Virus record (IMG/VR): IMGVR_UViG_3300034073_005389
Coordinates: 248,001 to 312,000 of that record
Length of the DNA stretch: 64,000 nucleotides
Strand: one strand, 5' to 3'
Shown here: positions 1 to 64,000 of the stretch, piece after piece
Position numbering within the stretch: the stretch's first letter is position 1
Layout of the letters: every line of letters begins with the position of its first letter
Position numbers and translations under genes: made by a program
Notes under the pieces: generated by a model
The model's database searches: none
What the model saw: only the letters and a program-made list of their open reading frames with translations
Told to the model about the DNA's origin: nothing

Positions 1-107
1 GGACTCTCAAAATTACAAAGTAAAATCTTTGATTTTGTGGAGTTGTAGGCGGATAATCTTTAAAAGGAATAATTTCGTATGGCTTCCAATCGTTTAACAT
101 ACCCATT

Positions 108-135
108 ATTGTAATTATACATAAATTAGTGTCAA
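108..135 (-). promoter_or_regulatory. sigma70-like promoter TTGACA-N16-TACAAT
   Basis: Minus strand reads TTGACA (130-135), 16-nt spacer, TACAAT (108-113). Confidence 0.7.
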
Positions 136-2354
136 GGCAGGGTTTAATTTTATTAAATAGAGGCTGCCCATATGGCTACCATTTTCATGAACTTTCTCCT
201 TCTAAAGCTAGATCGGCTACTTTTTTAGCTTCTTTCTTAAATCTTTCCATATCTTTACGAGATGGGGTAATCCTAGCTTCACTATTTTGAAAATGATAAT
301 ATTGAGTAGAAATATAAGAGCTATAAATAGCAAGCCACTTCATTTTTTGGTAGTCTTCGTATGTCATTGCTTAACCTCAAACCTTTTATCTAAAGCCGTC
401 CTAATCTTTCTCATCATTGCGATGTTATCTTCTGCATCGAATTGACCTTCCAAATGATCTGCACAATCAAGCAACAAATCTCTTAAACTTTCAATTTCGT
501 CTTCTTTAGTATTTAATTTTAAATAAAGATCTGTTTCCATCTCTCCCATGTTATGAGAGGTTTGCTTGGCAGCCTCAATAGCTTTATCTCTTTCAAATTT
601 TAACAACTCCATTTGCTGTTGATAAGTAGGTGGCGCATGAATGTCTTTGACGCCATTAGCAGCAATATTACAGTATTCTGTAAGCAAATTATTCTGCTCG
701 CATAATTCACGCAATAACTCAAACCTAACTGCATACCATTCTTCAGTATGCTGTCTAGAACGTGAATCGCTGATTAGCATATCAGCGTTGTTTCGCAGTT
801 CAATTAATAGAGAGATGTCTTCATTTTTCTGAAAGCCTTGACCTAAATCTTTGGGAATCCAAGGTCCAGGAGTAGCCGCCCTATTTAATCTTTCTAGATT
901 AAGAAGCTTTTCTTTATGAAGTTTCCAGCTTTGATTTCTTTTCTCAATCAAGCCCATTCTTTTAATATTAGACATAATTTACTCAATCTTTTTACTCATC
1001 TTATTTAATTTTTCTAATAAGATATCTCTTTCCTCTACTATAGCTCCGCCACAATTACATCCATCATAATATGTTGGGCAATCTTCTAAATTTTTATGGT
1101 TTCCATGATAACATTCTTGCCAGAAATCGATTTCTTCTTCTGCAGTCATACAATCTTGGCAACGCAATTTATTATCTAAATAACTATCACAAATCCTTGA
1201 AGGATGTGGGGTCATATTAAATCTCTTTTGCTCGAAGAAAACTCATAGATAATCAATCCATAATCTGTAAAATGCCAAATTTGTTTTAGTTAATTGAAAA
1301 GCCGACCAACCACCCCAAGTAACCCTAAATTCCCTGCCATAACAAAGATTATGTTGACTTTTGGAAAGGGCAAGATAGGGTTGATCATATCTATCTTTGC
1401 CACCGTGAAAACATAATCCTAGAAAAAAATAAGCAAAAACTTTAGGCTTCATCTAATTCAATCCTTGTCAAGTAAAGAGCAGAAGAAAAATAATTCATTA
1501 TATCTTTCTTTGATTTGTCTTTTAGATTGCCGTAGAAGGATGGAAATGTTGGATCGCTCATTAATTCAGAAATAAATTCTTTTAACCATTTGTTGTAAGT
1601 TAACTTACTGGAAAAATAGTGGCGCTTAACGTCACCATCATGCCACATATAGATATGTTTCTTACTCATTATTTTGGTTCCCAAATAATCTTAATTCTAC
1701 CATCGCGCTTACATTGGCTATAGCTCTTTAATGTGCCCCAATCTTCAGGCTCTTCGCATTCTGCGTGAGTAACAAATACATATTGCTGACCTTCTTGCGT
1801 TTTCTCAACGCTAGTAACAACATAAGTTGTCTTGTCCCGAATAAATACTGTACCAATTTTAGGCTCAACAAATCCACATCTTTCAGCATCTAATTCTAGA
1901 CCATGCAATGAATCATATAGTGATCCATAATCATATGATACTGGATAAGCTTTAGATGATACTTTAAACTCATTCATGCTGGGCTCAATATCAATTGTAC
2001 AGCCCTCTGGATAAAGCTCTCTAATCCATTTCTCAACAGCATCACAATTTTCTCTCATCTTCTCTTCCTTTTTTAAGAGAAGATCTTCTTGATCATTGAC
2101 ATCTGAATATTTATTGTATGTGTGCAATCTGTCAGCAAAAGATGCTTTCTTTAAGCGAATTACTTTGGTACGAAATCCAGAATTTGTAAATTCATTTGCC
2201 TTTTTCTTCGCATCTTCTTGATGAGAAAACCGAAATGCTTCTTTTTGGCTTTTAACAAAAATATATGTTGGTGCGAATTCTTTTTTGTAATAACAATTAT
2301 CAGATAATCTTTTAATAACCCATTTTTTCATAATGAAATCCTTTATCTAGCACC

Positions 2355-2382
2355 AAGTTAAATTTTAAAAATAGCCTGTCAA
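2355..2382 (-). promoter_or_regulatory. sigma70-like promoter TTGACA-N16-TAACTT
   Basis: TTGACA at 2377-2382 and TAnnnT at 2355-2360, upstream of ORF 1669..2331. Confidence 0.6.
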
Positions 2383-2409
2383 GAGGGCGTTAATTTATAA
2401 ATTAATACG

Positions 2410-2910
2410 TCACTTTAAACTTTTTTGCAAAGCTTTTTCTGCTTGAGCCAAACGCTTTTCTAAATTTTCTTTATGAATCTTTAATTGCTCTAAATCATAA
2501 ACTTGTTTTTGCGCAGCATAAACTTTCATCTTTTCTTTATATTCCGACATATCTTTCAAATATTGCGCATAGTTTTTCTCATAAGTCTCCATCTTAGACT
2601 TATATTGCTTCATCTGCTTATCATAATTTTCATTCTCTACATCCTCATACCAAGACAAATACATTTCCTTAATCTCTGCATCATCATCATATGCTGATGC
2701 CCTAACAGATAAACTAATTTCATTTTCTGGAACATTAATTTGGTTAGCGGCAGCAATAATGTCAGATAAAGAAAAAGACATTGTAGAGGCATAAGAACCG
2801 CCAAAAGAATATGTCCTCTCCACCCCTTTTAATGTTTTAGAAGGTGGATGTGGTTTATATGGAGAAGAAGGTAATCTAGGCTCTTTAGGTGCTTTCATTT
2901 TGTTAGCCAT
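2410..2910 (-). CDS. Hypothetical protein, Pro-rich N-terminus plus coiled coil; paralog of 10674..11153
   Basis: Shared KxPxxP start, YxDDD motif and ENxNYxKQxKxY coiled-coil segment. Confidence 0.65.
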   Translation of the reverse strand: MANKMKAPKEPRLPSSPYKPHPPSKTLKGVERTYSFGGSYASTMSFSLSDIIAAANQINVPENEISLSVRASAYDDDAEIKEMYLSWYEDVENENYDKQMKQYKSKMETYEKNYAQYLKDMSEYKEKMKVYAAQKQVYDLEQLKIHKENLEKRLAQAEKALQKSLK

Positions 2911-3345
2911 AACTTTCTATTTCTCTAATCCAGTTAATTGGATAAGTGTTTTGCTCAAAAATACAGTTAACGCAGTTTTATTTAATAAAGACATTTTCGT
3001 ATCTTTATTAACTTCATCCATAGAAGCTATAATAATCTCTTTAGCCTTTTGTATTCCCGTAGAATAACCATCTTTAACTCCTTGAGCATAATTAAGTAAT
3101 TCAGTTTTCTGAACTTTTTTCTTAACTTGTTTGGTAGTCATAGATTTATCTTGCGGAATAGGTCCTTGGCTGTTTAAGCGAGAACTATCTCCTGATACAA
3201 AAGAAGGTTGATTATCACAACGATTACAACCAAAAACATCGAAGGTTTTACCTTCAAGAAGAAAAGAAGTATGCTGGATTTGACCAACAAGGCATTTATT
3301 GCAATTCATATAATATAATAATGATTATGTAATAACTAACTGATT

Positions 3346-3621
3346 TGGCTCCGACTCCAGGATTCGGACCTGGGACCCGAGAGTTACAATCCTACTTCGG
3401 CTTTCGCCGCCCTCTAAATTGAGGTTCGTAGTCTGGACTATCCCATCACCCGTTCTGGGTGGATCCATTATAGTCTCTGCACCTTCCCTTATCGGGCTTG
3501 GCTCAGGATTGCCATATCTTGCGATGAAGGGTTCCCTGAATTTCGGATCTTTTACACCAATTATCCCTAACTGGCGCTGCCACTAACAGCTCTCTGCTAC
3601 TACCAACTGAGCTAAGTCGGA
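3346..3621 (-). tRNA. trnN: tRNA-Asn(GUU), intron-containing (exons 3586-3621 and 3346-3386), CCA encoded
   Basis: Joined exons give TCCGACT/AGTCGGA acceptor stem, G73-CCA, GAGAG/CTCTC anticodon stem and loop CTGT|TAA. Confidence 0.95.
3387..3585 (-). mobile_element. Group I intron (IC3-like, 199 nt) between tRNA positions 35 and 36
   Basis: Core elements AAUUCAGGGAAC, AAUCCUGAGC, GUGCAGAGACUA and GAUAGUCC; P1 GCUGU/GCAGC with U.G at the splice site; P3 GAUCC/GGAUC; P8 CACCC/GGGUG; GAAA-capped P9; terminal G. Confidence 0.93.
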
Positions 3622-3635
3622 AAAACTTACAACTA

Positions 3636-4298
3636 CTATATATTGTATTTCTCTTTTATTTTTTTAATAAAAGCATAGGTAGTGGATTTTGATCTATTAT
3701 ATCTTAATGCTATTTCTTTTACAGACATAGACTTTATTATGTCTATCATGATCTCATCACTATCCCACACAGATTTATATATCACCTCATCGCTACATTT
3801 TCTTGAACAAAAATTTCTTTTATTTTCAGCAGACTTATATACTTTAATTTCTTTTTCGCAATTAGAACATTTCTTGAAAACTGATCCTATATCAATCTTT
3901 TTTTCTGGAACAATTTTTCTTAAATTTTCATAAGTCTTTTCATTATTAATTTTATCTAAAATGTCATGAACTTCTCCATGACAATTTGAACATAATAATT
4001 CACACTTATCTAATTCTAATTTAATTTTTTCCCAAGATCTAATATTTGGATTAGAGATAGTAAAATCTTTTTGCTGCGGATCAATATGATGAAAAACTAA
4101 AGATCGTATTGATTTAGAATATCCGCATTTACTACATGCGCCGCCTTTATACTCTATAGCTTTTAATTTTAAAGCTCTACGACTTTCACTTATTCTCCAA
4201 CGTAAATAAATCTTTCTCTCTGAAGTTAATTTCCTTTTTGTCATAATAGTATGACAATTTATGTATACAGCTAAGCTATATCGTAAAATTTTTATCAC
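3636..4298 (-). CDS. Free-standing HNH endonuclease with zinc fingers (start may be 4244)
   Basis: CSKCGY...LVFHHIDP...CELLCSNCHGEVH HNH motif, a second CxxC...FCSRKC finger and a C-terminal HTH-like segment. Confidence 0.85.
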   Translation of the reverse strand: MIKILRYSLAVYINCHTIMTKRKLTSERKIYLRWRISESRRALKLKAIEYKGGACSKCGYSKSIRSLVFHHIDPQQKDFTISNPNIRSWEKIKLELDKCELLCSNCHGEVHDILDKINNEKTYENLRKIVPEKKIDIGSVFKKCSNCEKEIKVYKSAENKRNFCSRKCSDEVIYKSVWDSDEIMIDIIKSMSVKEIALRYNRSKSTTYAFIKKIKEKYNI

Positions 4299-6819
4299 AT
4301 TTTATGTGAAACATAATTTAAAAAGAAATTAGCTACATCTAATGAATTATTAAATAACTTATATCCCATTAATTGTTTTGGATTACCATGAGGATTAAAA
4401 TATTCTTCATATTCTACTTTCCACATATTTTCTTCAATACATTTAACAGTAATACAATTACTATAACTTATATCGATTTCTAATTGTATTATCTGCTGTA
4501 ATATTTCAGCAGTTAATTGTTCAGGTTTCATTTTTACTATGTAAAGTAATAAGTATGTTAAACCGCCAAAAGTCTAAGCTAATTTTATAATCATAATTAT
4601 TAAATTGTTTTGACATAATGGGAAAGATAGTAATACTTCCAATATTACCTAATCTATAAAATTTAGACTTAAACCGTTTCATAACTTTTCACTAGTATAA
4701 CGCTTGTGGCGTGAGTGTCAAGGGCTGCAATTATTTAGTAATGATTTGCTCAAAGACTCGACTAAAACCTCCAGAATTGTATTCCCAAGCTGAATGCGGT
4801 GCGTAATCTGGATCATTTCTATCTAACATATCAATAAAATAAAAGACTTCACCTAAATTACAATTTTTAGAAAAAATTTCTTGAGGATCTCCTTCACAAT
4901 CGCATACAAGAATAAAACCTTTAACTGGACCAGTATGAGTCCGAGTAATGTTTGTAGATGAATTGATTTTTTCACTCATATTAAGGCTTTTTCTTTCCAA
5001 AAAGGTTTTCCCATCTATTTACCCACCATTTCATTTGACCAATTGTTGAAGGAGGTACAGAACAAAAATCTCCATGATATGGAACATGCTGTCCTCCTTT
5101 TTTCTCCTTAGAAGCAATAGCTGCTGTAAAAATTTCACAAATAGCTTCTAACTCATCCCAATAGGTATCCCTTTGGCACCATGGGCATGAAGCTGCTTTT
5201 TCGGTTGCTCCATCCCATGGAATCCAATGAGCCTCATGGGTTTCACAATAACGAATCATAGATGCATTATAAGATTTTACTTCCGAATTACTCATCTGCC
5301 ATCTCCAGCATACCTTCAAGGAAATCCATCTCAATATCTCCTAGAACAACTGTGTACCTATAGGTATTATACAAGGGATTAACCTTACAGACTACACCAG
5401 TTTTAGTAGTCAAGCCTGAATGTCTCATAATATATGAGAGTGCCTGAATAATACGAACTTTATCACCTACGTTGAAGTTAGGTGGTGGACTGGATATTGA
5501 TTCACTCATATTTTACCTATCTATATCTTTTGTAAGTCCATCAAGCCATATTTCATCTTCACATCTTCTATATAATTCAAATTCGTAATATTTTTTAAAA
5601 TGTTCAGGATTATAAAAATTTTCTCTATTAGGAGCGGTAAAATGACGATTCAAAAAATCTAAATGTTTTTGATATTCTGTATCATTTTTTTGATTGTACC
5701 TATGACCAACAAATTTATAACCCAAAGATCGGCAAATAGTAATATCATCCCCAGAGTCATTAAAAATGAAAATATCTTTAGGAGAAGTATTTTTACAAAA
5801 TTCAAATAAATCTGGAGCTATTCTATTAACAACGTAATCTTTTACTTCTTGTTTTTCTTCATCAGAATACAAAGAAATATCTTTATCAAAGACTCTACTA
5901 TAGCATTCTGTCATAATATAATTAGTAAGATACTCCAAATCTTGGAAGCACTCCTTATCATCATTTAAAGCATGCCAACCACCTTTACCTAAATCATAGG
6001 CGGTTTTATTGTGACGATTAATAATGTAATATTCGATTCCCATATTGAAATACATGCCTCACATTACTAAATGTTTGTCACTTTTAAATTCGGTGATAAC
6101 TTCCCAAAGTAACCCAAACAAGCTGGCGTTATAATGCGCATACATTCCATAAAATAAGACCCAACATGGACCTGGAGAGATTATGCCAGGATCTTCAAGA
6201 TGAATAGAAAAGAAACGGTTGTTAAAATTATATTTCATATATTAATCTCGATCTGTATCTAATTGTAAGTAGGGAGGTTCAGATTGCAAACATTTGACAA
6301 TATATTCTCTTAATAATGGAGCGATTTCTAATTCATCGACTTCTACATCATTACAAAACTTATGCTCATCGCATCTATAAACAGATGTTCTGAATTCAAT
6401 GCCTTTATCTTCTTCAGAATAAAGCTCATAACGAGTAGCTAAAGATGAGCAAGATATTCTGTCACATTTGGGTAGTGACATAATTATCTTTTTAGCTAAA
6501 GCATATTTGGTATGAATATCAATCATAATTATCCTTTTTATAAGGCAAAGTTTTTACTTTTAAAAATGTAAAAACTTTTTACTCCCTCATAATCATGAGT
6601 ACCGATTCTAAATCCTATTTTATGTAAATGATCTGCCCAAATATAATGAACAGATTTTTCTGATTGTAGGCAATCATAGTTATAACCATCCATATAAATC
6701 CAGCAACCATCTTTTTCAGGCTGCCTGAAACCTTTATTTGGTCCAGATTTGATGACTGGTTGAGAACTTACTGATTTTTTTGTTTTGTCCTTACCTAAGG
6801 TTTCAATCATAAAAGTCAA
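4295..6819 (-). other. Array of small hypothetical ORFs
   Basis: Co-oriented coupled ORFs; includes an unlisted ~59-aa ORF at about 6058-6238. Confidence 0.7.
4694..4721 (-). promoter_or_regulatory. sigma70-like promoter TTGACA-N16-TATACT, likely driving ORF78-HNH-tRNA-Asn
   Basis: TTGACA at 4716-4721 and TATACT at 4694-4699. Confidence 0.75.
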
Positions 6820-7169
6820 ATATTACTAATAATTTCAAAATTGATTTGATGTAACTTGGCACGATTAATCATATCTTTTGTGCCTCTGCTAGATTCTATA
6901 TCCTGATGAAAAGCTATTACTAATTCTGGATTAGTTTCATCAATCATTTTTTGATTTCTTTTAGGTCCTGCTGATTTACCATGTTTATTCCATTCAGCAG
7001 GAAAACATTTAATGTTGAGCCCAAGTTTCTTGGCAACAGAATCAGCAATCATATCTGCCCCTCGACAACCTCCATGTACAATAGTTGTACTAGAAGGTAA
7101 AGATTGTAATCTTTTATAGACAATATCTATATCAGTCCAATCTCTAGAGCCGCAAACTAAAACTATCAT
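6816..7169 (-). CDS. SLOG superfamily protein (YspA/cpYpsA-related, DUF2493-like)
   Basis: VLVCGSRDW...IVHGGCRGAD...AGPKRNQKM...VIAFH...SRGTKDMI motif order. Confidence 0.85.
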   Translation of the reverse strand: MIVLVCGSRDWTDIDIVYKRLQSLPSSTTIVHGGCRGADMIADSVAKKLGLNIKCFPAEWNKHGKSAGPKRNQKMIDETNPELVIAFHQDIESSRGTKDMINRAKLHQINFEIISNI

Positions 7170-8653
7170 GGTAATTTATTCCTCGTCATTAGAATTAATT
7201 TTTTTATAGAATCATTAGCAAATATTTGAGCATGTTTTTGAAATATATTATTCAATGCCTCGCAAACTGGTTGGCAATTTTTAAAAATTTTATCTCGAAA
7301 AACAACAACAAAATTATCTTTGTTTTCAGGATCTTCCAAAGAAACATACCATTCATCGTCTATTATGTCATGTATTAATTGGAATGGAAATAAAATATCT
7401 TTATCTTTCATTTTGAGCAAGCTACTTAGCAAAGGTCCAAACTTCTAATTTTTTCAAGCCCATAGCGGACTTTAAAAAAGTAAAATCAATTTTATCAAAT
7501 TCACCTTTATGGTAAATATGATCTAATTGTTCAAAAGTCATATCTGCTTGAAATGTAGTTAAAAGAGCTTTGGCTCCAAGCTCATTCTCAATTTTTTTTA
7601 CCATTAATGATGCGGCGCTTTTTTCTGTAAAAAATAAAGCATATCCAAGCTCTGGAGAAGTAACTAAAAAAACTCTATTCATAAATAATCTTTTTCTTCA
7701 ATTTCTTTGATTTTTTCTAAAAACGAATCTTCGCCATGATCTCCTGAATACAAATAATCTATGGCTTTCATTATCTTAGCCACTCTTCTAATCTCTGGTA
7801 TTTTAGACTTTAGTAAACTAATTACTTCTTCGCTATAATTAGGTGCATAATTATATTCGTCTACTTTAGAATTATTCTCAATATTATTTTCAAGTTCATC
7901 AGCAAACTGATCAACTTTGTAATAAACATATTCATTTGAACAAAAATGACCGCCGCTCATTTTCAGCCTTTATATGTTAGGTCATCTTCATTATCTGTTT
8001 CTTGATAATATCCTACAACATCGCACATATTTTTAATAAAATCATAGGCATTACTAATTACATGATCGCCTTGATAAATAGTTTCAGAGCAGCTAATTTC
8101 ATTTTCTTCAATGAATTGCTGACATAAAGCCCATAACACATCTTTAGGATTTATTTTTTTACGCATAGTTTACTTTCAAAAAGTTTGATTTACTACAATT
8201 TTTCCGATTTCAACTTCTCTTGAAATTTTTATTTGTTTAGTAGTAAACTTATCATTTTTTAGATAGCCCATTATTCCTACTTTAATAAGATCCATGTGAG
8301 TTTCTGGCTCATATCGTTTATAAAGCCAAGCAGGAGCTTGCTTCATAAAATATTTTTGATAATCTTGAGGATTAAGAGTGATGCTTGTACAATTCTGACT
8401 ACTATCAGAAAACAAGAAAGAATCAACTTTTTGAAAAAACTTTTCAATCTCAATATCTTGTTCAAGATTTTCTTGTGCAAGATAATCTTTGTTCTTTCTA
8501 AGAATCTTATGAGCATTTTCTACTGCTGTATTGAGTTTACCAACAACAGATAACCGCTCATCTAGAGTAACTTCTAGAATTTCTAGCGCATACTTTACTT
8601 CATCTATATAAGATAGATTTAATTTATCTAAAAAATCTTTAATTACAGATGCG

Positions 8654-8726
8654 GCAATTTTCTTATTAGATTCTTTTCTATCCATAAATATTTTTACCTA
8701 CACGTTTATTTTGCACTTACAAATAT
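8654..8726. repeat. 73-bp direct repeat, copy 1 (5' UTR plus first codons of ORF 8176..8685)
   Basis: Matches 9367-9439 with a single mismatch. Confidence 0.9.
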
Positions 8727-9366
8727 GATTCTATCCCGCCTTCAGTAAACCCACGCAACCGATCTCTTGAATTTTTTGAGCTTTGGATCATCATTCATCA
8801 AAGATTGAATTTTTTTATTCATGCGGATCTTCCAGGTTGTTTTTGGGCTAACCCACATGCCAAATACACTTGGGAAGTAGATGAATGGATTTCCTGGTGG
8901 CGTACCGATTTGTTTAATAATAGCCGAAACATTATTGATCTCAACCTCAAATCGATAACGAGAATCTTTGGAATTCCAAAAACTATAATTGGTTACCATA
9001 GCATCCACCTTAAAGATCCTCCTCCGGGATCACATGAAAATTGAAAGTATGGTAACCCCATTTAACCAAACCATCGCTGCCTGCAAAGATACCGTGTCCT
9101 TTCATGCCTGGAATCTCCCCTAAGAATAGGACTGGATCGCCTGATTTCCAGGGATACTTCTCCTCATACCCTGGGGGTGAAGAAAAAACCACAAGAAATC
9201 CATAGGTTATTCCAACCGGGAAATTAACAGGATTTTTTAGGTGTTCATCCAGTGGTAACCAATCTTCAAATTGTTCACGTTGGTATAATGCCATTTTCAA
9301 AACCGCCCTTCCAGGTTATCCATAGTGCTCATTTTATTCAGTTCCATGAAGTTTTTCTTGGTTGCA

Positions 9367-9439
9367 GCAATTTTCTTATTAGATTCTTTTCTATCCATAA
9401 ATATTTTTACCTGCACGTTTATTTTGCACTTACAAATAT
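9367..9439. repeat. 73-bp direct repeat, copy 2
   Basis: Same sequence; begins a 33-aa ORF MDRKESNKKIAATKK... at 9297-9398 (minus). Confidence 0.9.
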
Positions 9440-9462
9440 AAGGCTTGTCGTAAGCATGTCAA
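9435..9462 (-). promoter_or_regulatory. sigma70-like promoter TTGACA-N16-TATATT
   Basis: TTGACA at 9457-9462 and TATATT at 9435-9440. Confidence 0.7.
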
Positions 9463-10673
9463 GTGACGATAATTTTATAAATTACCACGGGTGAGCGTCT
9501 GTCACGATTCCAGCCATAATGGTAATATTAATTCTAGAGCTAGATTTGTTTGTTTCTAGCATGAATCCTTTACCATCTTTAGCGGAAACTCTACATTCAT
9601 AACCATTACCATGAATAATTTTCTCCGCAATTTCTACTGGCAAACCTCTAACTACCAAAGAAACTTCTACTGTAGTTAGCTTATAAGGAGAGTCTACAGA
9701 AATTTTCATACTTCAATTCCAATCTTAAATAAATCTTCTTTGTCAATTTTATAATTATGCTGTGCCCATTTTTGATCTAGATGAGAATCTACCCATTGTT
9801 TGTATGATTTACTATCATACATAACCTGATTTCCAAAAGTAAAACTATCTGACATAAACAATGCTTCAATTAATGACTTTAATTTGTATGCATTAAACTG
9901 AGCGTAGTAATAAACGCCAGGGTAGATATAAATTTTATCTTGATAAAGAAAACATTTTATATTAAAATTACTATGAGTAACTTTCTTTAGCTGCATATCA
10001 AAACCACAAACAGCAGTTCGATATTCAGAAACATCTTCATCATCTGGCGGAATCTTACCTGGATTATAATTTGGATTTGGCACAGATTCCCACCACATAT
10101 ATGGTGATTTGTAATCAAATTGATAATGAGAAAACTCTTTGGAAGCTAGCTCCAATATAGATTGGATTCTCCCTGATAAGTTTTCTCTTACTTGAGGATC
10201 AATACAAATAAGATCAGATATTTTCATCTTTAAAACTCACATTAACAGCATCTATCTCTACATTACAGAGAGTAACAAAACAAGTTGCTAATAAAGAATC
10301 GGCTTTGCAAGTCCAAGTTATTTCTTGGACACAAGGAATAACTTCTCCTGTATTTGAATTTATCAGCTTTGTTCCGGTCGTTGTTCCATCACTAATTATT
10401 TTTAATTTATAAGAATTATTATCTGTATTCATTTTTACTTTTCCTCTAGTTTTTGAATTTTAGATTTCAAGGTAACATTGAAATTAGCAAAATGCTTATC
10501 GCCAGGTTGTACATTGTATTGTGCGCTAGCATCTTCTCCCCAACCATAACCAACTTTAATTGGAACAGTAAGGTTCAAGTTAATTTTAACTGATTCTATT
10601 TTGCCAGTAAATAGAATTCTCATTTGTTTAGCTAAAGAATCTTTGATTTCTTTTGGAAGTTTAGATTTGCTTT

Positions 10674-11153
10674 TCATTTCTTTGCCTCATGCATTTGAAC
10701 AAATTTTTTCGCTTCTTCTAGGCGGATTTGAAATTCCTTGACTTCTTCTTGCTTAACCCAAAGCTTCCATTCTTTTACTTCTTGTTTGTAAGCCTTGTAA
10801 TCTTCTTGATATTTAGCAAGAGCTTTTTCGTAAGCTTTAATTTGCTTATTGTAATTTGGATTTTCTTTTTCTTGTTCAACTATTGAATATAGTTCAAGAG
10901 CAAAATCGTCGTCATCACTATATGGCTTTTTGAATTCTAAATGAATAGTTTCAGTCGGAATATTCTCTCTAAGAAGCTCTTTTAAACTAAACATGGCACA
11001 GTCATATAATGTTTTTTCGCCAAGATATTTATAACTAACTCGTTCAGTAATAGTTTTAGGCGGCTCTTTAGGTTTAGTTGGAGCACGAGGTTTGATAATC
11101 CTATCCCAACCTCTTCGCTTCTTTATCTCTGACTTAAGATTTTTTTCGCTCAT
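10674..11153 (-). CDS. Hypothetical protein, paralog of 2410..2910
   Basis: KPRAPTKPKEPPKT, YSDDDD and ENPNYNKQIKAYEK segments align with the paralog. Confidence 0.65.
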   Translation of the reverse strand: MSEKNLKSEIKKRRGWDRIIKPRAPTKPKEPPKTITERVSYKYLGEKTLYDCAMFSLKELLRENIPTETIHLEFKKPYSDDDDFALELYSIVEQEKENPNYNKQIKAYEKALAKYQEDYKAYKQEVKEWKLWVKQEEVKEFQIRLEEAKKFVQMHEAKK

Positions 11154-12678
11154 AATATTTCAACTCCATATACAATTTCCACCATTCCGATTTTAGCTAT
11201 CTATGTCCCACATAAATCCAATGTTCTTTTCCCATTGCAAAAGAACTTGAGAATAGCTTCTTTTCATTTGCTCTTTCGGAATTTCCCAAATAAGTAGATC
11301 GCCGTTCCAATGGGTATGGCGGATCAGTTTATAACTTTTACCAACATCCAAGTACTTTTGCATTATATTATCTGGAACTTCCAAAGTATTTATTTCGATA
11401 TTATCATCATCGAATGATTTAACTTCCGCTTTAAGCAATTTACATTCAATAATTTTTCCTACGAATAAGTTAGCGCTTTGTTTATCGCTCATGTTTCCAA
11501 CTCTCCTTATGACCTAGTTGTTAAACAACCTTCTCAATATCTTTCTTTATGAGCTTTATGGATATTTAATTTTTTAAACTTTGTTTCGCTCATAGCAATC
11601 CGCTACTTGTTTTAGTTTTTGAATAACAACTTCCCTTAGATTATGCATCAAAGAATCAAGCCTGTTAATATCGGAAACAAGCTCTCTAATGTCAGAAGCT
11701 TCTAGTCGATCAGAGTTGCAGGCTCGATAATGAGCATCTTCATCTATTCCTTCTTCGATTAAATGCTCAATCAAATCGACAATTATTTGATCTTTGGTTG
11801 GAAGATAAATATCTTGTTCCTCTTCCTTGGCTAAAGGTATTGATGGAGTTTCTTGCATAACATGCCAACCATCTTTTATTAATTGATCGGTGAATTCTTT
11901 TGGAACAACTGGAAATGTTGTATTTTTCATTTTTTTAAATCTTCTACTGCTAAACGCGCATCCAATAATCCATTAGATTCATTATATAATTGATCTAAAA
12001 CATAAGATGGTATTTTTGATGTGTGCAATTGTATTCCTACTGGAGTATCCATTTCTGTTTCAATTATATAAGAATCAGTTGCTGGATCATAAATAATAAT
12101 TTGATTAGGCAAAATCTGACAAAATGTTTCACCGGAAGAATCTTTTTTAATTTTCATTTTTCAAATTGTTTAGAATTAATAGGGTAAAGATATTTATTGG
12201 TAATCACTGCATAACCACAAGCACATTTCCAAATAGTTCGTTCTGCATCTGTTGGGGTCGCATAATACATACCAACATCACCATGTTTATGTAAATTTAC
12301 TTTTTGATAAAATTCTTCTTCAGAAAGAGCTATGCCAAGCTCGTCTGACTCTACATAATGAATAGTTTTCATAAGTATTTTACTCTAATCAAAAGTCATC
12401 AAAAGTCAATAACAAATGAGGGTTCTCATTGTATGGATCGTTCATGTATGATAATTCTACATACACTTTTGTCAAGTCCTTACCTTCTACCATTTTTAAT
12501 AGTCTGGCTAAAGAAATTTTATTTTCATACCATCCAAAATCTTTAAAAATAGTAGATCCATCAGCAGTCTTTGATTTAATCTCTTTTGATTCAACTGGTT
12601 GTTGTAATGTCTTTTTTGGTCGTGGCATAATAATCTTTCCAACTATCCTGAAAAACTGGATAGTTCAAATATGAAATT

Positions 12679-13086
12679 TCAATGAAGCTCACAGCTGTCT
12701 TTTGAACAGCGCCCTGTGATCCGCAACCTATTGCGAGCAAACCAACGATAAGCTGCATCGAGCATGTGCCTTATTCCAGGCAATCGTGTCAGTGTAACGA
12801 GCGGAGAGAATCCTACGGCACTGTATAACCGTCTGAATACTTCGACACCTTCTACCCATTCTCCAGGACCCTCTGCACCAATTTCACGTCCCTGAATGCG
12901 TGCCATTAGATCATCAAACGTCTTTCCAACAGATGCTGGATCAAAAGATTGATCAGCAATATCGGTAAAGCGTACTCGACCCTTTCTATCTAACCATCTA
13001 AGCAGACGGATTTCACGAACGCACAAAGGGCAATCGCCATCGAAGAACACCTCAAAGCATGGACTTAAAACACGAACATTTGTCAT
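12679..13086 (-). CDS. DCC family thiol-disulfide oxidoreductase (DUF393)
   Basis: FFDGDCPLC (DxxCxxC) and YRWFARNR motifs; GC clearly above the flanks. Confidence 0.9.
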   Translation of the reverse strand: MTNVRVLSPCFEVFFDGDCPLCVREIRLLRWLDRKGRVRFTDIADQSFDPASVGKTFDDLMARIQGREIGAEGPGEWVEGVEVFRRLYSAVGFSPLVTLTRLPGIRHMLDAAYRWFARNRLRITGRCSKDSCELH

Positions 13087-13088
13087 AT

Positions 13089-13716
13089 CTATTCCTTAAT
13101 ATCTTTCTCATCTTCTAAATTATTTAGATAAAATGGTAATGCTCCTTCCGGCATCTTTTGAATTGGAAAAGACGATTTCATCAAATGCATGGAAGTAGAT
13201 TCTGTATGACCGCATGATTTACATCGAAAAATACCAGCATAAACTCTTAAAGAGATTCCACGGCTCATTTCTAGATTCTCTGCATCACATTTAGTACATT
13301 TGCCAGCAACTTCTTCAAATTTTGCCCCGCCAAGCAAACTCATCATGCCCAAACTATTGTCACTAATTATTTTTTTTAAAATCATGGCTCATATAAATCT
13401 CTCAATTGAAAATTTGAAGCATTTTCATTTTTTCTATAATCTGTAAATAATTATCTCTATCTACAAAATAAGAATAATTTATTCTGCTTACATCATAAGT
13501 TTTCTTGCCAGGAGTCATATCCACAACCAATGTTTCTTTATCAGTAATAGTAAATTTATAATCCAATATTTTAAAAGAAGCTAAAAATGTATCATTATGA
13601 AACTTAATGATCCCATAATCATATATGCAACCACATTTATAATAACCCGTTTTAAACTCAATTAAAAATTGATTAGAACAAAATGGACATTGATAACCAT
13701 ACTCTGAAACAGACAT
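13089..13716 (-). other. Two small CxxC zinc-ribbon hypothetical ORFs
   Basis: CTKC/CKSC in one and CPFC/CGC in the other. Confidence 0.55.
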
Positions 13717-13755
13717 ATTATAAATATTCTACTGATAAATCTATCAATCCATAAT

Positions 13756-14109
13756 TCAAGCTTTTTGCTTTGCCTTATCATAATCCGCACTATACCACAA
13801 TGCCATTGCCTCTGGTGTCTTAAATTTTTCCCATTTGCCGGTCTCTGGATTAAAAGCACCTGTCCTGCTACTAATTTCTTTTAGTGTTTCTTCCATAGCG
13901 ACATTAGGATCATACCCACGAATCTTCATAGCATTAACAGCAAATACAATGATATCACACAATGCGTCAATCTCTCCACTACCATCCTTGGCTCGCAAAA
14001 ACTCACTTAATTCTTCTGCTAAGAAACTAGCATGAGCAGTCTTATCCCACTCAATGTTCAATAATCCTCGCTCTTTTGCCCAAGCATTAATACGATCAAA
14101 ATGTGTCAT
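13756..14109 (-). CDS. MazG-like NTP pyrophosphohydrolase (all-alpha)
   Basis: WAKERG...LAEELSEF...EIDALCDIIVFA acidic metal-binding pattern. Confidence 0.75.
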   Translation of the reverse strand: MTHFDRINAWAKERGLLNIEWDKTAHASFLAEELSEFLRAKDGSGEIDALCDIIVFAVNAMKIRGYDPNVAMEETLKEISSRTGAFNPETGKWEKFKTPEAMALWYSADYDKAKQKA

Positions 14110-14124
14110 GTTTTATTTCCTTTT

Positions 14125-14610
14125 TTAATACAAATATAAAGTTGTAATAAGATTACTAATTTTTTCTTCTGAAATATTATTTTCTTCACCAAACTTTTTA
14201 ATTTTAGTGATGAAATCATTAATATCATCATCAGTATAAATACGATTGTGAATCGTAAGATAACCAGCATCTAATGCTGGCGAATATGATTCTGGTCCAA
14301 ATTTAAAAACATCATATAATGTATAACGATAAGAACCTTTATCTATTATCTCAGATTGATAAATTCTTCTACATACAGCACAAAATACATCCAGTTGCTG
14401 CTCTTTGGTTAAAGAATTCCAAAATTCTTCAGATTTACTTTCTAAAATATCGCTTGTAGAGTCTTCCATAAATTCTTCAGCACCTTCTTGATAGTCTAGT
14501 GACTTATAACAATACATACAGTAAAAATCACAAAATTCAAAATTATCTTCTGTATAATGGTGTTTGTGATCAGGACTATCTGAACAAAAAGAATTACTCA
14601 TATTTTTCAC
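14125..14610 (-). CDS. Hypothetical protein
   Basis: 161-aa ORF in the minus-strand run. Confidence 0.6.
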   Translation of the reverse strand: MKNMSNSFCSDSPDHKHHYTEDNFEFCDFYCMYCYKSLDYQEGAEEFMEDSTSDILESKSEEFWNSLTKEQQLDVFCAVCRRIYQSEIIDKGSYRYTLYDVFKFGPESYSPALDAGYLTIHNRIYTDDDINDFITKIKKFGEENNISEEKISNLITTLYLY

Positions 14611-14642
14611 ACTTATGAGGTGTCAAAATTTACTCTGGTAAG

Positions 14643-14670
14643 AGTATAATTTTATAAATTACCCTGTCAA
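14643..14670 (-). promoter_or_regulatory. sigma70-like promoter TTGACA-N16-TATACT
   Basis: TTGACA at 14665-14670 and TATACT at 14643-14648. Confidence 0.75.
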
Positions 14671-14680
14671 GAGGGTCCTA

Positions 14681-15097
14681 TTATTTTAAATTAAACAATA
14701 TTAACCCTATTAACATAATAAAAGAGGCTATAATTTTGTTAGTACTAAATTGCTCTTGCAAAAACATGACAGAAAACAAAGTAGTAATAACTGGATTAAT
14801 AGAAATCATTAATGTCAAAGCGCTCGTATCATTGCTGGATTTTAACAATATTCCAAACATGACTGCGCCAACAACATGAGTAGCAATGCAAACAATACCC
14901 CAAAATACTCCTGACAAATTATAATTAGAAATTTGACTTTTAGAAAGCAAATATAACCAAATAGGTATCTCTAACGCATAAACTGCTCCTGCCACTATCT
15001 GTAATTGATATGGATGGATTCTGTCTACTGCTAACTTCCTAAAAAGTGAAGATAGTCCAAAAGCTAATATAGTTAAAAAAATAAGTAAATATTTCAT
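14681..15097 (-). CDS. EamA/DMT-family small membrane transporter
   Basis: About five hydrophobic helices; INPVITTLFSVMFLQEQ...KII C-terminal EamA pattern. Confidence 0.75.
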   Translation of the reverse strand: MKYLLIFLTILAFGLSSLFRKLAVDRIHPYQLQIVAGAVYALEIPIWLYLLSKSQISNYNLSGVFWGIVCIATHVVGAVMFGILLKSSNDTSALTLMISINPVITTLFSVMFLQEQFSTNKIIASFIMLIGLILFNLK

Positions 15098-15163
15098 AAT
15101 CTTCCTAAGAAAAAATGAAGAGGGTAACTAATACCCTCCTCATATACATAATGTAAATATTTA

Positions 15164-17095
15164 TCAACTATCTCGCCACAAATTAGCCGCTGCAAAAGCT
15201 AAAATCTCTTCTGCCGAATCTGGATTATATCCAATATTCATTAACTGCTCTGTCATATCTGAGTATTTCTTCTGCTGCTCAGAATCTCTTGTCTTGCTCT
15301 TTGTCACAATTCTAGCAATTGACTTAATGCCAGTAATTAAATATGACTCAATAGCAGACTTCAAAGGCTCATAACTAGTATACTTAATTGTATCTCCTCG
15401 TCTCATTCTAGAGAACATATAGGCAGTTACATCACTTCTAAAGCCATCTTTAGAAGAACCAGTGATACCAATCTGCTCCTCAATAGACTTCATAAAAGCT
15501 TCATCTGGAGTACGCTCTTCTTTTGTTACTCTGTCTTTTAATTTAACACGAGTTACATATGCCTCTGCATGATCCATGTAATTCTCAAAGATAGATTGAG
15601 CCTGCTCCTCATAAGCTGTAATAAATGCCTTGGCAATTTCACTTTCTAGTATCTTTAGATACTCTTCACGAATTGTCTTTTGTAGTAACTCTAAACAATG
15701 TGCTTTAAATTGCTCATCAGTAATCTGCTCTTTTACCATTCTGGTTAAAGAATTAATTACTGAAACAGGAGTAATCATATTCTTTTCTGAATTAGTTAAC
15801 GCATGATCTAATGATTTAGTGATAAATCTAGTAGAAATACCATCTAAACCCTCATGCTTAGCTTCTTCTCGTAAATCCTTAATATCTACCTTCTTAACTC
15901 TGCCCTTTTCAATGATTTCTTCACCATTGTAAATCTTCATCTTAGTCAATAAATCACATTTGCCAGATGTCTTTAATCTGCTCATTACAGAGAACATAGA
16001 AGCAACCTTCAAAGTATGAGGTGCGATATGTGCAGTAAAGTCTGATTTACCTAACATCTTTTCGTAAATCTTAATTTCTTGATCTAACTCAAGACAATAA
16101 GGAACAGCTACTTTTACAATACGGTCTAAAATAGCCTCATTAGTATGTTCAGACTGGAATCTATTCCATTCTGCTTCATTACAGTGAGCTAAAATAACTC
16201 CATCAAAATGAAGCATGTCTGATTTGCCAGGAGAAGGAACTCGTTTTTCTTGAGTAGCAGTAATAATAGTATGTAAGAATTCAATTTCATTCTTAAATAC
16301 TTCTACTAATTCTACGATACCACGATTGCCTACGTTGAAAGCGCCGGTTAAGGATAATGCTCGTGGATCATCTTCTGAGTATTTATCTAGTTTAGAAATA
16401 TCTACCGAGCCAATTAGCACAGAAACATCTTGTGAGTTAGCATCCATAGGGGGAACTGCTGCTACGCCACGTCTAGCCCTTTGAGAGAATGATGTTTCTT
16501 CTACTTCAAAGTTTTCATACTTACCGTCTAATTCATTCATGAGCTTATGACGGGCTACAGGAGAAATATCACCTTCAATTTTAACATTAAGTGTTTTCTC
16601 AAATGAGTCTCTTAAAGATCGAGGAATGAGTTGTAGTGGTTCGCCACGGTGAGGATCGCCCTTTAGGTGGTAGTATTTCTTACCTTCTAGCGCCTTTTTA
16701 ATATGTTCGGTGAGGGCTGACTTGCCTGCGCCTACTGGACCCATTAATAACAATACCTGGCGGGATTCTTCGCCACGCTGAGCGGCAGATGAAAGGAAAG
16801 ACATTACTTTGTTAATAACGTTTTCCATACCAAAGAATTCGTTTTCAAAATATTTATAGAGTTTTACATTTTCTCCATCAAATATTTTATGCTTACGGAT
16901 ATCGGAATCTGGCATAGTTTCTACGCCACGTTCTACAATAGCTTCGTATAATCTTTTATGTGATGATTTAACAATAGATGGATCTTGCTCGACTAAATCA
17001 ATGTAATCCATCAAGTTGCCAGAAAATTTCTTATTTTGACTGGCAGATTCTCTTGCCGATTGAATTTGTTTTAATAGTTGTTCTTTGGTACTCAT
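15164..17095 (-). CDS. prkA: PrkA/YeaG family AAA+ serine kinase
   Basis: LLLMGPVGAGKS Walker A; GAFNVGNRGIVELVEVFK; HCNEAEW...EAILDR; YCL family motifs; 643 aa. Confidence 0.95.
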   Translation of the reverse strand: MSTKEQLLKQIQSARESASQNKKFSGNLMDYIDLVEQDPSIVKSSHKRLYEAIVERGVETMPDSDIRKHKIFDGENVKLYKYFENEFFGMENVINKVMSFLSSAAQRGEESRQVLLLMGPVGAGKSALTEHIKKALEGKKYYHLKGDPHRGEPLQLIPRSLRDSFEKTLNVKIEGDISPVARHKLMNELDGKYENFEVEETSFSQRARRGVAAVPPMDANSQDVSVLIGSVDISKLDKYSEDDPRALSLTGAFNVGNRGIVELVEVFKNEIEFLHTIITATQEKRVPSPGKSDMLHFDGVILAHCNEAEWNRFQSEHTNEAILDRIVKVAVPYCLELDQEIKIYEKMLGKSDFTAHIAPHTLKVASMFSVMSRLKTSGKCDLLTKMKIYNGEEIIEKGRVKKVDIKDLREEAKHEGLDGISTRFITKSLDHALTNSEKNMITPVSVINSLTRMVKEQITDEQFKAHCLELLQKTIREEYLKILESEIAKAFITAYEEQAQSIFENYMDHAEAYVTRVKLKDRVTKEERTPDEAFMKSIEEQIGITGSSKDGFRSDVTAYMFSRMRRGDTIKYTSYEPLKSAIESYLITGIKSIARIVTKSKTRDSEQQKKYSDMTEQLMNIGYNPDSAEEILAFAAANLWRDS

Positions 17096-17115
17096 CTACT
17101 CTTTCCTTGTTAGAA

Positions 17116-17313
17116 TTACACTCTTCTAAAGCTTCCTTTAAACTTAGCCGGGGTTTCTTGCTCTTCTTGTTCTTCTAATTGTTTATTACTAATCACATCT
17201 TGTAAATATAAGACAATTTCTTTTGCTTTATCTTCTTCAGAAACAGGTTGTCTTAAAATAGACAAAATTGTATGATAATAATTATTTTTATCTATAATAT
17301 TTATTTTAGTCAA
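17116..17313 (-). CDS. Small hypothetical protein within the cassette
   Basis: 65 aa, overlapping the spoVR stop. Confidence 0.55.
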   Translation of the reverse strand: MTKINIIDKNNYYHTILSILRQPVSEEDKAKEIVLYLQDVISNKQLEEQEEQETPAKFKGSFRRV

Positions 17314-18631
17314 TGGATGTTACCTCATCATTTACTCTAGCCAATAATCTAACAGAGTTTCCCCACAAAGTTTTAATATGATGTACTACTGTAGTGGCAT
17401 ATGTTACTTCTAAATCTCTTCCATCATGTTCATGATATAAAACTAATTCGTTATTTCTTCTAACTTCTTCTACATAAACTACTGGAATAGAACCACCGCC
17501 AACTGATTTGGCTAATTCATTTTTAACAACTTCCCAACCATCCTCATCAGATATATCCTCGACAACTAATCCATTACCTCTTTTTTTGACGTAAGTAAAC
17601 AAATTTAATTCAGCACATAGTTCTGCGTCAAGATATTGTCTAATAAATGATGCATCATGGCATGCTTCTCTAGCAATCAGACATTCTTCCCAACCATATT
17701 TTTTCTCTATATGACGATATAAATGAAAACCTAAATGATATGGATTGATAGATCCAATATGCGGTCTAATAACTTGATTATGAGACTTAATAATAGGAAG
17801 ATGATATTCTGAAGGTAAATCTAAATCATGACAGATTTTATAATGCATTGCGCAAGAAAATCCTTCATTTGAGACTTTAGTTTGAATTTGTGGCCAGAAA
17901 TATTGACCTTCATCTCTAATAATATCAATGATATCTTTTTTCCAGCTAGGTAATTTAGCGTTCTCAGAAATAAAACCTAACAAATCATAATCTGGCTCTA
18001 AAGGAATTTTTTCTAATTCTCTATTTATTCTAAGCTGACGATTTGTATCATTTCTTTCTTTGGCTTCTTTTAATTCTTGAAGTTTTTCTTCTTTAATTTC
18101 TTCTTGAGTTCTACGACGTAAACCATATTTAGTAGTCTGAAATTGAACGGCATGACATGCATCAATTACTTTTTCTACTTCTTCGATTCCAATATTAGTA
18201 TCTTCTACATAAGATTGAATCCTCTTTTTAGCTGCACGGAATCTTTGAATAACTGTTTCAGGTCTAGTATCTTTAAACATTCTGTTATTTTTAAAAAAAT
18301 CAGAATGCCCAACGCAATGAGCCATAATAAGAATCTGTAAATATAATGGATTCTCTCTCATTAAATATGCAATTGACGGATGGCTATTGATGATAAGTTC
18401 GTAAGGTAAACCTTCCATACCAAGATTATACATCTGGTGTGTTCGCTCAAAAGCTTTGCCAAGAGACCAATGATTATACATAGACGGCATGCCATGATGA
18501 GCCATAGCCCCTATCATTTCATAATAATCTATTGTCTCATACTCGATAGGATAAGGGTCCAATTTGTACTTAGGATATATTTCATTAATTTTCTCATCCC
18601 ATTTTTCTAGATCTGATAATGTATAATCCAT
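17306..18631 (-). CDS. spoVR: SpoVR/YcgB family protein
   Basis: GMPSMYNHWSLGK, YELIINSHPSIAYL, AHCVGHSDFFKNN, QTKVSNEG and INPYHLG. Confidence 0.95.
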   Translation of the reverse strand: MDYTLSDLEKWDEKINEIYPKYKLDPYPIEYETIDYYEMIGAMAHHGMPSMYNHWSLGKAFERTHQMYNLGMEGLPYELIINSHPSIAYLMRENPLYLQILIMAHCVGHSDFFKNNRMFKDTRPETVIQRFRAAKKRIQSYVEDTNIGIEEVEKVIDACHAVQFQTTKYGLRRRTQEEIKEEKLQELKEAKERNDTNRQLRINRELEKIPLEPDYDLLGFISENAKLPSWKKDIIDIIRDEGQYFWPQIQTKVSNEGFSCAMHYKICHDLDLPSEYHLPIIKSHNQVIRPHIGSINPYHLGFHLYRHIEKKYGWEECLIAREACHDASFIRQYLDAELCAELNLFTYVKKRGNGLVVEDISDEDGWEVVKNELAKSVGGGSIPVVYVEEVRRNNELVLYHEHDGRDLEVTYATTVVHHIKTLWGNSVRLLARVNDEVTSID

Positions 18632-18633
18632 AC

Positions 18634-19812
18634 TTACACCTCGGAGCTAACTCCATTTAATATATTCTTAAAAGCAACCCAAACATCTTCTTTTCTTAAG
18701 ATATAAGCTGTATGCAATTTTTTATCTCTTAAGGGTTGCAAAACATCATACAGTGTAGCGGGTTGCTCATAAGCACTGCTAGTAACATCTTTATCTGGAT
18801 TAATTTCGCAATATCCAAACAATTGACATACTTCTTTTAATTCAGATACTTTATCGGCAAATATTTTATTATCAAAACCAAAGTTATCTCCATCGCTACA
18901 TTGAAAAATATAAATATTCCAAGCAGAAGGATGATATCTTTTATCAATAATTTCTTCCACTAATTTAACACCAGAAGAAGCTACTGTTCCACCGTATGTA
19001 CTTTGAGTAAAGAAGTCTTTTTCGTTTACTTCTCTTGCCTCTGCATCATGGGTAACGAAAACAATATCTAATGTTTCGTATTTGCTACGAAGAAACTGAT
19101 ACATCAAAAAGCAAAAGCTTCTAGCTAAGAACTTTTTGTCAGTGCTCATGGAGCCAGAAACATCCATTAAGAAAAAGACAACAGCATTAGTAGAAGGTTC
19201 CTCTTTCTTTTTATAATGCCTGAATTTTAAATCATCTTCATGGAATGGAAAAGTTTCGCCTTCTTCGGCAGTTTCTGGATCGAAACCAGAAGCTTTCATT
19301 CTTTTAATTCTAGCAATAGCAGATTTTTTCTTATCTAATCTAGGAATAATGCCTTCAGAACGATAACCACTACGCTTTAGCTTTTCTTGAGAAATATTGG
19401 ATAGTTGTTTTCGTTGCAACTCTGGAAGATTTAAGTCCTCAAATAAATATTGGGATAATTCATCTAGTGAAATTTCTACTTCGTAAAATTCTTCACCTTT
19501 TTCATTTCCGGCTTTATTACCAGGGGCAGGTTGATCATCATCTGATTGCCCGATTTTTTGACCTTTTTGAAGATCTTTGCCAGGAGCAGACCCTACTTGT
19601 TTAGAAGAGTTAGCACCATAGACAAACTTATATTCTTTAATACCTCTGACAGGTATTTTGAATTTCTTTTTTCCGTTTTCACCAATGATAGATTCTTCAG
19701 CTACAATGTTATGAATTCCGTCTTTAATAGCCTTTTCTATCTTCTGTTTATGACGCCTTCTATCAGAAGCGGAGCGATCTGCTGTGGTTTTATGTTCTCG
19801 GAAAATAGACAT
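18634..19812 (-). CDS. yeaH: YeaH/YhbH (UPF0229) vWA-domain protein
   Basis: DRSASDRRRH start; FFLMDVSGSM MIDAS motif; GGTVASS; WNIYIFQCSDGDN. Start set at the Met of MSIFREH. Confidence 0.93.
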   Translation of the reverse strand: MSIFREHKTTADRSASDRRRHKQKIEKAIKDGIHNIVAEESIIGENGKKKFKIPVRGIKEYKFVYGANSSKQVGSAPGKDLQKGQKIGQSDDDQPAPGNKAGNEKGEEFYEVEISLDELSQYLFEDLNLPELQRKQLSNISQEKLKRSGYRSEGIIPRLDKKKSAIARIKRMKASGFDPETAEEGETFPFHEDDLKFRHYKKKEEPSTNAVVFFLMDVSGSMSTDKKFLARSFCFLMYQFLRSKYETLDIVFVTHDAEAREVNEKDFFTQSTYGGTVASSGVKLVEEIIDKRYHPSAWNIYIFQCSDGDNFGFDNKIFADKVSELKEVCQLFGYCEINPDKDVTSSAYEQPATLYDVLQPLRDKKLHTAYILRKEDVWVAFKNILNGVSSEV

Positions 19813-19918
19813 TTTTAAAAAATACCTGGTTATTAGCATTAATATGCTTTTAATTTTAATTATCGCACGATATCGGCGTATAATGATATATTATATATCA
19901 AAGAAAAGAGAAATTAAA

Positions 19919-20074
19919 ATGAAAAACAAATCTATCTTAATAAGACTTTCAGATGATGAAATGAAAGAAATAAATGATTTATTTAAAAAAGAAATAGTCA
20001 ATAATGATTTAATTAGCAGGAGTGAATTTGTAAGAAGACTAATTAAATTGGGCATGGTGCAATATGAAAAATAA
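19919..20074 (+). CDS. Ribbon-helix-helix (CopG-like) DNA-binding protein
   Basis: KSILIRLSDDEMKEI...SRSEFVRRLI pattern; coupled to the downstream endonuclease. Confidence 0.6.
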   Translation: MKNKSILIRLSDDEMKEINDLFKKEIVNNDLISRSEFVRRLIKLGMVQYEK

Positions 20075-21554
20075 ATATGACACTAATTCCTTCATAAGGG
20101 TTGCGGCTGAAATTCATAAAAATAAATATGATTATTCTAAATCAGAATATACTACTATTTCTAATAAAATCACTATTATTTGCCCTAATCATGGAGAATT
20201 TAAACAAGAGGCAAAGTACCATTTAAAGGGTGGTGGATGCTATCAGTGCGCTAAAGAGTCTCGTAAAACCCCAAAAACAAGTATTGAAACTTTCATTGAA
20301 AAAGCAAGAAAAATATTTGGTAATAATTATTGTTATGATGAAGTTAATTATATTAATACTCTTACTAAAGTAAAAATAATTTGTAAAGAACACGGCTCTT
20401 TTGAACAAAAGCCAGTAAGTCATCTATCTGGAAGTGGATGCAGACTATGTTTTCATAACAGAAAAACATCGTCTAACGATCAATTCATAGATAAAGCAAT
20501 CAAAATTCATGGAAATAAATATAGTTATTTGCTATCTGAATATAAAAACAATAAATCAAATATAAAGATATTATGCCCTATTCATGGAGAGTTTGTACAA
20601 CAAGCCGCAGCTCATTTAAGAGGAGCTAATTGTCCAAGTTGCTCAAGGAAAACAGAAAAAATAGCAGGAGAATTTTTTAATAAAGTTAATCAGCTATATA
20701 AAAATAAATATGATTACTCATTATCAAAATATAAAAATAATAGGGAAAAAATAATTATTATTTGCCCAATTCATGGACAATTTACTCGTCAACCATGTAA
20801 ACATCTGGTAGGATACGGATGTTCCAGGTGTGGAAAATATGCAAAATTATCAAATAATTATTTTATTGAAAGAGCAGTTGAGCTACATGGCGATAAGTAT
20901 GATTACTCAAATATTAATATTACTAGTAATAAATCAATTGCGAGAATTATTTGCAAAATTCATGGCGAATTTAATCAGGAAGCAGGAAGCCACTTAAAAG
21001 GCAGCGGCTGTTCTGGATGTAGTGGTACTAAAAAATTAGACACCAATATTTTCATTAAAAGATCTAAAAAGATTCATGGAGATAAATATGATTATTCTTT
21101 ATCTAAATATGTTGGAATCAATAAAAAAGTTAAAATTATTTGTAAAGAACATGGAGAATTTTTACAAATAGCAAATAATCATATGCTTGGTGGAGGGTGT
21201 CCTAAATGTGGAGTAAGCTGCTCTAAAGATGAAATATCATGGATTAAATCATTTAATAATTTAAATATTATTTCTGGATACGACAAATTAATTATTAATA
21301 ATAAAAAATTAAAACCTGACGGATTTGATCCAACCACCAACACTGTTTATGAGTTTTATGGAGATTATTGGCATGGTAATCCAAAAAAATTTAAATCAGA
21401 AGATATCAACCCTTCTAATAATATTAGTTTTGGAGAACTTTATAAAAAAACTATAAAAAGAGCTAATATGATAAAAATGGCTGGTTACAATCTTGTTTCA
21501 ATTTGGGAATACGATTATAGAAAATCTCTATGTAAAACCAAAGATATTAAATAA
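20064..21554 (+). CDS. Free-standing endonuclease: six DUF723-like zinc repeats plus an EDxHD/Vsr-like nuclease domain
   Basis: Six KYDYS...IICxxHGxF...HLxGxGCxxC repeats; C-terminal PDGFD...VYEFYGDYWHG. Confidence 0.85.
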   Translation: MKNKYDTNSFIRVAAEIHKNKYDYSKSEYTTISNKITIICPNHGEFKQEAKYHLKGGGCYQCAKESRKTPKTSIETFIEKARKIFGNNYCYDEVNYINTLTKVKIICKEHGSFEQKPVSHLSGSGCRLCFHNRKTSSNDQFIDKAIKIHGNKYSYLLSEYKNNKSNIKILCPIHGEFVQQAAAHLRGANCPSCSRKTEKIAGEFFNKVNQLYKNKYDYSLSKYKNNREKIIIICPIHGQFTRQPCKHLVGYGCSRCGKYAKLSNNYFIERAVELHGDKYDYSNINITSNKSIARIICKIHGEFNQEAGSHLKGSGCSGCSGTKKLDTNIFIKRSKKIHGDKYDYSLSKYVGINKKVKIICKEHGEFLQIANNHMLGGGCPKCGVSCSKDEISWIKSFNNLNIISGYDKLIINNKKLKPDGFDPTTNTVYEFYGDYWHGNPKKFKSEDINPSNNISFGELYKKTIKRANMIKMAGYNLVSIWEYDYRKSLCKTKDIK

Positions 21555-21585
21555 TTTTAATTATATATCCAAAAGATATTATTAA

Positions 21586-21885
21586 TTATTGTAAGATATA
21601 CAATTTATAATTCTGCTTTTCTACTCTGTCAAGAACAGATTGTAAGTTTTTAATTGCAGAAGCTAATGTTTTTCCTTTCCCTTCCACTATATTAGAATCA
21701 ATGTCAGGGAAAGGATTAGCTAAATAAGTAACATACTCAGAATTATTTTCCTGGGTTAAAGGAAAAACATACCAATTTTTTTGATATTCATAATATTCAA
21801 TGCTAACTATCACCCAATTCATTGGGTGATAAGTCATTTTCTTAATTTTATTTTGAATATTTATTACTTGTTTAGAGACTTTCAT
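21586..21885 (-). CDS. Hypothetical protein coupled to aceA
   Basis: Start overlaps the aceA stop. Confidence 0.6.
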   Translation of the reverse strand: MKVSKQVINIQNKIKKMTYHPMNWVIVSIEYYEYQKNWYVFPLTQENNSEYVTYLANPFPDIDSNIVEGKGKTLASAIKNLQSVLDRVEKQNYKLYILQ

Positions 21886-23123
21886 TAGAATTGCTCTTGT
21901 TCAGTAGAGCCATGCAAGGCTAATGTAGACGATTTACCAGCAGCAATAACTTGAGATACTGCATCAAAATAACCTGTACCTACTTCTCGCTGGTGTTTAG
22001 TAGCCGTATATCCAACAGCCTCAGCATTAAATTCTGCTTGCTGCAACTCTGAATAAGCAGCCATTCCTCTATCACGGTATTGATTCGCCAATTGATACAT
22101 AGAGTGATTCAATGAATGGAATCCTGCCAAAGTTACAAACTGGAATTTATAACCCATAGCGCCTAATTCACGCTGAAATTTAGCGATAGTTGCATCATCT
22201 AAATTCTTCTTCCAATTAAAAGAAGGAGAGCAATTATAAGCTAGCAACTTTCCAGGAAATTTGGAATGTACAGCTTCTGCAAAAAGTCTAGCCTGTTCTA
22301 GATCTGGTGTAGAAGTCTCCATCCAAATCAAATCAGCATAAGGAGCATAAGCCAATGCCCTAGCTACAGAACGTTCTAGACCTGTACGGCATAAATAGTA
22401 AAAACCTTCAGGGGTTCGACCTTTATTTGCATCAATATAATGCTTATCATAGGGATCAACATCACTAGTGATAAGATTAGCAGAGTCTGCGTCAGTGCGA
22501 GCAATAATAAGAGTAGGAACTCCCATTACATCTGCTGCAAGTCTAGCGGCATTTAAAGTACGAATGAATTGAGAAGTAGGTACTAGAACTTTACCTCCCA
22601 TATGACCACATTTCTTTTCAGAAGCTAATTGATCTTCAAAATGAATACCAGAAGCACCGGCTTCAATCATAGCTTTAGTTAGTTCAAACACATTAAGAGG
22701 TCCACCAAAACCAGCTTCGGCATCAGCTACGATAGGAGCATACCAATCTGTTTTATTTTTACCTTCTGCGGTTTCAATTTGATCGGCTCGTTGTAGTGCG
22801 TTATTGATACGCTTTACAACGGCAGGAACGCTATTAGCTGGGTATAGGCTTTGGTCTGGATACATTTCTCCAGCTAGATTGGCATCAGCGGCAACCTGCC
22901 AACCAGAAAGATAAATAGCTTTTAATCCGGCTTTGACTTGTTGCATGGCTTGATTGCCAGTAAGAGCACCTAAAGCGGCAACATAAGGTTCTTCATGAAG
23001 AAGCTTCCAAAGCTTGTTAGCGCCATCGGTGGCTAATGTGTAAGCAATTTGTTTTGAGCCTCTGAGGCGCACAACATCTTGATATGTATAATTACGAACA
23101 ATTCCTGCAAATCTTTCTTTCAT
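21885..23123 (-). CDS. aceA: Isocitrate lyase
   Basis: [31 protein letters not shown], catalytic [16 protein letters not shown] and KHQREVG. Confidence 0.97.
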
Positions 23124-23135
23124 AAAATCTCCAAT

Positions 23136-23759
23136 TTATTTAAAAACTAATTTTATTTGTTTTTTATTAACTATCTTAATAAATTCTTCTTGAGAAGAAG
23201 CTTTAATTTCTTGATTAAAGTAATAAAATTTTTTAATTTTAATAGAACCATCTTCTAAATATTCGATATGTGCGGCATCATCTTCTCGGTGAAGCAATTC
23301 GTGACTATACCATTGCTCTTCCATTCTTAAGCCATTTGAATAATATTTAATATATGCTGGTCCATTTTCTCTATGATAACACCTTGAATGAGGAGGGCTT
23401 GTGCCTGATTTCCAATATTCTTCATATTTAGTACCATCATCATTATAATAAGTAGTGACCGCCCCGCCATCTTTTCTATAATATTTGTTATGTTGCCACC
23501 ACTCTTCTATTTTAATATTTTTGTTTTCAGAATATTGTATTTTAGCTGGACCATCTTCACGATGAAGTTGACCATTTATATAATAACCTTCATATTCAAG
23601 ATCACCATTATCAAAATATGATATATGTGCAGGTCCATCTTCCCGGTGGAGTCGGCATTTATTATACCAAAACTCATCTATTTTATTTAGAAATTTAAAA
23701 TAAATTTCTTTTTTAAGATTATTGGGAGAGTAATAAATAATCTTATTAGTCTTAGACAT
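23136..23759 (-). CDS. MORN-variant (LHREDGPA) repeat protein, YwqK-like
   Basis: About five (L)HRExGPA...Y.x.NG repeats. Confidence 0.8.
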   Translation of the reverse strand: MSKTNKIIYYSPNNLKKEIYFKFLNKIDEFWYNKCRLHREDGPAHISYFDNGDLEYEGYYINGQLHREDGPAKIQYSENKNIKIEEWWQHNKYYRKDGGAVTTYYNDDGTKYEEYWKSGTSPPHSRCYHRENGPAYIKYYSNGLRMEEQWYSHELLHREDDAAHIEYLEDGSIKIKKFYYFNQEIKASSQEEFIKIVNKKQIKLVFK

Positions 23760-23820
23760 AAGAAAAATTTATATAAATCTTTATTTAAGATAATTCAGGC
23801 AAGAATATTTAAATATAAAA

Positions 23821-24093
23821 TTATTTATTAATATCTTGTTTAATTTTATTTAAAATATCTTGCAAAGTAGGTTTTAATAACGACAAAACAGTATCAATAT
23901 CTATTTTATCTAAATCTTCAGCTTCTGGTTTTTCAGAGCAGATATAACTAGAATTAAAATCAGAAATATAACTTTCTGGCGCTTTAGAAAAAGAATTTTT
24001 GTTAACTAATTCTAGCATCATTTGTTTAAATAATGATGCGACCCATTCTTCATTGTTAGTATTTGTCATGAGTGAAAAATATGTCTTATGCAA
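23821..24093 (-). CDS. Hypothetical protein
   Basis: 90-aa ORF. Confidence 0.5.
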   Translation of the reverse strand: MHKTYFSLMTNTNNEEWVASLFKQMMLELVNKNSFSKAPESYISDFNSSYICSEKPEAEDLDKIDIDTVLSLLKPTLQDILNKIKQDINK

Positions 24094-24129
24094 ATATAAG
24101 TCAAGTAAGAGTTCTATTATAATAAATTA

Positions 24130-25368
24130 CTATGCGCCATAATCTGTTTTCCAAGGCGCAAAGCCTAATACTTTAAATAAGTCTAATTTATTTGGAGTAT
24201 TATTATATTGAGTTCTAGTAACATTACCATAAGCTACAACAGAAGGATTAGTAAAGCTATACTTCAACATATAGTTGTTAGCAAATATGGCTGAATTACC
24301 ATTTCCACCAAATAAAAATGCACGATCATAAATAACTGCCAAATGTGAAGAAGATACATTTCCTGGAATAGTTTTACCAGTATCTCCCCATTGAAGCGGT
24401 GAGGATAAGCTACATTGTAAAATCTTAGTCTGATATTTTTCATTTATTGCTGCATTGGTAGGAGTGATAAGATATCCTTTATCTCCTATAGTAAAAAACT
24501 GACCACAACATACTTCAAAGGGCAAGATAAATAAAGAAGTAGACCATGTAGTTGGATTGCTTAATGAGGCAGTAAAAATACTATTAACAGGATTACCATC
24601 AAAATTTTGACCACCAAACAAATACACGTTATTATCTATAATCCCTAAATGGGAATTATAGAGCGGTATTGGTAATGTCATTCCTGTATCTACCCAATTT
24701 AAGGGATCATTGGCTGGCGCTCGCAAAATAGCACTTGTAGCATGAGTTATTTCATATCCTCCAAATAAATAAATATAATTATCTATAATTGCTAACTGTG
24801 AATTTTGCAATCTTTTAGGCAACAAAGGACCATGATCTGTCCAGTCTAAAGGATTAGAGATACTGGCAGAATAAATATGATCAGTGCTTTGCGTATCTGC
24901 CCCGCCAAATAAATAAATATATCCATCAATAATAGCTAATTGAGATCCAGAAATTGCACTAGGCAATTGACCTACCACTTGCCATTCAGCTGGTCTGCTT
25001 AAACTTGCTTTTAATATACTATTAGAATACTTACCGCCAAATATATAAACGCTTCCCGAGTAACCATCATAGCCATCATACCCATCAATGATAGCAATTT
25101 GTCCTTCATAAAGTGATTCTGGTAAAACCTTTTTCATAGGTGACCAGGTTACTACATCAGGAAATGATATGTTAAATGGGAAGTTGAAATCGGCAATTAC
25201 TGAACTATCTAAAATAGCATAAGCTTGTACGTCTACAAAAGGATTATTTCCTGATTTTAACCCTGTATAATATTGGGCACTAAAATCAGGCTCATTATCT
25301 ACTACCCAAGTTCTATATTGGGTAATATTTAAATCTACATCTCTACCAATCATTTTATAGCGTACCAT
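24130..25368 (-). CDS. Kelch-repeat beta-propeller protein
   Basis: Repeated SQLAIIDxYIYLFGG...I..A...P..W units (about six). Confidence 0.85.
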   Translation of the reverse strand: MVRYKMIGRDVDLNITQYRTWVVDNEPDFSAQYYTGLKSGNNPFVDVQAYAILDSSVIADFNFPFNISFPDVVTWSPMKKVLPESLYEGQIAIIDGYDGYDGYSGSVYIFGGKYSNSILKASLSRPAEWQVVGQLPSAISGSQLAIIDGYIYLFGGADTQSTDHIYSASISNPLDWTDHGPLLPKRLQNSQLAIIDNYIYLFGGYEITHATSAILRAPANDPLNWVDTGMTLPIPLYNSHLGIIDNNVYLFGGQNFDGNPVNSIFTASLSNPTTWSTSLFILPFEVCCGQFFTIGDKGYLITPTNAAINEKYQTKILQCSLSSPLQWGDTGKTIPGNVSSSHLAVIYDRAFLFGGNGNSAIFANNYMLKYSFTNPSVVAYGNVTRTQYNNTPNKLDLFKVLGFAPWKTDYGA

Positions 25369-25386
25369 ATAGGTTATGCTATAATA

Positions 25387-26886
25387 TTATATTGATGAAA
25401 ACTTAGAAACTAAAACAAGTCTAGATTTTGCTCTCGTAGCTGCTACATAAGCAATATTAGCTTCTTCATTTGGTTTTTCTACAAATTTTAGACTTGGTTC
25501 TAGCCATTGGCGCAAAGTCCATTTTAAAATAAAAACATCTTCTTTTTCTAATCCTTTAGCTCTATGTACGGTAGAAAGGATAATAACATTTTTCTCATCT
25601 GTATCATTAAAAAGCTCGATTGCTTTTTGTTCTACCTCATTAGTAGAGGAGCATTCTTCGCAAAGATTAACTAAGCATTCATATCTATCTAGTACGTTTT
25701 CTGTATTAATATTTTTTTCTTTTAACTTTTCTACTTCTTCATCTTTCCATTTTTCCAACCATTTTAAGAAAGCTGGTATTTGTTTTTTCTTAGATTTTTT
25801 AACTAAAAATCCTAATTGTTTGCCTACGTCTCTGCCCCGGATATTAGCTTTAATACCCATTTTAATAAACTGCATACAAATTTTAATCATAGGAGCATTA
25901 GTCCTAGACAAAATAAAAGCTCCAGGTTTTGCTTTATTATAAAGCTCATTTAATGAGATTTCTTCTACCACTCCTTCTTTGGCAGAATCAGGGCAGGTAA
26001 TGTCTGGAACCCAATGTTTAGCTAATGCAATTACTTTTTTAGGGCAACGATAAGAAATAGGTAGTGTTAGTATCTTAGAATTATTTTGTTTTTTTAAATC
26101 TTGGATAATAGAAGAGTCTGCAAATCTCCAACCATAAATAGCTTGATTAGGATCTCCTACTACGATCATTCTACCGCCAGCGGTGCAGACTTTTTTAGCC
26201 ATGACTAATTGAGATCTATTTAAGTCTTGAGCTTCATCAGAAAAAACATAATGATATTGTCCTAAAAACAAATTATATACAAATGGAAACCAACACATAT
26301 CGTTAAAATCGATTTTGTTAGTAATGGCTTTATCTTTTGCCAGAGCTTTTATTACATATTGAATAAAAGTTTTTCTTTCTATTTCACATAAATCAACTCC
26401 AAATTGATCAATAATATGATCAATTTGAGAGGGGGTGTCTTGCAAGCTATATTTACAATAAGCAATTGTGTCAGATAAATTGACCAACAAATCATACTCT
26501 GTATCTTCTCCTAATAAGTCTTTTAGGATAGAGAAAATTTTGTTATCATCAATTTCTACATTACCAAACTTTTGTTTAATGGCACGATATCCTAAAGAAT
26601 GAAAAGTAAGAACATCTACATACGAAGGAGATCTAGATCGTAGTTCTTCTTGAATTATCTTATTGAAGGCTAAAGCAATTGCTTTTTTACCTCTTGGAAT
26701 ATATTTAAAGCTTTCTACAATAGAAGTTGTTTTGCTAGCTCCAGCATATGCTTCTACAATAGTATGACCTTCGCCTTGAGCGATATCTTTAAATAAAGCT
26801 TTTTGATAGGAAGACCACTCTAATTTAGGCGCAGGCTTAATTAGATAAGATGTATCTTCTTTTTTAGGAGGAAATTTTTTATTCAT
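25387..26886 (-). CDS. UvrD/Rep superfamily 1 helicase
   Basis: EAYAGASKT (atypical Walker A), DEAQD, VGDPNQAIYGWR, SYRCP, STVHRAKGLE and YVAATRAK. Confidence 0.92.
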   Translation of the reverse strand: MNKKFPPKKEDTSYLIKPAPKLEWSSYQKALFKDIAQGEGHTIVEAYAGASKTTSIVESFKYIPRGKKAIALAFNKIIQEELRSRSPSYVDVLTFHSLGYRAIKQKFGNVEIDDNKIFSILKDLLGEDTEYDLLVNLSDTIAYCKYSLQDTPSQIDHIIDQFGVDLCEIERKTFIQYVIKALAKDKAITNKIDFNDMCWFPFVYNLFLGQYHYVFSDEAQDLNRSQLVMAKKVCTAGGRMIVVGDPNQAIYGWRFADSSIIQDLKKQNNSKILTLPISYRCPKKVIALAKHWVPDITCPDSAKEGVVEEISLNELYNKAKPGAFILSRTNAPMIKICMQFIKMGIKANIRGRDVGKQLGFLVKKSKKKQIPAFLKWLEKWKDEEVEKLKEKNINTENVLDRYECLVNLCEECSSTNEVEQKAIELFNDTDEKNVIILSTVHRAKGLEKEDVFILKWTLRQWLEPSLKFVEKPNEEANIAYVAATRAKSRLVLVSKFSSI

Positions 26887-28321
26887 TTCAAGAAAATGCT
26901 AGGTATTTTTTTACATCAAATAATTCTATAGGAGAATCTCCTACTTTATACAAGTTAATTAATCTAGACCTAGACATTAAAATATACTCTAAATAATTAG
27001 TATTAATCACTGATTTTTTATTTTCATTGCTAAACTGCATAATATTTTTTTTCATTTTTTTCAAATTAGCTAATCTTATCTTATTTATAAGATCTGGCTC
27101 AATTTCAACTTGATCTATTTTTTCAATTAGATTATGTTCTTTTTTGACTACAAATCTATAATTATCTGCCTCTAAATAAGCAGTTTCATTTAAACATGAA
27201 GGATCTTCATTAGCAAGAAGATTACAAAACAACATGCCATTTTTAATGTTTTGGTTGGTAAAATTAAACTTTTTTATGGTAGCAAATGGCTTATACCAAG
27301 TAGTATTAACAAAACCTACAAAAACAAAAACATCACCTCTTTTGTTTTTATAAACTCCGCCTGCCTCTAATTTCTTTTTTGGAATTAAAGGCATATTTTT
27401 TTTATTATTGTAGTCTAATATAAGATTATGAATTTCAGAATCAATTCTAACTAATCTAGTAGAAGATCCTATTTTAGCCCATATATATTCACCTGGCAGA
27501 ACTCCACCAACTTTGCACCCCTCTTTAATTAGAGCGTCTAATAAAACATCATCTTTTAAATCTACTAAATAATTATTTATTACTACTTTAATTTGAGTAG
27601 AAGATCCATATCTTTTAATGGAAAAGAGTCTTATGTTTTTAATGGGATTATTATCAACTTCTATTGAAGTAGGTATTGGTCTAGCATATCCTTTTAAGAG
27701 GTTTTGTGCTACTTTTAAGCTTTTTGCATCATTAGGATCAGCAACTGATGCTTGACAAACTAATTCTTCATTTTTATTTTTTCTAGATTTATAATCTAGC
27801 CCCCAATTTACACCTTGGAGCATTTTCTTTTCTGGTAAATAAAAATAAACAATTTTTTGGGGAATAGATCCGGCTATATTCATAATATCCTTCTTGCTCA
27901 AGAATAAACGCTTAATTTTCCTGTTTTATTAACAGTTTTAATCATTCTACACATAAAATCAATAACTGAATCTACATTATCAGTTTTAAATAAACCATTA
28001 GATTGTTGAGGCGCGCAGTAATTTACTATATCTCTTAAATCTTGAAATCTAAAATCTGATAATGGAATTATATTTGTTCCATCTATAACACAACGATTCT
28101 GATCTCTAATTATTTGAGAAATAGAAAAATTTATCTCAAATTCTTGATCTTGTTTTTTAGACGTAAAAATAACTTTATATTTGTCTAAATTGATATGATA
28201 AGTAATTTCTGGAATTATAGAAACATAATGTGTAGCTTGCCGCCTAAATTGGGTAAAATCTAAACTTTCATTAAAATGAAATGTAAACAACATATATTAT
28301 ACCTTTCACAGCCTCTACTAC

Positions 28322-28349
28322 AGAGTATATTTTATAAATAGCTTGTCAA
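28322..28349 (-). promoter_or_regulatory. sigma70-like promoter TTGACA-N16-TACTCT
   Basis: TTGACA at 28344-28349 and TAnnnT at 28322-28327. Confidence 0.6.
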
Positions 28350-28370
28350 GCGTAACTAATTTTAAAAATT

Positions 28371-28397
28371 AAAAAAGACGCAACATTGCGCCTTTTT
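28371..28397. terminator. Probable intrinsic terminator
   Basis: CGCA/TGCG stem flanked by A- and T-tracts. Confidence 0.45.
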
Positions 28398-29310
28398 AAG
28401 AAAATATATATTGAAAGTTAATTAATACAAGAAAGATTTAGTTTTTGGTTCTCCATTTCATATTTATTGATAATATCTAAACAAATAGAAGCTTGACTTA
28501 CAGCATCTCCAAAATATGGATTTTTAGATATTGATTCTAAAAAATTTTTGATGAAAGGTAATGATTCTTTTTTTACTATATTATTTTTAATTGCTTCGTT
28601 TATACCTACCTCTAAAATATGTTCCATTTGTGTTTGAACTTGCCAGCCAAGCTTATTGTATTCCTGACAAATATGTATAATGTCAGAAATATCTAACGGA
28701 ATACTGTACTCTTCTTCCGTGACTTGAGGTGTGTTCAGCCAAAAAATATTAGAAATATTAGTAGTCATCGGTAACTCCATATCAAGATAGTATTTACACT
28801 GTGTAATTTTTATTTATTTCTAACTCCTCCTATGATAATATGCTTACCATATTATACCAAAATATTAGAAATATTACACTTAAATCTCAATAAGAAATTA
28901 ACCTAAATAATCATATATTACATCAAAACCATAAACATTATATAAGTCTTCTAACTCACTTCTTAAGTTTGAAAAAGTCACAGAAAAATTAGTTAGTGAA
29001 TTTTCTCCATCATGAATTTCAAAAAATATATCTTGAATTATATTTTGAGGATATTCTTCCTGCAAAGACCCAATTATTCTTAATAAAGTAGTTGAAGGAT
29101 CCCTGTCTGTAATAGGATCTATCTCCACTAATTTCACATACTTTTCTTTATTTATTTTAGAATCAGTAAAATGTATTAATACATTTCCAACACAAGATTG
29201 AATATATTTTATTATATCAAGATTCATATAATGAACATAAACAATATCTCTATTATATTCATCAATTCCTACACTATCAAACCAATCTTGGTTCTTAAAA
29301 CTTTCTAATT

Positions 29311-29907
29311 TCATATTCTATATTTTTTCTCTATTTTAGAAGCTACTTTTATTAGTTTTTGAACTGAATCAATTAATGAAGCCTGAGCGGCAGGTTTGGC
29401 TTCTCCCCTACCACTTAGAGCTTGTTGCTGACCAGCATCTGGTGCTGGGGCTTTTACACTTGATAATGCAAGATTGGCAGAAGATGATATCTCATTTAAT
29501 GCTTCTTTTACTTTGTTTAAGTAATTTGCACTATTATTTAATGTTGCATCTTTATTTTCAGGATTCATCTCCTGAACAATGCCCAATAAATCCATTAATG
29601 GTTTTGCTACACTCATATCTACAGATTTATTCATAATATAAGGAGCAACGCTAGTATATGCAAAATGTTTTGCTGGAGCAGTTAATTGTCCATCTTGAAC
29701 TAACTTATAATAAGCCTCTGCATTGCTCTTTAATTTATTAACAGCATCGATAATTTCTGCATCTTTTCCATTATCCTGAGGAGCTAATCTGCGACGAGCA
29801 TTTAACATATTAGTGGCAACTATTGGTTTAACCAAATTAATTAATTTTGCAGCTGCTGCTTCAACTTGTTTCATTGCCATAATTGGATTCATTGGAAGTG
29901 TTGCCAT
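29311..29907 (-). CDS. Hypothetical Ala-rich helical protein
   Basis: 198 aa; C-terminal LIKVASKIEKKY resembles the shared leader motif. Confidence 0.6.
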   Translation of the reverse strand: MATLPMNPIMAMKQVEAAAAKLINLVKPIVATNMLNARRRLAPQDNGKDAEIIDAVNKLKSNAEAYYKLVQDGQLTAPAKHFAYTSVAPYIMNKSVDMSVAKPLMDLLGIVQEMNPENKDATLNNSANYLNKVKEALNEISSSANLALSSVKAPAPDAGQQQALSGRGEAKPAAQASLIDSVQKLIKVASKIEKKYRI

Positions 29908-29980
29908 AATTATTCCTTTATATTAAAACTTTAATATAATAATATTATATTACTATGTAATATAACTTTAAAGGACTTGT

Positions 29981-30574
29981 ATGAACGATATTGATCCTAT
30001 TAACTATTTATTTGTAATAGCAGAATATGTAGAAGAAAAATATACTAAGACTGGCGATCAGCTAGTTGTTACTGCTGCTAAAAAGAAAAAACCATCAGGC
30101 ATTGCCACCAAAACAAATCCAGCCCTATGGAGTCGCTGCAAGAGCGAAGCCAAGTCTAGAATGGGAGGTAAGCATTCCGCCAGAGCTATGCAACTAGCTG
30201 TCAAATTATATAAACAACGTGGCGGTGGATTTAGAGGTGGTAAACCAACTGCCAAAACAAATAAAATGAAAAAATGGACCAAACAAAAATGGATGTATCT
30301 TTCTGACTTTAAAAAGAAAAAAAAAGACAGAAATAAACTAGATGACAATAATGTCGATGATTATGCTGATGAATATACTAATTACATCAATGATGATATT
30401 GGATACATAGACGATAATGATATCGGAAGATATCTACCAGAAGATAAATGGGAATCACTATCACCTGGCGAAAGAGAAGCCACAGATAAAAAAAAGAGAA
30501 AAGAAGGTAAAAATAAGCAATATGTTCCCAATACAGAAAAAGCAAAAGTAAAATCTAAAAGAAAATATTACTGA
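29981..30574 (+). CDS. Basic hypothetical phage protein
   Basis: TNPALWSRCK...HSARAMQLAVKLYKQRGGGFRG and GRYLPEDKWESLSPGEREATDKKKR segments. Confidence 0.65.
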   Translation: MNDIDPINYLFVIAEYVEEKYTKTGDQLVVTAAKKKKPSGIATKTNPALWSRCKSEAKSRMGGKHSARAMQLAVKLYKQRGGGFRGGKPTAKTNKMKKWTKQKWMYLSDFKKKKKDRNKLDDNNVDDYADEYTNYINDDIGYIDDNDIGRYLPEDKWESLSPGEREATDKKKRKEGKNKQYVPNTEKAKVKSKRKYY

Positions 30575-31096
30575 TTATTTTTTATTAGCCAATTCGTAAT
30601 TATTATATCTATCATCATCTGTTACCTCCTTAACTACTTTTAAGTAAGGAGGTATTTTTACTTTATCTTTTTTATTCTCTAATTCAACTTCTAATAATGC
30701 TAATCCTGCTAAATCATTTTTAAAAACATCTAATTCAAATACATGATCTTCATGTTTAAATAAAAATCTAATTTTCTCTACTGACTTTTTATCAGGATGA
30801 CATTTTTTTACTAATTTATTATATTCTTCTTTAGATATTTCTTTTTCTTCTTCTTTATTTGTACTTGGATCTGAAGTTTTATATTTTTTATTGTAATGAT
30901 AAACTGTTTCTGTATCTCCAGCCAAACCCTCTACTGTTTTTCTAACTCTTGGAGATATTCCGTCTTTGTCTGGTTCAAGATAAAACTGAACAATTCTTTT
31001 TACATCTATTAAATGATCAAATAGTTTACCTAAATCCGACCAAGATTTAGGTAATTTAATAACAAATTTTCTTTCAATTTCTAATTTTTTACCCAT
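30575..31096 (-). CDS. CYTH-domain protein
   Basis: LEIERKF (ExExK), FELDVF, LLEVEL and EVTDDDRYNN. Confidence 0.88.
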   Translation of the reverse strand: MGKKLEIERKFVIKLPKSWSDLGKLFDHLIDVKRIVQFYLEPDKDGISPRVRKTVEGLAGDTETVYHYNKKYKTSDPSTNKEEEKEISKEEYNKLVKKCHPDKKSVEKIRFLFKHEDHVFELDVFKNDLAGLALLEVELENKKDKVKIPPYLKVVKEVTDDDRYNNYELANKK

Positions 31097-31101
31097 AATT
31101 A

Positions 31102-31740
31102 CTAATCCAAGTTAATATAAACTACTATAGTATTTTCTGATGAAGCAAAAGAATACAAAGAAGAACTTGGCTCCCATTCTTCTCCAGCAGCAAAAGCCAT
31201 TATTTCCATAAAGTCTAAAGGCTCATCCCACTCCAAAGAAGCTTTTTTCTTTCTTGGGTCTTCCATGCCCTCATATTTTCTTTTATAGTATTCGCTATCA
31301 ATGGCTTTTTGAGCATCAAATTTGTCTATTAACTTTAATTGAATTCTTCGACTATATTTACCCGCACAAGATCTAGAACAAAAGGGACCACTTTTGTTCT
31401 TTTTAGCTTTATCACGAATTAATCTAGGAGACCTTTCAAATTCTTTATCACACCATGCACAGTTAAATTTAACCATTTTTACACGGCGAGTATCATTGGC
31501 ACTATGCTCTTTACGAGGAACTAGTCTTAAATTACTAATATCATTGTTATCAAAATTAGAATCCCAGTGGTCCACTGTTTCTTTGTCAGGGTGTAATTTC
31601 CTGCCAAGATGAAGTTCCATAACCCATTTAGGGTATGAAACAGTGCGGCGTTTACCTTTACGGTCCACCACAATAACTATTTTTCTATTATCTTGTCTAG
31701 TATAGGGTCCCCATACTTTAAACTTATCTGCATATGCCAT
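31102..31740 (-). CDS. HNH endonuclease with zinc finger
   Basis: VMELHLGRKL...VDHWDSNFDNNDISNL; CAWC...FCSRSC. Confidence 0.82.
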   Translation of the reverse strand: MAYADKFKVWGPYTRQDNRKIVIVVDRKGKRRTVSYPKWVMELHLGRKLHPDKETVDHWDSNFDNNDISNLRLVPRKEHSANDTRRVKMVKFNCAWCDKEFERSPRLIRDKAKKNKSGPFCSRSCAGKYSRRIQLKLIDKFDAQKAIDSEYYKRKYEGMEDPRKKKASLEWDEPLDFMEIMAFAAGEEWEPSSSLYSFASSENTIVVYINLD

Positions 31741-31824
31741 GCTTTATATAATAAAATATTCGTAATTAAACTATCTTATCTTTTATAAAGATCACCAATT
31801 ACACCTTTATATTTCCTACTATAA

Positions 31825-32235
31825 TCAACCTATTTGGGCGAAAGCATGTCGTATTTTTCCTGACTTGCTAACAAAGACATTGCCACGACAAACGTCTCCG
31901 TCATCTATAGAAAGATTATAAAATACGAATTGTATTAGTGAAGTGTTAGTTTCACAATCTAATATACTATGTAATTCCCAATTTTCTGGCTTACTAGCCT
32001 CTTGTTGTAAAAAGCTAGACATTTGCTCTGGAGTTTCTAGTAATTTACTATAATCTCCATTTGGAGCGATGTTAGCCACTTCTTGGCACACCTTTTCGGA
32101 ATTGTATTTTAAATAATTAGATAATGACTCTTTTAAATCATTAATAAAAATATTTAATTTTTCTTTAACTTTAGCATCAATAACTTCAATGGTATCATTC
32201 GGCTGTAAATTTAATTCTTCAATTGAATTGATCAT
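31825..32235 (-). CDS. Hypothetical protein
   Basis: 136-aa ORF. Confidence 0.6.
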   Translation of the reverse strand: MINSIEELNLQPNDTIEVIDAKVKEKLNIFINDLKESLSNYLKYNSEKVCQEVANIAPNGDYSKLLETPEQMSSFLQQEASKPENWELHSILDCETNTSLIQFVFYNLSIDDGDVCRGNVFVSKSGKIRHAFAQIG

Positions 32236-32298
32236 AATTATTCCTTTATATAAATTACTACTAATTAGATATGTATATGTCTAATCTTTTGGTGATTT

Positions 32299-33396
32299 AT
32301 GTCAAACGAAAAAACAAAAAATATAACAATACAACAAATAGATAAGTTAGCAACTATTTTAGAATCTAATTCTTTTAGAATAAAAAAAGAAGCTGGTAAA
32401 TATCAGGGACTAGCTAAATTATTTCAAAAAAGCTTTACACAAGCGCTTGGAGGAGCTACAGATGATGCGGCAAAAGCGGCGGCAACAAATGCCGCAAAAA
32501 ATGCTGTAAGAGCTAAAATAACTAATGATCCTGCTTTACTGGCTAGAATACAAGCCAGCACTGGGTTTACTAGTATAGACGATTTTATAGATCAAGCTGC
32601 TAAAAAAGGAATGAAAAAAATAAAATTGCCAGGACCCCCAACGCCCAATAGTCGTATACCGCCAGACCTTCAGCAATATTTAAAGTATGATGATGCTGCA
32701 AAAAAATATGTAACCACTGGTGTGCCTCCTGCAGCAGAAAGAAGAGCTATTCAAAAACAAATTTCTACTTTTATTGCAGGACAAAATAAATTAAATGCAG
32801 ATGCTGCTAAAGCAGCCGCAAAAGCTGCCAGAGACTTAGCAAAATTTCAAGCAGGTATTGATGCCGCTGTAGAGGGCATGGGTTTTACCGCTAAAGCCAG
32901 AAAAGGGGCAATAGCTTTAGGCTCATTATCTGTACTATACTTCATGCTAACAGGCAAATCTGCAAGCAGTGAAGATCCAAATAGTCAAAAAGTTATTAAA
33001 AAAGTAATGGAAAATGCAGGCTCTATGACTGATAATAGTATCAAACTTCCAAATCTAACTAATAAAATAAGCAGCTTTACTTCATCTCTTAATTCATTAA
33101 ATGTATCAGAAGAAAAGAAAACACGCTTATCAGGCTATATAGATAAATTATCTTCTATCCAAAAAGCATTAGAAAAATGCGGCGAGCCTTTATCTGATAA
33201 AAATGCAAATACTTTTACAGAAAATTTAAAAACAGCTGAAAATGAAATTAATTCATATTTAGGAAAACATGATAATTTAATTGCGTTCTTAACCAAGAAT
33301 TCAGATTTAGGTCCAGCAGCAGAAGGAATTAAACAAGATTTAATAAATTACCTAGGCGCAGTTGAAGAAACCCGCAAAAATATGGGGAAAGCATAA
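32299..33396 (+). CDS. Ala-rich helical protein with a hydrophobic segment (possible virion/internal protein)
   Basis: 365 aa; IALGSLSVLYFMLTG segment; leader ending IKKEA. Confidence 0.65.
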   Translation: MSNEKTKNITIQQIDKLATILESNSFRIKKEAGKYQGLAKLFQKSFTQALGGATDDAAKAAATNAAKNAVRAKITNDPALLARIQASTGFTSIDDFIDQAAKKGMKKIKLPGPPTPNSRIPPDLQQYLKYDDAAKKYVTTGVPPAAERRAIQKQISTFIAGQNKLNADAAKAAAKAARDLAKFQAGIDAAVEGMGFTAKARKGAIALGSLSVLYFMLTGKSASSEDPNSQKVIKKVMENAGSMTDNSIKLPNLTNKISSFTSSLNSLNVSEEKKTRLSGYIDKLSSIQKALEKCGEPLSDKNANTFTENLKTAENEINSYLGKHDNLIAFLTKNSDLGPAAEGIKQDLINYLGAVEETRKNMGKA

Positions 33397-34112
33397 TGAA
33401 CAGCAAGCAAATTAAAAATATTTTAAAGCTGGCAGATAAATATTATCAATACTCCTCTTATGCTTACAAGAGCGCCAGTATTATGAAAGCTTTACAATTT
33501 GGAAGTAAAGGGGCTATGATTATCAGCCCACTAATAGAATTGGCGATGGGTATAGTAAAAGATAATAGCGAAATTTTAAAAGTTTCTAATTCATTATATG
33601 AATCACTTAATACATATAAAAGCTCATATGGTTTTGGTAAACATGAAGATTTTTTATCAAATTATATGACAAAACTTGGAGATTTTAAATCATCTTTCGC
33701 AGAAGCGAATAATATAAAAGAAAATGATCCAGAAAATTCTTTAGCAGTTTTAAAAAAAATTATTGATAATGGAGAATTTTTAGTTCTTAACACAAAGAAA
33801 GTTATAGATTCTATCAGAAGCATGAAATCAGTTGGAGGTCAAGCTTTTGATTTATTAAAAGAATTATCTCTAAGCTTTGGGGCAGAAACTGCCACAACTA
33901 ATATTATTGAACAAGCAGGAAACTTATCTATGCTATTAGATGCTGAATTCCCCAATATCGAAGCAAAATATCAGGAACTAATGAACGCAATTGAAACTCA
34001 CTCGGCAAGTGAGGCTGGAGGGAATGCCAATGGTCCTGCCGCAGAACCCACTACAGAAACTGCTACTCCTGAAGAAAGTATTTTATCACAATTAGAAGGT
34101 ATATCTTTATAA
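33396..34112 (+). CDS. Hypothetical protein, tandem paralog A
   Basis: Shares YKxSYGFGxHxDFLSxY, SMKSVGG and ILSQLxGISL with 34122..34877. Confidence 0.75.
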   Translation: MNSKQIKNILKLADKYYQYSSYAYKSASIMKALQFGSKGAMIISPLIELAMGIVKDNSEILKVSNSLYESLNTYKSSYGFGKHEDFLSNYMTKLGDFKSSFAEANNIKENDPENSLAVLKKIIDNGEFLVLNTKKVIDSIRSMKSVGGQAFDLLKELSLSFGAETATTNIIEQAGNLSMLLDAEFPNIEAKYQELMNAIETHSASEAGGNANGPAAEPTTETATPEESILSQLEGISL

Positions 34113-34121
34113 GAGATTTTT

Positions 34122-34877
34122 ATGAATAAAAAAGATATAAATTATATAGTAAAGCTATCTAACAAATATGAAAGATATACTTATCAATTAGAAAGTCGTG
34201 CAATTGCGCCTGCTGCGGCTGCAGCAGGCGTGCTAGGTCCCATATTAACAGCCATGACCGTTGGAGCAATAGTCAATGGAATTGTCAATTATTTAAAAAA
34301 TAGCCCTGAGCTAATAGACAATGCTAAATTACTATATAATACGTTATTAGACTATAAAAAATCATATGGCTTTGGTGAACATGATGATTTTCTTTCTAAG
34401 TATACTGAAAACTTAGAAAAGTTTATCACAGCATATAATAGCGTAAATAACAATCCAGATAGAAAAGATAAAAGTCTTTTAGATGATTTTGAATCAATTA
34501 TTAAAAATGGTAGTGAGATTCAGGCTAAGTCTGAAAAAGTAATAGAAGCAATTGAAAGCATGAAATCTGTTGGAGGCTCTATTTTTAGTGCCTTAAAAAC
34601 CGTATCACTTAATTTTGGGTTTGAAACAGATACATCCACTATCTTAGATCAGGCTACCAATGTAGCAGTATTGGTTGGCAAATATCTTCCAGAAATTAAA
34701 TTAAGACATAAAAAATTAATGGAAGAAATCCAAGCGCAAATTATTAATAATCAATCAACCCCTGAATCTGAAATACCTGCTGAAACTCCTACCGAAACTC
34801 CTACAGCAGAAAAACCATCTCCAGAAACTAGAAAAGAAGAAGATATCTTATCACAATTAGGCGGTATATCTTTATAA
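34122..34877 (+). CDS. Hypothetical protein, tandem paralog B
   Basis: Same shared motifs as paralog A. Confidence 0.75.
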   Translation: MNKKDINYIVKLSNKYERYTYQLESRAIAPAAAAAGVLGPILTAMTVGAIVNGIVNYLKNSPELIDNAKLLYNTLLDYKKSYGFGEHDDFLSKYTENLEKFITAYNSVNNNPDRKDKSLLDDFESIIKNGSEIQAKSEKVIEAIESMKSVGGSIFSALKTVSLNFGFETDTSTILDQATNVAVLVGKYLPEIKLRHKKLMEEIQAQIINNQSTPESEIPAETPTETPTAEKPSPETRKEEDILSQLGGISL

Positions 34878-34880
34878 GAT

Positions 34881-35702
34881 ATGACCTCTATATTGAAAAA
34901 TAATGAAAATAAAATTTTAAAATTATATCAAGATGGATATGGTACAACCTATATCGCTAATTTAATTGGCGTTAAATATCCATCTATTAGAAAATTCTTA
35001 CAAAGAAAGAATATAAAAATAAGATCTAAAGCCGATGCAGCCATTCTTTCTTGCGACAGACGTAAAAAGTATTTATTTAATAAAAATTTTTTTACTACTC
35101 CCAGTTGGCAACTAGCCTACTTTGCCGGATTTTGTTTAGCTGATGGCAGCTTATATATTACTAAAAACACTTCTAGACTCACTATTTCTATTCATCAAGA
35201 TGATAAGAATATCTTAGAACACTTCTGTCAATGGATGCAATATCCCTTACAAGGAATTGTTCCAGGTACTAATAATAAAATGGCTTTACGAGTTTCAGAT
35301 CCTGTTTTAGTAAATAATTTAAAGCCATATGGAATCGTTCCTAACAAAACTTATCAACCTAATTTAAAGTTAAATATTCCTAATCAATATATTAAACCAT
35401 TTTTAATTGGATTTATTGATGGAGATGGTACTTTAAAATATAATTTAAAAACAGGCTATAGATTTGGGATAGTAGGAAACAAAATAACAATTGACAATAT
35501 TGTAAATCTATTACAGCAAATAGGCTTTAATAAAGATTTTGTAATTGCAGATGATCCTGTAGATAAAGTTTGGAAACGAGTTTGTTTGTATCGTAAACAG
35601 GATATTTGCGATTTAGTATCTTTATTAGAGCCTAATAAATATTTTTATTTAAAAAGAAAGTGGCAGAATTACTTAGACTTTTTGTCAGCGGCATCCATTT
35701 GA
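34881..35702 (+). CDS. Free-standing LAGLIDADG endonuclease with N-terminal HTH
   Basis: AYFAGFCLADGS and PFLIGFIDGDGT motifs; 3' end overlaps the convergent ORF 35669..36355. Confidence 0.88.
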   Translation: MTSILKNNENKILKLYQDGYGTTYIANLIGVKYPSIRKFLQRKNIKIRSKADAAILSCDRRKKYLFNKNFFTTPSWQLAYFAGFCLADGSLYITKNTSRLTISIHQDDKNILEHFCQWMQYPLQGIVPGTNNKMALRVSDPVLVNNLKPYGIVPNKTYQPNLKLNIPNQYIKPFLIGFIDGDGTLKYNLKTGYRFGIVGNKITIDNIVNLLQQIGFNKDFVIADDPVDKVWKRVCLYRKQDICDLVSLLEPNKYFYLKRKWQNYLDFLSAASI

Positions 35703-36355
35703 CGGCATACTTTATTTGCCCAAGCTCTACCAGGATCGCCACCCCAAAGTAGCCAAGCCACGTATCCTTTGTCTTGGCTCAATGGTTTACCACCACTTGC
35801 ACCTTTATTTTTCTCATGACGATCAAAGAAGGCTTTCATTCTACGAACAGTAGAAGGGCTTAAGGTTTTTCTATTTTTTAGTGAAACTGCTCTAGCTACA
35901 CCAGAACCAATTCCTTGCTTATGAGCTTGTTGTACATTAAGCCCGCCTTTGCCTTTGTTTTTCTTACGTAATTCTAAGCCACGAGCAGCGGCAGAAGCAG
36001 CAGATTCTGAAGGCTTGAAGTCAATATGATCATATTTTCCAGCAGCTAGTTTGATCATATCTTGATGATCAATCTCTGCTTCTGCTACTTTCTCAGAACG
36101 AACATATCCCAAAATTTTAGTTACGTTCATTTTGGCAATAGCTAAAGATTCATCTGCCCATTGTGGTAAATCATCTTTTGCATTCATAATTGAAAGCAAT
36201 TCAGAAGCATCTGTAATGATATTTTTTAAATTAGCATATGCCATGTAAGAAACAGGTCTAACGCCTTCATGCTCTTCTACAACAACATCAGGGTCTACAT
36301 CTACTAATTTTTTTTCAAATTTTTGAGCTATTTTTAATAATTTATCGACATTCAT
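35669..36355 (-). CDS. Two-domain phage protein, probable head-associated
   Basis: SYMAY...DDLPQW domain plus RGLELR...RAVSL...LSPSTVRRMKAFFDRH...AWLLWGGD, a domain I recall from phage head/prohead proteins. Confidence 0.6.
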   Translation of the reverse strand: MNVDKLLKIAQKFEKKLVDVDPDVVVEEHEGVRPVSYMAYANLKNIITDASELLSIMNAKDDLPQWADESLAIAKMNVTKILGYVRSEKVAEAEIDHQDMIKLAAGKYDHIDFKPSESAASAAARGLELRKKNKGKGGLNVQQAHKQGIGSGVARAVSLKNRKTLSPSTVRRMKAFFDRHEKNKGASGGKPLSQDKGYVAWLLWGGDPGRAWANKVCRQMDAADKKSK

Positions 36356-36377
36356 GATTTACATAGCATTTTATGCA

Positions 36378-37016
36378 CTATAGCTTTTCAAAAATTTGCT
36401 CAATCATTTTACATCTTTTTTCAACAACTTCCCAATTAATATCTTCCCATGATAATCTGACATACTCTTTTTTATCGGATAAATGATCTTTCCAGTAAGC
36501 ATGCTCCCACATATCAACAACTAATAAAGGAATAAAGCCGATAGGGCAATTATCATGATGACTTTCTATTGCGGCAATAGAGGTTTTCTTGTCATATAAA
36601 GAATATCCCCAAACAGCCCAACCACTAACTGGAACAAAGGCAGTGCTAATAAAATTATCTTCAAAATTATTTAATGTTTTAAAATCTTTTTTAATTAATT
36701 GCAAAGTACATTTACCAGGAGAAGATTTGCCTCCTAGATTTCCAAAATACAACTCATGTAAATAGGCTCCGTTAGCTGCCCAAGTAATACGTCTTTTTAT
36801 TTGAGCAAATTGAGAATTAGGAATATCATCTTTGATTTTAGAAAAATTTGTTTTATCTAAAACAGACACCATTTTATTATAATTTTTTACATAATTATGA
36901 TAAAGAGTATCTCTGTGAGCCTCTAACACTTCATTAGAAATAGAGTCTAATTCATTTTCTAATGGAAATTTTTTAGGTTTTAAATCTTGAGCTAATGCTA
37001 TAAATCTTTTATTCAT
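36378..37016 (-). CDS. sod: Fe/Mn superoxide dismutase
   Basis: Ligand motifs AHRDTLYHNYV, NGAYLHELYF and DMWEHAY. Confidence 0.88.
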   Translation of the reverse strand: MNKRFIALAQDLKPKKFPLENELDSISNEVLEAHRDTLYHNYVKNYNKMVSVLDKTNFSKIKDDIPNSQFAQIKRRITWAANGAYLHELYFGNLGGKSSPGKCTLQLIKKDFKTLNNFEDNFISTAFVPVSGWAVWGYSLYDKKTSIAAIESHHDNCPIGFIPLLVVDMWEHAYWKDHLSDKKEYVRLSWEDINWEVVEKRCKMIEQIFEKL

Positions 37017-37041
37017 AAAAGAATATAAAAATATTACAATA

Positions 37042-37206
37042 TTAATCTCTTAATACGAAACAATATCCTCCGCACATACATTCTAACAAAAATTTATCTT
37101 CATTTACGTCTTCAATATCTTTTTCTTCTTCAAATTCTGTTTGAAGAATAGCTTCACATTTTTCACATCTAAAAATAAATTTTCTTTTTTTATCGTTAAA
37201 AAACAT
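37042..37206 (-). CDS. Small zinc-ribbon protein (54 aa, not in the ORF track)
   Basis: MFFNDKKRKFIFRCEKC...ECMCGG read directly from the sequence. Confidence 0.55.
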   Translation of the reverse strand: MFFNDKKRKFIFRCEKCEAILQTEFEEEKDIEDVNEDKFLLECMCGGYCFVLRD

Positions 37207-37232
37207 ACTTATATATTGTTTTATGATACAAA

Positions 37233-38111
37233 CTATATACAGTACGGAGAAAAATAAATTCTTTCTCTATGGCTATTTTCTTTACCTCTTTTGTTACCTA
37301 GATTGGCTAATCCGCCATTAGCTTTCCAAGCAACTACTTTCCAAGTATCGGGAAAAAAATAATCATTCTCATATCCGCAAACCGCAATTCTTAATCTTGG
37401 ATTATCTCCTTGAGAGATAGCCCATTTACAAACATCATGGTATAAATTAGATTCTTCTGAATATACTTTATCCCTGTTATTGGTAGAGTAAGGAGGGTCT
37501 AAAAATACTGCAGTAATATCTTTTTCTCCTATACCTTTACTTTTATTTAAAATAGATGGAGATAAAACTTTAGACCAATCTCCGCAACATATTCTTACTC
37601 TTCTTATTCTTTTCTGTAAAGATTGCATCCAATCTAAGATTGGATATGTCATTCCATGAACTCCTCCACCGGCTGAGGATAATAAAGGCATAGCTTTTAA
37701 GCCTTTTGGTTGGAGCCAATTATTTCCGATAGAGGCAGAAATGCCCCAAACCCACCATCCGGCAATTTTTGCATCATAAAATGATGCATCATCATCCATC
37801 TTTTTTCTAAATTCATCATTAATTTGTGATATAATCCATTTATGTCTAGCATGCAAATCAGCTTCTGTAACTGGATAATCCGCATATTTAGCAACTTGTT
37901 CGGCATCAGCACTAACTGCTCTCCAAAAATTAACAATAAGACAATCTTTATCATTAACGGTTTCTATTTTAGAGGGAGAGGGATTGGCTAATAATACTGC
38001 TAAAGAGCCAGCAAAAGGCTCGACATAATTAGAAATGTTCCCAAATTTAGACCAAATAAGATTAGCTACTTTGCTTTTACCTCCAAAATAAGGAAAAGGT
38101 GATTTTAACAT
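37233..38111 (-). CDS. DNA adenine methyltransferase (D12/Dam-like)
   Basis: PFPYFGGKS, YVEPFAGS and FLDPPY. Confidence 0.9.
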   Translation of the reverse strand: MLKSPFPYFGGKSKVANLIWSKFGNISNYVEPFAGSLAVLLANPSPSKIETVNDKDCLIVNFWRAVSADAEQVAKYADYPVTEADLHARHKWIISQINDEFRKKMDDDASFYDAKIAGWWVWGISASIGNNWLQPKGLKAMPLLSSAGGGVHGMTYPILDWMQSLQKRIRRVRICCGDWSKVLSPSILNKSKGIGEKDITAVFLDPPYSTNNRDKVYSEESNLYHDVCKWAISQGDNPRLRIAVCGYENDYFFPDTWKVVAWKANGGLANLGNKRGKENSHRERIYFSPYCI

Positions 38112-38178
38112 AGTTAATTACTTATACCCACTAATAAAAAAATATATAATTTATCTAATTATAGATAAGAGAGAACTT

Positions 38179-40692
38179 ATGATTCTAAATAATTTATTAA
38201 AAGCTGCTGATTTATATTTTAATCAAACACATAATTTTTTATCTTTAGCAGAAGAAGATGATGATGATGATGATGATCTTCTAAAGACAATTAAAAGTAA
38301 TAGAGAATTAAATAAATTATTTAATGATGCTGGAAGTTATTTAAAAATTATAACAGATACAAGTCTTGTTGCTAATATAATGAAGTGTTTTGTTGCTGCA
38401 GCGAAAGCTGTAACAGCAAAAGCTGGATATGAAACTGTTATTGATTTAATCAAAACAGCTCTTATTGATTTAGATGCAGAATTTTCAAATGATCCTAAAT
38501 ATGCTCAATCAAATGCAGCAGCAGAAGAAATAGAAGGAATTTTAATAGACCTTAAAATCTATCTGGAAAACCTTCCAAAAGAAGATAAAAATCCAGCAAA
38601 AGAAAAAGAAATAAAAGAATTTATTTATTCTAAATTAAACATAGGATTGTTAAATGTAGCTAAACAAGTTTCACAAGAATTTGCACAACAAGAATCTAGA
38701 CCAGAAAGTGGGGAAGGCGGCGAAGAAGCTCCTAGTGAATTTGAAAATAAATTAGAAATGGCACAAGACCCCGCAGAAAGAAGCTATAGCGTTTTCAATA
38801 AAAGAGAGTATTTTCAGTGGTCTGATTTGATAGATAAAGAAATTAAAAATTATGAAAATATTATAAAAATATTTGATCCGTCTACTGAACCATTACCAGT
38901 TCAGAGAGTCAGAACCCTTATTGACTTATTAAGAAAAATTTTTAAATTATCTAAGGATATGGAACACCTTCAAGATAAAGTTAATACGTATGATACTAAT
39001 AGCACGGATCCAGCAGTAGTAAAAGAAAGAGAAGATTTAAAATCTAAACAACAAGAGTTATTAACTCTAGTAAAAGAAAGAAGAAAAGAAAAAGCAACTG
39101 TAAGAAGATATTTGGCTGATAAGTCTAATAGTATTTTAGAAAAAGAATTGTTTTATTTAAACAGCAATCCTAATCTTGATAAGAATGAAAGAGGTGATTC
39201 TCAGTTTAGAAAACTAATTTTAAAATTAAAGATTGATTTAAATAAATCTTTATCTAGCAGAGATTATGGAAAAACAAAAACCAACAAAGAAAGAGCTGGT
39301 CTCTTAACCGCGCTAGAGCAAGAAAACCAAAGAAATACAATTAACAATCAAAGATTCGTAACACAATCAGTTCAAAATATTATTAAGCCAAGACAGAAAG
39401 TTATTGACGATCTTTCTAAGAAAATTACTTCAATAGAAGAAGTTACTCGTAACCTAACAGAGTTTCGTGATAAAGTAAATCGGGGCGAATTTGGTCCTAT
39501 AGCACAAAAAATATGGACTATTTTAAAGAGAATAGCTAATAATAAAAGTGATGATGTCACTAAGAAAGTAACAAAATTTTTTTTGTACGGCAAACTTATA
39601 CCAGAGGTAAGAAAAGGGGCAAATAATTCAACTTACTATCAAAATAATAAAGAGTCAATAGATAGATTAATCTCTCTTATCAATCAAGCAACCGCTTTAA
39701 GATCACAAAGCAATTATAAATCTAATCCATTATATATTAGCATAATATCACAAATAAAAAATCAAAAAAATATTGTATATAGTGCTATAAGAGAAAATTT
39801 GCAGCAAGAATATAATAATTTAAATTCTCAACAAAAAGCAACTAAAGAGTATGAGGCTACTTATGGTCCTATAAGGAGATATCTAAATAACTTTTACACA
39901 GAAAGTAGTGAGGGTGATAGAGGACAGTATTTCTATCATTTAAAACGTGATGATGGTGATAATTATTTCTTTTATGTAAATGATGATACCGATAAATCAA
40001 ATATTGAAAATATAATTAATAAATTAAAAGAAATAGATTTATTAAATAAATCTGCAGAAAGTGATGAAAAGATTTTTGCACCTACAAATAGGTATGATTA
40101 CGAATCCATGTTTACAGAGCTAGTTGATGAACTATCATCTGCTATAAACAGAACGAAAAGTTTTGCAGAAATAGAAGAAAATTTAAAAAAGAACATGGAC
40201 TCTCTTAACTCTTCCAGATTTGAAATAGATGAAGAGACTGGCGCTGAAGAAGAAGTATCTGATATATATGTATCTAAAGGAAGAGATAATAAATACAATG
40301 TAACAATTATCAATCCTCCTGACGACACGGGAGAAAGAACAGCTTTATTAGAAAGCATAAAAGAAAAAATTATAAACCATAATAAAGAAATAGATGATCT
40401 TTCTGGTCAAAGATGGTTATCTAGTAGAAATAGAGACAAATTATCTTCTTATAGAATAAACACACAAATTAATATAGCAGGACAAAAACCAGTACAAGCC
40501 ACTGAAGATAAAGATGTTCCTGCAGGACAGCCCGCCGCACCAAAAGCGGCTCCCCCAACAGCTGCTCCAAAACCAGCAAAACCAGCAAAACCAGCTGCTA
40601 CAAAACCAGAAACTGCTACAAAACCAGCTGTGACTCAAGAATATATTAATAATTTGATGGATGAAACATTAAAAAGATTCCTTGGAAAATAA
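38179..40692 (+). CDS. Large helical hypothetical protein with Pro/Ala-rich tail
   Basis: 837-aa ORF; acidic run after the leader; PAKPAKPA tail. Confidence 0.75.
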   Translation: MILNNLLKAADLYFNQTHNFLSLAEEDDDDDDDLLKTIKSNRELNKLFNDAGSYLKIITDTSLVANIMKCFVAAAKAVTAKAGYETVIDLIKTALIDLDAEFSNDPKYAQSNAAAEEIEGILIDLKIYLENLPKEDKNPAKEKEIKEFIYSKLNIGLLNVAKQVSQEFAQQESRPESGEGGEEAPSEFENKLEMAQDPAERSYSVFNKREYFQWSDLIDKEIKNYENIIKIFDPSTEPLPVQRVRTLIDLLRKIFKLSKDMEHLQDKVNTYDTNSTDPAVVKEREDLKSKQQELLTLVKERRKEKATVRRYLADKSNSILEKELFYLNSNPNLDKNERGDSQFRKLILKLKIDLNKSLSSRDYGKTKTNKERAGLLTALEQENQRNTINNQRFVTQSVQNIIKPRQKVIDDLSKKITSIEEVTRNLTEFRDKVNRGEFGPIAQKIWTILKRIANNKSDDVTKKVTKFFLYGKLIPEVRKGANNSTYYQNNKESIDRLISLINQATALRSQSNYKSNPLYISIISQIKNQKNIVYSAIRENLQQEYNNLNSQQKATKEYEATYGPIRRYLNNFYTESSEGDRGQYFYHLKRDDGDNYFFYVNDDTDKSNIENIINKLKEIDLLNKSAESDEKIFAPTNRYDYESMFTELVDELSSAINRTKSFAEIEENLKKNMDSLNSSRFEIDEETGAEEEVSDIYVSKGRDNKYNVTIINPPDDTGERTALLESIKEKIINHNKEIDDLSGQRWLSSRNRDKLSSYRINTQINIAGQKPVQATEDKDVPAGQPAAPKAAPPTAAPKPAKPAKPAATKPETATKPAVTQEYINNLMDETLKRFLGK

Positions 40693-40695
40693 AAA

Positions 40696-41148
40696 ATGAA
40701 TATCAATAAAAGAAAAAATATTTTAAAAAAAATGTCTTTCCTAGATGAGGAAAACAAGTATCTAGCAAAAAATCCTGCTTTAGAAGCAGGAGAAGATCTA
40801 CCTGCAGAAAAATCTTCTGCTCAAGAAGATATTCCTAATACAAATCTTCCAGATCCTATAACTCCAGCATCAGCGTTAGAAGAAATAGAAATTGTTGAAC
40901 CTACAACAACAGGAACTACTAGTTATGAGCCAGATATGACTAGTATTAGCCCAGATCAAATGAGTATAATAAATGAAATATTTTTTCAAGCAATAAATGA
41001 TTTTACCAATGAAAAAATAATGTCTCAAGAATTTGATCCAGAAATTGCCGAATCAGCACTACAAGAAATAAAAAGTATACTTACTCAAGGAGAACAATCA
41101 AAATTTTTAGCAGCTGCTAACAAAAAAACTAATACTTTAAAGAAGTAA
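40696..41148 (+). CDS. Acidic hypothetical protein
   Basis: 150 aa, coupled to the upstream gene. Confidence 0.65.
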   Translation: MNINKRKNILKKMSFLDEENKYLAKNPALEAGEDLPAEKSSAQEDIPNTNLPDPITPASALEEIEIVEPTTTGTTSYEPDMTSISPDQMSIINEIFFQAINDFTNEKIMSQEFDPEIAESALQEIKSILTQGEQSKFLAAANKKTNTLKK

Positions 41149-42064
41149 AAGTTTTACAATACTTATCCCAAGACTTATCGTTTGTTAACGATTCAAATTT
41201 AAAATTAATAAACTCATTTTTGAGAGAAGGAAAATCTGCAATTCCTTCTCTCAATTCTATTTCTTCTTCTGGAACAGATCTAAATTCTATTAATTGGCGA
41301 TTAATACTAAAATTAGCTCTATTTTCTTCTATATCTAGAAATTTAGATAGCAAATCTATATTTGATGCAATCTGCAAAGCTTTTTTAGGTGTTAATAACG
41401 CCGGAATATTATCCGATTTATCTCCATTTAAACACTTCCATACTACATACGGATACTCTGGAGTATCCATAAAAACCTTTTTAATAGAATTATAAATTCT
41501 ACAATTCTTATACCCTCTTTGAAGTATTTGTAAGTAGTCTGTATCGTTACTGACCACTACTAAATCTTCTGTCTTTAAGTTTTCACATAATGTAGAGATT
41601 ACATCATCACACTCGTAATCAGCCGCTTTCGCAATTGTAATTGGCAAATATTCTAATAATCTAATTATTTCTTTCTTAGCAGAATGAAATTTTGCCATCT
41701 CCTCTTGCTTGCTTGCTGTTTTAACAATCCTATTTGCTTTGTACTCGCTGTACAAATCGTATCTAAATTGAGGATGCCCCTCTAATACGAAAAAGCATTT
41801 GTCAGGAGAAAACATTTCAATTAATGGTCGCAAATTTCTAAAAAAATTAAATATTAAAACATAATCTTCATTAGCCTGAGAAAAACACCTACCCTCATCT
41901 AACATCCATTGTTGACCACAAGTACAATGCTGTTTTTCTTCTGCACGAAGTTTATGATTGCAATTTAACTCTAAACAACTTTCATGGACTTGCTTCTTAA
42001 ATCCAAAATTAATATTGGCTCGCCAAATAAAATTCAAACCATCAATTAATAAAATTTTATCCAT
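41129..42064 (-). CDS. 5'-3' exonuclease / flap endonuclease (T4 RNase H-like)
   Basis: ILLIDGLN, FRYDLYSEYKANR, YECDDVI, VSNDTDYLQ and GDKSDNIP. Confidence 0.92.
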   Translation of the reverse strand: MDKILLIDGLNFIWRANINFGFKKQVHESCLELNCNHKLRAEEKQHCTCGQQWMLDEGRCFSQANEDYVLIFNFFRNLRPLIEMFSPDKCFFVLEGHPQFRYDLYSEYKANRIVKTASKQEEMAKFHSAKKEIIRLLEYLPITIAKAADYECDDVISTLCENLKTEDLVVVSNDTDYLQILQRGYKNCRIYNSIKKVFMDTPEYPYVVWKCLNGDKSDNIPALLTPKKALQIASNIDLLSKFLDIEENRANFSINRQLIEFRSVPEEEIELREGIADFPSLKNEFINFKFESLTNDKSWDKYCKTFTSLKY

Positions 42065-42113
42065 TTTAAATAAAATGCCCCCAAACTAAGGGAACATTTC
42101 CTAAAAAATTAAA

Positions 42114-42722
42114 TCATTTAATCTTAAATGAAGAGAATACTTCCAGACAAATATCTTCTACTAAAGGATCATCAGTAGTTCCGCCACAAGATAATCCATA
42201 AGCAAAATTATTCTTAGTAGTTACCCAATTTAGTATTGTAACCTTATCTTTACTAGCTTCTATTTCTAGAAACTTCTGAGCATTAGAATATAAATCTCTA
42301 GTAGATACTATCTCTGCGCCAGTAGCTCGAATACCTCTCATAGAATGAATTACATACTCATCATATGAGCCTGGAAAAGTCTCTGTAGCTAATACCAGTA
42401 CTACACTAACAGGCTCTTCTAACAAACCTGTTAAGGCAATATCTTTTTCTGTAGAAAAAGTAATTTGCATTTGAAATGGTACTGATAGCTCCCAACTATC
42501 TTTGCTGATTGTTTTTTTGCTTTCTACTGGGGTTGGAGGTGCAGCATCCTCCAACCCAGCATCTTCTACATTACCAGCATCCAAAGTAGTAGAAGCATCA
42601 GGAATCACTGGTACAGGTCTATTATGACAAGAGGTGCATGATGAAAACATCAAAATACAAATCATTGTTGCGATTGATGTAAAACTTGCTGCCAATACTA
42701 CTAAAAAATTATTTTTCATCAA
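42114..42722 (-). CDS. Secreted/lipoprotein-like protein, PsbP/DcrB-like tail
   Basis: Hydrophobic N-terminus ending FSSC; DAS/DAG/DAA low-complexity linker. Confidence 0.5.
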   Translation of the reverse strand: MMKNNFLVVLAASFTSIATMICILMFSSCTSCHNRPVPVIPDASTTLDAGNVEDAGLEDAAPPTPVESKKTISKDSWELSVPFQMQITFSTEKDIALTGLLEEPVSVVLVLATETFPGSYDEYVIHSMRGIRATGAEIVSTRDLYSNAQKFLEIEASKDKVTILNWVTTKNNFAYGLSCGGTTDDPLVEDICLEVFSSFKIK

Positions 42723-42759
42723 ATACCTCCTATTATATTAAATAACTTTATTTATTATA

Positions 42760-43176
42760 TCAATCTTCATCTAGATCAGCTAGATCTGTATCTGTAGACT
42801 CAGAAGTATCTACAGGTGCAGATGCCTCAATCTTTTCTTTCATTTGCTTTTTGGCTGCTTCTTTAAGCAGCAGAGCTTGCTGCTTCTTTTGCTTATCAGC
42901 GGCTCGCATAATCCCGCCACGAGCCCCGCGAGTCACATGCCAATCTGGATTATTACGAACATAATAGCGAACAACTGCATCTGCTTCTTTTAACTGTTTT
43001 TCATTCCAGTTAAATCGACTGGTCAACATACCCAGTAATGCAGGAAATTGCAGATTTGTATCTGCTGACCAGTCATTTAAAATCTCTTCTGTAGCAAGAA
43101 AAATAACTGAAAGACGATCTAGTACATGATTAACGTTTGTGTTCATATTTTTCACCCTTTGTAATGAATTGTTCAA
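42760..43176 (-). CDS. Winged-helix-like protein with RGxxGG wing (paralog 1 of 3)
   Basis: WHVTRGARGGIM. Confidence 0.5.
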   Translation of the reverse strand: MNNSLQRVKNMNTNVNHVLDRLSVIFLATEEILNDWSADTNLQFPALLGMLTSRFNWNEKQLKEADAVVRYYVRNNPDWHVTRGARGGIMRAADKQKKQQALLLKEAAKKQMKEKIEASAPVDTSESTDTDLADLDED

Positions 43177-43366
43177 TTTTAGAATTAAAAATTAAATAAG
43201 CATAAGTGCCAACCGCAGCAATTATACCAAATACAAAAGCTATGTTTTTACCTAAATACAATAATGAAAAGAAAAAATGTGCAGAAACAAGATAAGTAAT
43301 AAGGACATTAAAAGCCGTCATACACATAATTAAAAATAATTTATTTATAATAATTAAAATTCGCAT
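43130..43366 (-). CDS. Small two-TM membrane protein
   Basis: Two hydrophobic segments; the real start is probably the internal Met. Confidence 0.45.
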   Translation of the reverse strand: MRILIIINKLFLIMCMTAFNVLITYLVSAHFFFSLLYLGKNIAFVFGIIAAVGTYAYLIFNSKIEQFITKGEKYEHKR

Positions 43367-43979
43367 TTTTATTTATGGTACAACGATCAAAATCAATTAA
43401 TTTAAAATTATTATTCTTGTCTTTCATGATATTTCTAGGATGAATATCATTATGACTAATTGAAACATTATTCAAATTTTCACAAAATAGTATAATCTTC
43501 TCAGAAGAGAAGTCAAGCCCCAGTCTCAGACCAGAAAGCATTTCTTTTATTTTTAAGATTGAAAAATTTTTCTTTGCATTTCTATCTTCATGTGATAAGA
43601 TGCTGTGAAAAACTTTTTTCTCATCTTCTGAGATTTTAGATAGCTTTTCCATCACATAATAATACAAAATGTACTTTTGCTTAGAACCATCGTACATATC
43701 ACGACTATATTCTCCTAGACAATCGTGCTCGTACACTTGTGCGTATGCAAGTGGCTTTTTATTAGCGATATATGACAATATCTTATCAATGTTTTGATAA
43801 TCACTTTTTAGTGAAGTATCAAAGTAATCAAATTTTACACAGAACTTAATTACTTTATTTTCTTCATTCTGCAATGAAAACACTTGCCCGTCTGCACCAA
43901 TACCAAGCTCTGCGCCAATTAAATGATTAGTGTGACAACTATTCTGATTAATTAATTTAAGTACCTGCATAAATAACAT
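43341..43979 (-). CDS. Protein kinase-like (ePK/RIO/APH fold)
   Basis: LGIGADGQVF, VIKF, YYVMEKL, HNDIHPRNIM and LIDFD. Confidence 0.85.
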   Translation of the reverse strand: MLFMQVLKLINQNSCHTNHLIGAELGIGADGQVFSLQNEENKVIKFCVKFDYFDTSLKSDYQNIDKILSYIANKKPLAYAQVYEHDCLGEYSRDMYDGSKQKYILYYYVMEKLSKISEDEKKVFHSILSHEDRNAKKNFSILKIKEMLSGLRLGLDFSSEKIILFCENLNNVSISHNDIHPRNIMKDKNNNFKLIDFDRCTINKNANFNYYK

Positions 43980-43980
43980 A

Positions 43981-44003
43981 AAAGCCTGGGTTTGCCAGGC
44001 TTT
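43981..44003. terminator. Intrinsic terminator (bidirectional form)
   Basis: AAAGCCTGG-GTTTG-CCAGGCTTT downstream of the H1-like gene. Confidence 0.75.
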
Positions 44004-44027
44004 TATTCTTTAAATTTAAAAGATAAA

Positions 44028-44369
44028 TCAACCAGAGACAGGGGTTACTGTCACTGAACCTGTGCTATCTAGCTTTGGCTCTACTACACGAGGAGTAGCT
44101 GGCTTTACTACTCTTTTTACTGGCTTTTTAACTGACTTCTTTGTTGATTTCTTACCAGAAAGCTTTTTAGCAGGAGCCTTCTTTACTGGCTTCTTTGTTG
44201 ACTTCTTTGTTGATTTCTTGCTAACTTTAGCTGAACCCTTAGTTGATTTAACAGGCTTCTTAGCTGATTTCTTAGTTGATTTGGCTGGCTGCTTTTTAGC
44301 CGAGCTTTTCTTTGACTTGGTGCTTTTGGTTGCTTTAACTGACTTCTTAGCTGCTAATTGAACTGACAT
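44028..44369 (-). CDS. Histone H1-like Lys-rich protein
   Basis: MSVQLAAKKSVK... with repeated KKSTKK / KKPVK units; start set at the internal Met. Confidence 0.8.
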   Translation of the reverse strand: MSVQLAAKKSVKATKSTKSKKSSAKKQPAKSTKKSAKKPVKSTKGSAKVSKKSTKKSTKKPVKKAPAKKLSGKKSTKKSVKKPVKRVVKPATPRVVEPKLDSTGSVTVTPVSG

Positions 44370-44449
44370 AATTAAAATCTCCTTAAATAATTTGAATATT
44401 TGATGAAGAACATCTTCATACAAAATTTAACATGAATAATATAACACTT

Positions 44450-45178
44450 TCACACGTTAATTAACTGCAATCGTCTCTTAACGTTATTTTTTCTTACACC
44501 ATGCGCTTCAAATGCAATACCAAAATTCTTTTCATAAAGACGATCTGCATTGAAACAAAGACGACATTCTGTACAACCAATTTCCTTGCCACCAGGACTG
44601 GTTTGCGCAGGACATGGGATATACTTTACATCAGAGCCAGGCAAAGTAAATGCCTTTGGTGAAGAAAATTCAGATACCACAATTGCTGGAGCGTAGCCTT
44701 GCTTTCTAGCCTCTACAGCATCTTCTGGCTTATCAATTGATGCCAAGACAGATACATGACTCCATGTATCTCTATGGACATTCATCCAAGCATGGGTATA
44801 GGTCCAACAGTCACCGCCACCACGCTTTTTCCAACGACCTACTGAGCTATTAATTAGCTTAGTTCCTTTTACAGTCCTAGAGTCTCCAGATACATGCAAA
44901 CGCATATCACGACCCAAAGGAATGTTTTTACCATTATAAGATTGATCAATAGCTTGAGCTTCTTGTCTTGCTACTTGTAGCGCAGTCAAACCTACTGCAT
45001 CAGCATCAAGGCGACGAACAGTAAAACCCACATATGAATTCTCGGCATAACAACCATTGCCGTTTTTGAGTTGACATGAAGTAGGACAGCTGCCCTTGAT
45101 AGAAACATATGTGCTGTCAACAGGGCGATTACCCAGCTTGGTATTCTGAGAATTAGAAACATACTTAGCTACGGACAT
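44450..45178 (-). CDS. Cys-rich phage protein (gp88-like / DUF7227-like by recollection)
   Basis: SCPTSCQL...GCYA, RLHVSGD, WTYTH, CPAQ...CTECRLC. Confidence 0.45.
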   Translation of the reverse strand: MSVAKYVSNSQNTKLGNRPVDSTYVSIKGSCPTSCQLKNGNGCYAENSYVGFTVRRLDADAVGLTALQVARQEAQAIDQSYNGKNIPLGRDMRLHVSGDSRTVKGTKLINSSVGRWKKRGGGDCWTYTHAWMNVHRDTWSHVSVLASIDKPEDAVEARKQGYAPAIVVSEFSSPKAFTLPGSDVKYIPCPAQTSPGGKEIGCTECRLCFNADRLYEKNFGIAFEAHGVRKNNVKRRLQLINV

Positions 45179-45483
45179 ATAAATACCTAAATCGTTAAGA
45201 TGTTAATTTTAACTGCGGTGAATTTAGCAAAAATAAAAGGGATGCTGCGTACTTGTTTCAACAATAAGATTAAAAATCTTATCTGCGTTTTTTCCAAAGT
45301 TTCAAGATTGCTGCTTTTGTATGGTGCTGAAAAATACTTATTTCCGAAGAGTTTCATATTTTTCTAACCATAAAACATCGCGTTCCCCAACGCGAGCTTT
45401 TGTTCTTTCAGAACTCTAAGCAAGAGAAGATTTACGGTAATGACTCCGTTATTCATGGGTCTATCTTACCCACTAGCAGAGAA

Positions 45484-46098
45484 TTACTCTGCGTTAAGTT
45501 TAAAGAAATCTACAATAGAGTGCATAATGATTCCGCTTGCAGTTCCTACGTTTAAACTTCTAACTGAACCATATTGCTCAATATATACCATTTTGTCACA
45601 TAATTTTTGCATAGTAGGCGTCAATCCTACTCCCTCTTCTCCAAAAATTAATAATGTGTTCTTCTCCCAATTATGTGAAGAAATGGAAACAGACCCAGCA
45701 ATATTATCCACACCCACAAACACATACTTATCTTTCAATGTAAGTAACTGTTCTATTGTAGCTATCCACTGAACATCACTATAATTATGAACGCCACAAG
45801 TGCCTCGACGATCAAATTTTTTATTCCCAACATAGAAAATTTCTCGTGCATTAAAAGCATTAGCATTCCTAATGATTGTTGCAAGATTAAAATCTCCAAT
45901 CACATTTTCACAAAGAATAGCATATGGAAACGCTGTCTCTGCTAACTTAGCCTTAATCTCTGCTGTTGTCAAGTGTTTAAAATGATCAACAACGTTATAA
46001 GTCCAAGATGCTAAATGCTCATTTTTATTAATTAAAGCTGCTTGATGCAAAGGCGCATCAAGCAGTAAATTAGGAGTTGTTGTATTTTTTTCCTTCAT
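45484..46098 (-). CDS. trmH: TrmH/SpoU RNA 2'-O-methyltransferase
   Basis: FNLATIIRNANAF, IFGEEGVGL and VRSLNVGTASGI. Confidence 0.92.
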   Translation of the reverse strand: MKEKNTTTPNLLLDAPLHQAALINKNEHLASWTYNVVDHFKHLTTAEIKAKLAETAFPYAILCENVIGDFNLATIIRNANAFNAREIFYVGNKKFDRRGTCGVHNYSDVQWIATIEQLLTLKDKYVFVGVDNIAGSVSISSHNWEKNTLLIFGEEGVGLTPTMQKLCDKMVYIEQYGSVRSLNVGTASGIIMHSIVDFFKLNAE

Positions 46099-46099
46099 A

Positions 46100-47650
46100 T
46101 TATTGAATTGACTTCATTGTCGGAAATAGAATTACATCTCTAATAGAAGCTGCATTAGTAAGCAACATAAACAATCGATCTAGTCCAATTCCAAATCCAA
46201 TGGCAGGTGGCATACCATACTGCAAAGCAGTTACATAGTCAGCATCAAAATCCATTGCATCCTTACTGTTATCTGCAAGCTGTTCCTTAAACCGGAGTTC
46301 TTGTTCCGTTGGATCATTCAACTCCTGAAAAGCATTGCACAATTCACGACCATCTACGAATAATTCAAATCGATCACAGAAAGATGAGTTACTATCCTTA
46401 GATCTTGCCAAAGGACAAATATCCTTTGGATAGTCAGTAATAAATACAGGAACAGAATACTTGTTATCCGAGGTACGATAATCCTGAGTTAAAAAAGGCT
46501 CAGCCATATATTCAAAGAAAGTACAAATAACTTGACCCATAGACTTAGCCTTAGTTACTTCTGACCACATCTCTTCCATATCAATCTTCCGATTTACATG
46601 ATGAGACAACTGCTCATAACTAACTCCAGACTTAGTAATATGAAGCTTTACCCCTAGCTTTTCAGCGGCATTATGCACCGCTTGAAGCATAGTAACCTGT
46701 ACTGGATTACTAAATGTAAATGTTCTATTTTCCTTCCACGCAAGATAAATTGGAAGAATGTTCTTTGGTAGATGCTTTTCTAAATACATTTCCACATGCG
46801 CAAACATGCTAGTAGTTCTTTCGATTAGCTTTGGAAAATTACCATAAGCCTCGTAGAACTCCATCATAGTAAACTCTGGATTATGTCGAGTAGATAATCC
46901 TTCATTTCTATAATTTCTACCAATCTCAAAAACCTTATCCATACCGCCTACCAGTAAACGCTTTAGATAAAGTTCTGGAGCAATACGCAGAAACAAATCC
47001 ATATCCAAGGCATTATGATGAGTAGTAAAAGGCTTTGCGTTAGCTCCGCTACTAACAGTATTAAGAGTGCTGGTTTCTACTTCTAAAAAACCTTCACGCT
47101 CCATGTAATCGCGGATTCCACGCAAAGCATAACTACGCACTACGAAAACTGCACGACTTTCTTCTGAAGAAAGAAGATCAAGATATCGTTGGCGATACTT
47201 AGTTTCGGTATCAGAAATACCAGCAAACTTTTCTGGCATTGGTCGGTGAGACTTAGTAAGTAGTCTCCAATTTAGAAGCAAAAGACTTTTTTCGCTAGTC
47301 TTACTGAGACAAAGCTTGCCTTCTACTTCGATAATATCACCAAGATCCATAAGGCGAATATTTTGGAAATCAGAACAAGCAGCCTTACTGATAATAAGCT
47401 GAATAGAGCCGGTACTATCATACATTGTTACAAATGCAATCGAACCTCCCTTTCTAAAAGTTTGGATACGACCACGAGTAACAACCGACTCTCCTAAATC
47501 ATCTGGATTAATAGAAATAGGAGTATTATCACTAAACTGACAAAGCAACGTTCCGATTTCAACTCCAGTGGAGTTAGCAAGTGGATAAGTTCCGCTATTT
47601 ACTTCTTCATGCTTAGAGATACGGGTACGAATTAAATCTTGTTCAGACAT
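46100..47650 (-). CDS. lysS: Lysyl-tRNA synthetase, class II
   Basis: OB anticodon domain, YRQRYLDL, LRIAPELYLKRL, FRN-type motif 2 (YRNEG...HNPEFTM) and motif 3 GFGIGLDRL. Confidence 0.96.
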   Translation of the reverse strand: MSEQDLIRTRISKHEEVNSGTYPLANSTGVEIGTLLCQFSDNTPISINPDDLGESVVTRGRIQTFRKGGSIAFVTMYDSTGSIQLIISKAACSDFQNIRLMDLGDIIEVEGKLCLSKTSEKSLLLLNWRLLTKSHRPMPEKFAGISDTETKYRQRYLDLLSSEESRAVFVVRSYALRGIRDYMEREGFLEVETSTLNTVSSGANAKPFTTHHNALDMDLFLRIAPELYLKRLLVGGMDKVFEIGRNYRNEGLSTRHNPEFTMMEFYEAYGNFPKLIERTTSMFAHVEMYLEKHLPKNILPIYLAWKENRTFTFSNPVQVTMLQAVHNAAEKLGVKLHITKSGVSYEQLSHHVNRKIDMEEMWSEVTKAKSMGQVICTFFEYMAEPFLTQDYRTSDNKYSVPVFITDYPKDICPLARSKDSNSSFCDRFELFVDGRELCNAFQELNDPTEQELRFKEQLADNSKDAMDFDADYVTALQYGMPPAIGFGIGLDRLFMLLTNAASIRDVILFPTMKSIQ

Positions 47651-47656
47651 ATTTCC

Positions 47657-47881
47657 TCAATTAATCATATTCTTATCGTCAGAAGAATCTTCACCACTAA
47701 GAATATCATTTACCGAATTATCAACAGTACGCAGCAAATCCTCAGCAGCATCCATTAAAAGGGTACTTAGACTTAAGCACTCAGCTGAATTAAGAACTCC
47801 AAGAGAAATAGTAACTTCCTCTGTCTCAAGGGAAACTTCAACTTGCTCATCTGCAATTTTATTAATGGTAATATTAATCAT
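47657..47881 (-). CDS. Small acidic hypothetical protein
   Basis: 74 aa within the operon. Confidence 0.55.
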   Translation of the reverse strand: MINITINKIADEQVEVSLETEEVTISLGVLNSAECLSLSTLLMDAAEDLLRTVDNSVNDILSGEDSSDDKNMIN

Positions 47882-47884
47882 AAT

Positions 47885-48283
47885 TTACACCGTGTAAACA
47901 CGGTCCTTATCTTGTTGTGGGAACCAGATTCCGTACTGATTATCGTTAATAGTATAATAAACTTTTTTAACTCGATGTGCTCGAATTTTCAATTGACAAT
48001 CTGGACAAGGACGAGCCATAGCGAGGGAACGATCCTTGCGCAAAACACGAGAAACAAAAATCACACCATCTTTGCCTAGCTTACGAAGCAAACGACTTTC
48101 GGCATGAGAATTAACATTTACATTGGACATTTGCACAGAAGAAGAAAAAGAAACGGCGCCATTTCTAGAAGAAACCATGACGCCATCTTTTCTAATTCCA
48201 ATTGCTCCCAACCAAAAACTGCGAAGATCCGCACTATTAGTGGGAAGTGCTAGTCCCGCCGCCTCCAACAGAAAATCCAGCAT
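47885..48283 (-). CDS. Zn-dependent cytidine-deaminase-fold protein
   Basis: HAE...PCPDC signature. Confidence 0.85.
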   Translation of the reverse strand: MLDFLLEAAGLALPTNSADLRSFWLGAIGIRKDGVMVSSRNGAVSFSSSVQMSNVNVNSHAESRLLRKLGKDGVIFVSRVLRKDRSLAMARPCPDCQLKIRAHRVKKVYYTINDNQYGIWFPQQDKDRVYTV

Positions 48284-48611
48284 CTACGACCTCACAAGTA
48301 CAATTGCACTCAGATAAACACATACCCTTAGCTTCTGAATAAAATCCACCACAACCACAGTCTGATAGTAATGTTGGTTGTTGACCTGTACAAACAAAGC
48401 AATCACTTGAACTTACTGGTGCTGTCGCAGACACAGATGCAGATGGAGCACTATGCGAAACTGCTGGAGCACCATGAGACATTACAGATGATAACTCTGC
48501 GCTAAGATGAGTGCTAGGTTTGTTAGTTCCACCACCTAGATTAGCGTCTTGTGATGTACATGAGATTACAAAAAATGTTAGTGTTGTTAGAAATTTTTTC
48601 ATTTTATTCAC
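48237..48611 (-). CDS. Cys-rich lipoprotein-like protein
   Basis: MKKFLTTLTFFVISC lipobox-like start; CFVC...CGC...C.C.C. Confidence 0.5.
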   Translation of the reverse strand: MNKMKKFLTTLTFFVISCTSQDANLGGGTNKPSTHLSAELSSVMSHGAPAVSHSAPSASVSATAPVSSSDCFVCTGQQPTLLSDCGCGGFYSEAKGMCLSECNCTCEVVDAGFSVGGGGTSTSH

Positions 48612-49209
48612 CTTTAAATTGTTTTAAAATTTGTTTACGAATTACTTTTGGAAACCCTGGATTCAATTCTAAATATTTTGGCAAGATTTCATGCCGAATC
48701 TTATTTCTCATATATTTAGTATCTTGATTACTAGGATCTTCAATCCAAGGAACTTGGTGTCGTAAGCACCAATTTACCATTTCACTTTTAAGATTAAGTA
48801 AAAATGGTCGAATAATCAAACCGTTAATATATGGAATTAATCTAGGCAATCCATGAGCAGAAGTAAAAATCCAATTTTCCATCTGATCATTTAAATTATG
48901 AGCCATCACCATAGGAAGCTGGAATTTCTTAAACCAATTATATCTTTGGTTTCTCCAATATTCTTCCCAAGACTCTTGTTTAGATTTATCGGAACATATT
49001 GTGCCAATTTCTAAATCAATTTTGTGCTGACTACAATAATCTTGAATAAATGTCTGAGCTAAAGCTCCGAACTCAGTACCATGATTAAAGTAACATACTT
49101 TGATTTCTCTTCCACCATTTTTAAGAAAATGTAGTGCCGCCATACTATCAGCACCACCAGAACAAGCCAAAGTAACTTGATATGGAATTTTATTTAGTAA
49201 TCGCAACAT
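48604..49209 (-). CDS. tilS: tRNA(Ile)-lysidine synthase, catalytic domain only
   Basis: ACSGGADSM, FNHG, RNQRY, AHNLNDQME, IIRPFL, WIEDPSN and MRNKIRHEILP. Confidence 0.93.
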   Translation of the reverse strand: MLRLLNKIPYQVTLACSGGADSMAALHFLKNGGREIKVCYFNHGTEFGALAQTFIQDYCSQHKIDLEIGTICSDKSKQESWEEYWRNQRYNWFKKFQLPMVMAHNLNDQMENWIFTSAHGLPRLIPYINGLIIRPFLLNLKSEMVNWCLRHQVPWIEDPSNQDTKYMRNKIRHEILPKYLELNPGFPKVIRKQILKQFKGE

Positions 49210-49216
49210 AATACGA

Positions 49217-50080
49217 ATGCACATATATCTGCATATATGTATGTCTGAAATTAAATGTAAATTTTGCGAAAAAATATTATTATCTAATATGTCTAGATCA
49301 ATACATCAATTAAGATGTAATCTTAATCCAGAATTTGACCCAAACAGATTTACAACACCATCTAGAAGAGGAAAGTATAAGTCAAACTCTCCATCTAAAA
49401 GCACATTAAAAAAACAAGAAAGTAAAACCCGACTAAAAAAACAATTAGATACAAAAAAATTTGTATGCCAATATTGTTGGCATGACATTACGACTTCAAC
49501 AAAACTGCCGCCTAAATTTTATTTTAAAGGCTTAAGGCTACATGAATCTATGTGCGGTAAAAATCCGCATGGGAAATCAGTAATGTATCCAACTAAACAT
49601 TCAGATAAAACTATCGAAAAATTAAAAGAGTCAGGTAAAAAAAGAGTTTGGACTCAGGAACAAAAAATAAAACTTAGTGAAAGTATGAAAAATGCTGTTA
49701 AAAAGCATCCGGAATCATACACAAATTCTAATAGAGGAAGGGTTAAACAAATAATATTTGATAATATCAAATTTCATGGTAAATGGGAAGTTGCTTTCTA
49801 TAAATGGTCAAAAGAAAACAATATTGAGATAAAAAAAAATATTGAAGGATTTAACTATTATTGGAGAGGTAATAGAACATATTTTCCTGATTTTTATCTT
49901 CCAAAATTAGAATTATTTATTGAAATAAAAGGATATGAAACATATCGAGACCAAGCAAAATGGTCTGCATTTCCTAAGAAACTTATAGTAATTAGAAAAG
50001 AACAAATTTTACAAATTAATAAAGGAATATTTCCTGGAATAGAAAGCATTCCTTTAACTAGTCCGACAAACAGGACTTGA
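49217..50080 (+). CDS. Free-standing PD-(D/E)xK endonuclease with zinc fingers and NUMOD3-like segment (start may be 49241)
   Basis: KWEVAF...YFPDFYL...FIEIKG; CxxC...HxxxC fingers; KHSDKTIEKL. Confidence 0.8.
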   Translation: MHIYLHICMSEIKCKFCEKILLSNMSRSIHQLRCNLNPEFDPNRFTTPSRRGKYKSNSPSKSTLKKQESKTRLKKQLDTKKFVCQYCWHDITTSTKLPPKFYFKGLRLHESMCGKNPHGKSVMYPTKHSDKTIEKLKESGKKRVWTQEQKIKLSESMKNAVKKHPESYTNSNRGRVKQIIFDNIKFHGKWEVAFYKWSKENNIEIKKNIEGFNYYWRGNRTYFPDFYLPKLELFIEIKGYETYRDQAKWSAFPKKLIVIRKEQILQINKGIFPGIESIPLTSPTNRT

Positions 50081-50373
50081 ACCTGTAACCACGCGATTAT
50101 GCTTACCACTACGATTTTCATCGCCTTTTTAAAGTTTGTGGTCTGGACTATACCTTCCCTCTCGGGTCTAACGTCTAGTCTCTACACCTTCTCAAATTTA
50201 TTGAGCTTGGCTCGGGATTAGCATATAAATTTCTTTACTTAGCTTTCCCCGAATTTGTCAGATTCTACCAAGATGTTTCACTTGGCAACCCACGATAGTA
50301 TATCATGAACATATATTGTTTTTAGATATACAATCTTCGAGTCGCATGCTCTAACCAATTGAGCTATTGTCGG
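50062..50373 (-). tRNA. trnI: tRNA-Ile2(CAU), intron-containing (exons 50340-50373 and 50062-50101), CCA not encoded
   Basis: Joined exons give CCGACAA/TTGTCGG, A73 and GCGACT|CATAATCGC, the anticodon arm I recall from E. coli ileX; lacks the initiator features; adjacent to tilS. Confidence 0.88.
50102..50339 (-). mobile_element. Group I intron (IC3-like, 238 nt) between tRNA positions 33 and 34
   Basis: AAAUUCGGGGAA, AAUCCCGAGC, GUGUAGAGACUA and UAUAGUCC; P1 GCGACU/GGUUGC; P3 UCUGAC/GUUAGA; P8 CCC-GAGA-GGG; terminal G. Confidence 0.92.
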
Positions 50374-50421
50374 ATAAACTTTATTTCATCATCTCGATTT
50401 CGACGCTTACCTTGCCCCTCA

Positions 50422-50454
50422 CTTATAGTCGGGCTGGTTGCCCGATGGGCAACC
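50422..50454 (-). promoter_or_regulatory. Palindromic box GGTTGCCCATCGGGCAACC-N8-TATAAG, copy 1 (upstream of tRNA-Ile2)
   Basis: Perfect 8-bp stem with 3-nt loop; same box and spacing as copy 2. Confidence 0.6.
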
Positions 50455-50461
50455 GCAAGCT

Positions 50462-51684
50462 TTAGCTATCGATTTGTTGTAGCTTTTCAAAAAACTTAAT
50501 CACATTCTCTCTAGACAACTTATATAGATTACCTCCAAAATCTTTGGTATCCATATAATAATTATACTGAACCATATCGGTTATATTCTTAACCGGTCTA
50601 TAATCTTTGTCAAGATTAAAAAGAAAACTAAAGTCTGGAGACTTTACTAAATTACGTGTCGTAAGGGCATATATCATACCCTCTCCTTGTTTTAAAGGAG
50701 AAAATTTTTCCACACCCATTAAAGAAACAAGATAATAATCTTGTTGTGCATTTTCTGGATTAGATGAATTATTATAATGAAATTCGGCAGGAGTCACCCA
50801 AGCCACATAATTTTTAAAATGTGTATGACCCAAACATAACATAAATAAATCTTTCTACTTCATCAAAATCAATAATTTTCTACTTGCTCAACAATTTCTA
50901 ATTCTTGAAAAAATTCCTGCTCTACAGGGCGACCTTGGTCAATTGGTTCAATTCCACAATCTGTAGGAATTGCAATCAGCACAACTTGATTATTAATCAC
51001 TACTTCTTTGTAGTCAACAGGACAGCCCAATTCTTTAGGTAAAGATGATGAAAAATCCTCGGCAGAATCTTGAACAGTATCCTGCTCCAACTCCTCTGAT
51101 TCTGGTAACTCTTGGAAGTTATAACAACCAGTTAATACCAAACAAAGAATAAAAAAATGTCTCATGACTAAATACCAATTAATTAGTTAACTTAACTAAT
51201 CTCCTTTATTATTTTTTAAAAATTCAGTAGCAGATTTATTAATACGCTCTTCTCTTTTATCTTCTTGCTCTCTATAATGATCTTTACATAGCGTCATGTA
51301 CCAACTACCAAGAACTCTATTCTCTCCAGGAACACCACAAGTTTCACAAATATGAAAACTCATATTCTCTGCCATAGAAATGGCTCCAGAAATATAATCA
51401 TTGGTGCAGCTAGTGTAAAACCTAAGACCACCAAATTTTTCTTTAACTTGAACCGCAGTAAATAAATCTAACAAACTCTTATTAGTTTTATGATCAAAAT
51501 CTTTATTTACTGGAGAATCTGGATTACTAACTCTCCACTCAATATGTTCAAGATGAGATTCAATTATTGAGCATAGATTATCTATTATCTTATACCAACC
51601 AGAACCACACTCTATGTGTGTTAGATTTTTAAACACTCTAGGATACTTTTCCAGTAAAGTAGAATACCAAACTTCTTTAGTCAT
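50462..51684 (-). other. Three hypothetical ORFs (126, 98 lipoprotein-like, 162 aa)
   Basis: The 162-aa ORF carries the common phage motif QVKEKFGGLRFY...CETCG. Confidence 0.7.
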
Positions 51685-51915
51685 AAAAGCTCTTCTTTGT
51701 GTTCAGTATGAGTATCATCACAATGCTTCTCATGACATTTATGAGAATATTTTGTATGATACCATGTATGAAGTTTCTTAAACCATATTCCAACAAAAGG
51801 AATAAGAGACATAATTAAAAATAATTCATCAGCACAAAAATGCATACTGGACTCCTCTTAAGAAATTTGCAACCGAGAATATATCACCTACATATATTTT
51901 AGATATTAAAAATAT

Positions 51916-51984
51916 ATTTATAACTTTGTTAAAGCGGCAAAACTAGTAAGTCTACCACTGTAGTACAGCAACAAAGTTATAAAT
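51916..51984. repeat. 15-bp perfect inverted repeat in an ORF-free region
   Basis: ATTTATAACTTTGTT (51916-51930) and AACAAAGTTATAAAT (51970-51984). Confidence 0.85.
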
Positions 51985-52239
51985 AATATTTTAAAGACTA
52001 CCTTCTAAGTGATAAATCTCTCGACAAAAAATGGGATATATTATAGGGAAGAGTAGTTCTTTTATGATCTAAGAAGATCTGATCAAGTAGAAGAAAATAA
52101 TATACAGTAAAATTAATACTATCTCCCAGAGTTTTTGGGAGAAGTTGACTTTCTCTTTAGAACTTCCATCAGGTGGATGGCAGGTAAAAGTCAATTAATA
52201 TCCTAATTATTAGGGTTATACTAATATAAGATATTATTA

Positions 52240-52755
52240 CTATTTATTTTTAATTCTAGAAGTCTGGACAAACAGATCATTCATGCTCAAATAGTAATCA
52301 TTAACATCCAGCTCATAGTAACCACAATTTTTCAGCATTATGGCTGAGTTTTTCACATCTCCTGCATGAAAAAATGTTAATGCTCCTTTACATCTATTTT
52401 TAATAACTTTCCAATAATTCCTAGCGCCTTCATGGAAGGAAAGGAAAGATCTAAATCTAGAACTAGCTACTTTGTAGTATGCCCTAGTGGCATGATTAAC
52501 ATGGGCTCCAATATTTCCTAAATTATAATTATATACTAATTTACCTTTACCATTTTCAAGTGCAATTTGTGACCAAGCCATATTTACAGTATTTTTGGAC
52601 GCTGGCTTATCAAAAACTTCTAAATAAGTTTCTTTTAAAACTTCTTTTAATTTTTCTTCTTGAATAGGTGTTTGGTGTTTTTTTATCTCAAAATTAGCAG
52701 AACATTCTTCAACAGGACCAAATGTTCCAAGTATAATACACAATGATTTTATCAT
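52240..52755 (-). CDS. Glucosaminidase/lysozyme-like protein
   Basis: QIALENG..., YNYNLGNI, FRSFLSFHEG and GYY resemble the GH73 pattern. Confidence 0.45.
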   Translation of the reverse strand: MIKSLCIILGTFGPVEECSANFEIKKHQTPIQEEKLKEVLKETYLEVFDKPASKNTVNMAWSQIALENGKGKLVYNYNLGNIGAHVNHATRAYYKVASSRFRSFLSFHEGARNYWKVIKNRCKGALTFFHAGDVKNSAIMLKNCGYYELDVNDYYLSMNDLFVQTSRIKNK

Positions 52756-52817
52756 TATATTCTCCTTTTATGTTTGTTATGGTGGGAATATAATATATAA
52801 TTATGAATAGAAAATAG

Positions 52818-52890
52818 CTGAGGAAGAAGGATTCGAACCTTCAACTTACGGATTCAAAGTCCGTCATTCTGCCAATTGAATTATTCCTCA
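52818..52890 (-). tRNA. trnQ: tRNA-Gln(UUG)
   Basis: TGAGGAA/TTCCTCA stem, G73, ACGGA-CTTTGAA-TCCGT arm and GGTTCGAATCC. Confidence 0.93.
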
Positions 52891-53030
52891 ATGCACTAAT
52901 TAAATTATTAGTGCAAAAATTTTAGTGCAAAACAATCTCTTCATCTGAACTATCAGCTGAATCTTCTAAGGAGATAAGAACTTCTCCATCTGGATAAATA
53001 TATGTATACCATCCACGAGGAAATTTATCT

Positions 53031-53267
53031 TCACTCATCATCTTCTTCGTCCTCATCGCTATCAAAATCTTCTTCCTCTTCCTCTTCTTCATCATCATCT
53101 GATTCAAATTCTACTAACTCACCATCTTCATCTTGCATAAGACCAGTAAGAATAACTATTTGACCATCGTCGTCAGTTGTAAGTTCAAAACCATTTGGAA
53201 ATAGTTCTTCCAATGCTTCTTCTAAATCTTCAAGAGTCATCATATGTATCTCCTTATTATTAAGCAC
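53031..53267 (-). CDS. Highly acidic small protein
   Basis: Roughly half Asp/Glu. Confidence 0.65.
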   Translation of the reverse strand: MLNNKEIHMMTLEDLEEALEELFPNGFELTTDDDGQIVILTGLMQDEDGELVEFESDDDEEEEEEEDFDSDEDEEDDE

Positions 53268-53350
53268 TATTATAACAGTAGTTGTAAGATTTTTACTTTT
53301 TAAGTAAAAATTTTGGCGCTATGTGATTGAACGTGATCTCACACACAGCA

Positions 53351-53381
53351 ACCTGCTAACTATGGCAAATAGTTAGCAGGT
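53351..53381. repeat. 13-bp perfect inverted repeat (terminator or operator)
   Basis: ACCTGCTAACTAT-GGCAA-ATAGTTAGCAGGT; no U-tract. Confidence 0.7.
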
Positions 53382-53390
53382 GATTATCAT

Positions 53391-53729
53391 TCACTTCATA
53401 TGAACGCGAACTACTCCGCCACCGTGACCACGAACCACAGTAAACTGAGTTCCAAGAGAAGTTTGAGCCTTAATATAGCTATGAACCTGCTTGCTAATTG
53501 CTGGGAACAAAGCTGGATCTTTAGAGATTGCAGTAGATACAGTGTAAACCAGCATAGTAGTTGGGATAGCAGAAGCACTATTATCAAATACTGCGTGCAT
53601 AGCGCGCTCAATATCTGTAGCTGGAACCTCATTTCGTGAAACCCAATCAGTTAGTGCCTTAGTATAAGCGGCAACTGAAGCGTTTACGTCAACTGAACCA
53701 TCAACACCATGAACTGTGAACTTATCCAT
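53391..53729 (-). CDS. Winged-helix-like protein with RGxxGG wing (paralog 2)
   Basis: FTVVRGHGGGVV. Confidence 0.5.
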   Translation of the reverse strand: MDKFTVHGVDGSVDVNASVAAYTKALTDWVSRNEVPATDIERAMHAVFDNSASAIPTTMLVYTVSTAISKDPALFPAISKQVHSYIKAQTSLGTQFTVVRGHGGGVVRVHMK

Positions 53730-53805
53730 TTTTAATTATATCTCCAATTATTATAATACTACTCAAACAATCTAAAATAGAACTATTCTATTTTAGAAAA
53801 CTAAA

Positions 53806-54138
53806 TCAATCTTCTGATACTGATTCAGAATTTGGGGCTACTTGAACCTCTACCTTTTTAGTGGGCTTCTTACTAGCATTTGGATCAGGCTTAAGAATAC
53901 CACCATGAGCGCCACGCCTAACTAGTACACCAGGATATGACTCTAGCAAAAATCGAATTGTTGGATATAGTTGAGGACCAGTCATTCCGAATTCTGCACC
54001 TAACTCAGCGGCAAGGGCAGTTGCAGGGATTTTATCTCCTGGATTTAGAGCTTCAATTCTCTCAGATGCCTTAACAAAAATTTCACGAATCTTATTTAGA
54101 GAAGCCTCTACATGATCTACATTATGCATTTTATTCAC
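53806..54138 (-). CDS. Winged-helix-like protein with RGxxGG wing (paralog 3)
   Basis: IPATALAAELG...QLYPTIRFL...VRRGAHGGIL. Confidence 0.55.
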   Translation of the reverse strand: MNKMHNVDHVEASLNKIREIFVKASERIEALNPGDKIPATALAAELGAEFGMTGPQLYPTIRFLLESYPGVLVRRGAHGGILKPDPNASKKPTKKVEVQVAPNSESVSED

Positions 54139-54182
54139 TCCAATTTACTTTGTTACTAACTTGGTACAGGGTACCGCCTCTA

Positions 54183-54215
54183 CTTATAAAAACCTAGGTT
54201 GCCCGATGGGCAACC
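54183..54215 (-). promoter_or_regulatory. Palindromic box-N8-TATAAG, copy 2
   Basis: Identical 19-bp palindrome at 54197-54215; TATAAG at 54183-54188. Confidence 0.6.
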
Positions 54216-54241
54216 CATATAATTACTTTATCTACAATAAC

Positions 54242-54568
54242 TCAATTTCGAGTTAAACCATTTTGGCGAATCCAAAGTCGAGCAGCCTTAATTGCTCTAG
54301 TTGGTGCGTCTTTATAAGATACAATATCTTTCATTACCGCTTCTGAAATATCGTGCATAGTAGCTTCTCTATGCATGGAGATCTTTAGCGGTTCCTCCAA
54401 AAGACGACCAAGAGCAAGTTGTCGTGCTACTGCACGATTAAAACGATCTCTTGGATTTAAGACTGAAAGCTGATAAGTAGCTGTCCCACTACTACGGTTC
54501 ACTTGAATTGCAAGACAACCAACGGGATGACCATTTTCTGAACGAAGATACATAATACGACGTGACAT
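54242..54568 (-). CDS. Hypothetical protein
   Basis: 108 aa; NPRDRFNRAVARQLALGRL is a common phage motif. Confidence 0.65.
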   Translation of the reverse strand: MSRRIMYLRSENGHPVGCLAIQVNRSSGTATYQLSVLNPRDRFNRAVARQLALGRLLEEPLKISMHREATMHDISEAVMKDIVSYKDAPTRAIKAARLWIRQNGLTRN

Positions 54569-54642
54569 ATTTATTACTCCTTGTTAACTAAACTTGGTTT
54601 AATTAGGTATTGATATTAGACGATTAAGATAAGGATTAAGTT

Positions 54643-55344
54643 ATGAATAGAATAATTATTTGTGGAAAAGATTATAGCCTTGATTGCCCCACTTTAACTT
54701 GGAAAGATAAAGGCGGATTTAATGCTTATCCTTACAAAAAGTTTAATTTAAGAAACTTAAAATTAGAAGATTTAAAGAAACAATCTTCTTGTTTTGTATT
54801 GCACCATTCAGTTACTTATACTGCGGCTACTTGCCAAGCCGTTTTAGTAAGCAGGGGTTTATCCTGTACTTTTCTAATTGATGATAATGACGTAGATGGA
54901 TATGCTACATTATATCAAACTTTAGATGTAAAAGAAGGTGCTTGGTCACATGGCGAAATGAATAATTTTGGTGCCGGAGTAGAAATTTGTTATATGCCCC
55001 AAGCATGGGAAAATAAAAATTTGTACTCCGAAAGTAATAGAAAAAAATTTAATGTTCCAGAACACTTTGTAGTGGATGATACAGTTCAAGGAAGAACATT
55101 AAAAGTCTTTGCGCCTACTGAAGCTCAAATAAAAACTTTAAAATGTTTAATTAAAACAGTATGTTCTGCTCTTGATATTCCTATGATTTTTCCTAAAAAT
55201 CAGGAAGGAAATATTATTAAAAGTATTTTATCAGATCCTAAACAACATAAAGGATTACTGGGTCATTTTAATATTAGTAAACAAAAAAACGACCCAGCAG
55301 GTTTAGATTTAGATTATCTTGAAAAATTTTTAAATGAAGAATAG
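54643..55344 (+). CDS. N-acetylmuramoyl-L-alanine amidase (Amidase_2)
   Basis: FVLHHS, AWSHG, GVEIC and LLGHFNISKQKNDP. Confidence 0.85.
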   Translation: MNRIIICGKDYSLDCPTLTWKDKGGFNAYPYKKFNLRNLKLEDLKKQSSCFVLHHSVTYTAATCQAVLVSRGLSCTFLIDDNDVDGYATLYQTLDVKEGAWSHGEMNNFGAGVEICYMPQAWENKNLYSESNRKKFNVPEHFVVDDTVQGRTLKVFAPTEAQIKTLKCLIKTVCSALDIPMIFPKNQEGNIIKSILSDPKQHKGLLGHFNISKQKNDPAGLDLDYLEKFLNEE

Positions 55345-55377
55345 TTTTTTTATTTGGGGTTCGTTGCCTTACCCTCA

Positions 55378-55405
55378 CTTCTAGTGAGGCGAGATGACCG
55401 ATGGG
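55378..55405 (-). promoter_or_regulatory. Degenerate copy 3: CCCATCGG-N14-TAGAAG
   Basis: Same core and the same core-to-hexamer spacing as copies 1 and 2. Confidence 0.45.
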
Positions 55406-55424
55406 AACCCCTCCTTGAATCACG

Positions 55425-56504
55425 CTATTTATTTAAATTATAGCCTTCTCCAACTAATTTTAGTTGCATTCTAGAATTTAATTTTGGTTCAAATCTTTCT
55501 TTTGTAGTTTTAACTACAAAACCTTCTCTAATATGCTTGCCGCCTAAGGTAGTCAATCCTTCAGCATAAGGATACATCTGATCTTTGCCAAGCCATTTCC
55601 CACGATACAACTCAGGGACCATATCTAATTGTAGATCGTTAATAATCTCAACAAATTTATCATAATCTAAATATCTTCCTGTTTTACGATCCCAGATATC
55701 AAAAAATCTAATTCTTGACTGATACTTACCATTTACTGGTGTTGTATCGTACTTAAATCCTTTAACTAGTCCATATAGCTCTCCAAAGAAAACTAAATTA
55801 GGATATCTAGTTAATTTTTCTTCTAGATTATAACGGATAGCAATATCCCACCAAGAATCTCCACCATCTCTTCTTTTATAGAGATTTCTAGATTTTACCC
55901 AGAATTTTTCTCCATCAAAACAATAGGAAGAATTCGCCCCATGTATTTTTTCGTTAATTACTATTTCTTCGTCAGGAAGTAAGCAATTTGCATACTGTCT
56001 CAATCCAGATACATCATAAAATGGAATACTCCATCCTACAGGAGATTTTTCCGTTTTTCCTGGATTAAGTTTTGCTTGCTCAGTATGTTCTTCTTCATCT
56101 TCTTCCATCTTTTTAAGATTAAAGAATTCAACTACTGAATCCCCAACAGAAAAATTATATGGGGCAGGAACCAGCATTCCCTGACTATAAATATTTCTAA
56201 TTTTCTTTGCCTTGATAACTCTGTATTTATCGGGAACAGAACCTAAAGTATATTTAGTGCCAATTACTTTTACTTCTCCTGATTCTGTTTTTTGAGTAAG
56301 TTTTGGGCAAAGAAAATAAAATTGTTGAGTGTCAGGAACGATAGTATCAGTTGGAAAATAAGCCGCTACACTATTTACTTTAAATTCCCCAGTCTTAATT
56401 ATTACTGGATAATCTCCAAGTACAGTTGCTATTTCTAAATTATCAGCATTAGGATGCTTTTCTATTTTTTCAATAATTACTACCTGTGGATTCCATTCTG
56501 ACAT
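55425..56504 (-). CDS. RNA ligase (Rnl2-like, DRB0094/Rnl5 type)
   Basis: N-terminal IEKHPNADNLE OB-like domain; EKIHG, FGELYG, REGFVVK and LKLV. Confidence 0.9.
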   Translation of the reverse strand: MSEWNPQVVIIEKIEKHPNADNLEIATVLGDYPVIIKTGEFKVNSVAAYFPTDTIVPDTQQFYFLCPKLTQKTESGEVKVIGTKYTLGSVPDKYRVIKAKKIRNIYSQGMLVPAPYNFSVGDSVVEFFNLKKMEEDEEEHTEQAKLNPGKTEKSPVGWSIPFYDVSGLRQYANCLLPDEEIVINEKIHGANSSYCFDGEKFWVKSRNLYKRRDGGDSWWDIAIRYNLEEKLTRYPNLVFFGELYGLVKGFKYDTTPVNGKYQSRIRFFDIWDRKTGRYLDYDKFVEIINDLQLDMVPELYRGKWLGKDQMYPYAEGLTTLGGKHIREGFVVKTTKERFEPKLNSRMQLKLVGEGYNLNK

Positions 56505-56598
56505 AATAATCTCCTTTAAGACTTAAAACTAAATATGGTCAGAAGAATACTAATACCTAGTATTATTTGTAATTTAAAAAATATTATATCCATAATTT

Positions 56599-56859
56599 TT
56601 ACACAAACAAATCTAAACCATATTCAGTCAAGGTAATATACTCATCATATTTAGCTGTGCCACTTTTTAATTTATCTTTAAGATAAATTAAATGCTTACA
56701 AGTCTTGCTACCACGATGAATAAAAGAAGGACAATTACAAGACCACTTTACTCCCCTACCTCCTTCTTTTTTAGATTTGCCTGTCCTGCTAATTCTATAA
56801 GGAATATCTTTATTTTTATTACTAAAACTCCAAACTAAAGCTACAGTTTCTTGATCCAT
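56599..56859 (-). CDS. SWIM zinc-finger protein
   Basis: WSCNCPSF...CKH. Confidence 0.8.
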   Translation of the reverse strand: MDQETVALVWSFSNKNKDIPYRISRTGKSKKEGGRGVKWSCNCPSFIHRGSKTCKHLIYLKDKLKSGTAKYDEYITLTEYGLDLFV

Positions 56860-57806
56860 TAATTTTTAATATCCTTAAAAAATTGTAACAAATTTGTTTC
56901 GGAAAAGTTTTTACGCTCTGATGAAGTACTAGATACTGCAAAATTTTGCTCTACTGCATCCAAATACATAGTAAATGTTCCATCAGAACCCATATAAAAA
57001 GTATTCCATGCTTCAGATGTAAAATACCTTTTGGCATTTAATTGTTGCAAAGCAAGGTTATCAAAAGATAAAATAATGTTATTATATTTGAAATATTTAA
57101 CTAATTGAGTATACCACTCATATTTATTAGCTTCTACTTCTTTATTTTTTAAATAGTAATTTAAACCATTACCATATTTCTTATAGCCAAGAATTAATAC
57201 CTTGCACTCTTTATTATTTTGTTGACAAAGTTGATATAATTGATCAATGTCGTCAACATGATTAATTCCCATTATTACATGAAATACTAGATGATCAGTT
57301 AATGAAATAATAGGTTGAATATCGTTCAGATACTTCGAATCAGAATAAGAAATACCAATACCAAAAACTAAATTATCAGTAATTAATTTTTCAATTAAAG
57401 ACTGATAATTTTTAACATGTTTTTGATTAATAGTAATATTAGGAATTAATCCTTGTTTTCTAACATTTTGTAGGAAGCTAATTAGCTTAGGATGAGCTAA
57501 TGGATTACCTCCTCCAATTGCTATCTCTACACCAGCCGGTAGAACCGAAAGCTCTAATTCTAACCTCTCTAGGTCAGCATGTTTGCCTTTTAAATTAGAC
57601 TTTTCATGGCAAAATGCGCATATAGGATTATCTGATGTTGGTTCGCAATAATTAGTGATCTTTACATCTAAAGATGATGGAAAGTCTACTGTTAATAGTT
57701 CTTGAGAACTATATTCTCTTTCAAGAGAGCCATCTTCAAATAATGTAACAGTAGTATTTCCATTTTGATACTTATGAAGAATTTGGCTCATCTTTGATTT
57801 TATCAA
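56859..57806 (-). CDS. Radical SAM protein with CX8CX2C cluster motif
   Basis: ITNYCEPTSDNPICAFCHE; EIAIGGGNPLAHP; NITIN. Confidence 0.85.
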   Translation of the reverse strand: MIKSKMSQILHKYQNGNTTVTLFEDGSLEREYSSQELLTVDFPSSLDVKITNYCEPTSDNPICAFCHEKSNLKGKHADLERLELELSVLPAGVEIAIGGGNPLAHPKLISFLQNVRKQGLIPNITINQKHVKNYQSLIEKLITDNLVFGIGISYSDSKYLNDIQPIISLTDHLVFHVIMGINHVDDIDQLYQLCQQNNKECKVLILGYKKYGNGLNYYLKNKEVEANKYEWYTQLVKYFKYNNIILSFDNLALQQLNAKRYFTSEAWNTFYMGSDGTFTMYLDAVEQNFAVSSTSSERKNFSETNLLQFFKDIKN

Positions 57807-58569
57807 TAGTAAATTTAATATTTTCTATAGAATTTACTTTATAAGTGGGGATTTTATATCCAATAACAAAATCAGCATCATATAAAATACAAATGCCATG
57901 CTCTATTAAAGAGAAACTATTTAGCTCTTTGCCATCTAAATCTTTAGACTTATTAAAGTTTGGATCAAATATTCTATAGTTAGAATAACTAATATTTTGA
58001 TCAGATAACTTATAAGTCATAAGTTTAAGTGATTTTTTAATCTCTGATGTTTCAGGGTATCCTAAAAACTTTGTGACGAGATTTGTATTTTCTACTTTTA
58101 AGAAATGAGTATATTTACTTTCTGGATGATTATAAAATTCACAATCAGCATCTGAATTATCATTTCCAGTATACAGCCAGCAGCTTGGATTAAAAATCCA
58201 ATTTTTAAGAATTTCTTTAGATTGAAAGATTGTTTTTGCCTCACCATCTTCTGACCAAGAAGATTGGTGATCAATATTAGAATCTCTAAGATCCCAATAA
58301 ATATCTTTGGCTCCAGTTTGCTCTTTTAGCACTTCATTTAACATTTCCACTTCTTGTGGATGGTCTTGACAAAAGACGGCTGCATAATTTGCTTTTGTGG
58401 TAGCATCGTTATATTTTTCCCATTCCCAACCAAATAAGCCGCCAGTCAAAGTAATAATACCATTATCTGGTATAATAGAATCGTAAATGCCGCTAACATT
58501 GGACACAATGGAAACAGAATGAGTGCTAGATGAATTAGTTTCAAAAACTTTATTCCTAATATTTTTCAT
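57772..58569 (-). CDS. Uncharacterised FETNSSSTHS-family protein, radical SAM partner
   Basis: RNKVFETNSSSTHS, FGWEWE, IDHQS and LYTGNDN; overlaps the rSAM start. Confidence 0.75.
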   Translation of the reverse strand: MKNIRNKVFETNSSSTHSVSIVSNVSGIYDSIIPDNGIITLTGGLFGWEWEKYNDATTKANYAAVFCQDHPQEVEMLNEVLKEQTGAKDIYWDLRDSNIDHQSSWSEDGEAKTIFQSKEILKNWIFNPSCWLYTGNDNSDADCEFYNHPESKYTHFLKVENTNLVTKFLGYPETSEIKKSLKLMTYKLSDQNISYSNYRIFDPNFNKSKDLDGKELNSFSLIEHGICILYDADFVIGYKIPTYKVNSIENIKFTIDKIKDEPNSS

Positions 58570-58591
58570 ATGTTACCTAATAACAATTTAG

Positions 58592-58672
58592 TGGGAAGTG
58601 ATGAATTTGAACCACCGTAGTCTATGACAAAGCGTTTACAGCGCTCCCCCGTTAGCCACTTGGGTAACTTCC
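58592..58672 (-). tRNA. trnY: tRNA-Tyr(GUA)
   Basis: GGGAAGT/ACTTCCC stem, A73, AGCG-CTGTAAA-CGCT arm and long variable arm. Confidence 0.9.
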
Positions 58673-58869
58673 CGAATACAGCATATGCAAGCTGACATAT
58701 GCACTATATCTTTAAGGCATATATAGTTTGCCATTAAATCAATAATAATTCTGAGACCTAAAATTCATATACCGCTCTTGCTTTAAGAATTTAATCTCAT
58801 CTTCTAAAATTTTAATTTTTTTCTCTAGCTCTTCTATTTTAGCTAGTAAAATTTTTACATCTTCCAAAA

Positions 58870-59692
58870 CTAATTTACCATTTTTTTATCAGATACCAAA
58901 TGTTCTCCTATAGCATACCCAATATCTGTAAGTTGGTAATATACTGTACCATCTTTAATAAAAGAGCTAACCAAACCATTAGCTAGCATTTGCTCCATAG
59001 CAAGATGAAATTCAGTTAATGATAAATTTAAATCTTCAAAACAAAATGGAGATCGAGGACTCATTATATTCTCTTTCTATAATTTATTAAAAATTGTTTG
59101 TGATCGTTGCACAAAATTTGACCTGCTTTAATAAATAAAAAAGCATCTGCTTCAGACCAGCCTTTATAAATTAAAGCATCATGTATTGATTGTATTGATT
59201 CTCCAATCAATATAGCTTGAGACACTATTGATATGATCTCATCAGCACGATCAATGCTGCTCATGGTCTACAGGCGTAGCAAGTATGCTTTCCGTCATTT
59301 GCGTCAGCAACTGCAAATTGATTATAGTTATTACATTTACGGCAAATAGCTCCGCTTTTATTTAAATTAATTTTAATCTGAGAAGAATTAGAAATTGACA
59401 TTCCAATTGAATTAGGTTTACTAAGTTTTGTTGGGCAAATAATAAATCTCATTGTGTCTGAGAAATTCATCTCTAATACTGCTTGTTGATAATTTCCTGT
59501 AGAAATTAAATTTTGAATATTATTTGATACAATAGGATCTAATTTTAAAAAATCTACTTCATTACAGTAGATGGCACAAGCTTGCTGATATGCCTCTCTT
59601 TCAGAAGAATATATTGGGATAGGGGTAGATTCGTTTTTCCAAACAGAAAACCCCTCATCTTTATAACTGATCTTAATAAGATATTTATTCAT
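58870..59692 (-). other. Three small hypothetical ORFs
   Basis: Coupled ORFs; the last has a C-terminal CxxC...CxxC. Confidence 0.65.
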
Positions 59693-59848
59693 CTACTTTT
59701 CCTTTGGGGTAATACATATAACCTATGGCAGATAAATGTAAAATAATAAAAAAATAAAATAAATATTTTATATTATCATTGACAGTAAAAACTACCATGG
59801 CGCATGTAATCAAATTCATAATTAGCGCTGGTAACAAGTTTTCATATT

Positions 59849-60220
59849 TCACTTAAAAACTTCCCATGTTCCATTAGAAAATAAATAAAAATAATTCATA
59901 ACAGAATCAGGAATTTTTTGTTTCATTTCAGAAACTGAAGAATAATTTATAGTTTCATAGATATCGTCTCCTTCTCTTCTATCTCTAGGATAAGAGATTA
60001 CCCAATTAGGAGTAGGACTATGGAAAGAGTGCGGCTCACCAATTTCATGGTTAAGCTCAGAAATTGGTCCTATTTTTATTAAATCTAACACCTTATCTAA
60101 TTTTAGATAAGATTTTTCTAAAATTGATAAGTGGTGCTTAGGATATCCATCCCAATGACAATAAATGCCTTCAATAGAATTGTCTAATTTAATATAGCCA
60201 ATAAATGATCTGGTTGACAT
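59849..60220 (-). CDS. Conserved phage hypothetical protein
   Basis: MSTRSFIG...IYCHWDGYP family motif. Confidence 0.75.
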   Translation of the reverse strand: MSTRSFIGYIKLDNSIEGIYCHWDGYPKHHLSILEKSYLKLDKVLDLIKIGPISELNHEIGEPHSFHSPTPNWVISYPRDRREGDDIYETINYSSVSEMKQKIPDSVMNYFYLFSNGTWEVFK

Positions 60221-60233
60221 AACTTTCCTTTAG

Positions 60234-60305
60234 AGCAGGCGACAAGACTTGAACTTGCAACATTTCGGATGGAAACCGAAGGCTCTGCCATTGAGCTACG
60301 CCTGC
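60234..60305 (-). tRNA. trnG: tRNA-Gly(UCC)
   Basis: GCAGGCG/CGCCTGC stem, U73 and TTCGG-TTTCCAT-CCGAA arm. Confidence 0.92.
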
Positions 60306-60340
60306 AAATACTAAAAACAATATATCAAAACTATTAATAG

Positions 60341-60844
60341 TTGAATATAACTATTATGAAATATAGTGTTCAAACAAGAATAAATTTTTTACAAAAATTT
60401 GCTAATCAAAAAACATATTCAATTTATTCAGTAGAGCAATGGAAAAATATATTAAAAAGAGTAGCTGGAAATATTAACAACTCTTTTAAAGATAGCAAGA
60501 CTCCTCCAGCTACTTTCTGGGAGAGAAACTATCTTACTGGAAAAGAAACACAATATTCTAATTGCATTATTAAATATGCTATTTTTGATAAAAATGAATT
60601 TCCGGCTATAGTTTTTATGTTTCCCAACCCAGACGTTTTTCGCTCTTGCTATTATAGGGCAGGTGATGGTCCTAAAAGAATGTCTTTAGCTAAGAAGCTG
60701 TTAGAAGAAGCTTTGCTTAAAGAAAATCCACCTATACCTGTTTCAGATTTTGAATATGACTTTAGTGGACAAATAAGTGAGGCAAAAGTGCCAATAAATT
60801 ATGATATTCTTATTATCTGCCAACCTAAAGGCATTGGCAAATAA
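60341..60844 (+). CDS. Hypothetical protein
   Basis: Isolated plus-strand 167-aa ORF. Confidence 0.6.
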   Translation: MNITIMKYSVQTRINFLQKFANQKTYSIYSVEQWKNILKRVAGNINNSFKDSKTPPATFWERNYLTGKETQYSNCIIKYAIFDKNEFPAIVFMFPNPDVFRSCYYRAGDGPKRMSLAKKLLEEALLKENPPIPVSDFEYDFSGQISEAKVPINYDILIICQPKGIGK

Positions 60845-60851
60845 TTTGCTT

Positions 60852-62393
60852 TTATGCATAAAAACAAATTCTCGCCGCACCTTGCCGTCTAGCTTTTAGG
60901 ATAATATCCTTAATATTTACCGGCACCGCACTTGTTAAGTAATTTTTGATATACCATTCTTCTGTTTCATCCGGGAACAGATGATGAATGAATTCATAAG
61001 TAGATTGATGAACAAAAGATGAATTAATTTCAAGCCAACGATCAAAACTATCAGTTACCATCCCACTGATATTTACTTCAGCCAACTTAGAAATATCAAA
61101 ATTAATATCACTCATATTATTTTTTATTTCATCCTTCTGAACTTTGACACTCTTCAATTTCTTGATCAGCTTTATAATTTAGCCACTCTAACCACTGATC
61201 TTCTAGATCATGTAGTGATACGAACTCTGTAAAGAGTTGAAGCATAGTATCTTCATTCCAACCAGTCTTTTCAGCAATATCGCTACCAGAAATATAATCA
61301 GGAATCATAGAAATATAATCCATAGTCTACAAAAATAAAAATTTAAAATAAAATTGGGGCATAGAGTTTCTATGCCCCAACCTTTTTTCACATATGTCGT
61401 AAGTGCTCGGACCTCTGAGTCTCTGACATATTATTCCACTCGCACAACCCTTCATAAGTTGCATTTACTTCACGAACAATCTCCCAACCATGAGAGACTT
61501 CAACCTCTTCTACTTGACCAATATCCTCATTAAAGATTTTGGCAGTATAAACTCTATCTCTCTTTTGCACAACAATCTTATGTACTTTTTCTCCAGGCTT
61601 ACTTAGCCTGCCGCTAATTTGACAAACAAACATTTCAATCATCCTCCTCGTCTCGACGACGACGTTTAGATGGCAATTCAACTCCACTAACAAAGTTATG
61701 TCTCTCTAAATCATCTCCATAAACAACGTAACTATCATCACCAAACTCTACCACGAAAGCATCTGCGTTCTGCACACGAGAAATAATTTCTCCAACTTTA
61801 TTTAAAAGTTGAGACCTTCCAACATGCTTTACTCTATCACCAGGCATAAAATAATACTTATTAAACATAAATCTCCTACTTAAATACTGCCAGTTTTTCA
61901 AACTTAACTTTTTTAAAGCTCAATCCATTTAGCAACCATTGTGAACCAACTTCTACTCTAATAGATGATGGTACGTAAATCGGCTTACCCCAAGCTCTTT
62001 TATAAGCATTGGGGTGCCTAATAATGTCCCCTGATTTATTTGTATGATAGTAACTTTTACCTCGCAATTTAGGAGGTGAATCACCATCAACAACTACAAT
62101 TCGGCAATTATTTCTAGCACCGGCTACTTCTCTTATCCATTTCTTCAATAGTCGAGAAACATCTGTCTTTGCGCTTATTTTTTGCATAAAAATTTTTATT
62201 AGAACTTGATCTTTGTTTTAGATGCAGTTTGGTTATACAAACCCTTCTTCATATCAAACCAAGTAGTTGCCATGATATCTCCAGCATCTACTAGCTTACG
62301 AGCAAATTGCTTTAGTGAAAGTCCCTTACCTTCTTTACGCCATCGTAGTTTAAGCTGCTGACCTGTTGTAAATTGCTCTGTTGCATTACTCAT
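60852..62393 (-). other. Array of six small hypothetical ORFs
   Basis: Co-oriented coupled ORFs. Confidence 0.7.
61354..61380 (-). terminator. Intrinsic terminator
   Basis: TTGGGGCATAGA/TCTATGCCCCAA 12-bp stem followed by a U-rich tract on the minus strand. Confidence 0.85.
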
Positions 62394-62449
62394 ATTAACT
62401 TACTCCTTTTTATACTGATAAAATTATAAGAGCACCACGCCCTTATAAG

Positions 62450-62477
62450 AGTCTATTTTTTATAAATTACCTGTCAA
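62450..62477 (-). promoter_or_regulatory. sigma70-like promoter TTGACA-N16-TAGACT
   Basis: TTGACA at 62472-62477 and TAGACT at 62450-62455. Confidence 0.7.
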
Positions 62478-62497
62478 CCAGTCAGAAATTTTAAAAA

Positions 62498-63247
62498 TTA
62501 ACTAACAATAAGTTGCTCAATAATTTGAATTGTAAATTCTGGACCAGAAGTCTGAATACACTCCACACCAGTAGAAGTAACCGGATAATCATTTCCTCCA
62601 GGAAATAAAGCATCTCCCACAAATAACATATCTTCTACAGATAGATGTAGATATCTATCTAATTGTTGAATTCCAAATGCTTTATCAATACCCTTCTTAG
62701 TTACATCAATAGATGTTGATCCACCAGTTTTAATATCAAACTCTGGTAAAAGTTCAGATATTTCTTTAATCAACACTAGTCTCTTTGAGAAATTTGGATC
62801 CCAACTCTTTTTTATTTCTACTGGTGCTTGTTGACCTAATGCAGAAAAAGTTACCTGAGAACCTCTGTTCTCTAACTTATCTCCCCAAGATTCAGCGGGC
62901 AACACTACCTTAGTAGTGGAGAATACTTTTTCAAAAGCAGAGTATATTTTAGTAATTTCTTCTAAAGAAAAATTATCAGAATATAATTGCTCCCATAAAT
63001 TACCAGTGGGATTACTATAAAAACTAGTTCCAGAAGTTGGAAGTAAAAATAATTTTTTATTTTCTTCATTTGAAGAATTTAAATTAGCTAGCAGCTGCGT
63101 TTGAAACTGATTCCAATTGCCGCCAGAAATAATAGCTACACTAAATTTTTGTAACAGCTTTTTTAAGCTGCTAGCCATAGATGTGCTAATAGCTGATTTG
63201 CTTTCAGCCAATGTTCCATCTAAATCAAAAATAATTAACTTTTTCAT
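62498..63247 (-). CDS. HAD-IIB hydrolase, phosphomannomutase-like
   Basis: IFDLDGTL, IISGG, ENRGSQVTFSALG, GGSTSIDV..KG..K and FVGDALFPGGNDY. Confidence 0.9.
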   Translation of the reverse strand: MKKLIIFDLDGTLAESKSAISTSMASSLKKLLQKFSVAIISGGNWNQFQTQLLANLNSSNEENKKLFLLPTSGTSFYSNPTGNLWEQLYSDNFSLEEITKIYSAFEKVFSTTKVVLPAESWGDKLENRGSQVTFSALGQQAPVEIKKSWDPNFSKRLVLIKEISELLPEFDIKTGGSTSIDVTKKGIDKAFGIQQLDRYLHLSVEDMLFVGDALFPGGNDYPVTSTGVECIQTSGPEFTIQIIEQLIVS

Positions 63248-63639
63248 TTACTTAAAAGCCAAGAAGATGACTGTACTTTTTCTCCTAAACCATCTACTAT
63301 AGATATTCCTAATTGTTTGCAAATTTTAGACTCAGGAATCTCTGACGAAAAACGATCTCCGCCCTTTGCAAAAATATTAGGCTTAATCGCAGCCAGACTT
63401 TCACAAACTGAAGTGTCTTGATCAATAGATAAAAATACTTCATCTACACATTTTAGAGCAGAAACAATAAACATTCTTTCCTGCTCATCCATAAATTCTT
63501 TAGAATTTTTTAAAGCACGCTGCTTGTCATTATTAATGATAACAATTAAATAATCTCCAAGAGATTTTGCTTTTTGTAAATATTCTACATGACCTTTATG
63601 TAATGGATTAAAATATCCGCTGGCTGCAACTTTTATCAT
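63244..63639 (-). CDS. Cytidylyltransferase (TagD/RfaE-II-like)
   Basis: VAASGYFNPLHKGH (HxGH), FAKGGDR and KVQSSS; start set at MIKVAASG. Confidence 0.9.
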   Translation of the reverse strand: MIKVAASGYFNPLHKGHVEYLQKAKSLGDYLIVIINNDKQRALKNSKEFMDEQERMFIVSALKCVDEVFLSIDQDTSVCESLAAIKPNIFAKGGDRFSSEIPESKICKQLGISIVDGLGEKVQSSSWLLSK

Positions 63640-63643
63640 AAAC

Positions 63644-63865
63644 TTACCGCTCCCATGCGGTGCTATATAACATCTTAAGCATTTCTGGAGTAATAGGTCC
63701 GATAGTTGTAGGAGGTCCATTATGTGATGATGGAATCACAATAATATTGTAAGAATCAGTAGATGGATCGTACCTTAGAATTTTGTTAGGACTAATTCTT
63801 GTAGAAGTAGTCCCGTTAATCTCTTTCCTGATCTCCATCTTCTTTGCTTTCATCAAATTTATCAA
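63644..63865 (-). CDS. Small protein, paralog of 11927..12157
   Basis: ISPNKILRYDPSTDSY versus ILPNQIIIYDPATDSY. Confidence 0.55.
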   Translation of the reverse strand: MINLMKAKKMEIRKEINGTTSTRISPNKILRYDPSTDSYNIIVIPSSHNGPPTTIGPITPEMLKMLYSTAWER

Positions 63866-64000
63866 GTTCTACAGCTAACCAACCTTCTGCATTTTCTAAT
63901 GCTTCGTGAATGGTAGCGCATCCTTTAGTCTGTGGTAAAGATGTATCTCCTTCTACACATCCTACTAGCCACCATTTATTGGTAAAAAGATCCTTGACCA

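What the first reader, a model, noticed from the sequence alone, without database searches (positions are those of the whole stretch)
3346..3621. Phage tRNA-Asn split by a group I intron inside the anticodon (35/36)
Seen: a complete 199-nt intron with P1 U.G, P3, P7, P8, P9 and terminal G splits the GUU anticodon as GU|U. Known: classic bacterial tRNA group I introns sit at 33/34 (fMet), 34/35 (Leu-UAA) or 36/37 (Arg-CCU, Azoarcus Ile-CAU). I recall 35/36 Asn/Asp introns being reported recently in Patescibacteria, which needs checking. A phage example would be easily missed by standard tRNA callers, and phage could be the vector spreading such introns.
Basis: partly seen in the sequence, partly recalled or inferred. 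Interest (0 to 1): 0.75.

Follow-up and report, generated by a model that had tools for sequence, protein, structure and literature searches.

The report
Self-splicing intron inside phage tRNA-Asn anticodon
A 361-kb freshwater jumbo phage carries its only asparagine tRNA gene split inside the anticodon by a 199-base self-splicing (group I) intron, one of the first such cases seen in a phage, and a near-identical phage strain lacks exactly those 199 bases.

Summary
On the minus strand, 3621-3346 is a tRNA gene. It has a 36-nt 5' exon ending CTGT, a 199-nt intron (3585-3387, ending in G), and a 41-nt 3' exon starting TAA and ending in an encoded CCA. Rfam Intron_gpI scores 52.7 bits (cut-off 50) in a local scan. 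Default ARAGORN, the Rfam tRNA model and the whole-window Rfam scan all miss the gene.

Joining the exons gives a normal tRNA-Asn(GUU) with discriminator G73. Only the 35/36 junction obeys the group I rules: the 5' exon ends in a U paired with G, and the intron ends in G.

A metagenome contig from the same phage species (flanks 97-100% identical) has the same tRNA without the 199 nt. This fixes the exon junction and shows that the intron is gained or lost.

The intron belongs to a family I found in 61 tRNA-Asn, 4 tRNA-Asp and 2 tRNA-Tyr genes, all at 35/36. They come from many bacterial phyla and 8 viral contigs, and the helices show abundant compensatory changes.

Phage-type copies form their own clade. 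Endonuclease genes directly flank most of the phage split tRNA genes examined here.

Splicing itself was not observed. This is a new member of a known kind, in a barely documented setting (phage tRNA).

The parts
3346..3621 (-). Whole split tRNA-Asn(GUU) gene (276 nt including the encoded CCA)
   Evidence: Reading of the sequence. ARAGORN -i calls a split tRNA here with a 199-nt intron. My split-tRNA scanner finds it.
3586..3621 (-). 5' exon, tRNA positions 1-35: acceptor TCCGACT, D arm with one extra base, anticodon-stem strand GAGAG, then C32 U33 G34 U35
   Evidence: The best full-length blastn matches are annotated phage tRNA-Asn genes. It is identical in the intronless allele L264.
3387..3585 (-). 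Group I intron, 199 nt, no ORF
   Evidence: Rfam Intron_gpI 52.7 bits, E 1.5e-12. Helix table. Precisely absent from L264.
3346..3386 (-). 3' exon: U36 A37 A38, anticodon-stem strand CTCTC, variable loop GGGTC, T arm with loop TCCGAAT (C55), acceptor AGTCGGA, G73, CCA
   Evidence: The spliced exons fold as tRNA-Asn(gtt) in ARAGORN.
3577..3589 (-). P1 hairpin: exon C32-U35 (3589-3586) paired with guide GCAG (3580-3577). U35.G (3586/3580) marks the 5' splice site. G at 3581 can pair with intron base +1, or with U36 of the 3' exon (P10).
   Evidence: RNAalifold predicts this helix in all 14 aligned sequences. The pattern used to collect the relatives fixed CTGT and GGCAGC, so P1 conservation is not independent evidence.
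3556..3575 (-). P2 hairpin (7 bp, 6-nt loop)
   Evidence: 7 of 7 pairs show compensatory changes across 14 sequences. A strain variant at 3571 turns a G.U pair into A-U.
3462..3549 (-). P3 (3549-3545 with 3466-3462), enclosing the P4-P6 domain
   Evidence: 5 of 5 pairs compensatory, 94% canonical against 39-51% when the partner is slid by one column.
3503..3539 (-). P4 (3539-3534 / 3508-3503) with P5/P5a (3530-3512). P5a is capped by a GCAA tetraloop. A CC...UAUGG variant of the tetraloop receptor is present.
   Evidence: The receptor reading rests on my knowledge of the 11-nt receptor in Azoarcus-type introns and is an inference.
3481..3502 (-). P6/P6a
3436..3475 (-). P7 (3475-3470 with 3441-3436), which forms the guanosine-binding core and is pseudoknotted with P3. 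It encloses the P3 3' strand and P8 (3461-3447).
   Evidence: The core is invariant in the alignment. It matches the Rfam consensus at high posterior probability. 4 of 5 P8 pairs are compensatory.
3392..3431 (-). P9 three-way domain: P9, P9a, and P9b with a GAAA tetraloop. This domain is specific to the phage clade and resembles tRNA-Leu(UAA)-type introns.
   Evidence: 100% canonical with compensatory changes among the four phage sequences. 77% identical to the L122 Leu(UAA) intron, against 43-49% to bacterial Asn introns.
3387..3387 (-). Terminal guanosine (omega G) at the 3' splice site
3636..4298 (-). Free-standing HNH endonuclease gene (220 aa), same strand, ending 15 nt upstream of the tRNA. 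The link to the intron is inferred.
   Evidence: PHROG HNH families, E 4.5e-27. A full-length homologue lies directly beside the Asn intron-tRNA of L124. Only two copies of this type exist in the 361-kb genome.

Best explanation
This is a phage-encoded tRNA-Asn(GUU) gene interrupted between anticodon positions 35 and 36 by a small (199 nt), ORF-less group I intron of the tRNA-intron type (IC3-like).

Inferred mechanism. The gene is transcribed with its neighbours on the minus strand. The first four bases of the anticodon loop (C32 U33 G34 U35) pair with the intron's internal guide GCAG to form P1, and the U35.G wobble marks the 5' splice site. The two anticodon-stem strands hold the exons together. 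An external guanosine bound in P7 attacks after U35. The terminal G (3387) then occupies the same site, and U35 attacks in front of U36. This ligates the exons to give the loop CUGUUAA and a normal 77-nt tRNA with an encoded CCA.

Shown here: the anatomy, family membership, covariation of the helices, the exact exon junction (from an intronless allele in the same phage species), and the presence/absence polymorphism of the intron.

Inferred, not shown: self-splicing activity, and any role for the adjacent endonuclease genes in moving the intron.
For: Rfam Intron_gpI scores 52.7 bits, E 1.5e-12. Relatives L124, L125 and L127 score 62, 55 and 50 bits.

Every helix from P1 to P9b is fully paired in this sequence.

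RNAalifold independently predicts the tRNA stems plus P1, P2, P3, P4, P5, P8 and P9. 38 of 58 predicted pairs are compensatory. My per-helix counts give 79-100% canonical pairs in all helices except P5a, P6a and P9 across the 14 sequences, against roughly 13-65% for most helices when the partner is slid by one column. Within the 4-phage clade, pairing is essentially 100% canonical, with compensatory changes in P2, P3, P5a, P6a, P8, P9, P9a and P9b.

In-silico splicing at 35/36 gives an ARAGORN tRNA-Asn(gtt). This is the only tRNA-Asn in the phage genome.

The intronless allele L264 has flanks 96.7-100% identical to this genome and carries exactly exon 1 joined to exon 2.

The same insertion site occurs in 61 Asn, 4 Asp and 2 Tyr genes. 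58 of the 61 Asn introns begin with C, so 35/36 is unambiguous there.

Three genomes with the split gene (G001-G003; L179 and L174 are complete chromosomes) have no uninterrupted tRNA-Asn(GUU), while control genomes do.

Strain variants keep the structure. 3571 turns a G.U pair into A-U in P2. A 2-nt deletion falls in the L9a loop. U55 replaces C55 in another strain.
Against: No RNA evidence of splicing was obtained. The metatranscriptome runs held only a related intron fragment, and no exon-exon joint was seen.

The Rfam score is only just above the cut-off. P1 and P2 are misaligned by the generic model.

P10 is at most 2 bp.

The T loop has C55 instead of the near-universal U55. However, the intronless allele and two bacterial family members share C55.

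The two T's at the junction leave a formal one-base ambiguity (35/36 or 36/37) in this sequence alone.
Confidence: 0.88

Rival explanations
1. The gene encodes tRNA-Thr(UGU), with the intron two bases further 5' (after U33), as ARAGORN -i labels it.
For: ARAGORN -i prints tRNA-Thr(tgt) i(35,199). A 7-nt loop CUUGUAA can also be assembled from the sequence.
Against: That junction would make the intron end in U rather than G. It would also place the splice site after a U-A pair rather than a U.G pair. The body carries the Asn features U1-A72 and G73; the identity rule is from my knowledge of E. coli tRNA-Asn. The intronless allele of the same phage reads CTGTTAA, which is Asn. In relatives the two bases before the 3' exon vary (TG, CG, AG), which would make the 'anticodon' drift.
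Confidence: 0.02
2. The intron is a decayed, non-splicing remnant and the gene is a tRNA pseudogene.
For: The Rfam score is marginal. The T loop has C55. P10 is weak. No spliced RNA was seen. An intronless allele exists, so the phage can do without the intron.
Against: All 16 helices (P1-P9b) are intact in the intron, and the tRNA stems are too. The conserved core matches the family at invariant positions. Variation between strains and between the four phage relatives is compensatory or falls in loops. It is the only Asn tRNA of the phage. C55 is also present in the intronless allele and in other family members.
Confidence: 0.08
3. The locus is bacterial, a host island inside a mis-delimited 'provirus', not a phage gene.
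For: IMG/VR classes the record's ends as 'provirus'. The exons are nearly identical in the D arm and anticodon arm to an abundant uninterrupted bacterial-looking tRNA-Asn (L263, GC 49%; X11 contig at 110x).
Against: The record is 361 kb and 97% complete by CheckV, with 33% GC throughout. It has phage-family genes around the locus: PHROG-only families, helicase, RNA ligase and HNH genes. It carries a tRNA array and a tmRNA. The four closest introns are all on IMG/VR contigs.
Confidence: 0.03

Closest known systems
[quoted passage not shown] 1990, Kuhsel et al. 1990, cited in PMC3984707)
   Same: It is a small ORF-less group I intron sitting inside the anticodon itself. P1 is built from the anticodon loop, and the exons are held by the anticodon stem. 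The window's P9 three-way domain is 77% identical to that of a viral-contig Leu(UAA) intron (L122). The phage Asn clade groups with L122 in the trees (99/98 and 98/94 support).
   Different: The site is 34/35 in tRNA-Leu, against 35/36 in tRNA-Asn here. The guide sequence differs. The host is cellular or organellar rather than a phage.
Azoarcus tRNA-Ile(CAU) and Agrobacterium tRNA-Arg(CCU) introns (Reinhold-Hurek and Shub 1992, cited in PMC4090602)
   Same: They are compact tRNA introns of about 200 nt with tetraloop-receptor contacts. The Klebsiella jumbo phage Muenster carries an unannotated tRNA(CAU) intron of this 36/37 type (104 bits).
   Different: Their site is 36/37, after the anticodon, rather than inside it. 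They have a single P9 hairpin rather than a three-way P9.
Group I introns at a 'novel insertion site' in tRNA genes of Patescibacteria (Nakagawa, Amikura, Omae, Suzuki, bioRxiv 2025.07.03.662931; seen only as reference B51 of PMC12641178)
   Same: Probably the same 35/36 class. My scan finds 35/36 Asn introns in Patescibacteria genomes L140, L155, L181, L191, L196 and L207.
   Different: The text could not be read, so the identity of the site is unverified. The window's intron is phage-borne and lies in a separate clade from the Patescibacteria copies.
Phage group I introns paired with free-standing homing endonucleases (collaborative homing: cyanophage psbA intron with F-CphI; T-even mobE; Bonocora and Shub 2009, Zeng et al. 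2009, from my knowledge)
   Same: It is an ORF-less intron with an endonuclease gene immediately beside the interrupted gene. The intron is present or absent among close strains.
   Different: The target here is a tRNA gene rather than a protein gene. No cleavage specificity is known. The intronless strain appears to keep at least the 3' end of the upstream HNH gene, which does not fit the simplest form of the model.

Membership tests
Group I intron (Rfam RF00028) | Covariance-model score at or above the curated cut-off | tested here: met
   52.7 bits against 50, E 1.5e-12, in the local scan. The whole-window gathering scan did not report it because of the speed filters.
Group I intron (Rfam RF00028) | P1 with a U.G wobble at the 5' splice site, and a terminal G before the 3' exon | tested here: met
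   U35 (3586) pairs with G (3580). The intron ends with G at 3387.
Group I intron (Rfam RF00028) | Conserved core P3-P4-P6-P7-P8 with the P3/P7 pseudoknot | tested here: met
   All pairs are canonical in the window. P3 and P8 covary. P4 and P7 are invariant.
Group I intron (Rfam RF00028) | Guanosine-dependent self-splicing | not testable with these tools
   No spliced RNA was seen in public runs. A bench assay is needed.
tRNA-Asn(GUU) | Cloverleaf with anticodon GUU after exon joining | tested here: met
   ARAGORN calls tRNA-Asn(gtt), 77 nt, on the joined exons. The intronless allele L264 is called tRNA-Asn(gtt).
tRNA-Asn(GUU) | Discriminator G73 (an Asn identity element in E. coli, from my knowledge) | tested here: met
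   G at 3349. All 61 family Asn genes have discriminator G.
tRNA-Asn(GUU) | Canonical T loop (T54 U55 C56) | tested here: not met
   The loop is TCCGAAT, with C55. Strain X4 has TTCGACT. L264, L237 and L239 also have C55. This is a deviation, but not a feature that defines Asn identity.
35/36 tRNA intron family (Asn/Asp/Tyr, guide GGCAG) | Insertion between anticodon positions 35 and 36, with a CUGU/GCAG P1 | tested here: met
   The collecting pattern fixed CTGT and GGCAGC, so P1 conservation is by construction.
35/36 tRNA intron family (Asn/Asp/Tyr, guide GGCAG) | Common descent with the bacterial Asn introns | tested here: inconclusive
   The window clade groups with Leu(UAA)- and CAU(33/34)-type introns (99/98; core only 98/94). 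The AU test of all-Asn monophyly gives p = 0.043, and the hypothesis was chosen after seeing the tree.
Intron plus free-standing homing endonuclease (collaborative homing) | An endonuclease gene adjacent to the intron-bearing gene | tested here: met
   HNH at 3636-4298. Homologues or other endonucleases lie beside L124, L125, L068 and the window's CAU intron-tRNA. None was detected beside L127.
Intron plus free-standing homing endonuclease (collaborative homing) | The endonuclease cleaves the intronless allele, and the intron disrupts its site | not testable with these tools
   The intronless strain L264 still shows the last 35 nt of the upstream HNH gene at 100% identity. This argues against the simplest version of the model.

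The most novel reading that the evidence does not exclude
The tRNA-Asn locus of this phage is a battleground of cooperating selfish elements. Under this reading, the free-standing endonucleases beside it cut intronless tRNA-Asn DNA. The candidates are the HNH upstream in the window, and a different HNH/EndoVII-like gene downstream in the intronless strain. The targets could include competing phage genomes, and perhaps the host's nearly identical tRNA-Asn genes. The intron would make the carrier's own copy immune. Because the guide GCAG reads the CUGU shared by all GUN-anticodon tRNAs (Asn, Asp, Tyr, His), one intron lineage could hop among these tRNAs, and between phages and bacteria.
Probability: 0.15. 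Interest if true: 0.8.

Novelty: new member of a known kind. Interest (0 to 1): 0.58.

Why it matters
The standard review of bacterial group I introns (Hausner, Hafez and Edgell 2014, PMC3984707) states that all phage introns seen so far lie in protein-coding genes, despite the many phage tRNA genes. This window shows two split tRNA genes in one jumbo phage. Related cases exist in other viral contigs, and in cultured Klebsiella and E. coli jumbo phages, where the gene is unannotated.

Three consequences follow.
- Phage tRNA repertoires are undercounted by standard callers.
- The 35/36 site is widespread in bacteria, beyond Patescibacteria.
- The natural intron-plus and intron-minus pair in one phage species, flanked by different free-standing endonucleases, is a ready-made system for studying how ORF-less introns move.

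Tried and rejected
- Default ARAGORN and the Rfam tRNA model see nothing at 3346-3621.
- The whole-window Rfam gathering scan misses the intron.
- ARAGORN -i finds the split gene but mislabels it Thr. It also mislabels the second one as Leu.
- Flanking proteins (2917-3309 and 1669-2331) have no relatives in IMG/VR, so synteny could not be used.
- megablast of 20 kb of the window against cultured phages found nothing.
- blastn of three 35/36 split Asn/Asp genes (the window's, L126 and L068) against 50,697 phage records matched only the generic core, in protein-gene introns or the Alcyoneusvirus CAU tRNA. No cultured phage with a 35/36 intron was found.
- RNA runs held only a 129-nt stretch of a related intron, and there was no exon-exon joint.
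- The Nakagawa 2025 preprint and Paquin 1997 are not held.
- Exact-protein look-ups gave no longer contig of the intronless strain.
- PDB sequence searches for both endonucleases gave nothing useful.
- I considered and rejected the Thr reading, a pseudogene and a bacterial island (see rival explanations).
- I did not build my own covariance model, because the alignment-based covariation already answered the question.

Full report
**What is there.** Read on the minus strand, 3621-3346 is a tRNA gene in two pieces.
- The 5' piece (3621-3586, 36 nt) holds acceptor strand TCCGACT, a D arm with one extra base, anticodon-stem strand GAGAG, and then CTGT.
- The 3' piece (3386-3346, 41 nt) starts TAA. 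It continues with CTCTC, a 5-nt variable loop, a T arm, acceptor strand AGTCGGA, discriminator G and an encoded CCA.
- Between them lie 199 nt (3585-3387) that begin TAGTGG and end in G.

Default ARAGORN, the Rfam tRNA model and the whole-window Rfam gathering scan all report nothing here. A local Rfam scan gives Intron_gpI at 52.7 bits, against a cut-off of 50, with E 1.5e-12. ARAGORN with introns allowed finds the split gene and the 199-nt intron, but labels it Thr.

**Anatomy.** I mapped every helix by hand and checked it by script.
- P1 is C32-U35 paired with GCAG, with U35.G at the splice site.
- P2 has 7 bp.
- P3 is pseudoknotted with P7.
- P4 is present.
- P5/P5a carries a GCAA tetraloop and a CC...UAUGG receptor-like motif.
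- P6/P6a and P8 are present.
- P9/P9a/P9b forms a three-way junction, with a GAAA tetraloop on P9b.
- The intron ends with the terminal G.

All pairs are Watson-Crick or G.U. The unconstrained MFE fold recovers P2, P4, P5, P6a, P7, P8, P9a and P9b, with z = -2.3.

**Which junction.** Four ways of joining the pieces give a 7-nt anticodon loop. They yield either UGU/GGU (Thr) or GUU (Asn). Only CTGT|...G|TAA has a 5' exon ending in a U that pairs with G in P1 and an intron ending in G. That is position 35/36, which splits GUU as GU|U.

Independent support comes from four sources.
- The body has U1-A72 and G73, like E. coli tRNA-Asn (my knowledge). The 5' half matches annotated phage tRNA-Asn genes.
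- 58 of 61 homologous introns begin with C rather than T, so the one-base ambiguity disappears there.
- Three genomes with the split gene, two of them complete chromosomes, have no uninterrupted tRNA-Asn(GUU). Control genomes show theirs with the same pattern.
- Most directly, an intronless allele exists in the same phage species (next section).

**The intronless allele.** A scan of metagenome contigs for the joined exons returned L264 (1,238 bp, 32% GC). Its flanks match this genome at 100% (window 3584-3670) and 96.7% (window 2855-3346). Its tRNA-Asn is uninterrupted and reads ...GAGAGCTGTTAACTCTC....

The 199 nt are therefore a discrete element that is present in one strain and precisely absent in another. 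Instead, L264 carries an extra 617 bp between the tRNA and the next gene. This segment encodes a 182-aa HNH/EndoVII-like endonuclease that this genome lacks.

Other strains in public DNA runs keep the intron with structure-neutral changes. 3571 turns a P2 G.U pair into A-U. A 2-nt deletion falls in the L9a loop. One strain has the canonical U55 where the window has C55.

**The family.** I searched for a pattern built from P1 plus the start of P4 (CTGT, 3-9 nt, GGCAGC, 20-45 nt, AATTCAGGGAA). I estimate about 50 of the genome hits are chance matches.

My split-tRNA scanner found a complete interrupted tRNA at 67 of these sites. These were 61 Asn(GUU), 4 Asp(GUC) and 2 Tyr(GUA). All are at 35/36, and all the Asn genes have discriminator G. 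Introns range from 189 to 319 nt.

Hosts include Methylomirabilota/Rokubacteria, Omnitrophota, Planctomycetota, Elusimicrobiota, Nitrospirota, Bacillota, Pseudomonadota and several Patescibacteria.

In a 14-sequence alignment, RNAalifold predicts the tRNA stems plus P1, P2, P3, P4, P5, P8 and P9 on its own. 38 of 58 predicted pairs are compensatory. My per-helix counts and slid-partner controls agree.

The guide GCAG reads CUGU. All GUN-anticodon tRNAs share that sequence, which explains why the same site is used in Asn, Asp and Tyr. This last point is an inference.

**Where the phage copy sits.** The genome is a 361,490-bp IMG/VR virus record. It is 97% complete and 33% GC, and it has a tmRNA and a tRNA array. 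It occurs in subsurface, freshwater and lake metagenomes from several studies.

The four closest introns (71-76% identity) are all on viral contigs (L124, L125, L127/L131). Together with the window they form a clade with 96/91 support, or 100/98 on the core alone. That clade groups with the window's own second intron and with a viral Leu(UAA) intron, not with the bulk of the bacterial Asn introns.

An AU test of all-Asn monophyly gives p = 0.043. It was chosen after seeing the tree, so I treat a separate origin or a mosaic as suggestive only. Other viral-contig copies (L126, L129, L068) nest among bacterial ones. Exchange between phages and bacteria is therefore plausible but not demonstrated.

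**Endonuclease neighbours.**
- An HNH gene (3636-4298) ends 15 nt upstream of the tRNA.
- Its full-length homologue (29% identity, E 8e-21) lies directly downstream of the Asn intron-tRNA of L124. This genome has only two genes of that type.
- L125 has a different endonuclease (phrog_15137) 5 nt upstream of its split gene. A homologue of that endonuclease (33% identity, E 3e-23) abuts the window's second split tRNA.
- L068 (Asp) has an HNH/NUMOD3 gene beside it.
- L127 has no detectable endonuclease.

This recurring adjacency, together with the intron-plus and intron-minus strains, resembles the partnership of an intron with a free-standing endonuclease known from phage protein genes. One fact argues against the simplest form of that model. 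The intronless strain still shows the end of the upstream HNH gene.

**Literature.** The 2014 review PMC3984707 says all phage introns known then were in protein genes. My searches found no later report of a phage tRNA group I intron.

[quoted passage not shown] It is not held, so whether its site is 35/36 is unverified.

**Verdict.** This is a real, intact-looking group I intron at 35/36 in the phage's only tRNA-Asn gene. The mechanism is the known one, so I rate it a new member of a known kind. Three things are new: the phage setting, the distinct phage clade, and the population-level presence/absence polymorphism with flanking endonucleases. Splicing has not been observed and needs a bench test.

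Noticed in passing
window 50062-50373 (-): A second split tRNA lies in the same window. Rfam Intron_gpI scores 52.1 bits. ARAGORN -i mislabels it Leu(caa).
   Followed up: partly
window 49217-50080 (+): A 287-aa endonuclease gene (phrog_15137, with NUMOD3-like repeats and a PD-(D/E)XK-like ...IEIKGY motif) converges on and overlaps the 3' end of the CAU split tRNA. It is a homologue (33% identity, E 3e-23) of the endonuclease that sits 5 nt upstream of the Asn split tRNA in L125.
   Followed up: partly
L003:1415-1735 (Klebsiella phage Muenster MT708547, about 302,830-303,150); the same in phiKp_21, KP13-7, RCIP0023, E. coli phages TH47 and Turkey5: Cultured jumbo phages (Alcyoneusvirus and relatives) carry an unannotated tRNA(CAU) split after U36 by a 231-nt group I intron (Rfam 104 bits). 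It lies inside an annotated tRNA array, with an HNH gene just downstream.
   Followed up: partly
L264:526-1074 (-): The intronless strain of this phage has an extra 617-bp segment downstream of tRNA-Asn. The segment holds a 182-aa HNH/EndoVII-like endonuclease that is absent from this genome. In that strain the tRNA has no encoded CCA.
   Followed up: yes
window 3362-3368 (-): The T loop reads TCCGAAT, with C55 instead of U55. A strain in run X4 has TTCGACT. The intronless allele and two bacterial family members (L237, L239) also have C55.
   Followed up: partly
L263:2371-2445; X11 contig of 21.5 kb at 110x: An abundant organism with 49% GC in the same lake metagenomes has an uninterrupted tRNA-Asn. 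Its D arm (including the odd extra base), anticodon arm and variable loop are identical to the phage exons. This may be a clue to the host, or to the origin of the phage tRNA.
   Followed up: no
G000:C1:103937-104910 (outside the window): A third group I intron lies in the genome (Rfam 25.6 bits for the 3' part). It carries a LAGLIDADG-like ORF and is inserted in a protein-coding gene.
   Followed up: no
window 55425-56504 (-) and 52817-60305: An RNA ligase gene (PHROG RNA ligase families) lies inside the tRNA array (Gln, Tyr, Gly). This is the usual signature of phage tRNA repair against anticodon nucleases.
   Followed up: no
run X24 (metatranscriptome), contig of 182 nt over window 3432-3560: An RNA-library contig holds a related intron (90-95% identical in the core) preceded by CTGTCAAAAGGCAGC. 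This is another CTGT| 5' exon with the same guide, and it appears unspliced.
   Followed up: no
L162, L168, L225, L128: Four loci have a tRNA-Asn-like or Asp-like 5' half and the same intron start, but my scanner found no 3' exon within 3 kb. They may be longer, ORF-containing introns or broken genes.
   Followed up: partly

Follow-up and report, generated by a model that had tools for sequence, protein, structure and literature searches.

In a 361-kb freshwater phage, an HNH nuclease gene that behaves as a mobile element lies 14 nt upstream of a tRNA-Asn gene (trnN) split by an ORF-less, predicted self-splicing group I intron. All 17 evaluable intron-bearing trnN loci of this intron lineage, including this one, abut a free-standing nuclease gene, compared with 2 of 45 uninterrupted control trnN, which suggests that the intron depends on a neighbouring nuclease to spread. 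The analysed stretch (the window, 64,000 nt) comprises bases 248001–312000 of the 361,490-bp virus record IMGVR_UViG_3300034073_005389; it has 33% G+C and was rated 97% complete by CheckV. An earlier note had described the HNH ORF, the 14-nt spacing, the ORF-less intron and a probable shared promoter, and had inferred collaborative homing in which the HNH cuts intron-less trnN alleles. The observation was confirmed by our reading of the sequence. The interpretation was supported only in part: comparison favours a partnership between nuclease and intron, whereas cleavage of intron-less trnN at the intron insertion site remains an inference.

The phage is a jumbo phage with no close relative in INPHARED or IMG/VR. 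A megablast search with positions 3000..5000 returned nothing, its large kinase-like protein reached only about 33% identity, orf130 had no relatives, and a homologous-protein search with orf166 returned nothing from a collection that lacks the exact sequence. Its DNA was found in subsurface, freshwater and lake metagenomes from eight studies, and no RNA run contained the locus.

The HNH ORF and the split tRNA-Asn gene

All features described here lie on the minus strand, in the order promoter-like site, orf53, orf78, HNH ORF, 14-nt spacer, split tRNA gene, orf130 and orf166. The promoter-like site (4721..4694; TTGACA, 16 nt, TATACT) matched the sigma-70 consensus at 11 of 12 positions, but such sites were no commoner in the region than in shuffled sequence, so it is a consensus match only. 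No convincing terminator was found between it and the tRNA, making co-transcription of the HNH ORF and the tRNA plausible rather than shown. The HNH ORF (HNH-1) is open from a GTG at 4298 but most likely starts at ATG 4244 (3636..4244, 202 aa); gene callers on public contigs give both 202 and 220 aa. Its TAG stop codon is at 3638..3636 and tRNA position 1 is at 3621, leaving the spacer 3635..3622, as the earlier note had it.

HNH-1 matched PHROG phrog_2255 (E 1.7e-27), whereas Pfam PF01844 scored 19.0 bits (E 0.0016), just under its 21.4-bit cut-off; this is a near miss of a short, divergent model and is outweighed by the PHROG and residue evidence. The HNH domain (3930..4196, aa 17–105) carries a Cys4 zinc site and the HH...N...H motif. 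It contains FHH...NCHGEVH and both CxxC pairs, and C28, C31, H43, H44, C76, C79 and H80 (alignment numbering) are invariant in 17 relatives. Identity to HNH proteins of jumbo phages was 58–62%. The domain is followed by a CxxC...CSxKC zinc-ribbon module (3792..3869, aa 126–151), which gave a weak YacG-like match, is conserved in full-length relatives and forms a two-strand hairpin in the model, and by a predicted C-terminal helix-turn-helix DNA-binding module (3645..3767, aa ~160–200), which gave weak HTH matches and is modelled as a helical bundle (pLDDT 80–88). These three modules, shared by the full-length relatives, appeared in an AlphaFold model of the whole protein (pLDDT 77). A Foldseek search with this model gave only weak rows, headed by T4 Endo VII and the Cap5, ZRANB3 and Cas9 HNH domains, with E > 0.1, together with YacG and response-regulator HTH domains. 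PDB sequence searches gave nothing useful. The Pfam score and the lack of a significant PDB match could suggest that the ORF is an inactive remnant, or not a nuclease, lying beside the tRNA by coincidence. We consider this very unlikely, as the frame is open and 98–99% conserved across samples, all family-invariant catalytic and zinc residues are kept, the PHROG match is strong, and the comparative statistics below argue against coincidence.

The tRNA gene (3621..3346) was missed by default ARAGORN and by an Rfam scan of the whole window, but was found by ARAGORN with introns allowed. Rfam RF00028 scored 52.7 bits (gathering score 50, E 1.1e-12) when only 3250..3700 was searched. ARAGORN named the gene Thr(tgt), with a split that leaves U as the last intron base. 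The only split with U before the 5′ splice site and G at the intron end gives the loop CUGU|UAA, which is Asn with anticodon GUU, and the acceptor end is of the Asn type (UCC...GGA stem, U1-A72, G73). The gene thus consists of a 36-nt 5′ exon (3586..3621) ending in GCUGU, a 199-nt ORF-less intron (3387..3585) between U35 and U36, and a 3′ exon (3346..3386) that begins with UAA and contains the discriminator G at 3349 and an encoded CCA at 3348..3346. P1 is formed by pairing of GCUGU with GCAGC (3580..3576), with a U.G pair at the splice site, and the terminal G is at 3387. This is the only trnN of the phage, so the intron must splice for the tRNA to be made.

A scan for the general IC3 core motif recovered 116 or more viral stretches, nearly all outside tRNA genes and none with an HNH of this family nearby; this was too broad to be useful. 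A trnN-specific pattern built from the P1 pairing and the core recovered 22 viral stretches, of which 18 are trnN genes with a homologous intron at exactly the same site, 192–227 nt long and always ending in G. An alignment of 12 homologues gave a consensus fold of 57 pairs, 28 of them kept through changes on both sides (P2, P3, P4, P5, P8, P9 and the anticodon stem). The P1 U.G pair and the terminal G were present in 12 of 12, and none of the 12 shows an ORF. This indicates that the intron is under selection as a ribozyme. The distance from the guide sequence to the core motif is 69 nt in the window and in L252 and L220 (our labels for compared loci and contigs begin with L). The L220 intron scored 76.6 bits with Rfam; Rfam in E-value mode missed the introns of L252 and L291, which are plain on reading the sequence. 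An ARAGORN ‘tRNA-Tyr’ in L083/L084 is a ghost made of the 3′ part of the intron plus the 3′ exon. Standard tRNA finders miss or misname these genes, calling them Thr, Asp or nothing.

Allelic variation at the locus and genomic setting of the HNH family

Contigs from four metagenomes were compared with positions 1500..6500. Three hold the HNH and the intron. One freshwater run (X6) holds two contigs: one carries tRNA, intron and HNH (3330..4333), and the other (depth 13.4) runs from orf166 to 2922, touches only the 22 nt at 3622..3643, and skips 3644..4288, with 14 other letters in its place, before resuming at 4289. The skipped 645-nt segment holds the HNH leader and all but the last codons of the ORF. 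The 22-nt island, which holds the HNH stop codon, is conserved in both alleles directly upstream of the tRNA. A public contig with a variant of orf78 (L092) shows the second allele in full. It matches the window at 4626..4289 (95.9% identity; left flank with orf78, 4295..4531) and at 2922..2397 (97.7%; right flank with orf166, 2410..2910), and carries the island at its positions 352..373 with one mismatch. Its middle contains an uninterrupted 83-nt tRNA with anticodon GUU and a long variable arm, and a different HNH (HNH-2; 213 aa, 35% identical to HNH-1, with the same architecture). HNH-1 thus shows presence/absence polymorphism between closely similar flanks, although the only HNH-1-free allele carries another tRNA and another HNH. 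The segment downstream of the tRNA (2923..3345, including orf130, 2917..3309) is replaced in other haplotypes: similarity to the window ends at 3348 in L088, 3205 in L086/L087 and 2922 in L092. The three HNH-1 haplotypes differ downstream of the tRNA, yet all keep the intron-bearing trnN.

Relatives of the HNH domain (55–64% identity) lie inside tRNA arrays, mostly on the same strand as the tRNAs. Of 98 loci from IMG/VR, 87 hold tRNAs, 73 have a tRNA within 100 nt of the ORF, and in 40 it is trnN. trnN makes up 42 of 106 adjacent tRNAs, compared with 73 of 619 of all tRNAs in those loci. Both orders occur, with the HNH a few nt upstream of trnN or trnN 40–70 nt upstream of the HNH. The same association was found in the cultured phages Yersinia fHe-Yen9-04, Xanthomonas XbC2, the KVP40-like Vibrio VH1_2019 and the Klebsiella RCIP0023 group.

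trnN copies flank the HNH on both sides in L220, L231, L237, L266 and L285, an arrangement that could fit a domesticated nuclease. Like SegB in T6, HNH-1 would then mainly serve the phage by promoting duplication or amplification of tRNA genes, or exclusion of competitors’ tRNA regions, for example against tRNA-targeting defences, with spread of itself or the intron secondary. SegB drives segmental amplification of a tRNA gene to escape Septu, and its homologues are tRNA-linked (PMC13096335). We regard this reading as improbable here, because the window has a single trnN and no duplication at this locus, the HNH is dispensable in nature and is replaced by another HNH, and nothing links it to a defence system.

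Nuclease genes beside intron-bearing tRNAs

The co-occurrence of nuclease and intron in related phages, which had been proposed beforehand as a test, was borne out from the intron’s side. Twelve intron-bearing trnN loci from at least three unrelated phage groups have an HNH-family ORF directly downstream on the same strand; they comprise one mosaic phage group, L316, and the GC-rich 436-kb phage L220/L299, in which an uninterrupted trnN follows the HNH. Four further loci, of the window’s own tRNA lineage (80–82% identical over tRNA plus intron), have no HNH. In these, a 222–223-aa ORF (a remnant in one locus) has its stop overlapping the 5′ end of the tRNA and is homologous to window ORF 49217..50080. 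The window itself, with HNH-1 upstream, brings the total to 17 of 17 (13 HNH family, 4 of the second family); two other intron-bearing loci were too short to judge. Among 45 uninterrupted viral trnN with 1-kb flanks, two had an HNH-family ORF within 400 nt and none had the other nuclease. Fisher p was 2e-13 by locus, although many of the 17 loci belong to one mosaic phage group, and about 1e-6 when five or six phage lineages were counted. On a poorly resolved tree (84 columns, quick search only), the HNH genes beside intron-bearing tRNAs fell in at least two and probably five or more places; we use it only to state that they are not one clade.

ORF 49217..50080 (287 aa) is annotated as an endonuclease in T4-like and Vi1-like phages; a PDB sequence search with it gave nothing useful. 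In the window it abuts the second intron-bearing tRNA (50061..50373). Both intron-bearing tRNAs of this genome therefore touch a member of these two nuclease families, and none of the 11 uninterrupted tRNAs does. The Rak2/121Q-like jumbo phages provide an independent parallel: six genomes with a group I intron in tRNA(CAU) all have an HNH within 300 nt, and eleven genomes without an HNH have the uninterrupted tRNA, whereas RaK2 has an HNH next to an uninterrupted tRNA-Met and no intron. The intron-bearing tRNA(CAU) genes are unannotated in the two published Klebsiella and Escherichia records opened (RCIP0023 and Turkey5). The HNH upstream of trnN in RaK2/Turkey5 was considered as a homologue of HNH-1 and rejected, as BLASTP gave no significant match (best E 0.016, over 31 residues outside the HNH domain) and its best PHROG family (phrog_14913) is not among the matches of HNH-1.

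No intron-less version of the same trnN was found among 260 trnN (best 81–86% identity), with the exons compared separately and a 20-nt anticodon-arm pattern as the only query joining them, in collections that may lack close kin of the window. A metagenome scan with the 3′ exon gave 0 hits, but it did not return known JGI contigs of this phage either, so the blank says little. About 40 family members sit next to uninterrupted trnN with canonical anticodon arms, in which we found no sequence signature of nuclease resistance; the family therefore neither needs an intron nor cuts every trnN anticodon loop. Because the closest relatives of this tRNA and intron carry the other nuclease, HNH-1 appears to be a late arrival beside an older tRNA-and-intron unit rather than its original partner, and partners are exchangeable.

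These observations also fit two independent selfish elements at one hot spot. HNH-1 would home to the flank or body of trnN on its own, for example by recognizing the T-loop, as SegB does instead of the anticodon loop (PMC2330249), and the intron would be a passenger that entered trnN separately, for example by reverse splicing or with a former partner, gaining nothing specific beyond hitch-hiking. The HNH-1 insertion (3644..4288) is a separate event from the tRNA replacement, most family members flank uninterrupted trnN, and adjacent elements are linked whatever their function. We consider this alternative unlikely, though it is the strongest rival, since the asymmetry is hard to explain by chance linkage: every evaluable intron-bearing trnN has a nuclease neighbour, from two unrelated families and several HNH sub-lineages, while only about 4% of uninterrupted trnN do, and the second intron-bearing tRNA of the window repeats the pattern.

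Interpretation and comparison with known systems

We propose that HNH-1 is a free-standing homing endonuclease gene of an HNH family that lives in phage tRNA arrays and is tied to trnN, and that it was inserted upstream of a trnN already carrying the intron. In this view the two now travel as one cassette: during mixed infection the nuclease would cut the trnN region of a genome lacking the cassette, and repair from the donor would copy the nuclease gene and, by co-conversion, the adjacent intron-bearing trnN. The intron would supply a phenotypically silent interruption of, or close to, the target in the donor’s only trnN, and the nuclease would supply the DNA break. The analysis establishes an intact nuclease gene, a structurally conserved ribozyme, a natural presence/absence allele pair, family-wide linkage to trnN, and a nuclease gene abutting every evaluable intron-bearing trnN of this lineage. 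Nuclease activity and its site specificity, biased inheritance, self-splicing and co-conversion as the transfer route are inferred. We rate the partnership as likely; that the cut lies at or near the intron insertion site, with the intron-bearing allele resistant, is no more than a tentative possibility. The nuclease does not need the intron, but the intron was not found without a nuclease among the evaluable loci. This pattern would be given by an ORF-less intron that depends on a neighbour’s DNA break to spread or persist, and also by an intron kept as a shield for a trnN that a resident nuclease would otherwise cut; both are halves of the collaborative-homing model (PMC3984707, PMC2790892).

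A broader reading is possible but doubtful: ORF-less group I introns in phage tRNA genes may persist only as partners of free-standing nucleases. trnN would then be a hub where an HNH family and, interchangeably, a second nuclease family cut uninterrupted trnN, and the intron would be the immunity device that lets a phage keep its only trnN next to such a nuclease. If true, this would be a widespread, natural, many-times-replicated collaborative-homing system at a tRNA gene, showing stages on the road to composite mobile introns. Collaborative homing is the leading idea for how introns and nuclease genes first came together, but it rests on very few phage cases, all in protein-coding genes. 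The present locus adds a tRNA-gene case, a natural allele pair coexisting in one water sample, and about five independent phage lineages in which the same intron sits beside different nucleases, a set suited to asking whether the nuclease’s target equals the intron site, whether the intron confers immunity and how partners are swapped.

The intron resembles the bacterial IC3-type tRNA introns (cyanobacterial and plastid tRNA-Leu(UAA), Azoarcus tRNA-Ile(CAU), and tRNA-fMet with I-Ssp6803I; PMC3984707; Williams 2020, doi 10.1101/2020.01.27.920355) in being a compact ~200-nt group I ribozyme in the anticodon loop, with the core sequence CAATCCTGAGCCAAGCC...GGTGCAGAGACTA, a U.G pair at the 5′ splice site and a terminal G. 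Here the host is a phage and the tRNA is Asn(GUU), split between positions 35 and 36; we found no description of this in the literature searched, which did not cover the table of 21 types in Williams 2020. The HNH endonucleases F-TflI, II and IV of the phage T5 tRNA region are site-specific nucleases encoded among phage tRNA genes, and no intron partner is known there.

T4 SegB, cited as a precedent in the earlier note, is likewise a free-standing homing endonuclease gene inside a phage tRNA array. Its preferred cut does lie in a tRNA-Asn gene of the recipient (PMC2330249), and it drags neighbouring tRNA genes along. SegB is, however, a GIY-YIG enzyme, its homologues show no tRNA isotype preference (PMC13096335) whereas this HNH family is strongly biased to trnN, and no intron is involved in T4. 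T4 MobE is a free-standing HNH nuclease that mobilizes a neighbouring intron unable to move itself, the nrdB intron with the defunct I-TevIII (PMC2790892); MobE lies in another gene’s neighbourhood and rescues an intron with a dead internal ORF. In the collaborative homing of F-CphI with the psbA intron of cyanophage S-PM2 (PMC6083498) and of the T7-like DNA-polymerase intron system (reviewed in PMC3984707), the target was mapped to the intron insertion site, the host genes encode proteins and the nucleases are Endo VII-motif enzymes. In the present case the host gene is a tRNA, the nuclease is an HNH with a zinc ribbon and a predicted HTH, and the pairing recurs in many phages with two nuclease families.

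Second intron-bearing tRNA gene and its endonuclease neighbour

A second intron-bearing tRNA gene was found at 50061..50373 on the minus strand of the window, with a match to the Rfam group I model of 52.1 bits. Although ARAGORN called it Leu(caa), its short variable arm and the rule of a U before the 5' splice site and a terminal G in the intron point to the anticodon CAU, split between positions 33 and 34. A convergent ORF of 287 aa on the plus strand (49217..50080), assigned to an endonuclease family (phrog_15137), overlaps the 3' end of this tRNA gene by 20 nt. In the full virus record (G000), several tRNA genes outside the window are repeated a few kb apart at 321276..343475, namely four tRNA-Leu(taa), two tRNA-Arg(tct), and one uninterrupted tRNA-Leu(caa). 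A second tRNA-Leu(caa) call, at 298061..298373 of the record, is the intron-bearing tRNA that we read as tRNA(CAU).

The filters used by Rfam miss the AT-rich introns of window 3250..3700, of L252 (a further intron-bearing locus), and of L083/L084 (public contigs) in long inputs, and ARAGORN with introns allowed mislabels such introns as Thr, Asp, or Arg. It can also call a ghost tRNA-Tyr from the 3' part of the intron plus the 3' exon (L083/L084, 1867..1944).

tRNA genes and introns associated with the HNH family

The tRNA called “tRNA-Asn” in the alternative allele, represented by the public contig L092 (374..456), is 83 nt long with a long variable arm and a Tyr-like D arm. It is thus a class II body carrying the anticodon GUU, which is unusual for Asn, and 54 of 85 aligned columns were identical to the phage's own tRNA-Tyr.

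In five loci of the HNH family (L231, L237, L266, L285, and L220), trnN copies flank the HNH gene on both sides, which could be a footprint of homing next to a resident trnN or of nuclease-driven duplication. In another viral locus (L291, 2774..3054, minus strand), a tRNA-Arg(UCU) gene with a homologous group I intron of ~206 nt, split between positions 33 and 34, lies 9 nt from an HNH-family ORF on the opposite strand. Between the otherwise unrelated phage contigs L316 (769..1035) and L303 (260..524), DNA similarity (90.6%) was confined to the tRNA-Asn-plus-intron unit and a short piece of the HNH gene, suggesting recent horizontal transfer of the cassette.

Other window ORFs and group I introns in published jumbo phages

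A 496-aa ORF at 20064..21554 on the plus strand of the window showed strong matches to the endonuclease/HNH PHROGs 681 and 559, and is another probable mobile nuclease gene, lying on the strand opposite to its neighbours. Three adjacent large ORFs at 15164..19839 on the minus strand matched PrkA/YeaG-type “serine kinase” proteins of Thermus phages, with a sporulation-protein-like PHROG among the hits. This auxiliary module is shared with a few huge phages.

Published jumbo phages also carry a group I intron in a tRNA(CAU) gene (L001, ~2167..2477; L095, 1804..2109). The gene is unannotated in the two records opened, RCIP0023 and Turkey5, and the Turkey5 gene was misnamed Arg(acg) by ARAGORN. 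The phages with this intron are Klebsiella RCIP0023 (Rfam 104 bits), KP13-7, Muenster, and phiKp_21, and Escherichia Turkey5 and TH47.

What the first reader, a model, noticed from the sequence alone, without database searches (positions are those of the whole stretch)
15164..23123. Phage module pairing isocitrate lyase with a PrkA/YeaG-YeaH-SpoVR cassette
Seen: aceA, ORF99, yeaH, spoVR, ORF65 and prkA are all on the minus strand, separated only by an opposite-strand endonuclease insertion, with catalytic motifs intact (KKCGH, Walker A, MIDAS). The order yeaH-spoVR-prkA differs from the usual chromosomal prkA-yeaH. Known: YeaG/YeaH act in nitrogen-starvation survival, PrkA/SpoVR in sporulation, and I recall a report that E. 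coli YeaG phosphorylates AceA. Inference: a phage-borne kinase/AAA+ system with its substrate that rewires the glyoxylate shunt or dormancy in starving hosts. No malate synthase is in this window.
Basis: partly seen in the sequence, partly recalled or inferred. Interest (0 to 1): 0.8.

Follow-up and report, generated by a model that had tools for sequence, protein, structure and literature searches.

The report
Jumbo-phage PrkA stress cassette beside isocitrate lyase
An uncultured 366-kb freshwater/subsurface jumbo phage carries an intact isocitrate lyase next to a three-gene bacterial stress module (YeaH-SpoVR-PrkA); the module is a fixed feature of a large, widespread aquatic phage clade, but its adjacency to isocitrate lyase is sporadic and gives no support for a dedicated kinase-substrate pair.

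Summary
All six minus-strand genes and the plus-strand endonuclease lie at the stated coordinates, and the motifs are intact: KKCGH, Walker A GPVGAGKS and MIDAS DVSGS.

The permuted order yeaH-spoVR-prkA is real. It was present in all 150 phage relatives with enough sequence to judge. Bacteria showed prkA-yeaH-spoVR in 67 of 67 complete loci.

The cassette is under strong purifying selection. It forms one phage clade sister to Bacillota PrkA. Thermus phages and Ralstonia phage RsoM2USA acquired the triad separately.

The proposed kinase-with-substrate reading is poorly supported:
- ICL lies within about 10 kb of the cassette in only three lineages, each with a different architecture.
- Most close ICL relatives have no cassette nearby, and none of 79 bacterial loci link the two.
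- The E. coli YeaG-dependent AceA phosphosites (T3, T5, S398) are absent from the phage enzymes.

Both genes sit in one plastic accessory block that also holds glutamine synthetase, malate synthase, ClpP, PhoH and NUDIX genes in relatives. The best reading is two separately maintained genes in a block with a starvation theme. ICL in huge phages and PrkA/SpoVR genes in phages have been reported before.

The parts
15115..15143 (-). Terminator-like hairpin (12-bp stem followed by a T-run), 21 nt after the prkA stop codon. Likely 3' end of the cassette transcript.
   Evidence: 13 terminator-like sites in the region against 4.5 expected; this is the strongest; position relative to the genes
15164..17095 (-). 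prkA: 643-aa PrkA-family protein with an AAA+ N-terminal domain (Walker A 119-126) and a PrkA C-terminal kinase-like domain.
   Evidence: PDB 9xip 'Serine protein kinase' E=1.6e-91; phrog_22605; dN/dS 0.01-0.06
17116..17313 (-). ORF65: small lineage-specific ORF between spoVR and prkA, found only in the window and L005. No family match.
17306..18631 (-). spoVR: 441-aa SpoVR-family protein including the SpoVR_C domain. Invariant His/Glu residues (E78, H105, H109, H263, H284). Biochemical function unknown.
   Evidence: AF2 model pLDDT 88.8 with no PDB fold match; dN/dS 0.014-0.09 in unsaturated pairs
18634..19839 (-). yeaH/yhbH: DUF444 protein with a vWA-type MIDAS motif DVSGS at 226-230. JGI calls the start at 19812 (392 aa).
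   Evidence: (best NCBIfam match TIGR02877 spore_yhbH, 396 bits, below its cut-off); dN/dS 0.011-0.14
19808..21558 (+). Inserted mobile segment. It holds a small ORF (63 aa in the JGI gene call) and a 496-aa endonuclease-like gene at 20064-21554, with five zinc-ribbon repeats and a C-terminal nuclease-like region. It splits the ORF99-yeaH spacer.
   Evidence: phrog_681 and phrog_559 endonucleases; absent in L005 and in a lake-metagenome contig that joins 19807 to 21559; lowest GC of the region
21586..21885 (-). ORF99: small ORF abutting aceA, conserved only in L005 (62% identity). Its predicted fold resembles HicB/HPF-type small alpha/beta domains; this is a lead only.
21885..23123 (-). aceA: 412-aa isocitrate lyase with KKCGH at 170-174. 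It lacks the ~20-residue N-terminal extension of enterobacterial AceA.
   Evidence: dN/dS 0.07 against L005; GC3 matches the phage background

Best explanation
Two separately maintained host-derived functions lie side by side in a plastic accessory block of an uncultured jumbo phage.

(1) The cassette. yeaH-spoVR-(orf65)-prkA is a self-contained three-protein module. An ancestor of a large aquatic phage clade captured it once, from a Bacillota-type prkA-yhbH-spoVR operon. It was fixed in permuted order and has been inherited vertically under strong purifying selection. By analogy with the bacterial triad, the PrkA AAA+ ATPase works with the vWA/MIDAS protein YeaH and with SpoVR. It would act on target proteins by ATP-driven remodelling or proteolysis, or possibly by phosphorylation. 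The effect would be to set the starvation or stationary-phase physiology of a nutrient-limited host so that infection stays productive.

(2) ICL. This is a mobile auxiliary metabolic gene, already known from huge phages. It diverts isocitrate to succinate and glyoxylate, sparing carbon. It depends on host malate synthase, since the window has no aceB.

The adjacency reflects shared residence in one rearranging block and perhaps a shared ecological theme. It does not indicate an obligate enzyme-regulator pair.

Shown: gene identity, motifs, permuted order, clade-wide conservation, selection, phylogenetic origin, sporadic linkage, and loss of the E. coli phosphosites. Inferred: the biochemical mode of action and the effect on the host.
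For: Conservation. The permuted triad is present in 150 of 150 phage loci with enough sequence, out of 219 distinct PrkA sequences. More than 570 metagenome stretches and 207 IMG/VR contigs match, from TARA ocean and lake samples.

Selection. dN/dS is 0.01-0.14 in unsaturated pairs. GC3 matches the phage background.

Origin. The phage PrkA clade is monophyletic (SH-aLRT 100) and sister to Clostridia/Negativicutes PrkA at 55-57% identity. Thermus phage TMA and RsoM2USA branch elsewhere, so there were at least three independent captures.

Transcript end. A terminator-like hairpin follows prkA directly.

Bacterial triad acts as one pathway: conserved cofitness in six bacteria (10.1101/072470).

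ICL mobility. ICL occupies about 11-12 different contexts within the phage ICL clade, and only three of them are next to the cassette:
- window/L005: upstream, same strand
- L078: glnA-x-aceA-aceB-yeaH-spoVR-prkA
- L164/L165: convergent, beyond prkA

Shared block. Both genes lie in the same ancestral block of PMM-like, 5'-3' exonuclease, trypsin-like, NUDIX and ClpP genes.

Starvation-type neighbours in relatives: glutamine synthetase, malate synthase, PIN-PhoH, ClpP and NUDIX.

Prior reports. ICL is described in 98 huge phages, with the freshwater ones lacking malate synthase (10.1101/2025.02.27.640493).
Against: No expression or biochemical data exist. No RNA run was shown to hold the phage.

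The host is unknown.

Three independent adjacencies out of about a dozen ICL contexts is more than a uniform-placement null predicts (about 4% per context for a 300-kb genome). Some functional attraction therefore cannot be excluded. The tight co-directional arrays in L078, L005 and the endonuclease-less variant would allow co-transcription.

Universal retention in a clade with highly variable flanks could mean the cassette serves the phage's own development rather than host physiology.
Confidence: 0.5

Rival explanations
1. PrkA, with YeaH and SpoVR, is a kinase or AAA+ regulator whose dedicated client is the co-encoded ICL. The pair together rewires the glyoxylate shunt in starving hosts.
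For: E. coli YeaG phosphorylates AceA in vitro when malate is present (PMC8055822). Adjacency arises in three lineages with different architectures, including the tight array aceA-aceB-yeaH-spoVR-prkA in L078 and an uninterrupted co-directional array in L005 and the endonuclease-less variant. Both genes are intact and under selection.
Against: Linkage is absent in most cassette loci (4 of 162 have ICL) and in most ICL loci. In the L086/L087 lineage ICL is present, but the cassette is missing from the site where relatives carry it. L012, L017 and L022 show the reverse pattern. None of 79 bacterial cassette loci has ICL or malate synthase within 8 kb. Phosphosites T3, T5 and S398 are not conserved in any phage ICL examined. 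The nearest cellular PrkA subfamily is the Bacillota type, and B. subtilis PrkA showed no kinase activity (PMC9512850). In L164 the genes are convergent, and in the window they are split by an opposite-strand insertion.
Confidence: 0.12
2. The cassette serves the phage itself rather than host metabolism. It would act as an AAA+/vWA chaperone-protease for virion or replication-factory assembly, or as a conflict (defence or counter-defence) module. ICL is then an unrelated neighbour.
For: Retention is core-gene-like: 150 of 150 loci despite highly variable flanks. Relatives carry ClpP, a trypsin-like peptidase and a weakly GroEL-like protein close by. In Thermus phage TMA the cassette lies a few genes from the terminase large subunit. 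From general knowledge, AAA+ MoxR-type ATPases paired with vWA proteins often act as assembly or insertion chaperones or in conflict systems; PrkA and YeaH gave only faint matches to such models (bpMoxR E=0.006; cobaltochelatase subunit E=0.003).
Against: No real match to 5027 defence-system models. Bacterial homologues are starvation and stress genes with metabolic phenotypes. No structural genes lie next to the cassette in the window or in most relatives.
Confidence: 0.2
3. The arrangement is an artefact (chimeric assembly or bacterial contamination), or the genes are decaying passengers.
For: Metagenome origin. Some relatives are filed as bacterial MAGs.
Against: The same protein occurs on three contigs of 0.2-1 Mb, and the locus is held in full by three DNA runs. 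Independent assemblies support L164 and L165. All ORFs are intact, dN/dS is far below 1, and codon composition is ameliorated. The window has phage-type content: three tRNAs, an aminoacyl-tRNA synthetase, an RNA ligase and PHROG matches.
Confidence: 0.02

Closest known systems
Bacterial PrkA/YeaG - YeaH/YhbH - SpoVR/YcgB operon (Bacillota-type subfamily)
   Same: The same three protein families, full length, with Walker A and MIDAS intact. The three genes are contiguous and co-directional. The closest cellular PrkA is 55-57% identical (Clostridia and Negativicutes), and YeaH matches spore_yhbH best.
   Different: Gene order is circularly permuted: yeaH-spoVR-prkA here against prkA-yeaH-spoVR in 67 of 67 bacterial loci. 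The genes are phage-encoded. Scores fall below the NCBIfam equivalog cut-offs. A small lineage-specific ORF65 sits before prkA.
Thermus phages phiYS40 / TMA (DUF444 - SpoVR - 616-aa ORF - PrkA)
   Same: A cultured-phage cassette with the same permuted order and an extra ORF in the same slot as ORF65.
   Different: Only 32-34% PrkA identity. It branches with Armatimonadota, Thermomicrobiales and Acidobacteriota sequences on a long branch, so it is an independent capture. No ICL nearby.
Ralstonia jumbo phage RsoM2USA ORF30-29-28 and huge phages LR745206 / LR756502 / LR756504 / LR756511
   Same: Jumbo and huge phages carrying PrkA, DUF444 and SpoVR.
   Different: In RsoM2USA the genes are of the proteobacterial YeaG type, in canonical order (PrkA-YeaH-SpoVR) and about 33% identical, which marks a separate acquisition. 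The LR huge phages (28-33% identical) were not placed in the tree and their gene order was not examined.
Isocitrate lyase and malate synthase as auxiliary metabolic genes of huge phages and marine viral genomes
   Same: A phage-encoded, apparently active ICL. The freshwater type lacks malate synthase, as reported for 98 huge phages (10.1101/2025.02.27.640493). An aceBA operon occurs in a TARA viral genome (PMC5332604) and ICL occurs in phage C48C1.
   Different: Adjacency to the PrkA cassette was not mentioned in the two ICL papers examined for it (PrkA and SpoVR absent from both texts), and library searches combining PrkA or SpoVR with phage terms found no such report. The adjacency is lineage-specific.
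E. coli YeaG to AceA phosphorylation (Sultan et al. 2021)
   Same: The same two protein families are involved.
   Different: The E. coli sites T3, T5 and S398 are absent from the phage ICL. The phage PrkA is of a different subfamily. There is no conserved linkage in phages or bacteria.

Membership tests
Isocitrate lyase (PF00463 / NF011645) | Whole-protein score above the curated equivalog cut-off | tested here: met
   760.3 bits against a cut-off of 562
Isocitrate lyase (PF00463 / NF011645) | KKCGH active-site loop with the catalytic Cys | tested here: met
   KKCGH at 170-174. Cys172 aligns with enterobacterial Cys195 and is invariant in 6 of 6 sequences.
Isocitrate lyase (PF00463 / NF011645) | Enzymatic cleavage of isocitrate to succinate and glyoxylate | not testable with these tools
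   Needs an enzyme assay.
PrkA/YeaG family | AAA_PrkA N-terminal domain plus PrkA C-terminal domain, both full length | tested here: met
   PF08298 profile positions 2-357 of 358 and PF06798 positions 1-255 of 255
PrkA/YeaG family | Walker A P-loop (the Lys required for ATPase and protease activity in B. subtilis PrkA) | tested here: met
   GPVGAGKS at 119-126, invariant across phage and bacterial sequences; K108A data in PMC9512850
PrkA/YeaG family | Equivalog-level identity to enterobacterial YeaG (NF011999) | tested here: not met
   406 bits against a cut-off of 576. It branches with the Bacillota type, not the YeaG type.
PrkA/YeaG family | Protein kinase or ATP-dependent protease activity | not testable with these tools
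   Needs biochemistry.
YeaH/YhbH (DUF444) | PF04285 match and a vWA MIDAS motif DxSxS | tested here: met
   356 bits; DVSGS at 226-230. TIGR02877 scores 396 bits, below its 468 cut-off.
SpoVR/YcgB | PF04293 plus the SpoVR_C domain | tested here: met
   384 bits and 31.6 bits. The YcgB equivalog NF008737 is not reached: 279 bits against 679.
Canonical bacterial prkA operon | Gene order prkA > yeaH > spoVR | tested here: not met
   The order here is yeaH > spoVR > prkA. Bacteria are canonical in 67 of 67 loci; phages of this clade are permuted in 150 of 150.
Dedicated YeaG-AceA regulator-substrate pair | Conservation of the YeaG-dependent AceA phosphosites (T3, T5, S398) | tested here: not met
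   The N-terminal segment is absent. The S398 position is Lys or Arg in all phage ICLs aligned.
Dedicated YeaG-AceA regulator-substrate pair | Conserved genomic linkage of the two partners | tested here: not met
   4 of 162 cassette loci have ICL. Most ICL loci lack the cassette. None of 79 bacterial loci link them.
Dedicated YeaG-AceA regulator-substrate pair | Physical interaction or modification | not testable with these tools
   Needs a pull-down, Phos-tag gel or mass spectrometry.
Homing-endonuclease-type mobile gene | Endonuclease family match plus presence/absence polymorphism at an otherwise conserved site | tested here: met
   phrog_681 (6e-82) and phrog_559. Absent in L005 and in a lake contig that joins 19807 to 21559.
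Known anti-phage defence systems (PADLOC) | Match to a defence-system protein model | tested here: not met
   Only generic P-loop similarity; best hit DolB at 2.6e-06 over about 100 residues.

The most novel reading that the evidence does not exclude
The PrkA-YeaH-SpoVR machine is a direct post-translational controller of central carbon and nitrogen enzymes such as ICL, malate synthase and glutamine synthetase. Jumbo phages would then repeatedly assemble operons that join the controller to its clients, as in L078 (glnA-x-aceA-aceB-yeaH-spoVR-prkA) and the window lineage. If so, phage gene neighbourhoods would reveal the long-sought targets of this widespread bacterial stress triad.
Probability: 0.12. 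Interest if true: 0.8.

Novelty: new member of a known kind. Interest (0 to 1): 0.42.

Why it matters
PrkA/YeaG-YeaH-SpoVR is one of the most widespread bacterial stress modules whose mechanism is still unknown. This work shows four things about it:
- It is a fixed, selected, order-permuted module in a very large clade of uncultured marine and freshwater jumbo phages.
- Phages captured the triad at least three separate times.
- This probably explains the 'spoVR sporulation AMG' signal reported in ocean viromes, where endospore formers are presumably uncommon (general knowledge, not tested here).
- Cultured systems exist in which the triad could be tested genetically: phiYS40/TMA and RsoM2USA.

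The appealing ICL-as-substrate idea is downgraded, so effort can go to unbiased identification of the cassette's clients.

Tried and rejected
- Near-identical DNA search against 50,697 phage records found nothing. The UvrD helicase has no cultured relative above about 35% identity, so the phage lineage and host stay unassigned.
- The SpoVR AlphaFold model is confident (pLDDT 88.8), but the PDB fold search gave no significant match (best E=1.3, TM about 0.1). It gives no mechanistic lead. SpoVR and YeaH have no solved homologues by sequence.
- ORF65, ORF99 and ORF207 have no Pfam, NCBIfam, PHROG or PADLOC match. The Atlas gives only a weak HicB/HPF-like fold lead for ORF99. The 99-aa ORF beside ICL in L164 is unrelated to ORF99.
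The malate-synthase scan used patterns too narrow to be exhaustive and found five loci. Whether aceB lies elsewhere on the 366-kb contig, and whether long ICL contigs carry the cassette elsewhere, remains untested.
- Matching contig lengths between the top 120 ICL and top 120 PrkA clusters overlapped only for the window contig, but both lists are truncated.
- No listed RNA run holds the phage. The two metatranscriptomes laid showed only short matches to the conserved ICL core from other organisms.
- Sigma-70-like promoter matches are at chance level: 60 found against 57.5 expected.
- No Rfam family matches in 13-26 kb.
- A literature search for a PrkA structure paper was unproductive.
Full report
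WHAT IS THERE

The window comes from JGI metagenome 3300034073, contig Ga0310130_0000007 (366,373 bp). IMG/VR holds it as a 361-kb viral genome. DNA runs that hold the stretch in full are labelled subsurface metagenome. Partial holders are mostly lake and freshwater metagenomes, with two marine runs.

The window looks like a phage:
- 32% GC with long runs of small co-directional ORFs
- three tRNAs and a class II aminoacyl-tRNA synthetase
- RNA ligase, Dam-type methylase, UvrD-like helicase and 5'-3' exonuclease, with PHROG matches

No cultured phage is close.

The motifs are present: ICL KKCGH at 170-174, PrkA Walker A GPVGAGKS at 119-126, and YeaH MIDAS DVSGS at 226-230. ICL Cys172 aligns with the enterobacterial catalytic Cys195. 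A strong terminator-like hairpin at 15143-15115 follows the prkA stop directly. No malate synthase or AceK is in the 64 kb.

THE ENDONUCLEASE IS A RECENT INSERTION

The plus-strand 496-aa gene matches phage endonuclease families (phrog_681 at 6e-82, and phrog_559). It consists of repeated zinc-ribbon modules plus a C-terminal nuclease-like region.

It is missing from the closest relative, L005 (PrkA 96% identical). There the array ICL-312 aa-ORF99-93 aa-YeaH-SpoVR-73 aa-PrkA is uninterrupted and co-directional. A contig from a lake metagenome joins window position 19807 to 21559 with eight other bases between them. That puts ORF99 about 35 nt from yeaH.

THE CASSETTE IS A FIXED, PERMUTED MODULE OF A LARGE PHAGE CLADE

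Searches with PrkA returned 207 IMG/VR contigs and more than 570 metagenome stretches, many from TARA ocean samples and lakes. The 160 loci kept ranged from 66 to 100% identity to the window.

Among 219 distinct PrkA sequences gathered, 151 had room upstream for the other two genes. The 150 phage loci among them all carried yeaH-spoVR-prkA in that order. The single exception is a bacterial locus.

By contrast, 67 of 67 complete bacterial loci read prkA-yeaH-spoVR. The permuted order appeared elsewhere in only two places:
- Thermus phage TMA (DUF444-SpoVR-616 aa-PrkA)
- a 305,838-bp contig filed as 'Methylococcaceae bacterium TMED69', whose PrkA is 72% identical and nests inside the phage clade

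Pairwise dN/dS in unsaturated pairs is 0.01-0.06 for PrkA, 0.014-0.09 for SpoVR and 0.011-0.14 for YeaH. Third-position GC matches the phage background.

In a PrkA tree the phage clade is monophyletic (SH-aLRT 100). It is sister to Clostridia/Negativicutes sequences at 55-57% identity (support 96). Proteobacterial YeaG-type proteins, about 34% identical, lie far away. Ralstonia phage RsoM2USA falls inside that proteobacterial group. Thermus phage TMA sits on a long branch with other phyla. Phages therefore captured the triad at least three times.

PHROGs already holds families for all three proteins. RsoM2USA and the Thermus phages carry annotations for them. spoVR was reported as the most abundant 'sporulation AMG' in an ocean oxygen-minimum-zone virome (PMC8940887). 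My library searches found no paper that treats the phage triad as a unit.

IS ICL LINKED TO THE CASSETTE?

Mostly not. The counts:
- 55 cassette loci have at least 5 kb on both sides. Only the window and L005 contain ICL.
- 162 cassette loci have at least 3 kb on one side. Four contain ICL: window, L005, L078 and L164.
- 78 non-window ICL loci came from IMG/VR. Only the L005 contig has the cassette.
- ICLs 82-86% identical to the window's, on contigs of 200-282 kb, have no cassette within 10 kb: L087, L166, L167, L364, L365 and the P0013 contig.

One subclade shows a complementary pattern. L086 and L087 have ICL between two conserved genes but lack the cassette at the site where their relatives carry it. 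L012, L017 and L022 have the cassette but no ICL at the corresponding place.

The three linked lineages differ in architecture:
- window/L005: ICL upstream, same strand
- L164/L165: ICL followed by two small ORFs, convergent with prkA. This rests on two independent assemblies, one of 274 kb.
- L078: glutamine synthetase-x-ICL-malate synthase-YeaH-SpoVR-PrkA-trypsin-like-PAPS-reductase-like-x-ClpP, tightly packed on one strand. This rests on a single 14.6-kb contig.

These lineages are scattered on both the PrkA tree and the ICL tree. In the ICL tree the window belongs to a freshwater clade without aceB (support 99). Its sister clade, which includes L078, is linked to aceB. That matches a preprint reporting ICL in 98 huge phages and malate synthase only outside freshwater.

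Both ICL and the cassette lie in the same ancestral neighbourhood of PMM-like hydrolase, 5'-3' exonuclease, trypsin-like peptidase, NUDIX and ClpP genes. That neighbourhood is heavily rearranged among relatives. Occasional juxtaposition is therefore unsurprising.

Three adjacencies among roughly a dozen ICL contexts is still more than uniform placement would give. A loose functional attraction cannot be excluded. None of 79 bacterial cassette loci had ICL or malate synthase within 8 kb.

DIRECT TEST OF THE KINASE-SUBSTRATE IDEA

The recalled paper is real. E. coli YeaG phosphorylates AceA in vitro only with malate present. The candidate sites from phosphoproteomics are T3, T5 and S398 (PMC8055822).

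I aligned the phage ICLs (window, L078, L164, phage C48C1) with enterobacterial AceA. The phage enzymes lack the N-terminal ~20 residues that carry T3 and T5. They have Lys or Arg at the S398 position.

B. subtilis PrkA was shown to be an ATP-dependent, Lon-like protease with no detectable kinase activity (PMC9512850). The phage PrkA's nearest cellular relatives are also Bacillota proteins (Clostridia and Negativicutes); B. subtilis itself was not in the tree. None of this rules out other sites or a non-kinase interaction.

HOW IT MOST LIKELY WORKS

Shown: three intact, co-inherited, strongly constrained genes ending at a terminator-like site. An AAA+ ATPase is paired with a vWA/MIDAS protein and a third conserved protein with an invariant His/Glu cluster.

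Established for bacteria: the three genes behave as one pathway, with conserved cofitness and phenotypes in nitrogen and carbon source use (10.1101/072470).

Inferred: in the infected cell, a PrkA ring uses YeaH as an adaptor, with SpoVR as partner or effector. It would remodel, degrade or phosphorylate a set of client proteins and so fix the host's starvation programme in a state favourable to phage production. ICL would separately reroute isocitrate to conserve carbon, relying on host malate synthase in this lineage.

The starvation theme is suggested by neighbours in relatives: glutamine synthetase, malate synthase, PIN-PhoH, ClpP and NUDIX.

A serious rival is that the cassette serves phage development or conflict. 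It is retained like a core gene and sits near proteases and a weakly GroEL-like protein. PADLOC gave nothing.

COMPARISON AND NOVELTY

Each component is a member of a known kind:
- ICL as a huge-phage auxiliary gene has been described.
- PrkA, SpoVR and DUF444 genes are annotated in cultured phages and are in PHROGs.

What appears not to have been described in the searched library:
- the clade-wide fixation of the triad
- its constant permuted order
- the Bacillota-type origin
- the multiple independent captures
- the occasional operon-like fusion with aceA, aceB and glnA

The pairing itself is not a conserved system. I file the finding as a new member of a known kind, of moderate interest. 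A minority reading (about 12%) is that the neighbourhoods point to real clients of the triad.

LIMITS

- Only 64 kb of the 366-kb genome was readable.
- Flanks of relatives were capped at 10 kb.
- The collection scans are pattern-based and truncated.
- The quick trees carry SH-aLRT support only.
- The host is unknown.
- No transcript or protein data exist.

Noticed in passing
L370 (GenBank NHDW01000006.1, 305,838 bp, 'MAG: Methylococcaceae bacterium TMED69'): This contig carries the permuted yeaH-spoVR-prkA cassette with PrkA 72% identical to the window's. It nests inside the phage clade, so it is probably a jumbo-phage genome binned as a bacterium. Similarly, an ICL 86% identical to the window's is labelled 'Chlamydiae bacterium' (P0051), and the 'Lutibacter sp. 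B2' PrkA falls among Bacillota.
   Followed up: partly
L078:727-12155: A single contig has glutamine synthetase, ICL, malate synthase, YeaH, SpoVR, PrkA, a trypsin-like peptidase, a PAPS-reductase-like protein and ClpP packed on one strand. It reads as a carbon/nitrogen-starvation-themed block. The glutamine-synthetase cluster (c163) also sits beside ICL in L105, L108 and L109.
   Followed up: partly
window:17306-18631: SpoVR gives a confident AlphaFold model (pLDDT 88.8), mostly helical with a C-terminal beta domain. It has no significant PDB fold match. Invariant E78, H105, H109, H263, H284 and D326 suggest a metal-binding site.
   Followed up: partly
relatives, e.g. L063:12673-13995: A 440-aa protein (cluster c4) lies just downstream of prkA in most marine relatives (found in 66 loci in all). 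It has a weak match to phage GroEL-like proteins (phrog_5725, 3e-11) and is absent from the window.
   Followed up: no
window:23136-23759 and 24130-25368: Next to ICL lie a 207-aa protein made of repeats with a recurring 'HREDGPA' motif (no family match) and a 412-aa Kelch-repeat protein. Both are shared only with L005.
   Followed up: no
window:14681-15097: A half-size (138 aa) EamA/DMT-type membrane protein lies immediately after the prkA terminator. It is specific to the window's own contig.
   Followed up: no
window:21586-21885: ORF99 has a confident predicted small alpha/beta fold in the ESM Atlas. It resembles HicB antitoxins and ribosome hibernation factors at TM 0.47-0.64. This is a lead only.
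   Followed up: partly
window:19883-20074 (+): A small plus-strand ORF (63 aa in the JGI gene call) directly precedes the endonuclease and lies inside the inserted segment. Its function was not examined.
   Followed up: no
window:46100-47650, 52817-52890, 58591-58673, 60233-60305: The window holds a class II (Asp/Lys/Asn-type) aminoacyl-tRNA synthetase and tRNA-Gln, tRNA-Tyr and tRNA-Gly genes, typical of translation-related cargo in jumbo phages.
   Followed up: no
L369:3007-4857 (Thermus phage TMA_057): A 616-aa ORF with no Pfam match sits between spoVR and prkA in the Thermus phages. This is the same slot that the 65-aa ORF occupies in the window.
   Followed up: no

What the first reader, a model, noticed from the sequence alone, without database searches (positions are those of the whole stretch)
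29311..41148. Shared N-terminal leader on unrelated unknown proteins: candidate capsid-targeting/cleavage signal
Seen: ILKLADKYY (33396), IVKLSNKYE (34122), LLKIAQKFE (35669), LLKAADLYF (38179), IDKLATILE (32299), LFVIAEYVE (29981), and a C-terminal LIKVASKIE (29311). Several are followed within about 15 aa by a small-residue site ending in Ala (IKKEA, YKSA, ESRA, LSLA, VVTA), after which the proteins diverge. Known: T4 internal proteins use a short N-terminal capsid-targeting sequence removed by the prohead protease. Inference: an analogous, undescribed packaging code for ejected cargo in this phage group. None of these genes has a TTGACA promoter, consistent with late expression.
Basis: partly seen in the sequence, partly recalled or inferred. 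Interest (0 to 1): 0.6.

Follow-up and report, generated by a model that had tools for sequence, protein, structure and literature searches.

The report
Shared N-terminal tag on phage proteins
Many otherwise unrelated proteins of an uncultivated 361-kb phage and its relatives start with the same short helical tag; it is real and specific to this phage group, and it most likely loads proteins into the assembling virus head, which is inferred and not shown.

Summary
The window lies in a 361,490-bp IMG/VR jumbo phage whose capsid protein is 53% identical to that of Bacillus phage G. A short amphipathic motif, h-h-K-h-A-(Q/N/D)-x-(F/Y), occurs 51 times in its proteome. Sixteen of these lie in the first 20 residues (4.4 expected; composition-preserving shuffles give about 3). 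The bias recurs in eight related contigs: 59 N-terminal hits in 2,487 proteins, against 7 in 1,207 in unrelated phages. One relative has six proteins with a near-identical 19-residue leader, no homology in the rest of the protein, and synonymous codon differences.

Two are weak. The C-terminal case and the "Ala cleavage site" are not supported.

Function is inferred. The tag is enriched in the portal-to-capsid gene module. It resembles the capsid protein's own N-terminal extension. One tagged protein carries a domain that small phages fuse directly to their prohead protease and capsid protein. A homolog of the phage G gene annotated as head maturation protease is present.

The best reading is a capsid-targeting leader like that of T4 internal proteins (confidence about 0.4). 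Packaging, cleavage and the receptor remain untested.

The parts
33396..34112 (+). 238-aa protein with no wider relatives. The leader is roughly residues 1-27, with the core motif at 33420-33446. Paralog of the next gene.
   Evidence: No relatives in IMG/VR or in four jumbo relatives.
34122..34877 (+). 251-aa paralog with the same leader (motif 34146-34172). An Ala/Gly-rich hydrophobic stretch follows at residues 27-45.
   Evidence: Only variants of 95% identity or more were found among 5.8 billion proteins.
35669..36355 (-). 228-aa protein. Leader helix at residues 3-18 (motif 36314-36340), a disordered linker, a middle helical part, then a widespread phage domain at residues ~107-228 (35672-36037).
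   Evidence: Orthologs keep the leader in G001 and G002; G003 lacks exactly the leader; G004 and G005 join a leader directly to the domain. In cultured phages the domain is fused to protease plus capsid protein.
38179..40692 (+). 837-aa acidic protein with the leader (motif 38194-38220), followed by a run of Asp.
   Evidence: Weak homologs in G006, G007 and G008 keep an N-terminal leader of the same type.
32299..33396 (+). 365-aa protein with a weak, motif-like N-terminus (32338-32364). It resembles the capsid protein's N-terminal helix more than the core pattern.
   Evidence: It fails the strict pattern and has no clear homologs.
29981..30574 (+). 197-aa basic protein, a weak motif-like case (30008-30034).
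   Evidence: Its G004 homolog has a different N-terminus that ends in the same A-x-x-h-x-x-K-Y pattern. Matches phrog_14910 and phrog_17747, both of unknown function.
29311..29907 (-). 198-aa Ala-rich helical protein with the motif near its C-terminus (29329-29355). Its membership is unsupported.
   Evidence: C-terminal enrichment is not significant. No homologs found.
34881..35702 (+). LAGLIDADG homing endonuclease inside the cluster. It is not a carrier.

Best explanation
The tag is an N-terminal amphipathic helix of about 12-20 residues. It starts 1-18 residues from the initiator Met and is usually followed by a flexible linker. I propose that it works as a capsid-targeting (prohead-loading) sequence.

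The proposed mechanism is this. During head assembly the helix docks onto a component of the prohead interior: either the scaffold/protease core or the capsid protein's own N-terminal extension, which carries a similar helix. Conserved head-module proteins and a fast-changing set of accessory 'cargo' proteins would then be enclosed together and later delivered with the DNA. The window cluster 32299-40692 belongs to that accessory set. The prohead protease may remove the tag.

Shown here: the tag exists, is restricted to N-termini, is specific to this clade, is modular, and acts at the protein level.

Inferred: it docks in the prohead, the carriers are packaged, and the tag is cleaved.
For: 1. 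Modularity. Six G004 proteins carry a near-identical 19-residue leader. Five were compared and have no body homology. Their upstream DNA is not conserved, and the leader codons differ at synonymous sites.
2. The leader of the 228-aa protein models as helix 3-18 followed by a linker with pLDDT below 50.
3. Rosetta-stone argument. The C-terminal domain of that protein lies at the N-terminus of a 974-aa Roseobacter phage CRP-822 protein that also contains Peptidase_S78 and Phage_capsid. It also lies at the N-terminus of a 661-aa coiled-coil protein encoded between the head-morphogenesis and capsid genes of a Vibrio phage. In this clade the domain stands alone but carries a leader in five of six genomes.
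4. In the module from capsid gene to portal gene, 5 of 28 ORFs are carriers, against 11 of 453 elsewhere (p=0.0013; p=0.026 with paralogs collapsed).
5. Leaders are conserved across orthologs in G006-G008, including a syntenic, fast-evolving head-module gene.
6. The 337-aa capsid protein has a ~44-residue N-terminal extension that phage G lacks. It contains a similar helix followed by a linker.
7. A homolog of phage G gp19, annotated as head maturation protease, is present (E=1e-22 to 2e-28).
8. The window carriers are unique accessory genes. This matches the diverse T-even internal proteins, which share only a capsid-targeting sequence (PMC3012670; P1 DarB, PMC9024508).
Against: - No carrier is known to be a virion protein, and this clade has no cultured member.
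- The window carriers lie in a non-structural region next to superoxide dismutase, a DNA methylase, PrkA/SpoVR and isocitrate lyase genes.
- They lack the ATATAAG element that is enriched upstream of structural genes.
- Some carriers are enzymes, which need not be packaged: a nucleotidyltransferase in G004 and an HNH endonuclease homolog with a motif-like N-terminal extension in G001.
- Virus Rctr197k keeps the capsid-protein helix but shows no leader enrichment. Phage G lacks the extension yet has its own, different leader. The link to the capsid extension is therefore not general.
- No cleavage site could be defined.
Confidence: 0.4

Rival explanations
1. The tag is a docking peptide for some other common partner, not the capsid. 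The partner could be a phage or host hub such as a chaperone, a protease adaptor, the replication or transcription machinery, or a subcellular site. The tag would then recruit or time many phage proteins.
For: Eleven of the 16 strict carriers in G000 lie outside the head module, several of them among auxiliary genes. Carriers include a nucleotidyltransferase and an HNH endonuclease homolog. The phage encodes proteins whose N-termini look, by eye only, like trigger factor and a J-domain protein. The candidate late-promoter element is absent upstream of the window carriers.
Against: This does not explain the enrichment in the portal-to-capsid module. It does not explain the similar helix on the capsid protein itself. 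It does not explain why a domain fused to protease plus capsid protein in other phages carries the tag here.
Confidence: 0.25
2. There is no shared function. These are ordinary N-terminal amphipathic helices that look alike because of paralogy, AT-rich codon bias and selection by eye.
For: Two of the four strong cases are paralogs. Overall N-terminal 9-mer similarity equals that of internal segments. G001, G003, G005 and G008 show no significant enrichment on their own. The pattern was defined after seeing the data.
Against: Composition-preserving shuffles never reach the observed counts in G000 or G004. Unrelated phages show no N-terminal excess (7 observed against 6.3 in shuffles) and no hits to the longer pattern. 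G004 has six near-identical leaders; the five compared have non-homologous bodies. Leaders are retained in orthologs whose bodies have diverged beyond detection.
Confidence: 0.15
3. The tag is a membrane-targeting amphipathic helix or signal-anchor, and the cluster encodes membrane proteins involved in, for example, lysis or superinfection exclusion.
For: The 34122 protein has an Ala/Gly-rich hydrophobic stretch just after the leader. One carrier, genome 337911-338528, has a weak peptidoglycan-binding match below the Pfam cut-off.
Against: Only 2 of 18 carriers and related proteins examined have any TM-like segment, and both are marginal. The leader has no hydrophobic core and no signal-peptide layout. 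Head-module proteins and the capsid protein carry it.
Confidence: 0.07
4. The conservation acts on the mRNA, as a translation-initiation or 5' coding-region element, and not on the peptide.
For: The feature is strictly confined to the first ~25 codons, and the leaders are A-rich.
Against: Identical leader residues are written with different codons (Ser TCA or AGC; Ala GCA, GCT, GCG or GCC; Val GTT or GTA), and the upstream DNA is unrelated.
Confidence: 0.03

Closest known systems
T4 capsid targeting sequence of internal proteins IPI-III and Alt
   Same: A short N-terminal peptide is shared by otherwise unrelated, highly variable accessory proteins and directs them into the scaffolding core (PMC3012670). 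It is removed by the prohead protease (my knowledge).
   Different: This phage has no T4-type protease or capsid protein (PF03420 and PF07068 absent, though neither family matched any control genome either). Here the tag is longer, is also found on conserved head-module proteins, and resembles the capsid protein's own N-terminus. Packaging and cleavage are untested here.
P1 DarB N-terminal packaging signal
   Same: The N-terminal 30 residues suffice to send a reporter into the capsid (PMC9024508).
   Different: In P1 no consensus is shared among the Dar proteins (same paper). Here a clear consensus is shared.
Coat-binding terminal helices of scaffolding proteins (P22 gp8; 80alpha gp46 and SaPI1 CpmB) and the HK97 protease targeting tail
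   Same: A short amphipathic terminal helix on unrelated proteins binds the interior or N-arm of an HK97-fold shell (my knowledge). Here the helical, scaffold-like proteins encoded next to the capsid gene carry the tag.
   Different: The known helices are C-terminal and are limited to one or two proteins per phage. Here the tag is N-terminal and is carried by a dozen or more proteins.
Encapsulin cargo-loading peptides
   Same: Terminal peptides load diverse enzymes into an HK97-fold shell (my knowledge).
   Different: The consensus is different and usually C-terminal, and the system is not a virus. Binding to the shell could not be assessed here.
phiKZ/SPN3US head-protein propeptides
   Same: These are jumbo phages in which many head and ejection proteins are processed by a prohead protease (PMC5694885, PMC10052503, listed).
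   Different: They are defined by a cleavage motif and not by a shared targeting helix. The lineage is unrelated.

Membership tests
T4-type capsid targeting sequence system | A short N-terminal peptide shared by otherwise non-homologous proteins | tested here: met
T4-type capsid targeting sequence system | Carriers are present inside proheads or virions | not testable with these tools
   The clade is uncultivated and no proteome exists. There is only indirect support.
T4-type capsid targeting sequence system | The prohead protease removes the leader at a defined site | tested here: inconclusive
A homolog of the phage G gene annotated as head maturation protease is present.
T4-type capsid targeting sequence system | T4-like gp21 protease and gp23 capsid protein | tested here: not met
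   PF03420 and PF07068 gave no match, but neither family matched any control genome either, so the search is weak. The capsid protein belongs to phrog_2522 and is related to that of phage G.
Sec/Tat signal peptide or signal-anchor | A positively charged n-region, a hydrophobic core of 10-15 residues, then a small-x-small cleavage site | tested here: not met
   The leader is amphipathic, with Lys, Asn and Asp throughout. Only 34122 has a hydrophobic stretch, and it follows the leader.
Scaffold-type coat-binding helix | A terminal amphipathic helix on scaffold proteins encoded next to the capsid gene | tested here: met
   The families of genome ORFs 107490 and 112642 are helical, lie beside the capsid gene and have conserved tagged N-termini. 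That they are scaffolds is inferred.
Scaffold-type coat-binding helix | Direct binding to the capsid protein | tested here: inconclusive
   The complex prediction scored 0.00, which the tool reports as no answer. The capsid model itself was poor, with pLDDT 41.
Encapsulin cargo-loading peptide | The canonical Gly/Ser/Leu-rich, usually C-terminal consensus | tested here: not met
   The motif is different and N-terminal. The encapsulin consensus is from my knowledge.
One paralogous gene family | Homology extends beyond the leader | tested here: not met
   This holds only for 33396/34122 and for the 127711 family. The other carriers have no body homology at E<=1e-3.

The most novel reading that the evidence does not exclude
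A globally abundant, uncultivated clade of jumbo phages related to phage G uses a sequence-defined N-terminal 'zip code'. The capsid protein's own N-terminal extension, the scaffold-like head proteins and a rapidly changing repertoire of cargo proteins would all share it. The cargo would include enzymes such as a CCA-adding-type nucleotidyltransferase. Sister lineages would use different codes: phage G has its own N-terminal M-K-R-L-I-K-K tag on 8 proteins, among them three that share an H-G-T motif (which I read, by eye only, as ADP-ribosyltransferase-like). If so, the packaged and injected proteome could be read directly from metagenomic sequence.
Probability: 0.3. Interest if true: 0.8.

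Novelty: new variant of a known kind. Interest (0 to 1): 0.6.

Why it matters
Which proteins a phage injects together with its DNA is known for only a handful of cultured phages, and it cannot be predicted from sequence. Those proteins include anti-defence factors, polymerases and modifying enzymes.

If this tag is a capsid-loading signal, the cargo of hundreds of uncultivated jumbo phages could be listed by a motif scan. It would also give a compact handle for loading foreign proteins into very large capsids. The cultured relative, phage G, has an analogous tag of its own, so the idea can be tested at the bench now.

Tried and rejected
I then derived the seeds from the ORF files by pattern.
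- EM refinement of the motif on internal control segments drifted to other motifs, so its site counts are not comparable. The refined matrix is overfitted to G000.
- A leader-only profile scores at most 30 bits. That is too weak for a search of 1.8 billion proteins, so the big search was not run.
- An exact degenerate DNA pattern for the G004 leader found only G004.
- The search for related loci found no relatives of the 33396 or 38179 proteins.
- The complex prediction of capsid protein plus leader residues 1-45 gave no answer (score 0.00). This is not evidence either way.
- The capsid protein model was poor because the alignment is shallow, at 86-98% identity.
- Foldseek against the PDB and the ESM Atlas gave nothing for the 228-aa protein or for genome ORF 107490.
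- The sigma-70 scan was uninformative.
- The candidate late element ATATAAG is enriched upstream of structural genes but absent upstream of the window carriers, and it is uncorrected for multiple testing.
- A test across lineages, asking whether a capsid N-terminal extension goes with leader enrichment, gave no correlation. Rctr197k keeps the helix without enrichment, and Tunturi_5 has neither.
- The supplementary tables of the phage G proteomics paper are not held.
- The G000 capsid gene is split by an intervening sequence.
Full report
**What the window is.** The window is bases 248,001-312,000 of a single 361,490-bp IMG/VR virus record (33% G+C, CheckV completeness 97%). My ORF call gives 481 ORFs, of which 428 are on the minus strand. 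No cultured phage is close at the DNA level. The terminase is only about 25% identical to those of Bacillus phages.

The capsid protein belongs to phrog_2522. In this genome it is split into a 108-aa and a 239-aa piece by an intervening sequence that holds an ORF with a helix-turn-helix-like N-terminus (by eye). In two relatives it is an intact 337-aa protein. It is 86-99% identical in the 120 best of more than 1,700 metagenome proteins found, on contigs up to 480 kb. Its nearest cultured relative is the capsid protein of Bacillus phage G, at 53% identity.

Homology to phage G also identifies the portal (genome 140963-143971) and a counterpart of phage G gp19. A published study calls gp19 a head maturation protease. 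Here it forms the N-terminal part of a ~1,220-aa protein.

**The observation.** The seven strings are present at the stated ORFs. None of the proteins matches Pfam with significance. The only PHROG matches are to families of unknown function.

It occurs 51 times in the proteome, 16 of them in the first 20 residues (4.4 expected, p=3e-6). Motif starts cluster at residues 1-18. Shuffling residues 2-25 of every protein gives 3.1 matches on average against 15 observed (0 of 2000 shuffles reach it). Composition therefore does not explain the excess.

They include a 408-aa protein encoded next to the capsid gene, a 245-aa head-module protein, and a family of four large paralogs beside the portal gene. 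Others lie at genome 209165, 245474, 322133 and 337911.

**Replication in relatives.** I fetched eight related contigs whole: G001-G005 through the 228-aa protein, and G006-G008 through the capsid protein.
- Across the nine genomes there are 59 N-terminal hits in 2,487 proteins, against 7 in 1,207 in unrelated phage loci (p=5e-5).
- In the unrelated set the count equals the shuffle expectation.
- A stricter pattern that adds F/Y three residues after the Ala gives 22 against 0 (p=3e-4). Of its 39 matches in the clade, 22 lie in the first 28 residues.
- Taken singly, G000, G002, G004, G006 and G007 are significant. G001, G003, G005 and G008 are not.

**The tag is modular and acts at the protein level.** G004 has six proteins that begin with a near-identical 19-residue leader. 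The five I compared have no detectable homology to one another after the leader. One of the six is a PolyA_pol-type nucleotidyltransferase. Their upstream DNA is unrelated, and the same leader residues are written with different codons.

The 228-aa window protein shows the same modularity across genomes:
- its orthologs in G001 and G002 keep a leader;
- the G003 ortholog lacks exactly the leader;
- G004 and G005 join a leader directly to the C-terminal domain;
- another G004 protein reuses the leader and middle part with a different C-terminus.

AlphaFold models the leader as helix 3-18 followed by a low-confidence linker. The C-terminal domain is modelled with confidence.

**What does not hold.**
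- 33396 and 34122 are paralogs, so they count as one case.
- 32299 and 29981 fail the strict pattern.
- The C-terminal occurrence in 29311-29907 has no statistical support.
- The 'Ala site' is not conserved beyond the two paralogs.
- The promoter argument is uninformative in this AT-rich DNA.
- Membrane targeting is unlikely, because the carriers are mostly soluble by hydropathy.

**Link to the head.** Five observations point the same way.
1. In the stretch from capsid gene to portal gene, 5 of 28 ORFs are carriers, against 11 of 453 elsewhere (p=0.0013; p=0.026 with paralogs collapsed).
2. These head-module carriers keep their leaders in G006-G008. So does a syntenic gene whose body has diverged beyond recognition.
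3. The capsid protein has a ~44-residue N-terminal extension that phage G lacks. It contains a similar helix followed by a linker. The leader of 32299 resembles it most closely.
4. The conserved domain of the 228-aa protein lies at the N-terminus of a 974-aa protein of Roseobacter phage CRP-822. That protein also holds a prohead protease domain and the capsid domain. The domain also lies at the N-terminus of a coiled-coil protein encoded between the head-morphogenesis and capsid genes of a Vibrio phage. In small phages this domain therefore enters the prohead by covalent fusion. Here it stands alone and carries the tag.
5. In G002 and G003 the ortholog of the 228-aa protein lies inside the tail gene module.

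**Comparison with known systems.** The best parallel is the T4 capsid targeting sequence. The T-even internal proteins are a diverse set that shares only that sequence (PMC3012670). P1 DarB also has an N-terminal packaging signal (PMC9024508). The window carriers fit this picture as accessory genes. The 33396, 34122 and 38179 proteins have no relatives in IMG/VR. The 33396 protein has none in four jumbo relatives. The 34122 protein has only near-identical copies among 5.8 billion proteins. This phage is not T4-like, so the tag is an analogue and not a member of that system.

**Weak points.**
- Nothing shows packaging or cleavage.
- The window cluster lies among auxiliary genes: superoxide dismutase, a Dam-type methylase, a flap endonuclease, PrkA/SpoVR/DUF444 and isocitrate lyase.
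- It lacks the ATATAAG element that is enriched upstream of structural genes.
- The complex prediction gave no answer.
- More distant relatives do not support a general link between a capsid extension and leader enrichment.

**A lead from phage G.** Phage G does not have the clade's motif. It does have its own N-terminal tag, M-[KR]-[KR]-L-[IVL]-[KSR]-K. Eight of its nine occurrences are N-terminal (0.2 expected from shuffles). Three of these proteins share an H-G-T motif after the tag, which I read, by eye only, as ADP-ribosyltransferase-like. Published particle proteomics of phage G detect many non-structural proteins (PMC12484599). This makes the hypothesis testable in a cultured phage.

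**Verdict.** The tag is a real, clade-specific, modular N-terminal peptide. A capsid-loading role is the best-supported reading (about 0.4) but rests on inference. I rate it a new variant of a known kind, with interest 0.6.

Noticed in passing
window ~55404 (-); genome 303-361 kb: There are 43 copies of a promoter-like repeat with the core ACCCATCGGTCAAC, most followed about 17 nt later by a TA-rich, -10-like box. All are on the minus strand. Most lie 40-130 nt upstream of small genes and are packed at the right end of the genome. This is probably the early promoter set.
   Followed up: partly
genome 103146-105388 (outside the window): The major capsid gene is split into 108-aa and 239-aa pieces around an ORF with a helix-turn-helix-like N-terminus (by eye). 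The same split occurs in G006, while G007 and G008 have an intact 337-aa gene.
   Followed up: partly
genome 140963-143971 (outside the window): The portal protein is 1,002 aa, against 627 aa in G007. The ~420-aa insertion contains a LAGLIDADG domain, so it is probably an intein. The protein carrying the homolog of phage G's annotated head maturation protease (genome 118554-123302) is also about 360 aa longer than its orthologs.
   Followed up: partly
G007 215039-218707 and orthologs: The homolog of phage G gp19 (annotated as head maturation protease) forms the N-terminal ~250 residues of a ~1,220-aa protein. The remaining ~1,000 residues have no match and may be a scaffold.
   Followed up: no
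L128-L207; P0001-P0120: The capsid protein is 86-99% identical in the 120 best of more than 1,700 metagenome proteins found, on contigs of up to 480 kb. Flanking and accessory genes differ widely between the same genomes, so the shell is under unusually strong constraint.
   Followed up: no
Bacillus phage G, NC_023719 (L266-L290): Phage G has its own N-terminal tag, M-[KR]-[KR]-L-[IVL]-[KSR]-K. Eight of nine occurrences are N-terminal. It sits on unrelated small proteins (gp13, gp38) and on three proteins that share an H-G-T motif, which I read by eye as ADP-ribosyltransferase-like.
   Followed up: partly
window 15164-19839 (-): A complete PrkA kinase, SpoVR and DUF444 (YeaH-like) gene trio is encoded by the phage. 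This is a bacterial stress and sporulation-associated module.
   Followed up: partly
window 21885-23123 (-) and 36378-37016 (-): The phage encodes isocitrate lyase and Fe/Mn superoxide dismutase as auxiliary metabolic genes.
   Followed up: partly
L017 5500-20400 (G001): An array of about 20 tandem small paralogs, which I read by eye as MORN-repeat-like, surrounds the ortholog of the 228-aa protein. G000 has related genes at window 23136-23759 and genome 340491-340919.
   Followed up: no
genome 10-160 kb: ATATAAG is found upstream of 8 of 50 structural-region genes, twice before the capsid gene, against 1 of 141 elsewhere. It is a candidate late promoter element, uncorrected for multiple testing.
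   Followed up: partly
window 36038-36055 (-), residues 101-106 of the 228-aa protein: A second copy of the h-h-K-h-A-x-x-K-Y pattern lies at the N-terminal edge of the widespread C-terminal domain. It is conserved in many unrelated phages in which that domain begins the protein. The leader may have arisen from this edge.
   Followed up: no
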